Origin: Eledone cirrhosa
Taxonomy: Eukaryota
Direction: 5' to 3'
Length of the DNA: 64,000 nt
NCBI GenBank assembly: GCA_964016885.1
Contig: OZ024752.1
Location: 12,400,001 to 12,464,000 of the forward strand
A model generated the notes under the pieces. It ran no database searches, was not told the DNA's origin, and saw nothing but the letters and a program-made list of their open reading frames with translations. Both the position numbers and the translations under genes were made by a program. Position 1 is the stretch's first letter. Each line of letters opens with the position of its first letter. Positions 1 to 64,000 of the stretch are shown here, in pieces.

Positions 1-242
1 TATAGTAAATATAGAGTAATGTAAATGGTAGCGGGTTAATTGCTATAAATTAATATTTTGTTTCTCGTCTCTTACTCCATTGGACAGCATTTGGCTTGTG
101 CCAGAAGCTGTGACCCTGTCTAGATTAGCAGTACCATTGGTAGGGGTAAAAACTGCCTGAGTTCACATCAACGGCTGATGACCCTGGAGGTCTGTGTCCT
201 TCATTTCTATTTTTATATTTTAAAAATAACTTTTTAAGGTAC

Positions 243-514
243 CACAACATCCAGTCCGAAATAAATGAGGTCGTGTAGGTGTCACAACAAAAAAACACAC
301 AGTCCACGCTGTAATGTGGCTGTGTAGGCAACACGGTAAAAACCTCCCAGTCCACACTGTAAACGTGGTTGGTGTTAGGAAAGGCATCCAACTGTAGAAA
401 ACCCGCCAGACAGTCCTATACGAGCAAGACAACCACTCTTGCCTCAAGTGGGAAAATTCCCGTCAAAACCCATGCAAGCGTGGAAGATGGACGTTAAACG
501 ATGATGATGATGAT
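243..514 (+). mobile_element. RTE-LINE 3' UTR / RTE-tailed SINE fragment ending in (GAT)n
   Basis: Similar to the 3' UTR of the RTE at 38363-38760 (GGTTGGTGTTAGGAA.GGCATCCA.CTGTAGAAA...CCCATGC...GACGTTAAACGATGATGATG). Related copies lie at about 12300-12465, 12650-12842, 35020-35311, 52640-53120(-) and 54385-54608. Confidence 0.8.
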
Positions 515-543
515 GTCTTGTCCTCTCTTTGTTAATTTCCTTA

Positions 544-602
<59 letters not shown>

Positions 603-615
603 TTGTTTATATATA

Positions 616-1502
616 CAGGGTGCGGACGATATTTGTTTGCAATTTTCAACTGCTAATTTTATGCAAATTTTTTTTACTTCCGTTGTCACTCTTGTCTTCA
701 TAAAAACAGTGACTATATTTCCATTATTTATTTTCAGGATAATTAATTATGAATAATTTTGAACCTCCAAATTTGTGGAAGAGACACAGAGTTCTTCTTG
801 GAATTCGCGCCGGGAGGACAAATAAGGATCAGAAGATCAACTCCCAGAACAACAGGTGGCTCGCTGTCTCATCCAAAGGCGTGCCCAGAGTCATGCAGAC
901 AAAGTTTGCAGCGACAACATTGGTCTTAGGTGTCGTCAACAGTCAAGGTAACATCATGCCACCTCACTTCTTCCCTGAGGGCCTCAAGCTGAACACCGAT
1001 GGCTACATCCGCGTTCTGAACGAGGTAGTAAAGCCCTGGATCGACCAGGTAGCTGCAGGTAGGCCGTACGTGTGGCAGCAAGAGTCAGCGCCCTGCCATA
1101 CCAGCCGAAAGACCCAAGCCTGGCTGTCAGAGAACTTCATCGACCACTCTTCACCTGGCATCTGGCCCCCCCAGCTCGCTTGACTGCAACCCCCTCGACT
1201 TCTTTGTGCTGGGCGCAGTGGAACGAGACACCAACAGATCTAGCTGCAATACGAAAGACGATCTGAAGGCCAGGATCACAAGTGCCTTAAGAGGCCTAAG
1301 TCGGGGACAGTGACGAAGGCCTGTAGCTGGTTCCGAGGCCGCATTGAGGCCGTCATCAAAACCAATGGTGGTTTTATCGAGTGAGATCGAAAGAACAAGT
1401 CATGAAGACAAACTGACCCAAGTTTGATAAATATATCTTAAAAAATAAAACTACTGTGTTACTTTTTCCTAGACAGTAATCTTGCAAACAAATATCATCC
1501 AC

Positions 1503-1508
<6 letters not shown>
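616..1508 (+). mobile_element. Tc1/mariner-superfamily DNA transposon, internally deleted
   Basis: Imperfect 27-bp TIRs (CAGGGTGCGGACGATATTTGTTTGCAA at 616-642; TTGCAAACAAATATCATCCACACCCTA at 1482-1508), TA flanks and a transposase remnant inside. Confidence 0.9.
749..1384 (+). pseudogene. Tc1/mariner DDD transposase remnant, frameshifted
   Basis: ORF 749-1183 contains NSQNNRW, MPPHFF, YVWQQESAPCHTS and WPP. The SPDCNPLDF-type motif continues in another frame. Confidence 0.85.
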
Positions 1509-1547
<39 letters not shown>

Positions 1548-1834
1548 TTATGCGTGTTTCACAGAGGATTGGCTCAAGGTGACCCATAGGAGTTATGGAC
1601 CTGACTCCAGTATTAATCTGCTCCTCAGACTGCTTCCAGTTAGCACCAAAACAAGTCTTTGACTGACCAATACACATTCCAAAATGCGCCCACATGTGCG
1701 CACACACACACGAATCCTTAATTGCTCGTGTGCTCACATAAATACGCACAAGAATACCTGTGAATCACACCAGCATAGCAGCCCCTTCAATTACACCACA
1801 ATACACACATGCCCCCACAGAAAAATAGGGCCAA

Positions 1835-1877
<43 letters not shown>

Positions 1878-2061
1878 TCTCAGCCCACATACCACAACAA
1901 AAATATATCTTTTGTCACACCACCAGTCTGACGAGTCAGGTCCATAACTCCTATGTGTTACCTTCAGCCAATCCTCTGTGAAACACCCATAACAGCTCGA
2001 TAGACAATAAATATTTTTATGTGAACGAAACTTCCTCATTTTTTTTTTTTTATATATATAT

Positions 2062-2460
2062 ATAGTAAAACCTACTCCAGCCAGTAGGCATCTCTAACAA
2101 AATACACCCCGTCCCACCACCACCACCCCCACCCCATCCACACCACCCCGTTCTATGTAAAGTTATGTTGGTGCCGCGCCATCGAGGCCGAAACAAATGA
2201 GATCGTGTAGGTGTCACGACAAAAAAACACACAGTCCACGCTGTAATGTGGCCGTGTAGGTAACACGGTAAAAACCTCCCAGACCCACACTGTAAATGTG
2301 GTTGGTGTTAGGAAGGGCATCCAACTGTAGAAAACCTGCCAGACAGTCCTATGCGAGCAAGACAATCACTCTTGCCTCAAGTGGGACTACCCCCGTCCAA
2401 ACCCATGCAAGCGTGGAACACGGACGTTAAACGTTGATGATGATGATGATGATGATGATG
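2062..2460 (+). mobile_element. 5'-truncated RTE copy (3' UTR only)
   Basis: Near-identical to 38363-38760; (GAT)n tail; preceded by (TA)n. Confidence 0.9.
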
Positions 2461-2621
2461 ATATATGCTCGTATTACATACCCAAATGCTCGTATTACCA
2501 TATATACCTGCGATATACCAAGAGATATGTGACAAAAAATAAATCGATGGTAAAATGTGGGTCAGTTTATATTTGAGGTCAATATTTTAGTGATTTTCAC
2601 CAACTTCAAATTCTACATAAA

Positions 2622-2800
2622 TAATTGTTTCTACTATAAGCACAAGGCCAGCAATTACCCAGTACATTACTGGTACTTTATTTTATCGACCCCGTAAGGA
2701 TGAAAGGCAGAGCTAACCTCGGCGGGATTTGAACTCAGAACGTAAAGGACCGTAACTCTATGCTGCAAAGCATGGGGTCCGATACTGCCAACCCACCGCC
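2622..2800 (-). mobile_element. tRNA-derived SINE with Nin/Deu-like core
   Basis: Minus strand shows B-box GAGTTCAAATCCC followed by GCCTTTCATCCTTACGGGGTCGATAAAATAAAGTACCAG. Other copies: 3036-3212, 5371-5587, 9450-9641, 13881-14070, 14610-14757, 32913-33053, 33126-33229, 35331-35517, 49505-49590 (all -), 50843-51028 and 52270-52360 (+). Confidence 0.85.
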
Positions 2801-2814
2801 CTACATAAGAAAGG

Positions 2815-3028
2815 ATCGATCGACTTTCGTCAAATCGGACCGAGGAAACAATGTTTCCGTTGGTCTTTCCAGTTGCTAATACTCTCTATCGGTTGCAACT
2901 CCAGGTAGAAGGAGCAACGTGAAATAAAGTGTCTTGCTCAAGGACATAACGTATCGCCCGGTCCAGGAATCAAACTCACAACCTCAAGATTGTGAATCCA
3001 ATTCTCTAACCACTCAGCCACACGCCCT
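2815..3028 (-). mobile_element. tRNA-derived SINE with CORE-like domain
   Basis: Minus strand shows A-box TGGCTGAGTGG, a B-box-like GTTYGATTCC and TGTCCTTGAGCAAGACACTT. Copies at 9711-9921(-), 19070-19205(-), 53150-53290(-) and about 6452-6790(+). Confidence 0.8.
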
Positions 3029-3878
3029 ACATAAATAATTGTTTCTACTTTTGGCACAAGGCCAGCAAATTACCCAATCCATTACTGGTACTTTATTTTG
3101 TCGACCCCGTGAGGATGAAAGGCAAAGTTAACCTCGGCGGGATTTGAACTCAGATCATAAAGGGACGTAACTCTATGCTTCAAAGCATGGTGTCCGACTC
3201 TCTACCGACGCCCTACATAAATAATGTGCTAAAATATCTAGAGTGATTATTTTACACTGAAACACAGATTCATGTATATGAGCGCATACACACACCCTGT
3301 TTTTCTCTGTCACTTTTCTTTCAATCATATGTAAGATTGAAATCTTACTTCTGGCTTGTATTCTATTGCTCTCGTTCTCTCCCTCTTCTACTACATGAAT
3401 CCCTCCATATACAAAGTTCTCTTATTGGATCTCTTGCTTTCAACTATTCCCAAGATGTGAGTGACCGGAAATCTTTATATAAATTTGAGCAACTTCCGCC
3501 CGTCTGACTCACAATGTATGTGTGTGTAAAAGGAAAGAAGGGGATGGTGAAAAAACTATAGCAAAACAGCGGCTGGCGTTTCATTTGCTACGCTGTATGT
3601 AAGTATATGTATATGTTTGTGTGAATGTATGTCTGTGAGTGTGTATTTTTGTAAGTGTGTCCATGTTTGCGCCTTCGTATTTATATACTCCATACATATA
3701 AATGTATGCATATGTACATACACACATATATACACATATGCATCAGTGTGTTGAAAATAATTCTAGTAAAGAAAAATTCAAGAATCTTGTTGAAACATTT
3801 CAAAATGGATGAAATGGTAAAAAATCATTATGTATTGTATGTAGTTGTCGAATAAAGATGACACTTAAAATATTTTAA

Positions 3879-4093
3879 CCCTTTAGCATTTAAACCAGCC
3901 GTATACGGCCAGAATTCTCTCCTCTTTCTGTTAAAACTGGCTGTAACCGGCGACTCATACTGATGTTAAGGTATTGTTCTCAAAATGAATAATATCAAAA
4001 TCTCATAGATTTGATATTATGTGAGATATGTGAGGTAAAGCCTTAACTACCAAAATACAATAGTATATATAGAGTAATGTAAATGATAAAGGG
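3879..4093. mobile_element. piggyBac-type MITE (~215 bp)
   Basis: Termini TTAA|CCCTTTAGCATT...AATG(C/A)TAAAGGG|TTAA. Copies at 1-35 (partial), 4391-4762 (with internal ~80-bp tandem expansion), 6965-7182, 7444-7664, 7731-7918, about 14370-14923 (interrupted), 50189-50409 and 54011-54285. Confidence 0.85.
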
Positions 4094-5638
4094 TTAAATA
4101 TAAAAATATTAAAACTTCATAAATATATTCTCCATTCATGAGAATTTCAAAACCACGCCATTCAAACATATTTTCTGATAGCTGCTTCGGCTTATAAAAG
4201 GTGTTTGGATTTTTGCCCATTTCTTAGACATAAAATAAGGGAATAATTTATATTCGAGTACATATATGGTAACATTGTCTCAACTAAAGATATAGCGCTA
4301 TCTGAAAGACAAAGCTCCAGAGGAAATCAATCAAACTATTGTTCCACTGAAGAGACTTCCATTGGCGATTGCCATATGTTGACATTTTAATCTTTTACCA
4401 TTTACATTACTCTATATATACTATTGTACTTTCATGGTAAAGGCTTTACCTCACATATTTCACATAGCATTTATATTACTCTATATTTACTTATATTTTC
4501 ATGGTAAAGGCTTTACATCACATATCTCACATAACATTTATATTACTCTATATTTACTTATATTTTCATGGTAAAGGCTTTACCTCACATAATATCTCAC
4601 ATAACATTTACATTACTCTATATATACTATTGTATTTTCATGGTAAAGGCTTTACCTCACATAATATCTCTCATAACATTTACATTATTCTATATATACT
4701 ATTGTATTTTCATGGTAAAGAGAGAATTCTGGTTGGATACTTCCAGTTTAAATGCTGAAGGGTTAAAGAATATACCCCAAGAAATCTCTGATGTTGACAT
4801 ATCAAAGAATCTGTTCCAAGAAAACTAATTTCTTCTTCGCCCACTTATTCCTGGGAGGGCTGTGGGTGGGGCAGAGTCTTCAAACACTCCTTCCAGTAGG
4901 TCCTGTCAGAAGCAACCGTCTCCAACTGATCTGGCTGGATCCCCCAAGCGAGACCAGCCGAGCTCATGGATGTTATCCAACCATCTTGCTCAAGGTCTAC
5001 CCGTGGATGTCCTGCCAGTTGGTAACAATGATTATAGCAGTAAACCCAAGAGATTGGTCTTAATCTCAGTTGCTGGAAAGTGTAGTAAAAACATCTATGA
5101 GCTAAATGACATCAAGAAACACTCTTTTGTCACTTGGGAACTATAAAGACATTTAATTGCAGTAACCATTATCATTAGTTAAGATGTTTATTAATATCAG
5201 TTCATTAAAATAAAGAAAACAATACCAAGTACAGCCTATGGCACATTAGATGGATTCCAAACCATTGTCATAATTAAATTATCTTATTTTATATTTGTTC
5301 TTTAGCATTACTGCAGATTAGGCAACTATATTTAGCTGAAAGATCATAATATAATTAAATTTTGAATAAATAATTTCTAGTATAGGCACAAGGCCAGCAA
5401 TTTGGGGGAGGGGAAAGTCGATTGAATCGACCTCAGTACGTTACTGGTGCTTTATTTTACCGACCTCGTAAGGATGAAAGACAAAGTTAACCTCAGCAGG
5501 ATTTGAACTCAGACCGCAAAGGACCATAACTCTATGTTGCAAAGCATGGTGTCCAACTCTTTACCTATACTGCCAATCCACCGCCCTTATATTCTGAATA
5601 AATAAGACTGCATGAGGTTAGATGTGTGCTCCATAAGG

Positions 5639-5952
5639 CAGTGGTCTCCAACATTTTTTATACCATGGACTGGCTTCATGTCGAACAATCTTTCCACGGA
5701 CCGGGAGTTGTACATATGTTATTTAAGTACATTTCGATAAAGAGAGCAATAATAAAAAGAGCAATCTATTAAAGGGAAGAAGTGTATTGAATATAGGAAT
5801 ATTGAATATTTAAACAAATCTTTTAAAATTAAAGTCCAATATTCAACTTATCTATTATGTAATTTTAAACAAGTTAAATATTTGTTTGTAGCTTGGTAGC
5901 AAATGATCCGTGAACCAGTACTGGTCTGTGGCCCAGTAGTTGGGGACCTCTG
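5639..5952. mobile_element. hAT (Charlie-like) MITE
   Basis: Termini CAGTGGTCTCCAAC and GTTGGGGACCTCTG; 8-bp TSD CCATAAGG/CCGTAAGG. Confidence 0.8.
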
Positions 5953-6188
5953 CCGTAAGGTATAGTGAAGGCAACCCATCTAGGAGGACAGCTACTCCAA
6001 ATGAATAAAACTATATGAGGTAGACATGTGCTCCATAAGGTATAGTGAAGGCAACCCATCTAGGAGGACAGCTACTCCAAATAAATAAAACTATATGAGG
6101 TAGACATGTGCTCTGTAAGGTATAGTGAAGGCAACCCATCTACGAGGACAGCTACTCCAAATAAATAAAACTATATGAGGTAGATGTG
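5953..6188. repeat. 80-bp tandem repeat, ~3 copies
   Basis: GTAAGGTATAGTGAAGGCAACCCATCTAGGAGGACAGCTACTCC... recurs with an 80-bp period. The hAT MITE sits in the first unit. Confidence 0.9.
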
Positions 6189-8657
6189 GGGACAATTGCA
6201 CCAGCACTAGGGATCAGTTGGAAATAGTTGCTTCTGTCAGGATCCACTGGCAGGAGTGTTTAAGGACTCTACCCCCTTGACCCTCTCAGGAATAATTGAG
6301 TGCAGAAGAACTGTGGAGTATCTTTAACCCCGACATCCACTCACTTTGCTATCATCCAACATAACTTTATATATCAGTTGTTATCATACAATACACTACC
6401 TATCAATGATAAGGACCTGTGTAAAGAGTACAAAGTGACTATTAATAAGAGTGGAGGTGTGTTACCTATTGATTAGTGTGTTGGACTTATGATCATAATG
6501 TTGTAGATTCAATTCCTGGAGTGGGTTGTGTTGTGTTCTTGAGCAAAACACTTCATTTCATGTTACTCCAGTACTCCAGTATATTATCATCACCATCATT
6601 TAACGTCCATTTTTTCACAATGGCATGGGTTAGACAAGTTATTCTGTTGCAAGCAATGCCAGGTCAGGTGACCATGTCTTGCTCACATTCAGCTAAAAAT
6701 GAGTACCAGCAATAGCTGGAAGTTTAACCCTGCGATGACCTGGCATTCTGTCTATGGGAGCAGTTTTGTACTCTCAGTTGCTTAATACCACAGAAAACAG
6801 GATAAGCAGCAACTTTAGAACCTCTGAGCCCAACTTTAGACAACAAGTACAATAAACGTGACTATTTCATTACTAGTTTTCAGAACACTTTTCTCAAAGT
6901 AAATATTGCCAATTACTATATTGTCTCACACATATTTAACCCTTTACATATTTAACATATTTAACCCTTTAGCATTTACATTACTCTATATTTACTATTG
7001 TATTTTTGTGCTAAAGGCTTTATCTTACATACTTATCTCACATAATATCGAATGTATGAGATTTTGATGTGTATTTTGAGAACAATACCTTAACATAAGT
7101 ATGAGTGGCCAGTTACTGCTGGTTTGGACAGAAAGAGATGAAAGAATTCTGGCTGTATACGGCTGGTTTAAATGCCAATGGGTTAAGGCCACAGAAAACA
7201 GGATAAGCAGCAGCTTGGTGAACCTCTGAGCTCCAGACAGACTTTAGACAATAAGTACAATAAACGTGACTATTTCATTAGTAGTTTTCAGAACAATTTT
7301 CTCAAAGTAAATATTGCCACTTACTATATTGTCTCATACATATTTAACTATTTACTTGTTAGCAATCAAATATTTTTCCTTAATGTGATCTTAAGTTTTC
7401 CTCTAATCTCTTTGATAACAACTTTCCTGAAATTACCTCTTAACCCTTTAGCATTTACATTACTCTATATATAATATTGTATTTTTGTGGTAAAGGCCAC
7501 ATCTCACATAATTATCTCACATAATATCGAATCTAGGAGATTTTGATATCATTTATTTTGAGAACAATACCTTAACATCAGTACGAGCGGCCAGTTACAG
7601 CCAGTTTGAATAGAAAGAGGTGAGAGAATTCTGACTGGAGACAGCCAGTTTGAATGCTAAAGGGTTAACGTGATCTTAACAGTTTTCCTCTAATCTCTTT
7701 GATAACAACTTTCCTGAAATTACCTCTTAACCCTTTAGCGTTTAAACTGGCCAGAATTCTTGCACCTCTTTCTGTTCAAACTGGCTGTAACTGGCCACGC
7801 ATATTGATGTTAAAGTATTGTTCTCAAAATAAATATCAAAATCTCGTAGATTCGATATTATTGTATTTTTACTGCAAAAATACAATAATAAATATAGAGT
7901 AATGTCAAAGTTATTGGGTTAACATCTTGCAATGATTAAGTAGAAAATGTCTAAAAATAGGTTTGTTAATTTAAATGTTTACATAACTTTACTGGTGGAC
8001 AGATTATTGTGGAACATTTGCAGTATTAGAGTACAGACCTCAATTTTTAATGTGATACAGCTATAATGTTCTTTTGTACTTTCAAGAATGTCTTGATAAT
8101 GCAGTTTTATGTGGTACAGGATGTTTCTGGTTCTGAACTGAAAGACTAAACTTTGTGATACAATTTTAGCTGTGTTGGAGAGAGAAGACCCACACACTTA
8201 AGCACATGCCACAAGGGGGCACTGTAATTTCCCTTCAATAAGTTTTTAGGAATTCAACTCTTTTTATGAAGGAATAATGGTTCGGATATTTAAGTATCAA
8301 CAGCAACATAGAATTGATAAATGAGTCCGAACCCAGAAGAGCTGATCGCCCACTGCTATCGCATCCATCTCTCTCAGCATCCCCATCTCTCTGTATTATG
8401 AGCAAATCGGGTCCCACGTGCTGGCCACCCCATGGCCCCGGCAGACAGAATGGAGAAGGCAATTTTAGCTGTAGTTGTACAGAGGGGTCCTCAGTGATGG
8501 TGATATATGACATTGAGTATTTGTATCAACCACGAGGGTTCTAATTGCAATCTGTTTATGTTTAGGATGGTTGGAGTGTGATGTGGTGTGATTGTATTTT
8601 GTACTGTCAAAGTAGATAAGATTAGTATGACATCATTCCTAACTCCAACCTATTTAC

Positions 8658-9170
8658 TTACAGGGTGTACTGGGTGCATTCTTTTGTGACACAACCACAA
8701 CCACCATTACATTACAGGGTGTACTGGGTGCATTCTTTTTGTGACACCACCACCACCATTACATTACAGGGTGTACTGGGTGCATTCTTTTGTGACACCA
8801 CCACCACCACCATTACATTACAGGGTGTACTGGGTGCATTCTTTTTTGTGACACCACCACAACCACCACCACCATTACATTACAGGGTGTACTGGGTGCA
8901 TTCTTTTTTGTGACACCACCACCACCACCATTACATTACAGGGTGTACTGGGTGCATTCTTTTTTGTGACACCACCACCACCACCATTACATTACAGGGT
9001 GTACTGGGTGCATTCTTTTTTGTGACACCACCACCACCATTACATTACAGGGTGTACTGGGTGCATTCTTTTTTGTGACACCACCACCACCACCATTACA
9101 TTACAGGGTGTACTGGGTGCATTCTTTTATGTGACACCACCACCATTACATTACAGGGTGTACTGGGTGT
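8658..9170. repeat. Minisatellite, ~47-57-bp unit with variable (CAC)n, ~10 copies
   Basis: TTACAGGGTGTACTGGGTGCATTCTTTTTTGTGACACCACCACC...ATTACA repeated; resembles the internal repeat of the RTE/SINE tail. Confidence 0.95.
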
Positions 9171-10629
9171 GTTTTTTCATGGCACCAACACTAACTCTTT
9201 ATAGGGTTTACAGGGTGCATTTTAATGTGACACCAGCACTATCACACCATAGAGTGTATTGAGTGTTTTATAATGACACCAGCACCAGAGAGGTTGTCAC
9301 CTGCTTGTCCAGACTAAACAGTCCTCCCAAACCTTAGATTGTCCCCATTCAATTGCCAACATTGTAACCTCCAGTCTCTCACAAAATTTAACCTTCCGGA
9401 TGCTACTGACACATTATGCCACCAATAGAGTTATCTCCCCTAAATACATAATTGTTTCTACTTTTTGGCACAAGGCCAGCAATTATCCCAGTGCATTACT
9501 GGTACTTTATTTCATCAACCCCGTAAGGATGAGAGGCAAAGTTAACCTCGGCAGGATTTGAACTCAGACCGCAAAGGGACATAACTGTATGCTGCAAAGC
9601 ATGGCGTCCGACCCTCTACCGATACTGCCAATCCACCTCCCTAAATACAGAATGCAGTGTCAAGGGAAGTAATTCAATAAAATTTCTATTGTGTTAAAGG
9701 TTTAGTGTCAGATCGACTTTCGTCAAATCGGACCGAGGAAACAATGTTTCCGTTGGTCTTTCCAATTGCTAGTACTATCTATCGTTTGCAACTCCAGGTA
9801 GAAGGAGCAACGTGAAATAAAGTGTCTTGCTCAAGGACATAACACATCGCACGGTCCAGGAATCGAACTGACAACCGCACGATTGCGAATCCAATTCTCT
9901 AACCACTCAGCCACGCGCCTTCACAATATATATATATATATATATATACAATATAGAAATGGCTTCTACAGGACTAGAACTGTTTCATTTGAAGGAAATC
10001 ATCAGCAAAGCTGACTGTCAATGTGTTATGGTGGTATTTACACCTTTTCTGGTGGTAGGGGAAGGTGGTGATCATTGGCTGATGGATTTAAAGAATGGGA
10101 ATTCTTTGAAAAAACTATAGTTAGAGAGAAATAGTGATACAGAATGCTACAAAAGTAGACACTCCTAATTTTCAAGGTCATTTATTCTAAGCAAACAAAG
10201 GGTTTTCATTAAGAGGCTGTATTAACATGCTCTATTAAAGTCTGCAAAATGGTCAGGTGTTTACAATAACACACACACAAGGTTTTTGATATGAAATCGT
10301 GTGTTGAAATAAAAATGGCGTAGACTTTATAATAGAATGGGAGGAAACATAAGAGTGCCACTGGTGATGTCGAAGATGTGTGACGAAAGAACTTTGATAG
10401 ACTATATATGTATATATTTATTTATATCTGTATTTTTTAACCATTGGTCAATCAATGATAAATATTGATTGCTAAATAAATTAACTATGGAGATATAAAA
10501 GATACAGAAGTGAAAACCAATCAAACCAAACAATGTGTGTTCTGTTATTATTTCTGGCGATATTATAACAATATGACACTCCCCAAGTATAACAATAAAC
10601 ATATATATATATATATATATACACAGTCA

Positions 10630-10680
10630 GCTTTCTTGATGATTTCTTTCGAATGAAACAGTTCTAGTCCTGTAGAAGCC
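10630..10680 (+). ncRNA. Type I hammerhead motif, family A (core TTGATGA variant); inverted partner at 9961-10012(-)
   Basis: TTGATGA tttc tttc gaat GAA ACAG ttctagtc CTGT A gaagcc. The minus-strand partner has an intact CTGATGA. Confidence 0.7.
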
Positions 10681-10749
10681 TTTTCTATATTAAATATTTA
10701 TACACTGCTATGTATTGAGTACCTTACTTACCGATTGAACCCGGGATAA

Positions 10750-10801
<52 letters not shown>

Positions 10802-10829
10802 GTGTGTGTGTATATATATAGTACATTTC

Positions 10830-12030
10830 ATTCTGGTGAGGAAAAAGTGGCGGAATAGTGTTCTGAACACAGAACCATACAACTATTTCAGTACACTGGG
10901 TAGTGACTACCGGCTTGTTATGAGTGAGGTCCGGGTGAGCTTAAGAAAGAGCAAGGCTCAGCCCCGGAGAGCAATCTATGACTGGGGAGCTTTCAAGGAA
11001 GATGATAAGCTACAGGAGAGGTTCACAGTAGAAGTGAGGAACAGGTTCAGTGCTCTGTGTGGAGAGACAGAGGAGAGAGAGATTGGATGGACTGAGGAGA
11101 GTGTGACGAGGAGGTACGGGCATTTCACCAATGCAGTGGCGGAAGCAAGTGAGACCCTGGTGCCAAGGAAAAAGAACAAAAGAAAGCATGTCAGCTCTGC
11201 AAACCCAAAAGTGTGTGCAGCCAGAGAACACCTGAAAGTTGCCAAGGACCAATTCTATGCTGATACTACGGAGGAGAGGATGGAGACTGTGGAGGTGATG
11301 AGGGAAGAACTCTGTACCGCTTACACTGAGACCAGAGAGGAGCTTCAGAGAGCCAAGAAGAGGATCAAGGAGAGCAAGGCTCATGGAGAAGATGGAGTGG
11401 CATCAGAGGTGATGAAGAGGTGTGATTTTGATGATATCTTCCTGGGGTTCTGTAACCAGGCACTGGAGAGAGGAGTTGGCCCTTCAGTGGAGGATCAGTA
11501 ACATCGTCCCAGTGCCAAAGAAGGGAGATCTCTCTAACACCAACAACTACAGGGGGATCTCACTGACGTCACTTGCGGCAAAGACCCTCAACAGGATGAT
11601 TCTTAACAGGATCCAGCCTGAGATGAAGAAGAAGCTCGGGGACAACCAGAACAGCTTCAGAGAGGGAAGATCAACCACCAGTCACATCCTGATGCTGAGG
11701 AGGATATTAGAGGGAGCTAGAGCAAAGTGCCTTCCTGCAGTCATGGTTTTCATTGACTTTGGGAAGGCCTTTGATTCTGTGGACCGTCACTGCCTGATGA
11801 AGATCTTACAGGCTTATGGAATCCCCAAGAAGATAGTGGACCTGATATCACTGTCTATACCAACACCAAAGCCCAAGTCATTACACCTGATGGGATGACA
11901 GAGTTCTTTGAGATACTGGCTGGAGTGCTCCAGGGAGATACATTGGTTCCCTACCTTTTTATCATCGTAGTGGACTATTGTATGCTCCTTGCACTGGAGA
12001 AACACCAGGACTCTGGCACCGGCTCAGAGC
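10830..12030 (+). mobile_element. Degenerate RTE-like LINE RT fragment (second family)
   Basis: IVPVPKKGDLSNTNNYRGISLTS, NQNSFREGRSTT, FIDFGKAFDS and GVLQGD motifs across frameshifts. Confidence 0.9.
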
Positions 12031-12849
12031 AGGAGAGTAATGTACATAGTGTATATATAATGTAAGCAGTGTATATATAATATATATATGGTGTATACAT
12101 CAGTTGGGACGTCACTGGTGCCAAGCTGTATCGGCCATTGCCTTTTCCTTGGACAACAGCAATGGCGTGGAGAAGGGGAGGCTGGTATATATGGGTGACT
12201 GTTGGTCTTCTACAAACAACCATGCCTGGACTTGGGCAAATCCCAGGGCCATTCATGACCAAACTGGGGTCTTTACCCTTACCCTTTATAAGGTGGTTGT
12301 GTAGGTGTCACGACAAAAAGTGCCCATCACACACTGTAAATATGGTTGGTGGTAGGAAGGGCACCCAGCTGTAGAAATCAAGCAAAAATCTGCCCCAGGT
12401 GAGCTAAACAAGGCTCAATCTGTCCTACCCATGAATGATGGACGCTAATCAACGAGGTTGATGATATATTTATGTGTGTATATATATGAAGTGTGTATGT
12501 ATATGTATGATATGTGTACGTATATTCCACACATGGTATATGTATATGCATGCAAATATATATATATATATGTGTGTGTACATCATTATCATGATATGTG
12601 CATGTATGTATATGTATATATATTTATGTTATACTGATACCACAAAACATCCAGCCCACACTGTAAAGTTTACGTGTAAAAAACACAGCAAAAAGCACCC
12701 AGCACACACTGTAAGTGTGGTTGGCTTTAGGAGGGTATCCAGCCGTAGAAAACCAGGCAGAAACTCTCCTATATGAGCGAGACACAGTCACCCGTCTAAC
12801 CCATACTAGTGTGGAAGATAGACGTTAAACAATGATGATGATAATTGGC

Positions 12850-13198
12850 ATAAATTCTATAAAATGTACACAGTCCAGATCTTGGGTACACAAGAGATGT
12901 AGTGGGATAGCAGGCAAACTAGCAGGTACGGAAAACTATGCATGCAGTAGATGTACAGGGAAAGTTGACAGTAGAAGTCGCAGTGATAGACACATTTTTC
13001 AAATGCGGGTAGAAGTGCCAAGAAATCCCAATGGGAGGAAGATGCAGTAGAGGAAGACCACTAAAAACATGGGCGGAGGTGGTGAGAGCAGACCTCAGAG
13101 GAGATGACAAAGGGCCGTGACAAGTAGAGAGATACTGTGCTGAATAGGACCTGTCCCACCCTTGCACGCAGGGGAAAGCAGATGTAAAATGATGATGA
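12850..13198 (+). mobile_element. RTE 3' fragment
   Basis: WVHKRCSG...CSRC zinc-finger part and RGRPxKTW C-terminus, then a (GAT)n tail. Confidence 0.75.
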
Positions 13199-14089
13199 AT
13201 GTAACACACTAACATCCAACACAATTTAGTCTCACTACTAAATATATATATAAGGCGGGGGGGGGGGAGAAGAGGAACCTATTAAGATAGACTGAAGATT
13301 AGATAACCGATTTACAAATCAATAGAATGGTTCTGGAATGTTCTTATTATGGGGGTCAATAGTCCTACACCATGTAGCAGTAAGTTTATGTACATAAATA
13401 GATATAATTGTTTTGTTGAATATTGATATAACTAAAGATCAGGATTAAACTACAGCAAAGTCGGTTATCTTTGCTATGCTTTCATTAGTTAACTCAATAG
13501 TGCTAAACTTATTGACTTTTATAGACTGATCTACAAAGAACATTAACCCTTTATTCTTTATTTACTACTAGCAGAAAAACCAACCTTCGGGTTGTTTTCT
13601 GCTAGCATGTGTAGTGTGCATATTGATATTATACGCAAATATATATGCATTTAGCGATGATACATCAAATAAAATCGTAATTGACAATATGCACAGAAAC
13701 TGAAGAGAGGCTGTCTTACAATGTCTTCTGTAATCAGTAAAGTAATCCATGATACATTTAAAAAAGACGATATTATATATAAACTGCATTATGGTGAAAT
13801 GTAATGAAAACGAAAAAGGAGAAAATTAGCAACGGAAATATATGAATGTTTATATAAGCGATGTAATAAGTGTTATAATATAATTGTTTCTACTTTTGGC
13901 ACAAGGCCAGCAATTACTCAGTACATTACTGGTACTTTATTTTATCGACCCAGTAAGGATGAAAGGCAAAGTTAACCTCGGCTGGATTTGAACTCAGAAT
14001 GGCAAGGGCCGTAACTCTATTTGTCAAAGCATGGTGTCCGACCCTCTACCGATACTGCCAATCCACCACCAATAAGTGTTATAATATAA

Positions 14090-14305
14090 TTCTTTGAATG
14101 AATGAATATTACATAATTTATCTACTAAATTTCGTAACTCTTGATTAAATATAGATAATTTTATTGCTTATTTCAAGATTCACTTCTTTAAAATTTTCAA
14201 ATGTTAAAGAAGTGAATCTTTAAATAAGCAATAAAATTATCTATATTTAATCAAGAGTTACGAAATTTAGTAGATAAATTATGTAATATTCATTCATTCA
14301 AAGAA
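14090..14305. repeat. ~100-bp-arm inverted repeat with ~13-bp spacer
   Basis: TTCTTTGAATGAATG...CACTTCTTTAA versus TTAAAGAAGTG...CATTCATTCAAAGAA. Confidence 0.9.
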
Positions 14306-15739
14306 ATCCAACTTATTTTACAAACGGGATAAAAAATATATTCTGGACACAGCTCCACACTCCTCCCTTTATTATATTATCTCACTTAATATCGAATCTA
14401 CAAGATTTTGATGTTATTTATTTGGAGAAAAATACTTTAACATCAGTATGAGTGGCCAGTTACAGCCGGTTTGAGCAGAAAGAGGTAAAATAGTTCTGGC
14501 TGGGTACGACCAGTTTAAATGCTAAATCCAACCAGAATTCTCTCATCTCTTTCTGTTTACCAGTCGCTCATACTGATATTAAGGTATTTTTCTCACAATA
14601 AATAATTGAAAGTTGATTAAATCGACCCCAGTGTATTACTGGTACTTTATTTTATTGACCCCGTAAGGATGAAAGGCAAAGTTAACCTCGGCGGGATTTG
14701 AACTCAGAATGTAAAGGTCCATAACTATACTACAAATCATGGTGTCTGACACTCTAATAACAAAATCTCATCATCATCATCATCATCATCATTTTACGTC
14801 TGCTTTTCCCTGCTTGCAAGGGTTGGACTCATAGATTCGATATTATGAGAGATAATTATGTGAGGTAAAGCCTTTAGCATAAAAATACAACAGTAAATAT
14901 AGAGTAATGTAAATGTTAAAGGGTTAAAGAGCTTTTATCTATCCTGACAACATATCTGGATATTCAGATGGAAGTTTTATGTTCCATTGAAATAAGGATT
15001 TCTTTAGGCTGCGCCATACTTTGCTCAAATGGAACTGCATTTGGGCTATTTTTTTTTAAAGCTGGATGCCCTTGTTAATACCAACTTCCTTTACAGAGTG
15101 GAACTGGAGGACCCATTATGAGGGAGGGGTGTGGTCAGTAGGCCACACCATACCCTGCTTATAAGCAGATCTTTATTTGGGAGCTGGATGGACCTGTAAT
15201 GAGGTAGGTCTGGCTAGTTGGGTGCATCAAACCTTGCTCATAGTAGGACCTATGTGTTTTGGCTGGGCTATTTATGGCTGCTGGATGTTTATCCTACACC
15301 AAATTTCCAGTGTGGGACTGGGAGGTCACACTTATGAGGCAAGTCAGGTCAGTTGGCAATACTGTACCTTGCTCATACCATGTTTTTACAGCTGCTTCAC
15401 CTCCTCCCTAACATCAACCATGTTTATAGTGTGGAACTGGGAGGTCCCGTTATGAGGAGGGTCTGGCCAGCTGACCGCACCATACACTGCTTATAACGGA
15501 ACTGTATTTTGGGAGCTGGGTGGGTATGTTATGATGAAGGTCTGGCCAGTTGGCTGTTCCGTACTTTGCTCATAGTGGGACCGTGTTTTGGCTGGGATTT
15601 TATGACTGCCAAATGCCCTTCCTAAGCACAAACCCATTTACGCTGTGGGCTGGACTGGGTTGTTGGCTCAGGTCTTCTGTCATACATCATAACACCAGAG
15701 GTCTCGTTCCTGTGTCATCTGCATCGAGAGGTTCAGCTG

Positions 15740-16400
15740 TGACAGCTCAGCCTTTATCATTTCATCCCACATCTTCCTCTTCCAAAGTACCCTACAACTT
15801 TGAGTGCTCTGCACCGTTTTACAGCTGTCATCCTTCATGCATATCACATGCTCATACCATTACAGTCTTCTCTCCTGCACATAACATTTGATCCCTCTTA
15901 TGGCCAGTTTCGATCTCAATTCATTTACACTTCGCCATTCATGCACATAACTGTTACACAGCCATCAGAGCATATATACTTCATTTCTTTCCAATCTACG
16001 TAGATCCTCAGCACACAGTATCTAGTTTCACTTCCATGTAGCATTGTTGTTCACACACTGGTATCATATAGCTTGCCTTTTATCTTGAGTGAGAAACCTT
16101 TTATAGCTAGCAATGGCAGCAGCTCCTTGAACCTTTCCATCCCATCCAGACTCTGGCAACTCTACCTTCTGCACATCCACTTCCAATGTTGATTTCGTTT
16201 CACAGGTAGTAGAAACTAACAACTAGTTCTATGGAGTCTCTGTGCATTTAAAAGAACTTATTTTCTGAGGGATTTTGGTTACTGTCCATGTGCAACGTCC
16301 ACACATGAAATCTATGTTCTTTGCCAGCCTGCCTGATTTCCCACTACACCTCCTCTTGTGTACCTATAATTTGTATTTGGGACACAGGATTGAGTTTAGG
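15740..16400 (-). mobile_element. Degenerate RTE ORF 3' fragment
   Basis: Minus strand matches the RTE C-terminus (KGKLYD..LHGSET..WYEHVI). Confidence 0.8.
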
Positions 16401-16419
16401 TTAAGCTTTTTCAATTTAT

Positions 16420-16860
16420 CTTCATTCTTTTTTATGTCGGCCAACTACATTTTCCAGCCTGTGGCGTTCAAGACGTTTGGGGCAGTCGGGCTACTGGCTG
16501 TGAGATTCCTATCTTCACTGGCGGCTCGCTTACCAGAGGTAACTGGTGAAGCTCGTGAGGGCGCTTAGTTGTTCCAGCACCTCAGCCTCGCCATCACCCG
16601 AGCGTGCTGGCTTGCCTCGAAAATTATTAAATAGGTTTCCCAGTGCTCCTCGCGAGACCGTTATCTTTTGCTCTGGCAGCGGCTCTGTTGTCCACCCCTT
16701 TCGCCTGCCTTTTGTTGTATGTGGTCTCAGATGTGTGTGCTAATCGCTTATTTGCTTTCTTTTCTTTTTTGTTTTTCCTTTCCCTTTCATTATATTTGTT
16801 TGTGTTTTCGTTCTGTAAGCATTATATTATCATATTTCTTTTTATACTATGAATAAAAAT
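16420..16860 (+). mobile_element. CRE/NeSL-type (RLE endonuclease) non-LTR 3' fragment
   Basis: YIFQPVAFKTFGAVG...EVTGEAREGA*LFQHLSLAI resembles the FxPxAxETxG...QRLSxAIxRGN C-terminus of RLE elements. Confidence 0.7.
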
Positions 16861-17589
16861 ATCTTCTCATAGTATACATATATATTCTTTAATACTATAT
16901 TTTAGAGTACAAATACGATTAAATATTGCTAGGAACCTCACAAATACAACACACCAAAAGATATAACTAGAGCGAGAGAAAGACAGAGAAAGGGGGAAAC
17001 AAAAACGACCAATTCACCACCAAGTGCGACAATCGGCCACACAAAGCCTAGTTAATTACAGCACAGACAAATTGAATAATATTTATTTATAACAAAATAA
17101 CGAATTTCAACGTTTCTATACTAATTCCATAGCTTATTATTATATATACTATTATAAACACCTAGTATATTAGTTCAGCCATGCAGTAGACTATGATAGC
17201 TTCTTGTAAATATAAATAAATATAAATACGTAGCTTAGCCATTCGATAGATTATTACATAACAATTATCAAAGTATGATGAATAGGATGTGATTACTAGA
17301 TCACAAACGAACAGAACTGGAAGTTGTAGTACAACATGTTAAAAAATCCTTTATAATACATTATCTTAGATATATTTTATTTTATTTTAAACTAAGATTT
17401 ACGATCGGATACACAGTTATGGTAATATTTAACCACAACACTTTTGAAGTTCAAATATTTCGATAAGCAGCTGAAAAGCGAAAACTATATATATATATAT
17501 ATATATAAGTTTATCCCGAGTTCAATCAGGGGTAACCACAGTAAGTAAGGTATACAATACAAAGCAGAGTAGAAATATTTAATGTAGAA

Positions 17590-17642
17590 AGGCTTCTACA
17601 GGACTAGAACTGTTTCATTCGGAAGAAATCATCAGGAAGCCT
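17590..17642 (-). ncRNA. Type I hammerhead ribozyme, family A (complete)
   Basis: aggcttc CTGATGA t-ttc-ttcc-gaa-t GAA ACAG ttctagtc CTGT A gaagcct: 7-bp stem I and GUA cleavage triplet. It folds back into a + strand copy at 17641-17686. Confidence 0.85.
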
Positions 17643-17711
17643 GATGGTTTCTCCCGAATGAAATAGTTCTAGTCCTGTAGAAGCCTTTCTATATAAAATA
17701 TATATATATAT

Positions 17712-17905
17712 AGCAAAGATAGACAAACACGGATATATAATTATGTGTTCAAATCACAGGGGAAAGAAACCGGTGTCCCTTGTGATTTGAACACATATAG
17801 TTATATATCCGTGTTTGTCTCTCTTTACTGTAATATAAAGCTCGGAAAAAATTTTTCCTTGAGCTATTTTGATTTTAGGGGACTGTTGTGAGTTATTAAC
17901 TCACT
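17712..17905 (+). mobile_element. Fold-back pLTR-like cassette (family P) with hammerhead 3' half
   Basis: Inverted arms at about 17712-17762 and 17776-17830; GAA ACCGGT at the apex; bulged hairpin at 17840-17864; TA-rich flanks. Confidence 0.65.
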
Positions 17906-18301
17906 ATATACTTTTGATATATATATGTGTCTGTGTATATATATAAATATATATATATATCTTAAGTATGGTCATTTGGTACCCGGTAAGGGTAATTAGA
18001 CTCATACCAAGGTGAAAATGATCCTCTTCTGAGTATAAAGCATAACTGGGTATCGATGCCTCCCAGATGGACGTCAATACGAGAAGCGATACTTAAACTT
18101 GACTGAGTGGTTGGTCAACTCTTCGAGCCTTGACTTTAAAATGTCGAGTGTGGGTGCGTCAACTATTTCTTGTTTGAGGTTGTCCCAGTGATAAATCGAA
18201 ACAATTGTCTTTCATCAAATAAATGTTTCGAAGGAACTGTGACATCGAATTATTCAAATGCTGTTGTGAAATACATCTTTCATCTTCATCAATAGAATAG
18301 A

Positions 18302-18339
<38 letters not shown>

Positions 18340-18374
18340 AAAGAATAGAGGTGTAACACACAAGTTATTATATA

Positions 18375-18766
18375 TTGGTAAACGGAATAGAAAATGCTGA
18401 CAAATTGTTCACAGTTGAAAAATGGTTTAATTAGGAATAAAAGAGTATTAGTGATTGTATGGGTTAGTATTCAGTTGTGGTTTTAAGTTTTTAAGTTTTT
18501 ACCGGTTGCGCATTTCTAAATGCTTTTCAAAAATAATTTTGAGATAGAGTGTCCGTGCTGTTTGCTCTGATCAGAGCAAACAGCACGGACACTCTATCTC
18601 AAAATTATTTTTGAAAAGCATTTAGAAATGCGCAACCGGTAAAAACTTAAAAACTTAAAACCACAACTGAATACTAACCCATACAATCACTAATACTCTT
18701 TTATTCCTAATTAAACCATTTTTCAACTGTGAACAATTTGTCAGCATTTTCTATTCCGTTTACCAA
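18375..18766. repeat. Perfect spacerless 392-bp palindrome with TA-rich flanks (family M)
   Basis: Apex TCTGA|TCAGA at 18570/18571. A single arm recurs at 38795-38992. Confidence 0.95.
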
Positions 18767-18779
18767 TATATATATATAT

Positions 18780-18950
18780 ATAGGAACGAGTAGGACTGAG
18801 CTCAAGCCGTTTCGACGGCTAATTCTGGACTAAATTAGTTCAGAATTACCCGTCGGGGTCCTACTCGTTCCTATTATCCACTCTACTACCCTAAGTATTG
18901 AGTACTTTGGTGCGTTATGGTCAATCTGGTTCCTTACCACATTTCCTTCG

Positions 18951-18951
<1 letters not shown>
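18780..18951 (+). mobile_element. Fold-back pLTR-like cassette, family N
   Basis: Homologous to 30910-31096 and 33812-33985. Carries a hammerhead 3' half (GAA ACGG...CCGT C, best seen at 31078-31100) and the hairpin at 18880-18906; (TA)n flanks. Confidence 0.75.
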
Positions 18952-18990
<39 letters not shown>

Positions 18991-19208
18991 GAAGTATTTC
19001 CGTAGGAAAGGTAAAGGAAAAGATATATATATATATATATATATATTCATTTTATTAGCTAAATATGGTGTTTCTAATTGCTAATACTCTCTATCGGTCG
19101 CAACGCCAGGTAAGAAGGAGCAACGTGAAATAAAGTGTCTTGCTCAAGGACAACGCATCGCCTGGTCCGCGAATCCAATTCTCTAACCACTCAGCCACGC
19201 GCCTCCAA

Positions 19209-19262
<54 letters not shown>

Positions 19263-19502
19263 ACACGGGTGTGTATGATTGTGTATAGAAGATTATATTA
19301 ATAAAAGGAATTCCAACTTTGTCTGATTTACTCGTTTTATTTACAATCCTTTAAAATTTATAATGGTATTAGAATGAAATAGCATGATAGAATATTAAAT
19401 GTTAAGTGTTAATTGAACAAGTACTTTCATGCTTTCGCAATCTTCAAGTTCATAAGGTTTTCAACAGTTGAAAATTGCAAACTTGACTGTCACCACACAT
19501 TA

Positions 19503-19541
19503 TGAACCTGAAGATTGCGAAAGTATGAAAGTACTTGTTCA
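19503..19541 (+). ncRNA. Type I hammerhead ribozyme, family D; inverted copy at 19414-19452(-)
   Basis: tgaac CTGAAGA t-tgc-gaaa-gta-t GAA AGTACT T gttca, with palindromic stem III. It lies within an inverted repeat, 19294-19455 versus 19500-19660. Confidence 0.85.
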
Positions 19542-19653
19542 ATTAACACTTAACATTTAATATTCTATCATGCTATTTCATTCTAATACCATTATAAATT
19601 TTAAAAGATTGTAAATAAAACGAGTAAATCAGACAAAGTTGGAATTCCTTTTA

Positions 19654-19690
<37 letters not shown>

Positions 19691-20339
19691 TAGTAGACCA
19701 AAACCCAGTTTCTAATATTCAATAATGTTGTGACTATTACTTTAATAAATATATGTTGTATGCTTATTAGTATAAATATAAATATGTATATAAACGTTTG
19801 TTTGTTTTCTTTTTACGATCAATACGAAACTGAATTTACGATATATGATGAATTATTTAGAAGTGGAACATCGACAACATATAAGAAGAGAAAAAAACAA
19901 TACATTAAACAATATAATGAAAATAAACAGACAAACCATTAAAGTGGTGATTGTTTCGCTATTCATCACGATAGATTTGTTTACCAAATCCTAGAGTGAG
20001 CTGATTGTCGACTGAACCACTAACTCTCAATCGCCCACGTAAATAAAACAATAACAGGTCCTTGCAGTACGGTTTTAAAAACAAAATTATTCCTCTCCGT
20101 TAATCTTCGGAATATTCCGTAATCAGTTGAATCACGTTGATGTTTTTCGTTTTTGTTTTGTCTTTTATTTATTGTTTTTTTTTTATTTCCTATAACGTCA
20201 TGAGGACATGTGTTCAATTGAAACCAGCTGATCACTAAGGTACAATAACAACTTCCTCATTTCGTATCGAAATAAGGTCACAAACTGTGACTAACCAACC
20301 TCTTCTTAATATATATCAACGGAGCTTCGTCGGTGTCGA

Positions 20340-20510
20340 CGATCAATGTTTCAGTTGTTCGATCAACGGAACAGCCTGTTCATGAAATTAACTTGTAAGT
20401 GGTTGAGCATTCCATAGACACGTGTATCTACAATGTAAATTCTTAGGAGGATCCAACATGACTCACAGTGAGACAAAACTGGTTGCTCCTTTCAATAGCA
20501 GGTACAGTCC
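20340..20510. mobile_element. SINE-like interspersed repeat fragment
   Basis: GATCAACGGAACAGCCTG...GAAATTAAC..G.AAGTGG.TGAGCA.TCCA.AGACACGTGTA resembles a common octopus repeat. This is from recollection only; it is single-copy here. Confidence 0.4.
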
Positions 20511-21479
20511 ATCCGACCGACTTACAAACAATTTCTGTTAAACCAATTCCACGCAGAAAACGCGAGCCTACCCGACGCTATTGTAAATGACACATCTCCT
20601 AAATAAAACGCAGTAAGTTAGAACCTGGGAACTCCTTAACAATGTAGCCATACTGTACCCACTCCAATTAAAATTACACACATAATTGACAAGAAGTAGG
20701 GTCTTTTTTTTTTTTTTTTTTTTACAGTATCTACAACTAGAGGTTTATTTACAAGCAGGGTCTTGTGTGTAATTTTAAAAAAAACCAAAGTCTTGTTACA
20801 TAATGGTTTCTACTAATTATAAGAAATGTTTTTATTAACATAAACAATTATTACTTTTATTAAATACCATAACAAATGGGAGTGAAAATATGAACACAAA
20901 TGATATATACAAAGCATATAATATCTAATTTCCTATCGCGCTAATCCTCACTACATCGCCGATTTTTCGTGAGAACATATCTATTTTCTTATCGCGGTAC
21001 GTACGTCTGAATAAAAAGTGTTTAAATTTTAAACTTATTAAATAAGTTTCGATGTGATTGAAGTTTATGACGTAAGGAAAGGGCTTTAACTATAAAAACA
21101 TGTTTTTATTTTTCATTCCATTACTGTTTTACTGATTGTGTTTTTCTCTAATCTACTACAAATGCTTCATAGATTGACGGGAGATGTGCAAGTGGACATC
21201 GTGATTGGCAATAGTCCTCATTGGTAACTAATGGTACCATGGTTGGTGGTAGTTTCTATACGATCGTTATTGACTGTTTTGGGGTGTTACAATACAAAAG
21301 TGTGTTTTAATGAGTTCATATGTACTTTTGTATAGAGTTCATAATACCTTTCCTACCGGCTTTGAGGTCATATGTACTAAAAGCATGTAGGAAAGGTATT
21401 TTAAGGCTTAAACTATGAAAACAATGGTTGTCTTTATGGTTTCTCTATATCGCGGATTTTCATTTATCGCGGTTGGTTG

Positions 21480-21852
21480 TGGAACGTATCCTCCTCTATA
21501 ATGGATGGGTGCTACACGAGAATGCTGAGGGTGGCTCTGAACATTAATCAGTATAAACTAAGAACGAAGAACTCAGCTGTACGGGAGCGTCCCAAAAGTC
21601 AGCTCGAGAGTAGCACAGAGGAGACTGAGGTTAGCTGGACATGCTCACCGACATCCAGTGTTAACACTGCACTCGGTGCTCCTGTGGGAGCCCCTGCATG
21701 GACACACTGGAAGGGGAAGACCGAGGTTGACATATGTTGATGCCCTAAGGACAGACACTGGTTTCTGAGAGACGCAGGACATGGCAGCGATGATGAAAGA
21801 CAGACCGCTGGAGAGAACTCGTCCATGGTTCTCGGGAATTTTACCCGCCCTA
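21480..21852 (+). mobile_element. RTE-like LINE 3' end (third family)
   Basis: DGCYTRMLRVALNI...[17 protein letters not shown]. Homologous minus-strand copy at 40765-40948. Confidence 0.85.
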
Positions 21853-21904
21853 GATATATATATACATATATATATAATATATAAAAATCAATACAATATA
21901 ATTA

Positions 21905-21960
21905 CCTCATTACCAGAGGTTTCCCGAATGAGGCGAATACGAAAGAAACGTCAGACGAGG
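21905..21960 (-). ncRNA. Type I hammerhead motif (family J, core CTGACGT) at the 3' end of the Penelope-like element
   Basis: cctcgt CTGACGT ... GAA ACC tct GGT A atgagg: 6-bp stem I with one core substitution. Confidence 0.7.
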
Positions 21961-22657
21961 CAATATAAAACATGGGTAAATACTTGGAAAGTCTCATCAA
22001 GAAAAGCAAAAAAACAAAAAAGATATAGACAAATGAATTAGAATATGAAATATATAATAATCTTTCAAGAAATATAGTTAGGTGTGTGTATATGTATGTA
22101 TATACGCTCACAGATGTGCATATATGTGTATGCACATGTGTATACGTATAGTGAAAAAGTGTGCGTAAATATATAATTTAGGGCAAATGTATCTGTATGT
22201 CTGTAATCTACAGACAGAATAGATACATCATAAGAATATGAAGGCACGCGCATAAACACACCTACACACACGTACACTTATATGCGGAAGTAAAAGAGGT
22301 AAGGGAGTGTAATAATTAAAGGAAAGTATCAATCTCGATATATTTATAAAAATGGAACAATAAATTTAGAAAGAAAAAATTAAAGGAAAGAAGACAAAAA
22401 AGGTACATACATACACACACACGTATATTTCACAAAAGAAACGCAAAAATATACATGCTTATATACACACGCACCCTTACACATCCATACGTTCGATACG
22501 TACACACACACACACACATACTTACACTCACGCATATTGACTTGTTTGCATGCACACGCCTAAAAATGAGTAAGTAAAAAAAGAGGGGAGAAGAAAAAAG
22601 GAACAAAACATAAAACCTAGATGTAAAAACACGGATATAAAGACACATACACATACG

Positions 22658-22700
<43 letters not shown>

Positions 22701-23119
22701 GCACGCGCGCGCACATACGTAGTCGCTCATGTACATATATAGAAATTATACACACATTAAGGCGTTCAGCCACATTGATACAGGGTGTAAAAAACTTGTG
22801 GATAAGTAAGTACAAATATAAAATTGTAAGATTGGCTGCGCAAAAATAAAAAAATAAAAATAAAAATGAAAAATATATCTGGAGTGGAAAACACAAATGA
22901 CAAGTCTAATCAGTTAGTGAAGGAAATAGGGAAGTAAAAAATGGAAAGTGAAAATATTAGGTAAGTGAATCGGAGAATAAAGGGGGGGGGGGGGGGTATT
23001 GGTGGATGTGAAGTAAAATTAAAAAAATTTAATATAAAAATAAAAATAAATGAAATTAATGATAAGGATAAAAATGAAAGTAAGTCAGAAAGGGTAATTA
23101 AAAAGAGAATAATAAGAGT

Positions 23120-23600
23120 TTATGGAGGATAAGTATCTGAAAGTGTGTTAAGTTCATATGAGCTGGAAAGCAGGTGTGATTTCATGTGTGGGCAACTGGT
23201 GAAAATTTCCGTCTTTGTGTTCAGGCAGGTCTTTGGTGATTTTAGATTTTGCAATATCCAATATTTTTCATTTATGCAGAGCGTGCATTTTCTTGTTCCT
23301 CTAGCATATTCTTTAGATTGGTTCAAAATTGACCAATCTAATTTATATTGGATGCCTTGGTCTTTCAAATCCCCAATTCTGCTAGCCAGAGCTGTTGTAA
23401 ATCTTTTTTCTGGATGTCGAAAGGATGCGACATGTGAGTAATAACGCGTTTTGAATTTGTCTTGCGTCATACCCACATATCGTTCACTGGTGGCTGGGTG
23501 GTTGTTGCTGATGGTTGTCACTTTAGCCGCATATACAATGGCTTTGGTGTTGCATTTACCTTGTAATGGGCATTCACTTTTGATTCTACAGGAGCAAGTT
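23120..23600 (-). CDS. Penelope-type GIY-YIG endonuclease domain
   Basis: AIVYAAKV...YVGMT...FKTRYYSH...CTLC..EK...CPH. Confidence 0.85.
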
Positions 23601-23769
23601 TGATTTTCTCTAGGTGATATTTTGTTGATGATATAGGACTTAATAGGGGGACCGCAGGAATAGCTAATTTTGACACAGTTTCTGTTAAAGATCTTATAGT
23701 ATCTATGTGTTCTAGGGAAATGTTTATCTAGGAGCTCAATGAATTTTTTGCCTACATTAGTTTTAACTG

Positions 23770-24405
23770 CTAGAGAGTAGGGGGGGGGGGGGGGGGTAAC
23801 CAGATTATTTTTCTTTTCCTGTTTTTATGTTTAATAGAGTTAGTATAGTTGGGTATGTATTTAATCGGTTCGCTAAAACCGCTATTTTGGAGGGCTTTAT
23901 TATAGTATGCCTTATTAAAAATAGCTTCTGAGGAAGAGAGGGTGGAGATCCTACGGCTAATATTAGGGATAAGGTTTTTAAAAACTATAGGTGGATGGCA
24001 AGAGCCTTTATTTATATATTTTAAGTTTTCATTAGGTTTATGGTATGGTTTATAAGAAGCAGTAGGCAAATCTAGGTTTATATCTAGGAAATCTACGTTG
24101 GAAAGGTTAGTGTCAATAGTAATTTTAAGATTAAAACTAGCGAAGGTTTTTATTAAGTCTTTCCTTAATCTATCTAAGTTATGGCCTATGGTGGTATGGG
24201 AAAGTATTAGACCATCGTCGCGATAAAGCCCAAAAATATGGTTAGGAAATTTTTCATTAAGTGTATGTAGGAGGAATAGGCCGACCAGACCACAAACATC
24301 AGCACTGTCGTAAGAGCCCATTGAGACATCGAATGGGTTCTCTGGGTTAGATATTTTTACCCAAGTGTCATTATCATTAAAAAGTAGAGTGTTTCTAGCG
24401 TGCAA
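23770..24405 (-). pseudogene. Penelope-like reverse transcriptase fragment
   Basis: 211-aa ORF with YRDDGL catalytic motif; frameshift at the G-run near 23780; 5' truncated. Confidence 0.9.
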
Positions 24406-24444
24406 GATGACATTCTCTTCAATATCGGAGATATTAGTAAACGC

Positions 24445-25010
24445 TGGCCAGCTCAGCGCCTATGGTGGTGAGTAGGAAGGTAACCCTAGAGCCGAGGACA
24501 CCAGAAGTCTCCACTGCCAAGGGTACAACTGCAAACCTGTCGGAGAGCGACCGGTATTTTAAGAGTTTGCCCTCCTCAGCCCGACGTGCAGCAGAACCTG
24601 GGTTAGTTTGGTATGGAAGGACAGATCTGGCTGTATGGGGAAAGTAGAGGAAAGGACTATGAAAGCCATAAATGAGAGGAAAAGCAAGGACCCTAGAGCC
24701 ACAGAAGAAGGGGAGGGGAGGTTAATAGGGCGCGGTATTGTTGGGGCTGTGCCCCGCGGACAGGGCCGCAAAAGTATTCCCTCGGACAATGGCTAGCGAC
24801 ACCCGCTGCAACAACTACCCCACATCGCAAGGCTCCTTCCTCAGACGGGCTGCTGACGTTCCTATCTTGCCTAGGAGTTCGACAGTGCGGGGTCCGAGGG
24901 ACCAGTGCAAAGAGGAAGTGGCCAGATAATCCCTGGTATTTGTTTGTCTTCCCTTCCTCTGCCTTGCGGGCCGCATTACCGCTATTTGTGGCCGAAGCGA
25001 CTAAGTTGGA
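24445..25010 (-). mobile_element. CRE-type RLE non-LTR 3' fragment
   Basis: AARKAEEGKTNKYQGLSGHFLF, then in another frame LLQRVSLAIVRGNTFA. Homologous + strand fragment at 54720-54935 (WLLQQVSLAIICGNAF). Confidence 0.7.
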
Positions 25011-25408
25011 TAAAATAATTAAATTTTTCAAGGGAAGTAATTCTTGCTTAAAAAGTAGAGTTATATATCTTTAAACACTCCAAACGAGCCTATAAGAGAA
25101 TATTCTTCTGAAATAGCAGTCAAATCTCCCTCAGATCATACAAAAAGGAGACACTGGACAATGTTGTCCATGGTATATACATAAAGACAAGATGTTTTAC
25201 AACTAAAATTATTTTGGGTAAACGTATAGAATAGCAAACCAATGTAAGGGAGGTAATTTGGAAAAAAAGTTTTTTTTCGAAATGCGTATCTATGTTAACT
25301 ATATATATGTGTGGTATACATATAGGTATTAACTATATATGTGTGTATATATATAATTGTTTCTACTTTTGGCACGGGTGTTAACTCTGTGTATATATAG
25401 ATGTTAAC

Positions 25409-25457
<49 letters not shown>

Positions 25458-25482
25458 AATGAAGTAATTCCGTCGGAAATGG

Positions 25483-26001
25483 GTGAAGTCCAAAATCACC
25501 AGTTCAAACCGTACGAGAATAAATCCAGGATGCAGTTGCAGGAAGCCGGATGAATGCCCATTGCAGGGTAAATGTAACACCAAATCTGTCGTTTATGAGG
25601 CTAAGATAACACCGGTAATCAACAACCAGCCAGCCAGGAGTGAGCGATATGTCGGTATGACCCAGGACAGGTTTAAAACCAGATTTTACTCACATGTCGC
25701 TTCTTTTAAGCACTCCGATAAACGAACATCAACGGCCCTCGCAAGTAAGGTGTGGGAACTCAAGGATAGTAACATCCCGTACTCTATTGATTGGTCTATA
25801 TTAGACCATTCGAGAGAGTACCAAAGGGGCACAAAGAATTGTTCTTTGTGTACCACAGAAAAGTATAGGATTTTGCTAAACTTGAGAGCCACTTCCGCTT
25901 GCCTTAACTCAAAGACTGAGATCTTCAGATGCTGTCCTCATCTGAAATCGCATCTGATCTGTAACTGGATTGACACTCCTATGATAAATCAACCGCCTTG
26001 A
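25483..26001 (+). CDS. Penelope-like GIY-YIG endonuclease (5'-truncated second PLE)
   Basis: CSCRKPDECPLQGKC, SVVYEAK...YVGMTQDRFKTRFYSH, CSLCTTEK, CCPH. Followed by a long (TA/TG)n-rich 3' UTR. Confidence 0.9.
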   Translation: MKSKITSSNRTRINPGCSCRKPDECPLQGKCNTKSVVYEAKITPVINNQPARSERYVGMTQDRFKTRFYSHVASFKHSDKRTSTALASKVWELKDSNIPYSIDWSILDHSREYQRGTKNCSLCTTEKYRILLNLRATSACLNSKTEIFRCCPHLKSHLICNWIDTPMINQPP

Positions 26002-26190
26002 TCTCCTTCTCTGCTCTTTACTTCTGCTACGGTTTTTATTTCGCTGATTCTACGTTCTGTACTCTTGTATATTTACTTATTTTTTTCTCCCTTACCTCCC
26101 CTTATATTTCACCTTTTCTTATGTCCCCCCCCCCCCATATATTCTTTTTGCCTTGCCCTTCACATACCTATGCGTATGTGTATGTATATT

Positions 26191-26238
<48 letters not shown>

Positions 26239-26450
26239 TATATATATATATGTATGTGTGTGTATGTGTATATATATGTATATATTTGTGTATGTATATG
26301 TGGATAGATCAGGTTTTTTTCATTCTGAAGATTGAAGGAAAAATTTACTACTATATATATGTATATGTAAGGTTCATATGAATTATCTAAGACTGAGTTT
26401 TACATATACACACATGTATGTGTGTGTGTGTATGTGTATGCATGTGTATA

Positions 26451-26495
<45 letters not shown>

Positions 26496-26641
26496 GCGTG
26501 TGTATATATATATATGTATGTGTGTGTGTGTTTGTATTTGGTTGTGCGTGTTTATGATATGTACGTATTTGTATGTGTATAATTGTTTAGCTATGTATGG
26601 TTATGTGTGTGTATGTATACATATATGTGTGTGTGTGTGTT

Positions 26642-26696
<55 letters not shown>

Positions 26697-27110
26697 ATAA
26701 TTACATATACATATGTGTGTGTATATATTGTATACGTGTGCGTGTTTGTGCATGTATGTGTATGTATGTGTTTATGTATTTGTATATGTATATTTATGTG
26801 TGAGAGTGTGTGTATGTGTTTACTATTTCGTACGTATGTATATGTGCATTTGTGTGTATTACTTACCACGCGTGTCTGTCCAGTTGGCTGCCTTATGTAA
26901 CGGTGTCAAATATTTTTAATATATATATATATATTTTTTTTTCTTATATTTATTTGCGTGTGTGAATATGTAGAGGAGTGCATTTATGTATGTGTATGTA
27001 TGTACGTGTGTATATATGTATGATTGTGTGAATGTATGTATGTATATATATATGTGTGTATGGCTATGTTTGTATATGTGTATGCTTGTACACACATATA
27101 TGTATATGTA

Positions 27111-27146
<36 letters not shown>

Positions 27147-27148
<2 letters not shown>

Positions 27149-27261
27149 AGTTGAAAAAAATGAAAACGAAATTTCATTTCTCACTCTTAGTATGGCACTT
27201 ACTTAAATGTAAGTATGTATGTATACGTACATACATATATGTATACAGACGTACAGTAGCA

Positions 27262-27355
<94 letters not shown>

Positions 27356-27797
27356 TATACACATATGCATACAGGTACACATACATATATGCACGCATCA
27401 GTTTAGCCGACGTTTATTATAACGCCTGCTTTGTTCGTTTGTTTGTCAACAAATCGAACAGCCTGAATTTATGCCATACGGTGTTAAGGCAACCACGTCA
27501 CCTTTTTGTTCAACACTGACACAGGAATGATGTACTAGTTTCAAGCTTGTTAGCTATCATCAGTACCGTTTACCCATCTGCCAGATAGTTGAACGTTCGA
27601 AAATATATACTTTCCTTATGAAAATTAACGGCTGAGCAGCCTAATTTGCATATTGAGTGAGTTACATCGGTCAGGCATACCGAAAACGATAAGTTGAAAA
27701 AAATGAAAACGAAATTTCATTTCTCACTCTTAGTATGGCACTTACTTAAATGTAAGTATGTATGTATACGTACATACATATATGTATACAGACGTAC
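27147..27797 (-). mobile_element. pLTR-like cassette, family E, with ~110-bp direct terminal repeat and hammerhead at 27527-27569
   Basis: 27147-27256 repeats at 27689-27797. Minus strand reads CTGATGA tagct aaca agctt GAA ACTAGT A. Confidence 0.8.
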
Positions 27798-27804
27798 TAA
27801 TAAT

Positions 27805-29337
27805 ATATATATAATATATAAGATCAAAAGATGGTTAAAGAGTTCCATGTATTTTATTATGCGCATTTCAAAAACATATATCATCATGCAATAACATTTG
27901 CGTTTTCGTCAGATAAAATAGTGAGGCATGATATGAAGGTTAAAACACACTTGTGAATAGTGCAGTTTTAAATCAACATATGAAAAGTAGTTTTAGATTG
28001 ATGTGTGATATTGGGAAAAAAATGTTGAGGGGGTGGGGGTGGAAAGGATGAAAAAGAGGAGGAGATGAGAGTAAAAAGTGGAGGGGGAGGAGTATAATGA
28101 GGATGGATGAGATAGGAGGAGAGATGGGTGATAGAGAGAGAGAGATAGCTTTTATAACTGAGAAAAATATATTGTTTTACATAGAGAGGTTGAAAAACCG
28201 TTGGAAGATAATATATAAATTAAAAGAATATGAAAATTAACGAAGAGAAAAATTTAGAATAATGTTAAATTAAGGTTTGTATATTTAAGGGTTTAATAAT
28301 ATGTGCGATGAAAAGAAATTGTTAATATGTATTAAGAATAATATTTAAGGGTTTAATAATATGTGCGATGGAAAGAAATTGTTGATATGTATTATTAAAA
28401 AATATAAAAATATAGCAATAGTAATGTAATTAAGGATATATTGTGAAAGAAGTAGAAGATTGGATGAATAAGTGTAATATGTATAAGTTAGATGAGCATG
28501 AAAGGGAGAAAAAAATAATGAATTACTTTATATCACCTTGAAAAAATCCTTCGTAAACATAAATATTTTTTTGACGTTAAATTATTCATCCTCAAATCAT
28601 TATTTTTTTCTCTTTTTCATGCTCATCTAACTTATACATATTACACTTATTCATCCAATCTTCTACTTCTTTCACAATATATCCTTAATTACATTACTAT
28701 TGCTATATTTTTATATTTTTTTAATAATACATATTAACAATTTCTTTCCATCGCACATATTATTAAACCCTTAAATATACAAACCTTAATTTAACATTAT
28801 TCTAAATTTTTCTCTTCGTTAATTTTCAAATTCTTTTAATTTATATATTATCTTCCAACGGTTTTTCAACCTTTCTATGTAAAACAATATATTTTTCTCA
28901 GTTATAAAAGCTATCTCTCTCTCTCTCTATCACCCATCTCTCCTCCTATCTCATCCATCTTCATTATACTCCTCCCCCTCCACTTTTTACTCTCATCTCC
29001 TCCTCTTTTTCATCCTTTCCAAGCACCCCCCCCCCTCAACATTTTTTCCCCAATATCACACATCAATCTAAAACTACTTTTCATATGTTGATTTAAAACT
29101 GCACTATTCACAAGTGTGTTTTAACCTTCATATCATGTCTCCCTATTTTATCTGACGAAAACGCAAATGTTATTGCATGATGATATTTGTTTTTGAAATG
29201 CGCATAATAAAATACATGGAACTCTTTTAACCATCTTTTGATCTTATATATTATTTATACTCCAGTCCTACAAACTGTAGAGTGCTACTTATCCGATATC
29301 TGCATTGCTTTATTGTACTACAATAAAACTCACCTCC

Positions 29338-29340
<3 letters not shown>
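27805..29340. mobile_element. ~700-bp-arm fold-back Penelope-like 3' end (family C) with a hammerhead in each arm
   Basis: Arms at about 27805-28525 and 28595-29255; (TA)n on the right; hammerheads at 27850-27920(-) and 29144-29214(+). Confidence 0.85.
29144..29214 (+). ncRNA. Type I hammerhead ribozyme, family C
   Basis: tattttat CTGACGA [long stem II] GAA ATGCGCAT A ataaaata: perfect 8-bp stem I and palindromic stem III. Confidence 0.9.
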
Positions 29341-29381
<41 letters not shown>

Positions 29382-29382
<1 letters not shown>

Positions 29383-29551
29383 GTTATTCCGGGGTGAATC
29401 GGAGGTAACCACAGTAAATAAGGTACTCAATACATAGCAGAGTATAAAAGTTTTAATATAGATGAGATTCTACAGGACTAGAACTGTTTCATTCTTTAGA
29501 AATCATGATGATTTCTAAAGAATGAAACAGTTTTAGTCCTGTAGAATCTCA

Positions 29552-29556
<5 letters not shown>
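29382..29556 (-). mobile_element. Family A fold-back cassette with apex inside the hammerhead core
   Basis: ...GAAATCAT G ATGATTTC... joins two inverted hammerhead 3' halves; bulged hairpin at 29425-29443(-). Confidence 0.8.
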
Positions 29557-29585
<29 letters not shown>

Positions 29586-29651
29586 AGTGGTTACACAACA
29601 GTTAGTTCACCATACCGAGAACAATTGTTTCACCTTAGCGGATCCTCTAAG

Positions 29652-29689
29652 CGAGCTGAGGATCCGCTAAGGTGAAACAATTGTTCTCG
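29652..29689 (+). ncRNA. Type I hammerhead ribozyme, family O, in fold-back cassette 29586-29788
   Basis: cgag CTGAGGA t-cc-gctaa-gg-t GAA ACAATTGT T ctcg; arms 29586-29647 versus 29658-29721. Confidence 0.9.
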
Positions 29690-29784
29690 GTATGGTGAAC
29701 TAACTGTTGTGTAACCACTTCTACCTAACTCGTCCCATGGACTGAGTGCTCTACCACTACGGGTATTACCTTCCAGTGTTCTAC

Positions 29785-29845
<61 letters not shown>

Positions 29846-29849
<4 letters not shown>

Positions 29850-30402
29850 AAAGTTCTATTTAAAATTGTTGGGATACAACAAGTAAATATTTTTATAACT
29901 GATATAAAGCACTCGACAAGTATTTGGAGTAGATATACGATATTAATAAATGGAAACTATATTTATAAAACCATATTTATTTCATTATACATATTTCAGA
30001 GATACCAAATTAAATTATGGTATGCCTTCATCAGACAAAATACAATATATAACAGTTTTACAAATAAGCTTTGACGTACCCTTTTAAAATGCAACCATTA
30101 TTTTTGGAACCCATCTGGATAGTCCAGATGGCTTCCAAAAATAATGGTTGCATTCTTTCTTTCTTTCTTTCTTTCTCTCTTTCTCTCTTTCTTTTTACAA
30201 CTGTCCAAAATATTTTTTACTGCCAAATCAACTTCCCAAATGCAAGTCGATTGAAAAGTATGTCATATCTATTTATTTATAAGACTGTTTATATTGTATT
30301 TTGTCTGATGAAGGCATAACATATTGTTAATATGATATCCCTGAAATATATATAATGAAATAAATATGGTTTTATAAATATAGTTTCCATTTATTTAATA
30401 TC
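29846..30402. mobile_element. Family B inverted cassette with hammerheads at 29978-30042(-) and 30297-30362(+)
   Basis: tattttgt CTGATGA aggcata...ccct GAA ATAT(G/A)TAT A; internal hairpin at 30089-30153. Confidence 0.8.
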
Positions 30403-30536
30403 ATATATATATATATTTCCTTACCTTATAAAATTATGTTTTTTCACAAAAAAGTATTCTGTCTCTTATATATTCCATGTGCCATTACCAACCTCAATTT
30501 TCTCTATAACCTTCGTTTTGTGTAGAAAATTACACT

Positions 30537-30601
<65 letters not shown>

Positions 30602-30685
30602 GAAAAATTGAACAGGGACAGAACAGAGAGGCAGTACGATAAATGTTTATTAAATTCACGCTCAGGAGAGTGGGGGGTAGGTGGA

Positions 30686-30720
30686 GGACGACGTTTCGGG
30701 CATAAGCCCTTCTTCAGGTG
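30686..30720 (-). ncRNA. Minimal hammerhead motif, family G (weak stem I)
   Basis: CTGAAGA a-gggc-ttat-gccc GAA ACGT C. Confidence 0.7.
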
Positions 30721-30863
30721 AGAGTTCAAAAGGTGTGTAGGGGAGTGGTGGAGAGACATATAGCGAAAGGAAACGGTGCGAATGAAAAATTAACAAATAA
30801 AGACAAAAATATAATAAATAATAAATAAAAATAAAGCATGATCAAAATACAAGGAATGAGAAC

Positions 30864-30913
<50 letters not shown>

Positions 30914-31244
30914 GAAGGCGGTGTGGTAAGGAACCAGATGGACCATAACGCACCAGAGTACTCAATACTTAGGGTAGTAGAGTGGGTAATAGGAAAATGT
31001 TTAACCCCGACGGCAGAGCTCAAGCCGTTTCGACGGCTATTTCTGGACTACCCCAGACTAGTCCAGAAATAGCCGTTGAAACGGCTTGAGCTCTTCCGTC
31101 GGGGTTAAACATTTTCATATATATATATATATATTTATTTTTTCTTTCTTTCTCCCTTTTCTCTCTCTCCGTCTTTTTTTCTCTCTCTCCATCTTTTTCC
31201 TTCTCTGTAACACAACGACTTACTAATATAAGTAAACAACTCCA

Positions 31245-31700
31245 CTATCCCGATGTCTTCCAAAAGTAACGGTTGCATTTTGTAAGGGTATGTCAATATT
31301 TATTTATAAAACTGGTATATATTGTATTTTGTCTGATGAAAGCATACCATAATTTAACATGGTATCCTTGAAATATGTATAATAAAATAGATATGGTTTT
31401 ATAAAACCATATTTATTTCATTATACATATTTCAGGGATACCATATTAAATTATGGTATGCCTTCATCAGACAAAATACAATATATAACAGTTTTACAAA
31501 TAGCTTTGACGTACCCTTTTAAAATACAACCATTACTTTTGGAGGCTGTCTGGATAGTATAAGGAAATAAATATGGTTTTATAAATATAGTTTCCATTTA
31601 TTAATATCGTATATCTACTCCAAAAACTTGTCGAGTGCTTTATATCAGTTATAAAAATATTTACTTGTTGTATCCCAACAACTTTAAATAGATCTTTTGC
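31245..31700. mobile_element. Family B complex inverted cassette with hammerheads at 31325-31389(+) and 31414-31478(-)
   Basis: tattttgt CTGATGA...GAA ATATGTAT A ataaaata; tail-to-tail apex GGTTTTATAAAACC near 31401; bulged hairpin at 31617-31639. Confidence 0.85.
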
Positions 31701-31731
31701 ATATATATATGTATATATATGTAAAAGGTAT

Positions 31732-31764
<33 letters not shown>

Positions 31765-31802
31765 AAAAGGTATTTTATATATATGTGTGTGTGTGTAAAA
31801 GG

Positions 31803-31838
<36 letters not shown>

Positions 31839-31859
31839 TGTATATGTATGTATGTATGC

Positions 31860-32303
31860 GTACGAAGGGCCGGTTTTATGATGCCAGTGTGAGATGCGCG
31901 ATGCTGCATGGTAGTGAGACATGGGCAGCAACTGCAGAGGATATGCAACGGCTGGAGAGAAATGAGGCAAGCATGCTCCGTTGGACGTGCAATGTCAATG
32001 TGCGTGAACGACCAAGCATGGATGAGTTGAGAGAGTAACTGTGTATAAGAGGGATAGGTTGTAGTGTGCGGGAGAGGAGACTGAGGTGGTATGGACATGT
32101 GATGCGCATGGAGGATGACCGCTGGGTGAAGAAGTGTCAAGAAATCCGTGTAGAAGGAAGACGCAGTAGAGGAAGACCACGAAAAACATGGGCGGAGGTG
32201 GTGAGAGCAGACCTCAGATCGCTGAAGCTCACGGAGGAGATGACGAAGGACCGTGACAAGTGGAGAGATGCTGTGCTGAATAGGACCCGTCCAATAATGA
32301 TGA
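31860..32303 (+). mobile_element. RTE 3' fragment
   Basis: KGRFYDASVRCAMLHGSETW...RERRLRWYGHVMR...RGRPRKTW. Confidence 0.9.
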
Positions 32304-32551
32304 TATAAACTATATATAGATATAGATATACACATATATATATAAATATAAGTATGTATACGTACATACATATATGTATACAGACGTACAGTAGTATGTA
32401 TATACATACATGCGCACATATATATATGTACGTATGGGTTTACCGAACATTTATTATAATGCTCGGTTTGTTTGTAAACAAACAACCCGAATTATTAGCG
32501 GTACAGTGTTTACCAACCATCATTGCCCTTTCGTTCAACACTGACAAAGGA

Positions 32552-32594
32552 ACGATGAACTAGTTTCTAGCTTATTAGCTGTCATCAGCATCGT
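32552..32594 (-). ncRNA. Type I hammerhead ribozyme, family E (complete)
   Basis: acgatg CTGATGA c-agct-aata-agct-a GAA ACTAGT T catcgt; within inverted cassette 32345-32692. Confidence 0.9.
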
Positions 32595-33601
32595 ATACCT
32601 ATACGTCTGTATACATATATGTATGTACGTATACAAACTTATATTTAAGTATCAGCCGTACTAAGAGTGAGAAATGAAATTTCATTTTTTCCACATATAT
32701 ATATAATTATAGTTGTAAGTACTCATTTCGAAAAAAAATTTTTCTTTCAAATTACCTCCCTTAGATTGGTTCGCTATTCTATATACGTTTACCCTATTTT
32801 GATCTAGGGTTTATCAACAATACGAACCAACGAAAAAGTGGTATTATAGTGGTTTCTCGGTCTGTGAGAAAATGGCTATCAAATCTCACTAAAATCACGC
32901 CCTATTAAAAATAATTGTTTCTACTTTTGGCACAAGTCCAGCAATTATCTTTACTGGTACTTTATTTTATCGACCCCGTAATGATGAAAGAAAGGCAAAG
33001 TTAACCTCGGCGGGATTTGAACTCAAACCATAAAGGGACGTAGCCCACCACCCTTACTAAAAATAATATTAGCATACAGCCCAGAAAAGCAATTGAATGT
33101 TTGCAGATAGACACAATATATATTTAATTGTTTCTATTTTTGGCACAAGGCCAGCAATTACCCAGTGTATTACTGGTACTTTATTTTATCGACCCCGTGA
33201 GGATGAAAGGCGAAGTTAACCTCGGCGGGAATGGAAGGGAGAGAGAGGAGGGGAGAAGACATGCCTTAACAAAGGGCGCTGGAGTTTCCTTGGAAAATTT
33301 TTTAAGGAAAACCAACATACTTGCAGCCAGGGTCGCCAAGAGAGATTTTGCTAGGTGGTACAAGACCCCTTTGTGGCCCGAAGCAGGTAAATATTTTTCT
33401 CAAAATAAATGTTGCATGGTTGCTGTGGAGTCTACTTAGCGCTTGGGTCCCGTAACACAGTACCTACTGGACATCCTCCCCTTTCCTCTCATAGGCCCTG
33501 CTTGCTGCATTTCTGTGAGTGATGGCGAGATTAAGACACTAGAATAGCAAACAGTCTTATGGAACTCAATATTGGCAACATGACACTCCCAAAGTATAAC
33601 A

Positions 33602-33635
<34 letters not shown>

Positions 33636-33720
33636 AAAAGGTAAACAGAAATAACAACACAATCGGTACAGTATATGTAAGGGATATATTAGGTTAACAC
33701 TTGAAATAGCAGGAAGAGGG

Positions 33721-33756
33721 TCTTAACGTTTCGGACGCTAGTCCTTCATCAGAAGA
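33721..33756 (-). ncRNA. Minimal type I hammerhead ribozyme, family F
   Basis: tctt CTGATGA a-ggac-tagc-gtcc GAA ACGT T aaga. The downstream tail (33635-33720) recurs at 39655-39742(+). Confidence 0.85.
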
Positions 33757-34016
33757 AAGAATGAGAAATAAGATAGATTGATGGGACGGGTAGGTTGGAA
33801 TTGGAAAAAGAAAGTGTGGTAAGAAACCAGGTGGACCATTATGCACCAGAGTACTCAATACTTAGGGTACTAAGTGGGTAATAGGAAAAGAGTCAGGACC
33901 CCGACGGCTGAGCTCCGGCCGTTTCGACAGCTAGATCCGAACTAAGCCAACAGCATACAGCAGTATACCTGACTCTTTACCTATGTATGTTTATATATAT
34001 ATATATTATATATATA

Positions 34017-34056
<40 letters not shown>

Positions 34057-34060
34057 TATG

Positions 34061-34863
34061 TTACTAAATTCTGTGGATGAATTTATATCCTGATTCTCTT
34101 TTGAGATGAGTTTGAGTTATTTTTCCTAAATCTTTCGTTAACTACTTTTCCCATCTTGACGTTATAGTCGCATATATGTTATAGAATGCCGTTAGCTTCT
34201 TGCTAAAACAATCTCTATACCTCTCATTTATATTTATACTCGGATTCTTTTCCTAGAGTGCTTAAACTATCTGTGACTAATCCCGGTTTTTTTCATAAAA
34301 ACTGTGATAATTATTGCTATTTTGCTGAACTCCTTTGTAGAGTTTTTTTTCAGAATGTATTTGACTGCTATTTCTTGTAAATAAACATTCACTTCCATCC
34401 TGACGTCACTAGCCCCGTTTTTACCTCATGTGCTTTTTCATAAATACACATGAAGGCGAACTAGCCAGTTTTAGAATTCCCTTTTTCGGATTATATTACT
34501 GTGAGAGCCCTGGTTTTCTGTTGAGCTCTGCTGATGATTGAAATTCCAACCGTGACCATCTCCACTGAAAGTTTTCATGAAATAGTCTTTTAAGACTATA
34601 CAGAGCATTTGATGTTATTCCAAATTGAAGGATAAGTGTTTCAAACTTTATTTTATCATGAGTTAAAGGTCTATAGATTTTTCCCTGGATTTTACTAAAT
34701 TCTGTGGATGAATTTATATCCTGATTCTCTTTTGAGATGAGTTTGAGTTATTTTTCCTAAATCTTTCGTTAACTACTTTTCCCATCTTGACGTTATAGTC
34801 GCATATATGTTATAGAATGCCGTTAGCTTCTTGCTAAAACAATCTCTATACCTCTCATTTATA
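34061..34863 (+). mobile_element. Non-coding 631-bp unit with ~170-bp terminal direct repeat, embedded in (TA)n
   Basis: 34061-34232 repeats at 34692-34863; diverged single-unit homologue at 35636-36250. Confidence 0.85.
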
Positions 34864-36258
34864 TATATATTATATATATATATATTATATATATATTACC
34901 CAATTACAACCTTACCCAATTACACCTCCCAAAGACAATGACACACGACCGTGACTTCTGGCGTCACGCAGTAATACAGAGTACCCGACCTCCCATGGGT
35001 ACAAGCTGAAGCATATAAACAATATGCCCCCACACCCCCCACCGCAAGGTGGTCGTGGAGGTGCCACAGCAAAAAAGCACCCAGCCCACACTGTAAAGTG
35101 GACGTGTAGGCGCCACGAAAAAGTACCCAGCACTCACTGTAAATGAGGTTGGTGTTAGGAAGGGCATCCAGCTGTAGAAATCAAGCCAGATCAGTTCCTG
35201 TATGAGCAAGGCATGGTCAGCCGACCAGACACTGCACACAACAGGACAACCCGTCTAACCCATGCTAGCGTGGAAGAACGGACGTAAAACGGTGATGATG
35301 ATGATGATGATATATTATATATATATATATAATTGTTTCTACTTTTGGCACAAGGCCAGCAATTACCCAGTGCATTACTGATACTTTACTTTATCGACCC
35401 CGTAAGGATGAAAGGCAAAGTGAACCTCGGCGGGATTTGAACTCAGACCGTAAAGGGACGTAACTCTATGCTGCAAAGCATGGCGTCCGACCCTCTACCG
35501 ATACTGCCAATCCACCTGATATACATATATATATAATATATGTATATCATCATCATCATCATCATCTTCATTTAACGACCATCTTCCACGCTAGCATGGG
35601 TTAGATGGTATATATATTATATATATTTATATATTTAAACTCGGAGGATTCCTTGAGTCCTTACTATTTGTGACTAATCCCAGTTTTTTTTTTTAAACTG
35701 CGATAATATTGCTTTATGCTGAACTCCATATTTTTTGTTGAGTTTTTTCGGAATGTTTTGACTGTTGTTTCTTGTAAACAGATTTTCGTCTCATCCCGGC
35801 ATCTCTAGCCAGTCTCCACGTGTGTTTTGTTATTTCAATTCAACACAATGTTTGACTTGCCTGCTTTTAAAGTCCCCTCTGGTATATTTTAGCAGTGTGA
35901 TTTAGTTACCGTGTTGAGCACTACCGATGAACGATGCCTACCGTGACTAACCCCACTGAAAAGTTTCGTGAAATAGTCTTTTAAGACTATATAGTGCATT
36001 TGTAGATTACACCAAATTGACGGTTAAGTATTTCTTCTTGATTTTATTTTGAGTTAAGATTCTATTGGTTTTTTCCCCGGATTACACAAAGTCTGAGGAA
36101 AATATTTTTCTTCTTGACTTGTTTTGAATTAAGATTGAATTATTTATCCCATATCTTACGTTAAATATGTTTCATCTTGATGTTATAGTCACTTATATGT
36201 CTGAATTATTGTCGGCTTTTTGCTTACATTAATTTCTCTATTTTCATTTATATATTAT

Positions 36259-36289
<31 letters not shown>

Positions 36290-36290
<1 letters not shown>

Positions 36291-38757
36291 GGAGAGTAAC
36301 ATGGTGGTGGAACAGTAAGGTGGAGGGGTCAATTAAGGCCAAAAAGCAGGCTTGGAAAGTATGGCGGGATGGGGGAAGTAGAGAGGACTATCAAGTGGCC
36401 AGGAGGGAAGCTAGGAGACAAGTGTACTTAGCAAGAAGGGAAGCTGAGGAAAGAAAGTTCAAGCATGTTCTACAACGCGATGACCAAAAACGTGAGGTGT
36501 TCAGGATTGCTAGGCAATGCGTCAAGGAAAACCGTGATATTGTCGGGGAGAAGTGTGTACTAAACGACGATGGCACACTTGCCATCACCGACGCTGATAA
36601 GAAGGTAGCTTGGAAGTGTCACTATGAAAGGCTTCTAAATGAGGAGAATAATTGGGAGAAAGGCAGTCTCCCCCATATCGACCCAATAGAGGGACCAGCA
36701 GTGTTAGTCGAGGGGAGTATAATAAGTAAGGCAATCAAGGATATGAAGACTGGTAAGGCGGCTGGGCCTTCGGAAATAGTTGCTGAGATGCTGAAGGCAT
36801 CTGGCACGGTGGGACACACCATGGTCACCCGCATAGTTAACCAAGTCGTACAGAACGGGGTTGTTCCGAAGGACTGGCATAGCAGCATCATCGTTAACTG
36901 TTATAAGGGTAAAGGAGACGCCCTAGATAGGAGTAACTATAGAGGCATTAAATTAATCGACCAGGTCATGAAGGTCACGGAAAGAGTAATAGCGCAACTA
37001 ATCAGAGAGAGAATTGACCTAGATGAAATGCAGTTCGGGTTTGTGTCAGGCAAAAGTACCACAGACGCTCTTTTCATAGTACGACAACTACAAGAGAAGT
37101 ACCTAGCTAAAGGTAAACCCCTCTACTTAGCTTTTGTCGACTTGGAGAAAGCCTTCGACAGAGTCCCCCGCTCCATTATCTGGTGGGCTCTTAGAAAACT
37201 AGGCGTTGACGAATGGCTTGTGAGGGCTATACAAGCCATGTATAAAGAAACAGTCAGCAAGGTTAGAATTAACAACGAATATAGTGAAGAGTTTAGCGTA
37301 AAAGTCGGCGTCCATCAGGGCTCTGTTCTCAGTCCACTACTATTTATTATTGCCCTTCAGGCTATAACAGAGGAGTTCAAGACAGGCTGCCCATGGGAAC
37401 TCCTATACGCAGACGACCTGACACTCATAGCGGAATCAATGGCCGAGCTAGAGAAGAAATTCCAAACATGGAAGCACGGCCTAGAGTCAAAAGGACTTAA
37501 AATTAACCTGGCTAAGACCAAAGTACTAGTTTGTAGGAAAGAAAACAAGGCGGCGGTCCCTTCTGGGAAATGGTCGTGCTCGGTGTGTAGGAAAGGCGTA
37601 GGTAGAAACTCCATTTTATGTCCTAAATGCAAAGTATGGGTGCATAAAAGATGTAGTGGGATCACAGGTAAGCTAACTAAGAACATAGATTTTACATGTG
37701 GCCGGTGCTCTGGTGCAATAAGTAGCAGCAAGTGCCCACAAACTACTAGCTCTTTCAATTGCGCAGAGGGTTCTATAGAAATAGTGGACAGCTTCCGTTA
37801 CCTGGGCGATAAAATCAGCAGTGGGGGAGGGTGCTCTGAAAGTACTGTAGCTAGAGTCAGAACTGGTTGGAAAAAGTTCAGAGAGCTTATACCACTATTA
37901 GCTGCTAAAGGGTTCTCACTAAAAATGAAAGGCAGGTTGTACGATGCCTGCATACGAACAGCAATGCTGCATGGCAGTGAGACCTGGGCATTGTGTGCAG
38001 AGGATATACGCAGACTAGAGAGGAACGAAGCTTGCATGCTCCGCTGGATGTGTAACAGTAATATACGTGAACGGCAAAGCATAAACGAACTAAGGAATAA
38101 ATTAGAGATAAGAGGGATCAGATGTTGTTTACTCGAGAGAAGGCTACGTTGGTATGGACACGTGATGCGCATGAAAGTCGATAGCTGTATAACAAAGTGC
38201 AGGGCAATAAAGATAGACGGTAGTCACGGAATAGGCAGACCTAGAAAAACCTGGGACGAGCTGATAAACTCCGACATCACACACTTACACCTCTCCAAGA
38301 CAATGTCACTGGACCGAGACCTTTGGCGGTACTCAGTAACAGAGAAGACCCGCCTTACCTAAATATATAGTAAAACCTACTCCAGCCAGTAGGCATCTCT
38401 AACAAAATACACCCCGTCCCACCACCCCCACCCCCACCCGATCCACACCACCCCGTTCTATGTAAAGTTATGTTGGTGCCGCGCCATCGAGGCCGAAACA
38501 AATGAGATCGTGTAGGTGTCACGACAAAAAAACACACAGTCCACGCTGTAATGTGGCCGTGTAGGCAACACGGTAAAAACCTCCCAGACCCACACTGTAA
38601 ATGTGGTTGGTGTTAGGAAGGGCATCCAACTGTAGAAAACCTGCCAGACAGTCCTATGCGAGCAAGACAATCACTCTTGCCTCAAGTGGGACTACCCCCG
38701 TCCAAACCCATGCAAGCGTGGAACACGGACGTTAAACGTTGATGATGATGATGATGA

Positions 38758-38760
<3 letters not shown>
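36290..38760 (+). mobile_element. 5'-truncated RTE LINE with intact RT ORF, 3' UTR and (GAT)n tail, flanked by (TA)n
   Basis: 680-aa ORF plus a 400-bp 3' UTR shared with 2062-2460. Confidence 0.95.
36320..38362 (+). CDS. RTE reverse transcriptase with inserted C4HC3 (PHD-like) finger
   Basis: NYRGIKL, QFGF, FVDLEKAFDRV, GVHQGSVLSP, YADD; CSVC..CPKC..VHKRC..CGRC; RRLRWYGHVMR. Confidence 0.95.
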   Translation: MEGSIKAKKQAWKVWRDGGSREDYQVARREARRQVYLARREAEERKFKHVLQRDDQKREVFRIARQCVKENRDIVGEKCVLNDDGTLAITDADKKVAWKCHYERLLNEENNWEKGSLPHIDPIEGPAVLVEGSIISKAIKDMKTGKAAGPSEIVAEMLKASGTVGHTMVTRIVNQVVQNGVVPKDWHSSIIVNCYKGKGDALDRSNYRGIKLIDQVMKVTERVIAQLIRERIDLDEMQFGFVSGKSTTDALFIVRQLQEKYLAKGKPLYLAFVDLEKAFDRVPRSIIWWALRKLGVDEWLVRAIQAMYKETVSKVRINNEYSEEFSVKVGVHQGSVLSPLLFIIALQAITEEFKTGCPWELLYADDLTLIAESMAELEKKFQTWKHGLESKGLKINLAKTKVLVCRKENKAAVPSGKWSCSVCRKGVGRNSILCPKCKVWVHKRCSGITGKLTKNIDFTCGRCSGAISSSKCPQTTSSFNCAEGSIEIVDSFRYLGDKISSGGGCSESTVARVRTGWKKFRELIPLLAAKGFSLKMKGRLYDACIRTAMLHGSETWALCAEDIRRLERNEACMLRWMCNSNIRERQSINELRNKLEIRGIRCCLLERRLRWYGHVMRMKVDSCITKCRAIKIDGSHGIGRPRKTWDELINSDITHLHLSKTMSLDRDLWRYSVTEKTRLT

Positions 38761-38798
<38 letters not shown>

Positions 38799-39154
38799 TA
38801 AACGGAATAGAAAATGCTGACAAATTGTTCACAGTTGAAAAATGGTTTAATTAGGAATAAAAGAGTATTAGTGATTGTATAGGTTAGTATTCAGTTGTGG
38901 TTTTAAGTTTTTAAGTTTTTACCGGTTGCGCATTTCTAAATGCTTTTCAAAAATAATTTTGAGATAGAGTGTCCGTGCTGTTTGCTCTGATCTATATATA
39001 TATATTAATATATTAGGTTATGCAAGAAATGCTTAGGGCTATCCTAAATGCAGTAATGGTTAATTACTACACTAGATAGAGTTGAAGTATGGTGAGGGGT
39101 TACTCAACGAGTTATGGAAGTTTCAGATCCTTCTGTATTCCGGAGTGTAGATAA

Positions 39155-39409
39155 AGAATGATTGATAACAGGTAGACATCATAAAAAGGTAATTTATTCC
39201 GAGTGCTTACAAATGTTTCAACAGTAGTTATACAGCCTAGTCATGCTATGTGCAATTTATAATTAATTATTTGATTGCAGAAACTCAATTTTCAAATGCT
39301 GTGATTACCATTTCCTCAGAGCAGAATGGTTAAAATGTAAATACCCTTGTATTTCTTAAAGGAAGTTATTGGAGAAGATAGAGTAGAAAGGAAGAGAGAA
39401 AGAAGGGGA

Positions 39410-39457
<48 letters not shown>

Positions 39458-39633
39458 TAGGGGTTGAAGAAGTGGGAGAGAGTGGTTTGAAGAATACAGA
39501 TAGCTTAATCAAAATGTTGTGGTGGGGGTTTTATTTTACTGTTTATTCTCAAGGTGACAGCCCCTGTTGAAACATTTGTAAGCACTCGGAATAAATTACC
39601 TTTTTATGATGTCTACCTGTTATTATTCATTCT
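39155..39633. mobile_element. Inverted ~70-bp arms with hammerhead 3' half (family T)
   Basis: 39155-39223 versus 39564-39633; GAA ACATTTGT A agcac; 5' core degenerate. Confidence 0.55.
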
Positions 39634-39858
39634 TTATATATATATATATATATACCCTCTTCCTGCTATGTCAAGCGTTAACCTAATATATCCCTTCCAT
39701 ATACTGTACCGATTGTGTTGTTATATCTGTTTACCTTTTACATTCATATATATATATATATATATTATATGTATGTATATATATATATATGTATGTATAT
39801 ATATATATATGTATGTATATATATATATTATATGTATGTATATGTATATATATGTATG

Positions 39859-39925
<67 letters not shown>

Positions 39926-40399
39926 TTATATATATATATTTATATATATATATTTATGTCAGGTCACCAGTTGGTGCTACTGGTAACATGTATCCCAGTA
40001 CAACCTGTCTCATTGGTCGGGTCGTTGACGACTAAACTGGCAACCCCACCAAGGTTTCTTGGTGAGGAGGGTGACTTTGGACATCCTGCAGGACTAAAAA
40101 CAAAACCTGTCAAAGGAGCTCTTAAGAGTCAATGGCCATCCAAAATCACCGGGAGAGATGACCCCTTAGCCTTTGTCAAGGCAGAATTCTAGGAGAAGGA
40201 AAACTCTGATATAACACCTGCAACCCTGATGGTATCCAATGATGTTGACTTGTTCTTCTTTTTGGTAAATATCATCTTGGTTAAGAGAGTGGAACTGGCT
40301 TTGTGCAGTGCCTTTGCTCACTATAAAAGCTTCACGGCACAGGCATTGCTTTGTATCTGGAGATCTCTCTGCACTTGTCGTCACATGGTACCATGGGCC

Positions 40400-40560
40400 C
40401 AGCACTATGTGTCAATAATTGTCGCAAGTGTAGTGTTTGTACCAGAGTTTTTAAGTCGCTGGCTGGACTAAAAAGTCACACTCGTTCAGCGCATCGGTAG
40501 GGGTTCTCCTACATGGATATAAAGTAGTGGCCGTACTTGAAAACGAGTTGGCAGCCACCA
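40400..40560 (+). mobile_element. LINE 3' end with C-terminal C2H2 finger
   Basis: Translates as [24 protein letters not shown] similar remnant lies at 53320-53510. Confidence 0.55.
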
Positions 40561-40576
40561 TATATATATATATATG

Positions 40577-40663
<87 letters not shown>

Positions 40664-41026
40664 TGTATATATATATATAGGATTGTATATATATATATGT
40701 ATGTATATATATATATATCATATGTATGTATATGTATATATATGTATGTATATATATATATGTCTAAGGCGGGTAAAATTCCCGAGATCCATGGACGAGT
40801 TCTCTCCAGCGGTCTCTGTTCCTCATTATTGCTGCCATGTCCTGCATCTCCAACAGACCAGTGTCTGTCCTTAGGGCATCAACATACGTTAACCTTGGTC
40901 TTCCTCTTCTAGTGTGTCCATGTAGGGGCTCCCAAAGGAATACTGAGTGCATATATATATACATATATATATACATATATATATATACATATATATATAC
41001 ATATATATATATACATATATATATAC

Positions 41027-41062
<36 letters not shown>

Positions 41063-41101
41063 GTATGTATATATATGTATATATATATATGTATGTATAT
41101 A

Positions 41102-41148
<47 letters not shown>

Positions 41149-41590
41149 AGACGTTAAACGACAATGATGATGATGATGTATGTATATATATATATATATA
41201 TACATACATATATATACATATATATATATATATACATATATATACATATATATATACACATATATATATATATATACACATATATATATATATATGTGTA
41301 TATATATATATAATTATGTATATATACATATGTATGTAAGTATGTTTTGAAACAGCGAGCAAGTTTGAAATTAGAAAATAGAAGCTTTCACCGTATTTTT
41401 TGACTAAAGTAATTTTAGCCTGATAGTGGGGTCTAGAACCCTCGGAGAAATGGAAAAAGATGAGTATTGACGTACATGGGAGACGAACCCACATCTTTGG
41501 TTATCCAGACCAATGTGCTACCATTACACCAACACATCACTGACCCTGGCTTATGCTCATACCACTTCTCATATATATATATATCCGGGT

Positions 41591-41661
41591 GATGTGTTGG
41601 TGTAATGGTAGCACAGTGGTCTGGATAACCAAAGATGTGGGTTTGACTCCCATCTACATCA
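41591..41661 (+). tRNA. tRNA-like cloverleaf (pseudo-tRNA or SINE head); inverted twin at 41468-41538(-)
   Basis: D arm GTGT-aatggta-GCAC; anticodon arm (T/G)TGGT-ctggata-ACCAA; T arm GTGGG-tt(c/t)g(a/t)ct-CCCAT; T5 run at 41671-41675. Confidence 0.55.
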
Positions 41662-41785
41662 ATACTCATCTTTTTCCATTTCTCCGAGGGTTCTAGACCC
41701 CACTATCAGGCTAAAATTACTTTAGTCAAAAAATACGGTGAAAGCTTCTATTTTCTAATTTCATATATATGTATGTATATATATG

Positions 41786-42080
41786 TGTCGGATGGTAGCT
41801 AAGATGCTTCCATAGGTTGGTATGCTGGTTGAGCACTCTATGCCCTTACAGAGCAGGGTATGATATAATATAACACGAAAAATCAGTGATGCATCTGAAC
41901 TCAATTTATTGTGTGTTACAATTGTTTCGGCGGCAGACAGCTGAGACGCGGTCATTGTGTGGATCTGTCTGATTCCGGATCCGCAGGTTCGAAGGACACG
42001 TCTAATGATGTCGGAGCATATTCTCTCAGTGGGGTATCTGACCCTCTGGGCCAGTACCGTCAAAAACTTCATCCTCTTCG
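41786..42080 (-). mobile_element. pLTR-like cassette, family H, with hammerhead 3' half
   Basis: Minus strand reads GAA ACAATTGT A acacac (41911-41928) and carries the hairpin at 41832-41859; flanked by (TA)n. Confidence 0.6.
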
Positions 42081-42107
42081 CGTATATATATATATATATA
42101 TATATAT

Positions 42108-45100
42108 ATCATCATCTTCGTTTAACGTCCATTTTCCACGCTAGCATGGGTTAGATGGGAGTTGTCCCAATTTGATTCAAGGTTGGTCGGGTGACCGTGT
42201 CTCGCTCATATAGGACTATCTGGCAGGTTTTCTACGGCTTGATGCCCTTCCTAACACCAACCACATTTACAGTGTGGAACTGAGAACTTTTTACCGTGTT
42301 ACCTACACGGCCACATTACAGCGTGGACTGTGTGTTTTTTGTCGTGACACCTACTCAATCTTGATCTCATTATCTCATTTATTTGGACTGGATGTTGTGG
42401 TACCAACTTTACAGAGAGAGGGTGGTGTTGGTGGGCGTGGGAGGATAGGGTAGGGGTAGTGGATTGTGGTGTATATTGGTTAAGAGGTGCTTACTGACTG
42501 TAGGTTTTGCTTTGTAAATAGGCAAGGCGGGTCTTCTGTATTACTGCGTAGCGCCAACGATCTCGGTCCAGTGACATTGTCTTAGAGAGGTGCAAGTGTG
42601 TAAGGTCGGAATTTATTAGATCGTCCCAGGTTTTTCTGGGTCTACCTACTCTGTAACTACCATAAATTTTGATCGCCCTGCACTTTTTTATACAGCTGTC
42701 ATCTTTCATGCGCATCACGTGGCCATACCAACGTAGACTTCTCTCAAGTAAACAGCATCTGATCCCTCTTATTCCTAATTTCTCACTTAGTTCATTTATG
42801 CTTTGCCGTTCACGTATATTACTATTACACATCCATGCTTCGTTCCTTTCCAGTCTGCACAGGTCCTCTGCATGTAATGCCCATGTCTCACTGCCATGTA
42901 GCATTGCTGTTCGTATACAAGCATCATACAATCTGCCTTTCATTTTTAGAGAGAAACCTTTAGCGGCCAACAGTGGTATAAGCTCTCTGAATTTTTTCCA
43001 TCCCGTTCTGACTCTGGCTACTGTACTTTCAGAACACCCTCCTCCACTGCTGATTTCGTCACCCAGGTAACGGAAAGTGTCTACTATTTCTATAGAACCA
43101 TCTGGGCAATAGAAGGAGCTAGTATCCTGTGGACACTTGCTACTTATTGCACCTGAGCATCGGCCACATATAAAGTCTATGTTCTTAGATAGTTTACCTG
43201 AGATCCCACCACATCTTTATGTACCCATACTTTGCATTTGGGACATAAAATGGAATTTCTGCATACTCCTTTCCTACACACTGAGCATGGGTATTTCCCT
43301 GAGGGCACCTGTGCCCTATTTTCCTTTCTACAAACTAGAACTTTAGTCTTAGACAAGATAACTTTAAGGCCTTTTGATTCTAGGCCATGCTTCCATGTTT
43401 CGAATTTCTTCTCTAGTTCAGCCATTGATTCAACTATGAGCGTTAGATCATCTGCGTATAGGAGTTCCCATGGGCAGCCGGTCTTGAACTCCTCTGTTAT
43501 AGCCTGAAGGGCAATAATAAATAGGAGGGGTCTAAGGACAGAGCCTTGATGAACGCCAACTTTTACACTAAATTCTTCACAATATTCATTGTTAATTCTA
43601 ACCTTACTGACTGTTTCATTATACATAGCTTGTATAGCTCTCACAAGCCATTCATCTACACCTAGTTTTCTAAGAGCCCACCAGATAATGGAGCGGGGGA
43701 CTCTGTCAAAGGCTTTCTCTAGGTCTACAAAAGCTGAGTAGAGGGGTTTACTTTTAGCTAGGTACTTTTTTGTAGTTGTCGTACAAGGAAAAGAGTGTCT
43801 GTGGTACTTTTACCTGACACAAACCCAAACTGCATTTCATCTAGATCAATTCGCTCTCTGATTAGTTGCGCTATAACTCTTTCTGTGACCTTCATGACCT
43901 GGTCAACTAACTTAATGTCTCTATAGTTTCCCCTATCTAGAGCATCCCCTTTACCCTTGTAGCAGTTAATGATGCTGCTGCTACGCCAGTCTTTCGGTAT
44001 GACCCCATTCTGTATTACTTGGTTAACTATACGGGGGACCGTAGTGTGTCCCACCATACCAGATGCCTTCAACATCCAGCAACTATCTCCGAAGGCCCAG
44101 CTGCCTTGCCTGTCTTCATATCTTTGATTGCCTTACATATTATACTACCTTTAACTTGCACCGCTGGTCCTTCTATTGGATCGATTTGGGGCAGACTATC
44201 TTTTTCCCATTTATTCTCCTCATTTAATAGTCTCTCATAGTGACACTTCCAGGCTATCTTCTTATCAGCATCAGTGAGGGCAAGTACACCATTATCATTA
44301 CGGACACACTTCTCCCCGACAATATCACGGTTTTCCTTGACACATTGTCTAGCATTCCTGAACACCTCATGTTTTTGGTCCTCACGTTGTAGAACATGCT
44401 TGAACTTTCTATCCTCTGCTACCCTTTTTGCAAGGTACACTTGTCTCCTAGCTGCTCTCCTGGCCACTTGATCGTGCTCTCTACTTCCCCCATTCTGCCA
44501 TACTTTCCAAGCCTTGGTTGTCTCTTCCACCTTACTGTTCCACCACCAAGTTACTCTCCTCCTGCCAATAGGTCTGCTCCAGCCCCAGACTTCATCCGTT
44601 GCTTTCAGCAGGTTCACTTTCAAGAATTGCCACTGTTCCTCTATATCGCATGTCTCTAATTGCTCTTCCTTATTGTCAAAGGCATCAAGTAATAAGCTTT
44701 TAAATTTGTCACTGGCTATGGGGTCCTTCAACTTCCATATTCTTCTCCTCAAGGTAGGCCTTTTCTGTCGTCGAGTACGTCTATTCCTGACTATGAGGTC
44801 ACTAACTACTAGGCTATGTTGGGAGGTGCATTCTTCACGGGGGAGGGATTTAGTGTTTACAACAGACACTTTGTCCCGTCTTCTAGTAAGGATATAATCT
44901 ATCTGGCTGGCGTGTTCCCCTGATCTATAGGTGATCAAATGGTTTTCACGTTTTTTTAAGTTTGTGTTACAGATAGTTAGGCTATTTGCATCACAGAATT
45001 CCAGGATTCTGAAGCCTTCCTCATTTCTATTTCCAACCCCATAGCCTCCATGGATTCCATCATAGGCATCTCTATGTTGTCCAACGTGACCGTTTAGATT

Positions 45101-45260
45101 GCCAGCAATAATTAAGTAGTCACTGTCGGTTATTTGGGAGGTAGTGTGCATTAGCATCTCATAGAACCTGTCCTTTATAACTAGTCTTAATTTAATTATT
45201 CTGTCATTCACTCTATTTACGTCAATTATCTTATCTACCCATTTTTCAGCTAACATAATT

Positions 45261-45262
<2 letters not shown>
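42108..45262 (-). mobile_element. Degenerate RTE LINE (APE endonuclease + RT), frameshifted
   Basis: IAGNLNGHVG, NEEG..ILEFC, SQIDYIL, SQHSLVV, YADD and LRWYGH spread over ORFs 44069-45256, 43758-44075, 43177-43644 and 42491-42970; same family as 36290-38760. Confidence 0.95.
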
Positions 45263-45301
<39 letters not shown>

Positions 45302-45320
45302 TATATATATATATATATAT

Positions 45321-45405
<85 letters not shown>

Positions 45406-45406
<1 letters not shown>

Positions 45407-45470
45407 GAGAAACCAGACCTTATCAGGTTCCGTTCTAAACGGAACCTGAACTGATAAGGTCTGGTTTCTC
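45406..45470. repeat. Short hairpin upstream of a family-B-like hammerhead
   Basis: GAGAAACCAGACCTTATCAG...CTGATAAGGTCTGGTTTCTC with nested CAGGTTCCGTT/AACGGAACCTG. Confidence 0.8.
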
Positions 45471-45501
45471 TGGTATGTCACTATTTATAAAACAAATTTT
45501 G

Positions 45502-45564
45502 TATTTTATCTGATGAGATCATACCAAAGTTTTTTGGTACACTTGGAATATATATAATAAAATA
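45502..45564 (+). ncRNA. Hammerhead motif, diverged family B (GAA mutated to GGA)
   Basis: tattttat CTGATGA ...tacca aagttttt tggta... GGA ATATATAT A ataaaata. Confidence 0.65.
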
Positions 45565-45607
45565 AATATGGTTTTATAAATATAGTTTCCATTTATTAAT
45601 ATCATTG

Positions 45608-45662
<55 letters not shown>

Positions 45663-45702
45663 ATGTCCATTGAAGTCAGCAACCAGGGTGATGAAATCAC
45701 TG

Positions 45703-45813
<111 letters not shown>

Positions 45814-45988
45814 ATAGTCGAAATGAAGACAGATCAAAACTGTTATCGTTTGGTGATGCAACCAACCTAATCATTTGCAACATTAACTGCAGGAAACCAA
45901 CCAGCACTTAACCATCTGACAGTCATGTGAAAACACTAGCCAGATTGACTACTTGCTTATTAGAAAATAGGATAAACAGATGGTAGTA

Positions 45989-46025
<37 letters not shown>

Positions 46026-46074
46026 TTTCTTTATTTCTTTATTTCTTTATTTATTTAATAATAATAACAATAAT

Positions 46075-48880
46075 AATGTTTTCTTTATTAACCACAAGGG
46101 TTTACATAAAGTAGACATTAAGGACAGTACAGGACAATACAGGATGGTACAAATGGGCAGTTCTGCGTGTAAAAAAAAAGAGGATGTAATAAAAAATTAA
46201 CAATGAAAAATTCCCCAATAGGAGGGAGACTTCCGAGGGACATTTGTGGAGAAAGACCATTAAAAGGCCACAGTGACCCTGACCACCAGGGCAAGTGCCC
46301 TCTCCCAGTTTTCCACCTTTAATTTACAGACACATACTCAGAGTAGGCCCATTCACTCGGGCCATACTTGCTTCTCTCACCCATCTTTCAACAAAATGGT
46401 GGGAAGAGAGCACTTCCCTCTCTACCCTGATTTTCCTTTTCAAATGAAATTTGAAAAAGTTAATCAGGGCATCACCGAAGAGGTAAGTGCTCATCTTCAG
46501 CCCTTTCAAATGTGTCCACCATACTATCTCTTTCGACATGGCCACCAGACAGATAAAAACTGCCTGCCCTTCCCGGCTAAAGGAAGAGGGCGGGGCAATC
46601 CTCATGATGGACTCAGCTGATAGGTGGATCCGTCCTACACGTGACAGCAGGTGTTCGACATAAACCCACAAGTCAGCAATGCTCGGACACTGGACGAGTG
46701 TGTGCAGGACGGTTTCGTTGCCTTGCGCGCATCTCGGACATGCCCAGCTGAAGGCACCTCCATGCCTGTAGAGTTTATCCCGAACTGGCAAAGCTCCTCG
46801 GTAGCACTGCCAGGCCAGGGATTTCTGGAAGTTGTCCATAGGCCCCGGCCCGAAAGTTCTTCCGAAGAGATTAGCTAGCTGATTTTCGTCGACGCCTAGA
46901 GTTTCTCCAAGTACGTTGTCGCTCTTCCCCTCCACTAATCCTCTATAGAACGCCAAGGTGGAGTTTCCACCGATCACATTGCCCGATTGGTCGAGGGCTG
47001 TCAGCGCCTGAAGACATTCCAGTCTCCAAGCGCTCCCTCTCGGTCTTCGCTTGACCCAGGACTGCAGCTCCGTCAAGGAGACGAGCTGAGGAAAGACGCG
47101 TCTAGCAAACGGCGACCACACCTGATCACCGTTGAGGAAGAGGTGGAGATGTCGTAGCCTGAGTGCGTGTCTGCACATCATCAGCCACGGCATGCCCAGC
47201 CCTCCACGTAGCGAGTGTTGACAGCAGATGGACCGCCTGACCATCAGAGCGCGTCCCTTCCACAAAAAGCGAAAGAGCAAATGCTCCAGCGCAGTCAGGC
47301 GGGGCTTAGGACAAGGTACGATGGTCGGGCGGTAGTAGATGTCGGACACGATGTACGCGTTAGCCACCTCCGCTCGACCTTTCAGGGATAGCTTCCTCTC
47401 CGCCCATTTCTGGGTGAGAGAAGCCACCCTGCTCGTCACCTCGTCCCAGTTTTTGTCCGTCTGGAGGTCCGGACCGAACCAAACCCCTAGCAATTTAACC
47501 GGTCCGCCTGTCCAGCGCCCGAAGACGCTGTTGGACGGCATGGACCTGCCTCTCCAGGTGCCGAGCTGCAGGCCCACTGACTTTTCCTGGTTGATCATTG
47601 CTCCTGTCACTGCTTTGTATTCTCTTAGTGTGGTTCCGATCGCCTCGATGTGTTTGGCGTTCGACACCACTACGGTGACATCGTCCGCATATGCTGACAC
47701 GGATCTTCCGCATCCTAGTTCGCGCGGGACCCCCCTCAACGTTTCCAGTTTATGCAGTAATGGCTCAAGAGTCAAGAGGGACGAGAGGGGACATCCTTGG
47801 CGGACCGAGCGCATGATGTTGAACGGTTCTGAAAGGTGACCGTTCACTCTCACTACAGAGCAGATTTTGCTGTGCATGGCAGCGATCCAGCCTCTGAAGA
47901 CGGGCCCAAAGCCAGCCGCCCTCAGGACTGCCACTAGGTAACGATGGTCGACCCTATCGAAAGCTTTCGACTGATCTAAATTGCTCAAGGACCCACCCGT
48001 GCCAGGTTCCCTAGCTACCTTCTCTGCGATGTATCGCACGAGGCTGTCGGGAATGGCACATGTCAGCGCCTCTCCCACCAGACCACCAACGACAAGCGCC
48101 AACCTCTTTGCTAGCACCTTGGCCAAAATCTTGAACTCTGTGTTTAGCAGAGTTATGGGCCTGAAATTATCTATGTTATCCCCCTTGTTCGGATCCTTTC
48201 TCAGCAGCGCCACCGCTCCTCGGCTCACAGAGCTGGGAATTTTCCCGTTCTGTTGCCAGTTGCAGTAGACGTCCGCCAAGAGGCCTCCGAACAAGTCTGG
48301 CATCTGTACGTAAAGTTCATAGGGCAGACCATCCAAACCAGGCGATTTACCCCTTGTGCAGCCAGTCATTGCCTCCCGTACTTCAGCGGTTGTTATCGGC
48401 TTTTCGCAACACTCCGCCTCAGTGGCCGAGAGCCGCGGCAGTCCGTCGAGGTAGACACTAAAGTCCATCCCTCGATCCGGCCCGCCGCTGCCCCCGAACA
48501 GTTGAGCGAAGTGTCGCTGAAAAGCTTCACACATTTGCCCGGGATCGAGTAGCATGCGCCCGTTGTGGTCCACCAAAGACCGGATCATGGCTTTGTTGCC
48601 ACGACACGCCTCCGCCACTCGGGCCCATTGAACGGCTTTCGTCCCCTCGTGTCTGAGAGCACGCACCCTAGTTCTGACAATGCAGACTTCGTGCTTTGCA
48701 TTGAAGAATTGGTCAAGGGCCAATTTCGCCGCAAGTACGTCGGTCGCGATGCCTTTGCTAAGCACCTCGTCTAATTTTCTAACTAGTTCTCCCTCTGCTC
48801 TATTTTTCTCTATTGCTAAAGCCTTACTAAACCTAATGGACTCTATTCTAATCGCTCTTTTCAGAGTAAACCACCACTTG
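46075..48880 (-). mobile_element. Tx1/L1-clade non-LTR retrotransposon, 5'-truncated ORF2 (RT + zinc knuckle)
   Basis: ORF 46324-48999 contains KSPGLDGLPYELY, NFRPITLLNTEFKILAK, LDQSKAFDRVDH, VRQGCPLS, YADD and CPRC..ETVLH..QC; (TAA)n lies beside the 3' end. Confidence 0.92.
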
Positions 48881-48902
48881 TTGTTGACACATTGTATCCG
48901 AG

Positions 48903-49506
48903 TGTAAACACCTAGCCCAGACTCACTATAAGGGCTGGAGACATGATGTGATAGGCAGGGTGATCCACTGGCACCTATGCAATGTAAACAATTTACCACA
49001 TTCTGAGAAGTGGTATGAGCATAAGCCAGAGTCGGTGATAGAAAACGATCAGGTGAAGGTGCTGTGGGATTTTAGAATACAGACGGACAAGAAATTAGAA
49101 CACAATAGGCCTGACCTGGTTTTTGACAAGGAAAAAAGATTGTGCCTGATTGTAGATGTAGCCTGCCCATTTGACACGAGAGTGCAAGAAAAGGATAAGA
49201 AAATTAACCAATACGAGGACTTAAAGTGGGAGATAAAAAGTATTTGGGACTGTCATGAGACCAAGGTCGTCCCGATTGTCATAGGCACACTAGGTACTAT
49301 CTCAAAGAGTTTCCAAGGATGGTTAAAGAAGATTAGTCCAGCCCCGCTTTTTGGAACACTTCAAAAGGCATGCTTGCTGGGAACACCAAGAACCCTCCGA
49401 TACGTCCTGAATGTCTGAGGCTGCAGGTAACGGCTTGATATACATTTCAACAAACTTTCCAGTTAAATAACATCAATGACTGAGACTCAAAGAACAATAA
49501 TAATAA
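48903..49506 (+). mobile_element. R4/Dong-type RLE non-LTR 3' fragment ending in (TAA)n
   Basis: RHDVIGRVIHWHLC..WYEHKP..LWDFRIQTD..NRPDLV..DVACPFD..VPIVIGTLG..LQKACL. Confidence 0.88.
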
Positions 49507-49611
49507 TTGTTTCTACTTTTTGTCACAAGGCCAACCATTATATCAGTGCATTACTAGTACTTTATTTTATCGACCCTGTAAGGATGAAAAAATAATAATG
49601 AAATAATTGTG

Positions 49612-49975
49612 TACAGTGTTCAGGTGCACTACAACTCATCGAAGGTGCATGTATAGTACACAGAATGATGTAAAAATGTCAGGAAAGCGAACAGTGTATG
49701 AGTCTTGATATATACAGCCATATACACACATGCATGCGTGTGTATGGAGGAGGAATATCAGGTGTAGTGTTGGCGAATTTCGGGAACCATGGAGGTTTCG
49801 AAGGATGCAGTGTCCCAACAGCTAACAACCAATGCGGTTAGTTTGTTCCTGGCTTCAGCAACTCTGAGCATGAAAATATGTTTCCAAAAGTCATGGGAAT
49901 GTGCTGTTTTCTGACTTTGTAGTGTTAGACACGAGTGTTAGACACATGGAATTCAAAAAGGTGTTCAGGTTTGTA
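49612..49975 (-). mobile_element. CR1-like LINE 3' end
   Basis: Minus strand translates HDFWKHIFMLRVAEARNKL..VVSC..ASF. Confidence 0.7.
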
Positions 49976-50519
49976 TGCTAAGTCCTATCCTGGAGAAGAA
50001 TGCACTCTCCAACATAAGTTATTTTTCAGAAGATAAAATTATAAATACAGGAAAATCTGGTGAAAGAGGATTTGGAAGCTAAAAAAAGGCACTAGCCCAA
50101 AAAAGGGTAACCTGGTGATGGTACAGCACTGTAGACTGAGCCATTAAATCTAAGAGACAGACATGGAAGACTGGAAAAATAGGCTTAACCCTTTAGCATT
50201 CAAACTGGCCATATCCTGCCAGAATTCTCTCACCTCTTTCTGTTTCAACTAGCTGTAACTGGCCAATGATACTGATCTTAAGGTATTGTTCTCAAAATAA
50301 ATTATATCAAAATCTTGTAGATTCAATATTATATGAGATAATTATGTGAGGTAAAGCCTTTACTGTGAAAATACAAAAGTAAATATAGAGTAATGTAAAT
50401 GTTAAAGGCTTAAAAATGAACAGTATCAAATAGCAAAATGAGAAGCTAGACAACAGGTTTACATAGCAGGTATAGAGGCTGAAAGCAGGAGGTTTGCCAA
50501 TATCCCACAGAATGAGAAT

Positions 50520-50660
50520 AAGAGGTGGTAGATGTTCTGCATTGCAAAACAGTCTGTCAGTGTAAACCAAGATATTATTGGAGGAAGGAGAGTTCAAAAT
50601 GACATCAATGCACTTAAACTTACCGATCTCCAGAAGAAAGAGTTCTGCAAATGTTATTAT
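50520..50660 (+). mobile_element. Old RTE ORF fragment
   Basis: FCIAKQSVSVNQDIIGGRRVQND aligns with FRIARQCVKENRDIVGEKCVLND of the 36320 ORF. Confidence 0.7.
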
Positions 50661-51128
50661 ATAATCAACTATAGCGACTGTGTGTGTATCTATTTGTATA
50701 TTAATCCATCACTCACTGAAAAGGAGTTGACTGAGGAAGGTGGGGTGACATACTATAGAAAACAGTGGTTAGTGTTCTAAGATTCATTACACTTGAGTGA
50801 GTATATGAATAGCGAATTGTCTACACACATTGGCAATTATGGTGGGTTGGCAGTATCGATAGAGGGTCGGACGCCATGCTTTGATGCATAGAGTTACGGC
50901 CCTTGCCATTCTGAGTTCAAATCGCGCCGAGGTTAACTTTGCCTTTCATCCTTATGGGGTCGATAAAATAAAGTACCAGTAATGCACTGGATAATTGCTG
51001 GCCTTGTGCCAAAAAGTAGAAACAATTATTGTGGTAGTTACTTGTGTGAGTGCATGTTTATATTTATATACTCATACAAGGCAACGGATTGGCAGAGTTG
51101 TTAAGACGTTGGATAGAATGTTCTATAC

Positions 51129-52243
51129 CAGGGGCGTGCAACAGGCAGCCCACCAGACCAGTCAGAGCGGCCCACGATGACCATTTTTAATTTTTACCTT
51201 GTAAGCTTATTTAGAATTTTTTTTGTAACCATGATACAATTGTCTGTTAGTTGACCTATACTAAAGGGCTTCACTGATAGGGTTATGTGTGTTATAATTT
51301 CCCAGTTGACCTATACTAAAGGGCTTCACTGATAGAGTTATGTGTGTTATAATTTCCCAGTTGACCTATACTAAAGGGCTTCACTGATAGGGTTATGTGT
51401 GTTATAATTTCCCAGTTGACCTATACTAAAGGGCTTCACTGATAGAGTTATGTGTGTTATAATTTCCCAGTTGACCTATACTAAAGGGCTTCACTGATAG
51501 GGTTATGTGTGTTATAATTTCCCAGTTGACCTATACTAAAGGGCTTCACTGATAAGGTTATGTGTTATAATTTCCCAGTTGACCTATACTAAAGGGCTTC
51601 ACTGATAGGGTTATGTATGTTATAATTTCCCAGTTGACCTATACTAAAGGGCTTCACTGATAAGGTTATGTGTTATAATTTCCCAGTTGACCTATACTAA
51701 AGGGCTTCACTGATAGGGTTATGTGTGTTATAATTTCCCAGTTGACCTATACTAAAGGGCTTCACTGATAAGGTTATGTGTTATAATTTCCTAGTTGACC
51801 TATACTAAAGGGCTTCACTGATAGGGTTATGTGTGTTATAATTTCCCAGTTGACCTATACTAAAGGGCTTCACTGATAGGGTTAAGTGTTATAATTTCCC
51901 AGTTAACCTATACTAAAGGGCTTCACTGATAGGGCTATGTGTGTTATAATTTCCCAGTTGACCTATACTAAAGGGCTTCACTGATAGGGCTATGTGTGTT
52001 ATAATTTCCCAGTTGACCTATACTAAAGGGCTTCACTGATAGGGTTGTGTGTTATAATTTCCCAGTTGACCTATACTAAAGGGCTTCACTGATAGGGTTG
52101 TGTGCATTATAATTTCCCAGTTCCATGTTATGGAAAGAAGTTGTGGTGAATCTTTGGAATAGTGCTTAATAAATATTAATGGCCCTAATAGTTGTTCCAA
52201 TGTTCAAAAGTGGCCCGCCAATGGAATATGTTGCTCACCCCTA
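51129..52243. mobile_element. hAT-like MITE hosting a minisatellite
   Basis: Termini CAGGGGCGTGCAACA and TGTTGCTCACCCCTA; no clear TSD. Confidence 0.55.
51249..52122. repeat. 53-55-bp minisatellite, ~16 copies
   Basis: AGTTGACCTATACTAAAGGGCTTCACTGATAGGGTTATGTGTGTTATAATTTCCC repeated. Confidence 0.97.
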
Positions 52244-53518
52244 CTTTACGGTATTCGTCCCACCTTTTTGCACACTCTGAGTTCAAATCCTGCCATGGTC
52301 AACTTTGCCTTTCATCCTTTCAAGGTCGATAAAAAAATAGCAGTCCAGTACTGGGGTCGATTCTTCCTCTACAGAAAAAATCTGCTGTGTTCAGACCTGA
52401 GAGGGTTGGGCTCCGCCAGGTTTAAAAGTGCCCTAGACACACTGTATGCCATAAATGTGTACATAGATAACCAAGATATTATCTTGTTAGTTATCTATGT
52501 TAGTTGTAGATAGTTTATCCACAAAAATGTTTGTAATAAAAGAATTATTAAACAACAAACTTGGTTTTGTACCATTTTTATATATAAAATACAGTTAGCT
52601 GTGATTTTTGACAGCACAGGGCCAGCTAGTGTTACTATATATCATCATCATCATCATCATTTAATGTCCATTTTCTACACTTGCATGGGTTAGACAGGTT
52701 GTCCTGTTATGAGACAAGTCATAGTCTGGAGACCATGTCATCGTTATATGGATATGTATTTTGGCTTGGTTTCTACAGCTGGATGCCCTTCCTAACAACA
52801 TATCATCATCATCACCGTTTTACGTCCGTTCTTCCACGCTAGCATGGGTTAGACAGGTTGTCCTGTTGTGGGCAGTGTCCGGTCGGCTGACCTTGTCTTG
52901 CTCATACAGGAACTGATTCTGGCTTGATTTCTACAGCTGGATGCCCTTCCTAACACCAACCTCATTTACAATGGGTGCTGGGTGCTTTTTTCTGTGGCGC
53001 CTCCACGACCACTTTACAGTGAGTACTGGGTGCTTTTTTACTGTGGCGCCTACACGTCCACTTTACAGTGTGGGCTGGGTGCTTTTTTGCCGTGGCACCT
53101 CCATGACCACTTTGCAGTGGAATGATAGGGACTCTGGTCCTATCATCTCATTTCTACAGCTGAATAAACTGGAGCAATGTGAAATAAAGTGTCTTGCTCA
53201 AGGAAACAACACATCACCTGGTTCGAGAATTGAACTCACAACCTTTCGATTGCAAGCCCAATGCTCTAACAACTAAGCCATGTGCCTCCATCAGTGTATT
53301 TGAGGTAAAACTTCATGTGTCAGTGTGAAGGAGAAGAGAGTCTGGCAAAAGGACTATATCAAGGTGGTACCTAGCACAATACAGACGTGTCCCTGCAGCT
53401 GCTGTGGGTAGATCTGACAATCTCAGATCAGTCACATCAGTCACCAGTGTACATGCAGAGAGGGTGAAAGGAACCCGACATTTAGCTATCTTCATATCAA
53501 AGTCATCAGCATCATATA

Positions 53519-53557
<39 letters not shown>

Positions 53558-53562
<5 letters not shown>

Positions 53563-53985
53563 GTACTGGGTGCTTTTTGTCATGACACCAACATGGCCAC
53601 TTTACAGCGAGGGCTGGGTGCTTTTTGTCGTGACACCAACATGGCCACTTTACAGTGAGTACTGGGTGCTTTTTGTCGTGACATCAACATGGCCACTTTA
53701 CAGTGAGGGCTGGGTGCTTTTTGTCATGTCACCTACACGACCACTTTTCAGTGTGGAATGGGTCCTTTTTATCATGACACCTACACAACCAGTTTACAGT
53801 GTGGGGTGGGTGCTTTTTGTTTGTGACACCTACATGACCACTTTACAGTGTGGGCTGGATGCTTTTTGTCGTGATACCTACATGACCACTTTACAGTGTG
53901 GGGTGGGTGCTTTTTGTTTGTGACACCTACATGACCACTTTACAGTGTGGGCTGGATGCTTTTTGTCGTGATACCTACACGACCA
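53558..53985. repeat. ~39-41-bp minisatellite derived from the RTE/SINE tail
   Basis: GGGTGCTTTTTGTCGTGACACC.ACA.G.CCACTTTACAGTG repeated about 10 times. Confidence 0.9.
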
Positions 53986-55186
53986 CAACTGAGACTGCAT
54001 AAACATTTAACCCTTTAGCATTTAAACAGGCCATATCCGGCCAGAAATATCTCATCTATTTCTGTTCAAACCAGCCATAACTGGATGCTTATACTTATAT
54101 TAAAAAAAACAACAATATTAAAAAAACAACAATAAGAACAAGAGAAGAGAGAGAGAGAGCGAGAGAGAGGGAGAGAAAGAGAAAACAGTTACCAATGGTA
54201 CAATGTGAATCAAAATCTCATAAATTTGATATTATGTGAGTTTACCGTGAAAATACAAAAGTAAAAACAGTAATGTGAATGGTAAACATGCCACATATAC
54301 ACATTTTAATGTAAATTGTAAAAGTGATAAATACTTTGAATTTATTTTCGAACCTAGATATAACTTTATCATATAATTGAATAAAACACCCAGTCCACTC
54401 TGTAAAGTGGTCGTGTAGGTAACACGGTAAAAAGGCTCCCAGTCCACACTGTAAATGTGGTTGGTGTTAGGAAGGGCATGCAGCTGTAGAAAACCTGACA
54501 GATAGAGTCCTATACAAGCGAGACACGGTCCTCAAGTGGGACAATTCCCGTCTAACCCATGCTAGCATGGAAGATAGACGTTAAACGATGATGATGATGA
54601 CGATGATGAACCTAAGTACCAGAAGTGAAAAATATATACTGAGGTTAATATGGTTGATTAAATCAAGGTGGTGCCCCAGCATGGCTACGGTCCAGTGACA
54701 GAAACCAGTAAAATATCAGCAACCCGTCTGAAGAAGGATCCCCACGAAGTGGGGTGGCTGTTGCAGCAGGTGTCACTGGCCATTATCTGTGGGAATGCTT
54801 TTGCAGTCTTGCCCACAGGGTGCAGCCTCGATTCCGCTGCACCCTAGGCCCAGAGCCCTTCTCCCTCCCCATTCTTCTGTGACCCTAGAGCCCTTGTCTT
54901 TCCCTTCCTTTTCCGTTTTCATAACCACAAAAGCCACTTCAATATCCAATGTAACTCTACTCTGTGTTGTGAGTTCTGTTCTTATTTGCTTATATATGTT
55001 CAATATTTGAACAAACTCTATATTTAAGTAATCTAATCTAATCTGGCCTAGTTTACACTCGCAAAGATTCAGCACGCTTTCTCCAGTCGTCCCGGTCGAG
55101 CATGACATTTCTCAGCTCATCGATGTTATCAATGTTGGCATCTCTCAGCAGGGGATCAATGAATGAGACGGCTTGTCTTCCCACAC

Positions 55187-56740
55187 TTCTATCTTATATT
55201 CAGACACAGTGTATCTAGGACTACATTATCTAATGTGTCCTGTCTTATATACAGACACAGTGTATCTAGGACTACATTATCTAATGTGTTCTATCTTATA
55301 TTCAGACACAGTGTATCTAGGACTACATTATCTAATGTGTCCTGTCTTATATACAGACACAGTGTATCTAGGACTACATTATCTAATGTGTCCTGTCTTA
55401 TATACAGACAGTGTACCTAGGACTACATTATCTAATGTGTCATGTCTTATATACAGACACAGTATATCTAGGACTACATTATCTAATGTGTCCTGTCTTA
55501 TATACAGACAGTGTACCTAGGACTACATTATCTAATGTGTCCTGTCTTATATACTGACACAGTGTATCTAGGACTACATTATCTAATGTGTTCTATCTTA
55601 TATTCAGACACAATGGATCTAGAACTACATTATCTACTGTGTCCTGTCTTATATACAGACACAGTGTATCTAGGACTACATTATCTAATGTGTCCTGTCT
55701 TATATACAGACACAGTGTATCTAGGACTACATTATCTACTGTGTCCTGTCTTATATACAGACACAGTGTATCTAGAACTACATTATCTACTGTGTCCTGT
55801 CTTATATACAGACACAGTGTATCTAGGACTACATTATCTAATGTGTCCTGTCTTATATACAGACACAATGTATCTAGGACTACATTATCTACTGTGTCCT
55901 GTCTTATATACAGACACAGTGTATCTAGGACTACATTATCTACTGTGTCCTGTCTTATATACAGACACAGTGTATCTAGGACTACATTATCTACTGTGTC
56001 CTGTCTTATATACAGACACAGTCTACCTAGGACTACATTATCTAATGTGTCCTGTCTTATATACAGACACAGTGTATCTAGGACTACATTATCTAATGTG
56101 TTCTATCTTATATACAGACACAATGGATCTAGGACTACATTATCTAATGTGTCCTGTCTTATATACAGACACAGTGTATCTAGGACTACATTATCTACTG
56201 TGTCCTGTCTTATATACAGACACAGTGTATCTAGGACTACATTATCTACTGTGTCCTGTCTTATATACAGACACAGTGTATCTAGAACTACATTATCTAC
56301 TGTGTCCTGTCTTATATACAGACACAGTGTATCTAGGACTACATTATCTAATGTGTCCTGTCTTATATACAGACACAATGTATCTAGGACTACATTATCT
56401 ACTGTGTCCTGTCTTATATACAGACACAGTGTATCTAGGACTACATTATCTACTGTGTCCTGTCTTATATACAGACACAGTGTATCTAGGACTACATTAT
56501 CTAATGTGTTCTATCTTATATACAGACACAATGGATCTAGGACTACATTATCTAATGTGTCCTGTCTTATATACAGACAGTGTACCTAGGACTACACTAT
56601 CTAATGTGTTCTATCTTATATACAGACACAGTGTATCTAGGACTACATTATCTAATGTGTCCTGTCTTATATACAGACACAGTGTATCTAGGACTACATT
56701 ATCTAATGTGTTCTATCTTATATTCAGACATAGTGTATCT
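55187..56740. repeat. 51-bp minisatellite, ~30 copies
   Basis: GACACAGTGTATCTAGGACTACATTATCTAATGTGTCCTGTCTTATATACA repeated; this produces the spurious 432-aa and 333-aa ORFs. Confidence 0.98.
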
Positions 56741-56744
56741 TCTT

Positions 56745-56975
56745 CTTCAGCCGAGTTTACACTCGCAAAGATTCAGCACGCTTTCTCCAGTCGTCCCGGT
56801 CGAGTGTGACATTTCTCAGTTCATCGATGTTGTCAATGTTGGCATCTCTCAGCAGGGTATCAATGAATGAGACGACCTGTCTTCCCACGCTTCTTCGTCT
56901 GACCGTCAGTTCCCAGAGCACAAGTTGTGATGCTATCTTTTCTGGATGACAGATGCAGTGCCCAGACAGTTTCAT
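56745..56975 (-). mobile_element. RTE-like LINE 3' end
   Basis: KLSGHCICHPE..SQLVLWE..GRQ..FIDTL..DRDDWR; partial duplicate at 55050-55190. Confidence 0.8.
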
Positions 56976-58019
56976 TCATAAGTTTAGTAAGAAGATAAAA
57001 CCACAAAAAAAAAAGTTATAGAATATATTTACAGTTTTCTTCAGCAATAAAATAATTAGAACTTTATAACTAATAAAATAATTAGTCACTCTTAGAGCCA
57101 ACTGTGCTAGACATCTCTATGTATAGGAGGACCACGAAAATCATGAGTGGAGGTGATGAGAGCTGACCTCAGATCACTGAAGCTCATGGAGGAGATGATG
57201 AAGGACCGTGACAAATGGAGAGATGCTGTGCTGAATAGGACCCGTTCCCCCTTTGCAAGCAGGGAAAAGTGGACGTAAAATGATGATGATGAGGTACATA
57301 CAGTGCCAGATTTACCATTGTGCTTAGGTGTGCACAGGGTCCCACAAACATTTTTTTACCTCATTCCGGGCCCAAGTAAGGGGCCTCATAACTTAACTAG
57401 TACAGAGCCTCATTTGTCCTAAATTGGGTACTGGGTGTATAGGTATATGAAACTTGCTCCAGGGAATTTTCCTTAAACGTGTTCTTCTGGTTTTGTTGTT
57501 TTTATAAATAAAGGAAAAACTCATAAATTTATAAATTTTCACCAATAGAGAGAGGGGGGAGAAAGAGAGAAAGAAAGAGGGAGAGGGAGGGAGAGAAAGA
57601 GAGAACGGGAGGGAGAGAGGGAGAGAGAGAGACGGTTTCTAACATAGAAACAAAATTCTTTCATTGGAATTTAAACATCAACTAGGTATGCATGTGTATA
57701 TGTATGTGTGTATGAGTGTATGTTAATATGGTTGACTAAATGTGTGTGTGTGTGTGTGTGTGTTCTGGTTTCATTATTTTATAAATTTTAACCAATAGAA
57801 AGAAAGTCGGTTTCTAACAAAGACACAAGACTCTTTCATTGGAATTTAAACAACATCAACTAAGTAGATATGTATACATGTATGTGTGTGTGTGTGTCTG
57901 TGTTTGTGTGTGTTTCTGTGTGTGCAGGTATGGGTGTTACTGTATGTGTGGATGTGGATGTTTTTCAGTTATATGTGGGCATGTGCATATGTTTTGTATC
58001 TGTACATGTGTATATGCAG

Positions 58020-58625
58020 TTATTAGATGCAGAATTTTTAGAATGTTTTAAATATATCTTTACTGTTCCATTAATGGGTTGTACTTGTAATTTCCTAACT
58101 AGTTGTGTTCTTTCTGTTCCTGTGAAGCCCAGCTTCTCAAGATTTGTATTGAGGCCGTTACTAACATATCCCAGTGCCCCAATAATCACAGGTATAAATC
58201 TGAAGGTATAGTGAGGGTGCAGTATCTGCAGATTTTTCATCAGTTCTGCATAAATATTCTCCTTTTCGCTAATCTTTCATATTATATTGGCATTTGCTGG
58301 GCAGCTAACTTCCACTACTGTGCATGCCTTATTTTCCCTGTCCATATCATTATATCTGGTCTGTTATGCCTGCACTTTATTGGGATTTTAACTGGAACAT
58401 TCCACCAGCACTCTTTCATATTATGTATGAGCATGTCTTCCACATTTCTGTAACTTTTAATGTATTTATTGTTGGGGCTATCTTTTCTACGGATTGCATT
58501 ATACAGTGCCAAACTATTTCATGCCTTGTAGAATCACAACCTATCATATAATATTTTCCAACTTTATTTTGTTTCGTTTAATACAGAGATGACAACCTCT
58601 GATGATTATCTTGTGTCTCCTGTAA
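58020..58625 (-). mobile_element. Degenerate R4/Dong-type RLE fragment
   Basis: RHEI..YNAIR, WWNVPVK...HNRPDIMIW, FIPVIIGALG. Confidence 0.75.
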
Positions 58626-58842
58626 CTTAACCAAAATCGATAGTTAGTGATCAATGATCGATTACATAGATTGATTTTAGGTTGTGGCTCCACAAGGCAT
58701 GAAATAGCATTGTCAGAAACTTTATTATTGGTCCCATCTAGAGTACATATTCTTCTGTAAACTCAACATATAGTGTTTACTCACAGATATATGGTCCTTT
58801 CTCTCTCTATATATGTATATATACATATATCTTTTAATATTG

Positions 58843-58900
<58 letters not shown>

Positions 58901-58996
58901 TACGTAATTCCAAAGGAAAAGCAAAGGAAAAAAAGAGTGCTCTATGTATAGAACAGAGCTATTTAATTAGAGAGTGAACAACACAAAATATAACTA

Positions 58997-59064
58997 CTCC
59001 ATTACCAAAGGTTTCTGGATTACAGACGATAATAATATACGTCTGGATCGTTCATCAGACAGAG
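58997..59064 (-). ncRNA. Type I hammerhead ribozyme, family I, inside fold-back 58960-59103
   Basis: ctctgt CTGATGA [..cagacg-loop-cgtctg..] GAA ACC ttt GGT A atggag. Confidence 0.85.
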
Positions 59065-59166
59065 AGGTTATATATTTTGTGTTGTTCACTCTCTAATTAA
59101 ATATAGATAGATATATTTCTTTATTAGCCAATAGATAGATAGACAGATAAATATAGATTATATATA

Positions 59167-62100
59167 CTAGCTGACGTACCCAGCTTCGCCCGGGTAAACA
59201 GATGATAAGAGAAGACAGGTAAAAGAGAAAATGACTGTATTGGATGTTTGTCTGGTTACAGTATGAGGCGAGTCCGTGGTGTCTGTGTGATACAAAAAAC
59301 AGTAAAACAAATCTTCCAGATATACCAGATACTTCTTTGTACCGTTTGTGCATAGTATACGAACAATTCTAGGTGCTCCCACCTAGAATAGTGACCTCTA
59401 GGAGATGGTTCATCTTCTGCCTGACTGTAAAACGTGTATCATTGCATAGACGTGGTTGTTCCACGTTTCTCATATTATATGTAGATATAGATATAGATAA
59501 TTAATATAAAAGATGTCCATCAATGTAAAAAAAGGTCCCTATTTACTTGAAATGGTTTATACAAATGCCAAATTAATATGGATATGGATAACATGCTTAT
59601 CTATAAGTGGTCAGCTATAATAATAAAACAACAAATTATATGACACAAAAATTTATTCAGTAATTTCCAGGCTCTTAGCCAATGAGTAATAGACAGTCAA
59701 TGTTGCCCAGAGTTTAACTTGGGGAGGTGGCCTGGTTTGAACTCTAAATGGCGGATCCTTCTACTTTGAAAATAGAATCGTTTTTCAATATTACTCTAGC
59801 CCTGGCCAGCCATAGGATCCAACCTTTTTGCCAGACTCAGCATATGATGAGGTTTTATTACCACCGCAATCAGAAGCGATAAATTTTAAGGCAAGTTCTA
59901 CCAATACTTGTTGGTTTTTATTGCTCATTATCGACAATAAATGACATTGAACAGAAATGATAACTCTGCCAAAGCTCACAATATAGATCAAAGGACACCA
60001 ATGTCCGAATCATTTACGTCGCTTATTGATAGCATTAAAGATATGCATACATCAGCTCAAAGCTTCATTATAGACAATATTCAGGGTTGTTCCTCTGTTA
60101 GCGGTATCAATTGCAAATTTTATACCATCAGGATCGCACACTCGAGATGCAGCAACATACAGTTGCCCATGGCTGAATGCTGGATCATTCAAGTAGACAC
60201 CGACTCGCTTGAAAGTCTGTCCCTGTGCCTTGTTGACAGTCATGGAGAAGGCCAAATTGACGGGAAACTGTCTCCTTTGCTAAATGAATGGCAGCAGATC
60301 TTCACTTGGTCTCAGCATGATCCTCGGAATGAGAACCGATTCCTCTCTGCCTGGGAGTTTAGCTTCTAAAACTCTTATGTTAATCAATCTCTCAACAATC
60401 AATCTGGTACCATTGCAAAGACCCATTTTATGATTGATATTTCTAAGCAATATAATCGGCATACCCTTTTTCAACCTCAAAATATGTGGGGGGAATCCGG
60501 CTATTTGAAGTGAATTCAGATACTCAGTCGGAACATCCATATTGTTTTGCTGATTAGGCTCCATTGCATCCGCACTGACGGTCAACCATTCCTCTCCAGG
60601 AAACATTCCGGCTACTTGTGAATTTATTTCATCGACCGTTGCATTCGTATGAGTTAGAATAACGTGTTCCGATATCCAGGAGATATTCTGCCAAAAAGCA
60701 TTCAAATTAGGGAACACCCAGTCAATCAATGCTTGGCGGTCCAGTGGCATGACCAAATGGCCTGGGAGTCTTACAGTCTGATTATCACCAACGTATGGCA
60801 ATTCATCGTTTCCCAACTGCATCAACCATCGGCCGTATGTCTCAGCCTCTTCGTTTTGCCCGAACATACAAAGTCACATATCGTGTAATCACAAAACTCT
60901 TAAATGGCGCCACAATGGGGACTTTTTCAGACATGCATTGACAATTTGTGCTCTTTGAGCATTCATAACAATTGGTAGCACCTGTCTGAAATGGCCACCA
61001 AGAACGATAGTCTTACCACTGAATGGCAGGTCACTACCGCAGATATCTCTCAAATTTCTGTCCAATGCCTCCAGCAAATATCTGTGTGCCGTTGGAGCCT
61101 CATCCCAAATAATCAGAGACATATTGCATATAAGGCCCGCGAGTTCACTTTGTCCTGTAATGTTACAGACACTCAACTCATCTGGAGCCAATGGAGCCTT
61201 GAAGCATGAGTGGAAGGTCCTTCCACCACTCAGCAAAGTGTCAGCGATCCCACTGGTGGCCACAGGGAGGGCAATCTTCCTCTGAGCTCTGACTGCCGAT
61301 AACATAGTGTTGAAACAGAATGTCTTTCCGGTGCCTCCTGGAGCATCTGTGAAAGCACAAAGTTGCTCATTAGTGGAAATCGAGTGGAGAAACCATCAAC
61401 CAATTCTCTCTGAGATTGTGTCAACATTGGCATACATTCATCCACAATACGTTGCTGTTCCAGTGGATCAAACTGGAATAGTTCCCTCCGATCGAGTGGC
61501 AACCGTCTAAGCTGCAATCTCATGTTCAATGCTAAGACACATTGCCACATTTCTTCTTCAGGAATTGGCAAATTGAAATCTCTTAAACATTTGAAATGAA
61601 CTTCAAGCAGTTGTTCAATATTGAGCAAAACAATAGCTTTCATCAAATTTTCATCATCGACCTGAAGATGATGCCTAAAATCATCAGCCATAATTCCCAA
61701 ATGGCGTTCAAATAACTCTCTTGTATCGACAGGATTGCAGAATCCTAGAATTGTGACAAACAACTGCCTTATCTGAGCTGGCATCTGTGTTGTTCCTGCA
61801 GCTTCCATGGCATTATTCCATTCAGCGTCATCCTGAAGGAGTCCCAGATGTTGTCACACTGCCTGGTATGTTTCATATTCCATGCCATTGATTGTTTTCA
61901 AATCAGCGAAGCTCTGTTTACCTCTCGAAAAATCATTATGCAACAGAATTCAGAGATAAAACACATCAGATGCGGGATGGACATTACAAACCCGTCCAAT
62001 AGTCATGAATCTTAACTTTTGTTTTCTATCATTCCATTTCTTTCCCTTCTTATCCCACGTATAGTGCGAAGGGAAATCGCAGTAGAGTTGCCTTTGATCC

Positions 62101-64000
62101 GGGTTCAAAGCATGTTCCCTATTATGCTTGAACCACTCAGTCAACTCCGTCTTAGGAGGTGGTGCGTTAGCAATTCTTTCGACACCTCTTCTAGTGTCCT
62201 GAAAACAGACCATTTGCCTATTCTCTAAGTGAACCATCAGTTTCTGAACGCTGGGTTTGCATTCATTGAGATCAAAATCGAACAATCTCCAGCAAGCTTC
62301 GCTAGATCCAATCAAGCGAACATCCTGGAACCTGCCAACTTCATCTCCTTGGTTCGCCTCCTCATTCCTGACATTCATCATTGCCCGATCATGACCTTTG
62401 TAAACATATTTGAATAGATATTTGCAAGCTTTCACTGAGCTACAAATTTCCACATTAATATGACAACGATATTTCATAATCAAATATGGATTGTATGGCA
62501 CAACCCATTGATTTGTAACCTGTCAACCGTTTACATTTTTGACCAAACCGCCATCTGCAGGTGACGGTCTCCTGTATGAGGGATGAGCATCCCCATCATT
62601 CCAGGAAGTGTTCGTGACAAAAGATTTCGGAAAGTGCTTACGGCATAGGCCATTTTTCATGCAAGGCATTTTCCGATTTGCCACTCCGCATTGGTTGTGC
62701 ACCATTGACTTTGCCACCAAGTTGCGTAGTGGCTCATTTTCCGGCAGTTCAGCACACACAACGCTGTCAACATCCTCAGCACATCTCAATTTGCAATCTC
62801 TATGTAAAATGATCAGCAAATGTGCATGTGGCAATCCTCTTTTTTGGAATTCAATTAAGTATGTAAAAGCAACTATAGCTCCAAAGATTCCCTCTTTTTC
62901 CACATCATCCATTATCTTTTTCAGATATCCTTTGAATACTCTTGCCGCAATATCAGGACGGTCCTTTGGCTGTTGTCCTGGCAAAAGTACATCCTTAATA
63001 TCAGTCCATTCAGGATTGCATGTAACCGTTATAAACAAATCTGGCTTTCCAAACTTTCTGACAATAGCCATTGCATCCTGATAGCGAATGTTCATATATC
63101 TCGGGCCGCCGATGAACGACGATGGCAAAATGATGCGTCGACCAATTTGCTTGTAATTGGCATCATCGGCTGTTATCGCATCCTGTATATTATTATACAA
63201 TTCAGCTCTGATATGTTGCTGATGTGTAGCTATATAATTTAGCCTTTGATTTTCGATCTTTGCGAATGCCATACAACAGTATTCCTGGAACAATCTGCTG
63301 GCTTGAAATAGCGCATTTCTCTGTTGATTCCTCTCGTTCAAATGGAACACGTAAAAGTCGCGAATCGAATTATTGTGTCTATTGCCGCCTCCCTGTTGAT
63401 GCTGATTCTCATGATCATCTAAATGAACAGACATGTTCCATCCATTTTCACCTTTTGGGAATAAAAGAACATAATGCAATGGATCGTATGCCCTATTTGA
63501 CTCATTGATACCACCATCTCTGCGATTGAGGATGATATCTCTGCGATCCAGGCTTATCGTCCATCAACACAGCAACTTCACGAAATCCTTCAGGGGCATT
63601 ATATCGCCGTTCGTGTTGATTCCTTGGTACTGCGTCAGCCTTAATCACCAATGTTTGCTGCTGAACATTTTGCAGTTCAGCCACCAACATGAAATCCATA
63701 ACATAAGGATTACACTGTCTAAGCCATGATTGCAAGTCACGGATCAAATCACTTAACCTTTGCCGTTCAAGTTCAGTTATATTTCCCGGCAACTTCGTCC
63801 AACCGATCCTGATATCCTCCTCCGATTCACTATAATCTGGATCGTAAATGTAAATTTGAGCGAATTGAGGCCTCTCTCCTGGGGTAACTTCTAAATTACC
63901 GATACAATGATATAAACGGCCTTGAATGACTACATTCGGTTGCCATGCTCCACTCTCAAACATCTCACTAACTCTCTGCTAATAAATTGTTAATTTGCCG
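59167..64000 (-). mobile_element. Helitron (Rep/HUH + PIF1 helicase), frameshifted, 5' part beyond the window
   Basis: GKPDLFITVTCNP, EFQKRGLPHAH, KYLFKYVYKGHD, APGGTGKTF, IIWDEAP, GLCNGTRL, TVNKAQGQT, FSHGQLYVA. The 3' end has hairpin ACCCGGG-CGAA-GCTGGGT followed by CTAG|T at 59167. Confidence 0.97.

Follow-up and report, generated by a model that had tools for sequence, protein, structure and literature searches.

Head-to-head PLE insertions in Eledone cirrhosa: family-specific 5' stops and a probable origin by twin priming

The window analysed here, a 64,000-nucleotide stretch of Eledone cirrhosa DNA, holds a Hydra-type PLE together with fold-back insertions assigned to families that we name by letters (Table 1). 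The fold-backs named in a preliminary description, at 17575-17701, ~18783-18953, 29460-29554, 29585-29720 and 30993-31116, with further ones at 17703-17837, 19294-19661 and 58960-59103, were all found. The arm 5' ends, measured from the hammerhead cleavage site (position 0, negative numbers being 5' of cleavage), also place the apices at 17640, 29506, 29650 and 31053 as had been described. The family D apex had been put just 5' of stem I; one arm ends at -37, but the other extends to ~-71. Two insertions in the window are counter-examples to an apex at the ribozyme: the 1.45-kb palindrome of family R (27806-29259), with its centre ~650 nt upstream of the cleavage site, and the family Q junction at 30121, ~135 nt upstream of the minus-arm cleavage site. 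At 58960-59103, direct inspection showed the tailed arm joined to the inverted arm via an extended stem I; in some junctions, this one included, ribozyme stems seem to supply microhomology.

Table 1. Features of the window; arm 5' ends are relative to the hammerhead cleavage site
Feature	Position	Strand	Remarks
Family A, tailed arm (outer site a)	17506..17640	-	minimal type I hammerhead, core 17635, cleavage after 17597; 5' end -44 (pair ends in stem I and core)
Family A, short arm (inner site b)	17640..17706	+	5' end -40; head-to-head junction ~17638
Family P fold-back	17703..17895	tailed arm on +	hammerhead searched for, not found
Family M perfect 404-bp palindrome, loop-free	18369..18772		apex 18570/18571; ribozyme not assigned; outside all counts
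Family N pair	18783..18953	short arm on -, tailed arm on +	short arm to -45, tip of stem II
Family D pair	19294..19661		hammerhead core 19508 (+)
Hydra-type PLE, 5'-truncated, frameshifted	21911..24459	-	RT 23770-24459, endonuclease 23120-23824, long 3' UTR, hammerhead core 21954
Family R pair, arms ~720 bp	27806..29342		hammerheads 27912 (-) and 29152 (+); centre ~28530-28560
Family A pair	29384..29554		apex 29507 within core; arms -36/-38
Family X pair	29585..29796		core 29656 (+); loop 29648-29657; arms -28/-32, core and stem I
Family Q insertion	29799..30411		hammerheads 30034 (-) and 30305 (+); junction ~30121
Family N pair	30911..31116		apex ~31054; arms -42/-42, tip of stem II
Family Q complex insertion	31244..31702		tail-to-tail palindrome (apex 31401) and tailed fragment
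T-like family	58899..59103	tailed arm on -	whole hammerhead, core 59058, cleavage after 59003; 33-bp inverted arm 59071-59103

The analysis supports the earlier proposal that these insertions are of PLE origin, target (TA)n and represent genuine genomic inversions. (TA)n targets, an optional tail and an inverted 5'-truncated copy were all found, and the 719-aa frame of L272, a full-length genomic relative of the RT in the window, carries the motifs RWK, DKT, CxCX5C, CxxC and CxH together with an endonuclease at its C-terminus. A Pfam search with this frame returned no match; among the atlas neighbours of the protein, part have GIY-YIG. Judged by these motifs against the definition in the sections of PMC8557442 covered, the elements fit a Hydra-clade PLE with a putative C-terminal endonuclease of the GIY-YIG type. 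An assignment to Neptune was rejected; the motifs are Hydra-type. Family T alone is tied to a Hydra ORF; A, N, V, X, D, Q and R, which resemble it in end structure, are candidates for such a link. Non-LTR retrozymes, described in the part of bioRxiv 10.64898/2026.07.22.740005 covered as tandem monomers with a hammerhead in each, do not match the named copies, which are single head-to-head pairs.

Because Rfam reported no hammerhead family, and mostly hairpin look-alikes, hammerheads were sought with a structure scanner, which was also run on reversed sequence as a control. It returned 178 hammerhead motifs in 1.41 Mb against 4 in the control, and the motifs are thus beyond chance occurrence. 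A type I hammerhead was found in the pLTR, apart from family M, to which none was assigned, and family P, where it was absent from the four longer copies inspected, so that the stem III position given earlier for the family P apex is only putative; family V has a changed core. In family N, a search with the canonical-core pattern gave 0 matches because the core is a U3-A8 variant, which is present only in read-through copies.

We surveyed 105 head-to-head pairs from 11 families (A, N, V and X, together with Q, Q4, R, S, T, D and U). The tail-selected Q loci came from a search intended to extend family A upstream, which matched the family Q tail, and the young T2 subfamily was left out of the mapping, having too few copies in the sample. 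Most of the 14 references have two discrete 3' ends; N1 and N3 are without a tail, and T and U have few copies. One arm ends at the inner and the other at the outer fixed 3' site in 96 of the 105 pairs, bearing out the earlier remark that one arm is usually longer. Full-length copies have the order hammerhead, site b, site a and ORF start, and a hairpin is predicted within ~10 nt of site b in 8 of the 10 tails folded. The arms differ by substitutions, as had been noted (median divergence 5.4%, 89 pairs), and in 75 of these 89 pairs an arm is nearer to its own partner than to the median other copy (5.4% vs 12.2%). The 64 abutting junctions comprise 26 with overlap, 10 blunt and 28 with 1-6 extra bases. 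The palindromes are real head-to-head insertions of PLEs, probably of Hydra type, in (TA)n, and at least 66 pairs, counted in the mapped families only, occur in 1.6 Mb of randomly placed stretches. Extrapolated to a 3-Gb genome, this would amount to ~120,000 small palindromes.

The inner ends of the arms are not uniformly distributed, in agreement with the clustering reported earlier, and gather at a sharp 5' stop that is specific to each family. The reported location of the apices at the ribozyme holds for A, N, V and X (73/77 pairs) but for only 2 of the 28 pairs in the other seven families. Most arms that reach the stop window end there in A (32/41), N (63/75), R (10/12) and X (6/9), and 12 of 28 do so in V; these windows were picked post hoc, after data inspection. 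Downstream of them, the corresponding value is <0.1 per 10 nt. The stop bases are A -45, N -41, V -46 and R -124. Stem I has its 5' edge exactly at the stop in A and V and no more than 2 nt away from it in X. The N stop falls within the 3' strand of stem II, near the tip, the D stop precedes stem I by ~36 nt, and the R stop is at the foot of a predicted hairpin. Q, S, T and U have ill-defined stops. Several apparent clusters are reference artefacts: V -142, S -167 and D -59 were traced to reference divergence, as probably were T -13 and Q -57 to -60. The distance of the stop from site b is 58-69 nt (four families) or 137-311 nt (seven families), which speaks against one fixed ruler for all of them.

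Among 27 arms, 14 carry an additional G just ahead of the stop base, compared with 28 of 153 elsewhere. The G excess is modest, with p = 0.0004 when the comparison is with ends whose reference base is a pyrimidine and p = 0.03 when it is with all non-G references (77/243), and the test includes one duplicated row and uses positions taken from the same data and eyeballed beforehand. By comparison with consensus motifs, a TATA box lies 30 nt upstream of the family A stop and N1 and N2 have TATA variants, with none in V and R; the initiator is matched in 4 of 12 references, three of which are related N subfamilies. In public reads, the read/contig depth over a read-through N1 copy falls ~20-fold across the stop. 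The top contig loose end of N1 is at -41, the first loose letter is a sense G in 4 of 4 runs, and most N1 strand-switch joints lie at -32 to -42. Family N strand-switch joints occur in contigs and raw reads of two studies, including raw Illumina reads of the second; this support is at the level of the family and from PCR-based libraries, rather than from long reads at the window locus.

We propose that the pairs arise by twin priming on one RNA, with the far ends of the two cDNAs joined and these ends most likely marking the capped 5' end of the RNA; judged from the sequence evidence, we give this reading a probability of about 0.6. Both arms have defined priming sites, and there is little microhomology at the joint. 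Both nicked target strands would prime reverse transcription at two fixed start sites of the RNA, using the 5' copy of these sites, which would lie ~60-70 nt from the transcription start in A, N, V and X and ~140-190 nt in D, Q, R, S and T. Copying would run off the capped RNA 5' end, giving a strong-stop product. The second polymerase may then displace the first cDNA, leaving arms that overlap in sequence, and end-joining with 0-7 nt of microhomology would unite the two cDNA ends. The junctions would strike the ribozyme because it is located between the promoter and the start sites. Such a promoter model does not predict that the stop of A and V, and approximately that of X, should coincide with the edge of stem I, and this coincidence counts against it. 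In addition, loop orientation could have been flipped after insertion, or the arms homogenised by conversion.

That same coincidence would be accounted for if twin priming acted on an RNA whose 5' end results from trimming of a longer or cleaved RNA, halted at the folded ribozyme or another structure, and the hairpin foot at the R stop fits this as well. The N stop inside stem II and the D stop upstream of stem I do not, however, and the extra G is compatible with a cap, so that trimming is an unlikely source of the end. The edge might alternatively be inherited, if a few short truncated or palindromic masters were transcribed from flanking DNA and copied repeatedly. Inherited edges exist: four copies of V begin at a common edge, -93, and are alike in the letters upstream of it. 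As an explanation of the stops in general this is nevertheless rather improbable: 104 of the 105 junction strings are distinct, the letters upstream of the A and N stops vary among copies, and three N subfamilies with differing upstream sequence stop at the homologous base.

In the proposal of the preliminary description, the inversion site is set by the ribozyme: the RT would stall on the hammerhead, either folded or cleaved, and then switch to its own cDNA as template. The apices in A, N, V and X and the possible pairing across stem I at 58960-59103 are what this would produce, yet the model is already largely refuted and we regard it as very unlikely. A stall on the cleaved ribozyme is not supported, in view of the depletion of arm ends at the cleavage site, where 14 of 351 fall within 3 nt against 28.9 expected under uniformity. 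Nor is a stall on the folded ribozyme supported: at the stops, which are located on the far 5' side of stem I, at its edge, or close to the stem II tip, the helices have already been passed, and 26 of the 28 pairs of Q, Q4, R, S, T, D and U stop outside the ribozyme altogether. A switch onto the growing cDNA would leave the loop in the tailed arm. This is the case in 12 of the 64 abutting junctions, but in 40 the inner, tail-less arm extends further 5' (12 ties), and a single self-folding cDNA is rejected for this reason. (A first count of this asymmetry, 49 vs 24, was affected by reference mismatch and was replaced by the count on abutting junctions.) The short arm also ends at a fixed rather than a random site, and in full-length copies the junction with the inverted arm is 800-1200 nt away from the ribozyme.

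A head-to-head palindrome would likewise result from self-priming on an antisense template, as was proposed for the same junction type in rotifer PLEs in the part of PMC3846280 covered. The in vitro priming described in the sections of PMC11167929 covered, however, uses sense RNA and two sites. Antisense self-priming also leaves unexplained why each pair has one inner and one outer sense-strand start site, and it is very unlikely here. Fold-back chimeras are a known artefact, but the arm divergence, the fixed asymmetric ends and the joints found in contigs and raw reads of two studies make an assembly or library origin extremely improbable.

Palindromic PLE junctions as such are known (PMC3846280, in the part covered), and the origin of inverted and tandem PLE structures is termed open in the covered part of PMC8557442. 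Literature searches, with most subscription journals and supplements outside their scope, returned no map of PLE inversion breakpoints and no PLE strong stop; nor did they return a 5' stop with a cap-like G. The supplements of PMC11167929 and PMC8557442 may bear on these points. The present counts separate three models from sequence alone, rejecting ribozyme-driven fold-back and supporting two-ended priming, and they name the stop bases given above for A, N, V and R as the exact positions at which capped RNAs would be expected to start. If twin priming to the cap is true, the roughly 100,000 mini-palindromes of the genome would map the transcription start of each family, and the family N start would lie inside the ribozyme and leave a capped mRNA unable to cut itself.

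Retroviral strong-stop DNA is a short cDNA that is primed internally, close to the 5' end of the RNA, and the proposed short PLE cDNA resembles it in this respect. The sharp stop and the untemplated G, in modest excess, are consistent with a retrovirus-like PLE strong stop, in which both strands would be primed at the 5' copy, run to the cap and be joined as a short palindrome; we put this forward tentatively, at slightly worse than even odds, from the junction sequences. The closest described relatives are the Hydra clade of C-terminal EN+ PLEs (Craig et al. 2021, PMC8557442), which in the sections covered share the RT and endonuclease motifs, the (TA)n targets, the hammerheads, the inverted 5'-truncated copy and the optional tail. 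The tails differ (~64-95 nt in the Eledone cirrhosa families vs 30-40 bp), and a breakpoint map and a 5' stop, both mapped here, are absent from those sections. The Adineta vaga PLEs of PMC3846280 have the same head-to-head inverted pLTRs, junction palindrome and tail at one end; in the part covered they are explained by antisense self-priming, whereas the geometry of the arms in Eledone cirrhosa suggests two primed cDNAs with a sharp stop. The Anolis Poseidon PAc nicks and extends both strands in vitro, the tail being delimited by two internal RT start sites, and does not require ribozyme cleavage; it belongs to a different clade, and product joining and the in vivo 5' end lie outside the sections of PMC11167929 covered. 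In D. virilis Penelope, the start site falls within the pLTR and precedes an intron whose end is at helix I (PMC2377424 and PMC4209133, as far as covered). Finally, L1 twin priming, in the covered parts of PMC11702581 and PMC9341517, shares with the pairs described here the primings on opposite strands, the end-joining and the extra G at a complete 5' end, which in full-length L1 is a mark of cap copying. The L1 arms represent non-overlapping parts of the RNA and start at poly(A), whereas the PLE arms overlap as a palindrome and begin at fixed internal start sites.

The fold-backs reported for the window were confirmed at the places given by the preliminary description. The hammerheads are genuine motifs, with 178 counted in 1.41 Mb against 4 in the reversed sequence used as a control. 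In families A, X and N of short Penelope-like elements (PLEs), the palindrome apex, or turn-around point, does lie in stem I, the core or the stem II tip. The family N core is a U3-A8 variant, visible only in read-through copies, which continue past the apex region; this variant is known from Schistosoma PLEs (PMC4209133). No ribozyme was found in the four longer family P copies examined. Two structures in the window run counter to an apex within the ribozyme. A family R palindrome of 1.45 kb has its centre about 650 nt upstream of the cleavage site, and a family Q junction lies about 135 nt upstream of the corresponding site. The genome (animal, 3.0 Gb) is AT-rich, and (TA)n runs are numerous in the window.

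Features located in the window, with related copies
Position	Feature	Remarks
14090-14305	Fold-back	102-bp arms, one mismatch
18369-18772	Family M palindrome	404 bp, perfect, loop absent; apex seen again in sampled locus L123 (~700-900)
23120-24459	Broken Penelope-like ORF	
25468-26001	Endonuclease fragment, second PLE family	68% identical, inverted relative to 23120-23824 fragment
31244-31702	Family Q palindrome	Tail-to-tail, opposite of usual orientation; apex ~20 nt past cleavage site; tailed fragment adjoins
36233-38362, 46324-49071, 60280-63978	LINE-type RT frames (Pfam RVT_1) and broken Helitron	
38779-38992	Family M copy	Ends, at 38992, at the same place as the 18369-18772 apex
41366-41763	Inverted pair, tRNA-like	175-bp arms; Rfam tRNA at 41468-41538, 41591-41661; not a ribozyme family
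51249-52122, 55192-56740	Tandem arrays	

Arm ends were mapped onto 14 single-copy references, with position 0 at the predicted cleavage site and numbering along the ribozyme strand. Letters N, P and D are those of the preliminary description, and the remaining letters were assigned here. The sample (2.0 Mb in total) consisted of 160 random 10-kb stretches and loci from four DNA searches. Family A copies centred in the ribozyme-anchored and upstream-anchored searches were excluded before counting, as were duplicates, arms less than 150 nt from a locus edge and arms falling short of the inner 3' end (site b). The mapped set, which leaves out families M and P, yielded 495 counted arms, comprising 105 head-to-head pairs (abutting within -45 to +60 nt, inside the reference) and 285 solo arms.

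The 5' ends of arms cluster at a sharp, family-specific base, here called the stop (A -45, N -41, V -46, R -124). Among arms reaching a 10-nt family window, chosen post hoc after inspection of the data, those ending inside it numbered 32/41 in A, 63/75 in N, 10/12 in R, 12/28 in V and 6/9 in X. Across A, N, V and R (80 pairs), the furthest arm lay no more than 5 nt from the stop base in 54. In public data, depth over a read-through N1 copy falls about 20-fold across the stop and most strand-switch joints fall between -32 and -42; the best-supported upstream loose end of whole-genome contigs on this copy is exactly -41. Read ends in RAD libraries pile up at -46, which is probably a restriction cut; the contig run is therefore the cleaner witness. 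Four family V copies (L160, L176, L246, L264) have the same 5' edge, at -93, and resemble each other in the letters upstream of it; they are probably a truncated master sublineage.

The preliminary description attributed the clustering to reverse transcriptase (RT) stalling on the folded or cleaved hammerhead and switching onto its own cDNA. The clustering stands, as a family-specific stop, but the ribozyme does not stand as its cause. In A, N, V and X, whose site b lies 18-36 nt from the cleavage site, 73 of 77 pairs have the furthest arm end within the ribozyme; the share inside is inflated because the pair criterion misses long-armed junctions (sampled loci L013, L272 and L274, and the window's R copy). 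The corresponding count is 2 of 28 in Q, Q4, R, S, T, D and U (site b 40-124 nt away), and in 23 of these 28 the furthest end lies over 15 nt 5' of stem I. Random stretches only gave 46/49 and 2/17, respectively. In the predicted folds of A and V the stop coincides with the 5' edge of stem I, and in that of N it lies near the stem II tip; on this modelling, the stops are not where RT would first encounter a helix. Inverted arms in two full-length copies join 800-1200 nt from the ribozyme.

In most references the 3' ends fall at two discrete places: site b, the inner one (+18 to +124), and site a, the outer one. The segment between them is the PLE tail, which was shown in vitro to be bounded by a pair of RT start sites (PMC11167929). 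In 96 of the 105 pairs, an a arm is joined to a b arm. Since a self-folding cDNA cannot acquire an uncopied tail, a single-cDNA model requires the loop on the tailed arm. However, in 40 of the 64 a/b junctions that abut, it is the tail-less arm that extends further 5' by 3 nt or more, against 12 in which the tailed arm does (23 and 4 at a 10-nt threshold), which argues against a cDNA switching onto itself. Later flipping of the loop may also have altered which arm carries it, and conversion may have made arms more alike. The 64 junctions showed 1-7 nt of overlap in 26 cases, were blunt in 10 and carried 1-6 added bases in 28. The partner arm was closer than the median other copy in 75/89 pairs, with V (3 pairs) as the exception, and 104/105 junction strings were distinct, pointing to separate insertion events. 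The palindromes are thus independent of one another, and in each a single RNA was probably copied twice; we regard two-ended priming as very likely. In the tails of ten references, a short predicted hairpin starts within about 10 nt past site b in eight families and is a candidate RT positioning signal.

Cleavage is not supported as the breakpoint: 14 of 351 arm ends fall 3 nt or less from the cleavage site, fewer than the 28.9 expected, and forward arms in six full-length copies have scattered start points, none of them at that site. The pattern first described is thus real, and the cause given for it wrong.

Full-length copies run ribozyme, b, a, ORF start, an order that places the start sites near the 5' end of the normal mRNA; the ORF link is established for family T only, and one full-length relative carries Hydra motifs. 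Full-length Hydra-type copies with a partial pLTR 5' of the ORF occur at L272, L274, L273 and L276; in the last, an inverted family Q tail precedes the partial pLTR, possibly a cross-family joint. In D. virilis, the start site of Penelope is located in the pLTR, 46 bp upstream of a 75-bp intron (PMC2377424), and this intron terminates at helix I (PMC4209133). RT priming at the 5' start sites of the mRNA would therefore finish at the cap. We propose, conditional on two-ended priming, that the stop is the capped RNA start (probability roughly 0.55-0.7, by our judgement). An extra G is a trace of RTs copying a cap (PMC11702581, PMC9341517). G precedes the A at the stop in 14/27 arms starting exactly there (one row duplicated), compared with 28/153 ends elsewhere that have a pyrimidine at this place in the reference (p = 0.0004) and 77/243 with any reference base other than G (p = 0.03). 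The loose letter adjoining -41 is a sense G in 4/4 runs, three of which share one study, and a TATA box lies 30 nt upstream of the family A stop. Against a capped start, initiator matches occur at the stop in only 4/12 references, three of them N; V and R have no TATA box; and the edge common to four V copies looks inherited. A capped start also does not explain why the stop falls on the edge of stem I in A and V and almost on it in X.

For PLEs, earlier publications (PMC8557442, PMC3846280) already describe tails, palindromic junctions and inverted copies truncated at the 5' end. The literature searched yielded no PLE breakpoint map or strong-stop model, and the pattern is a testable new form of this known PLE insertion structure.
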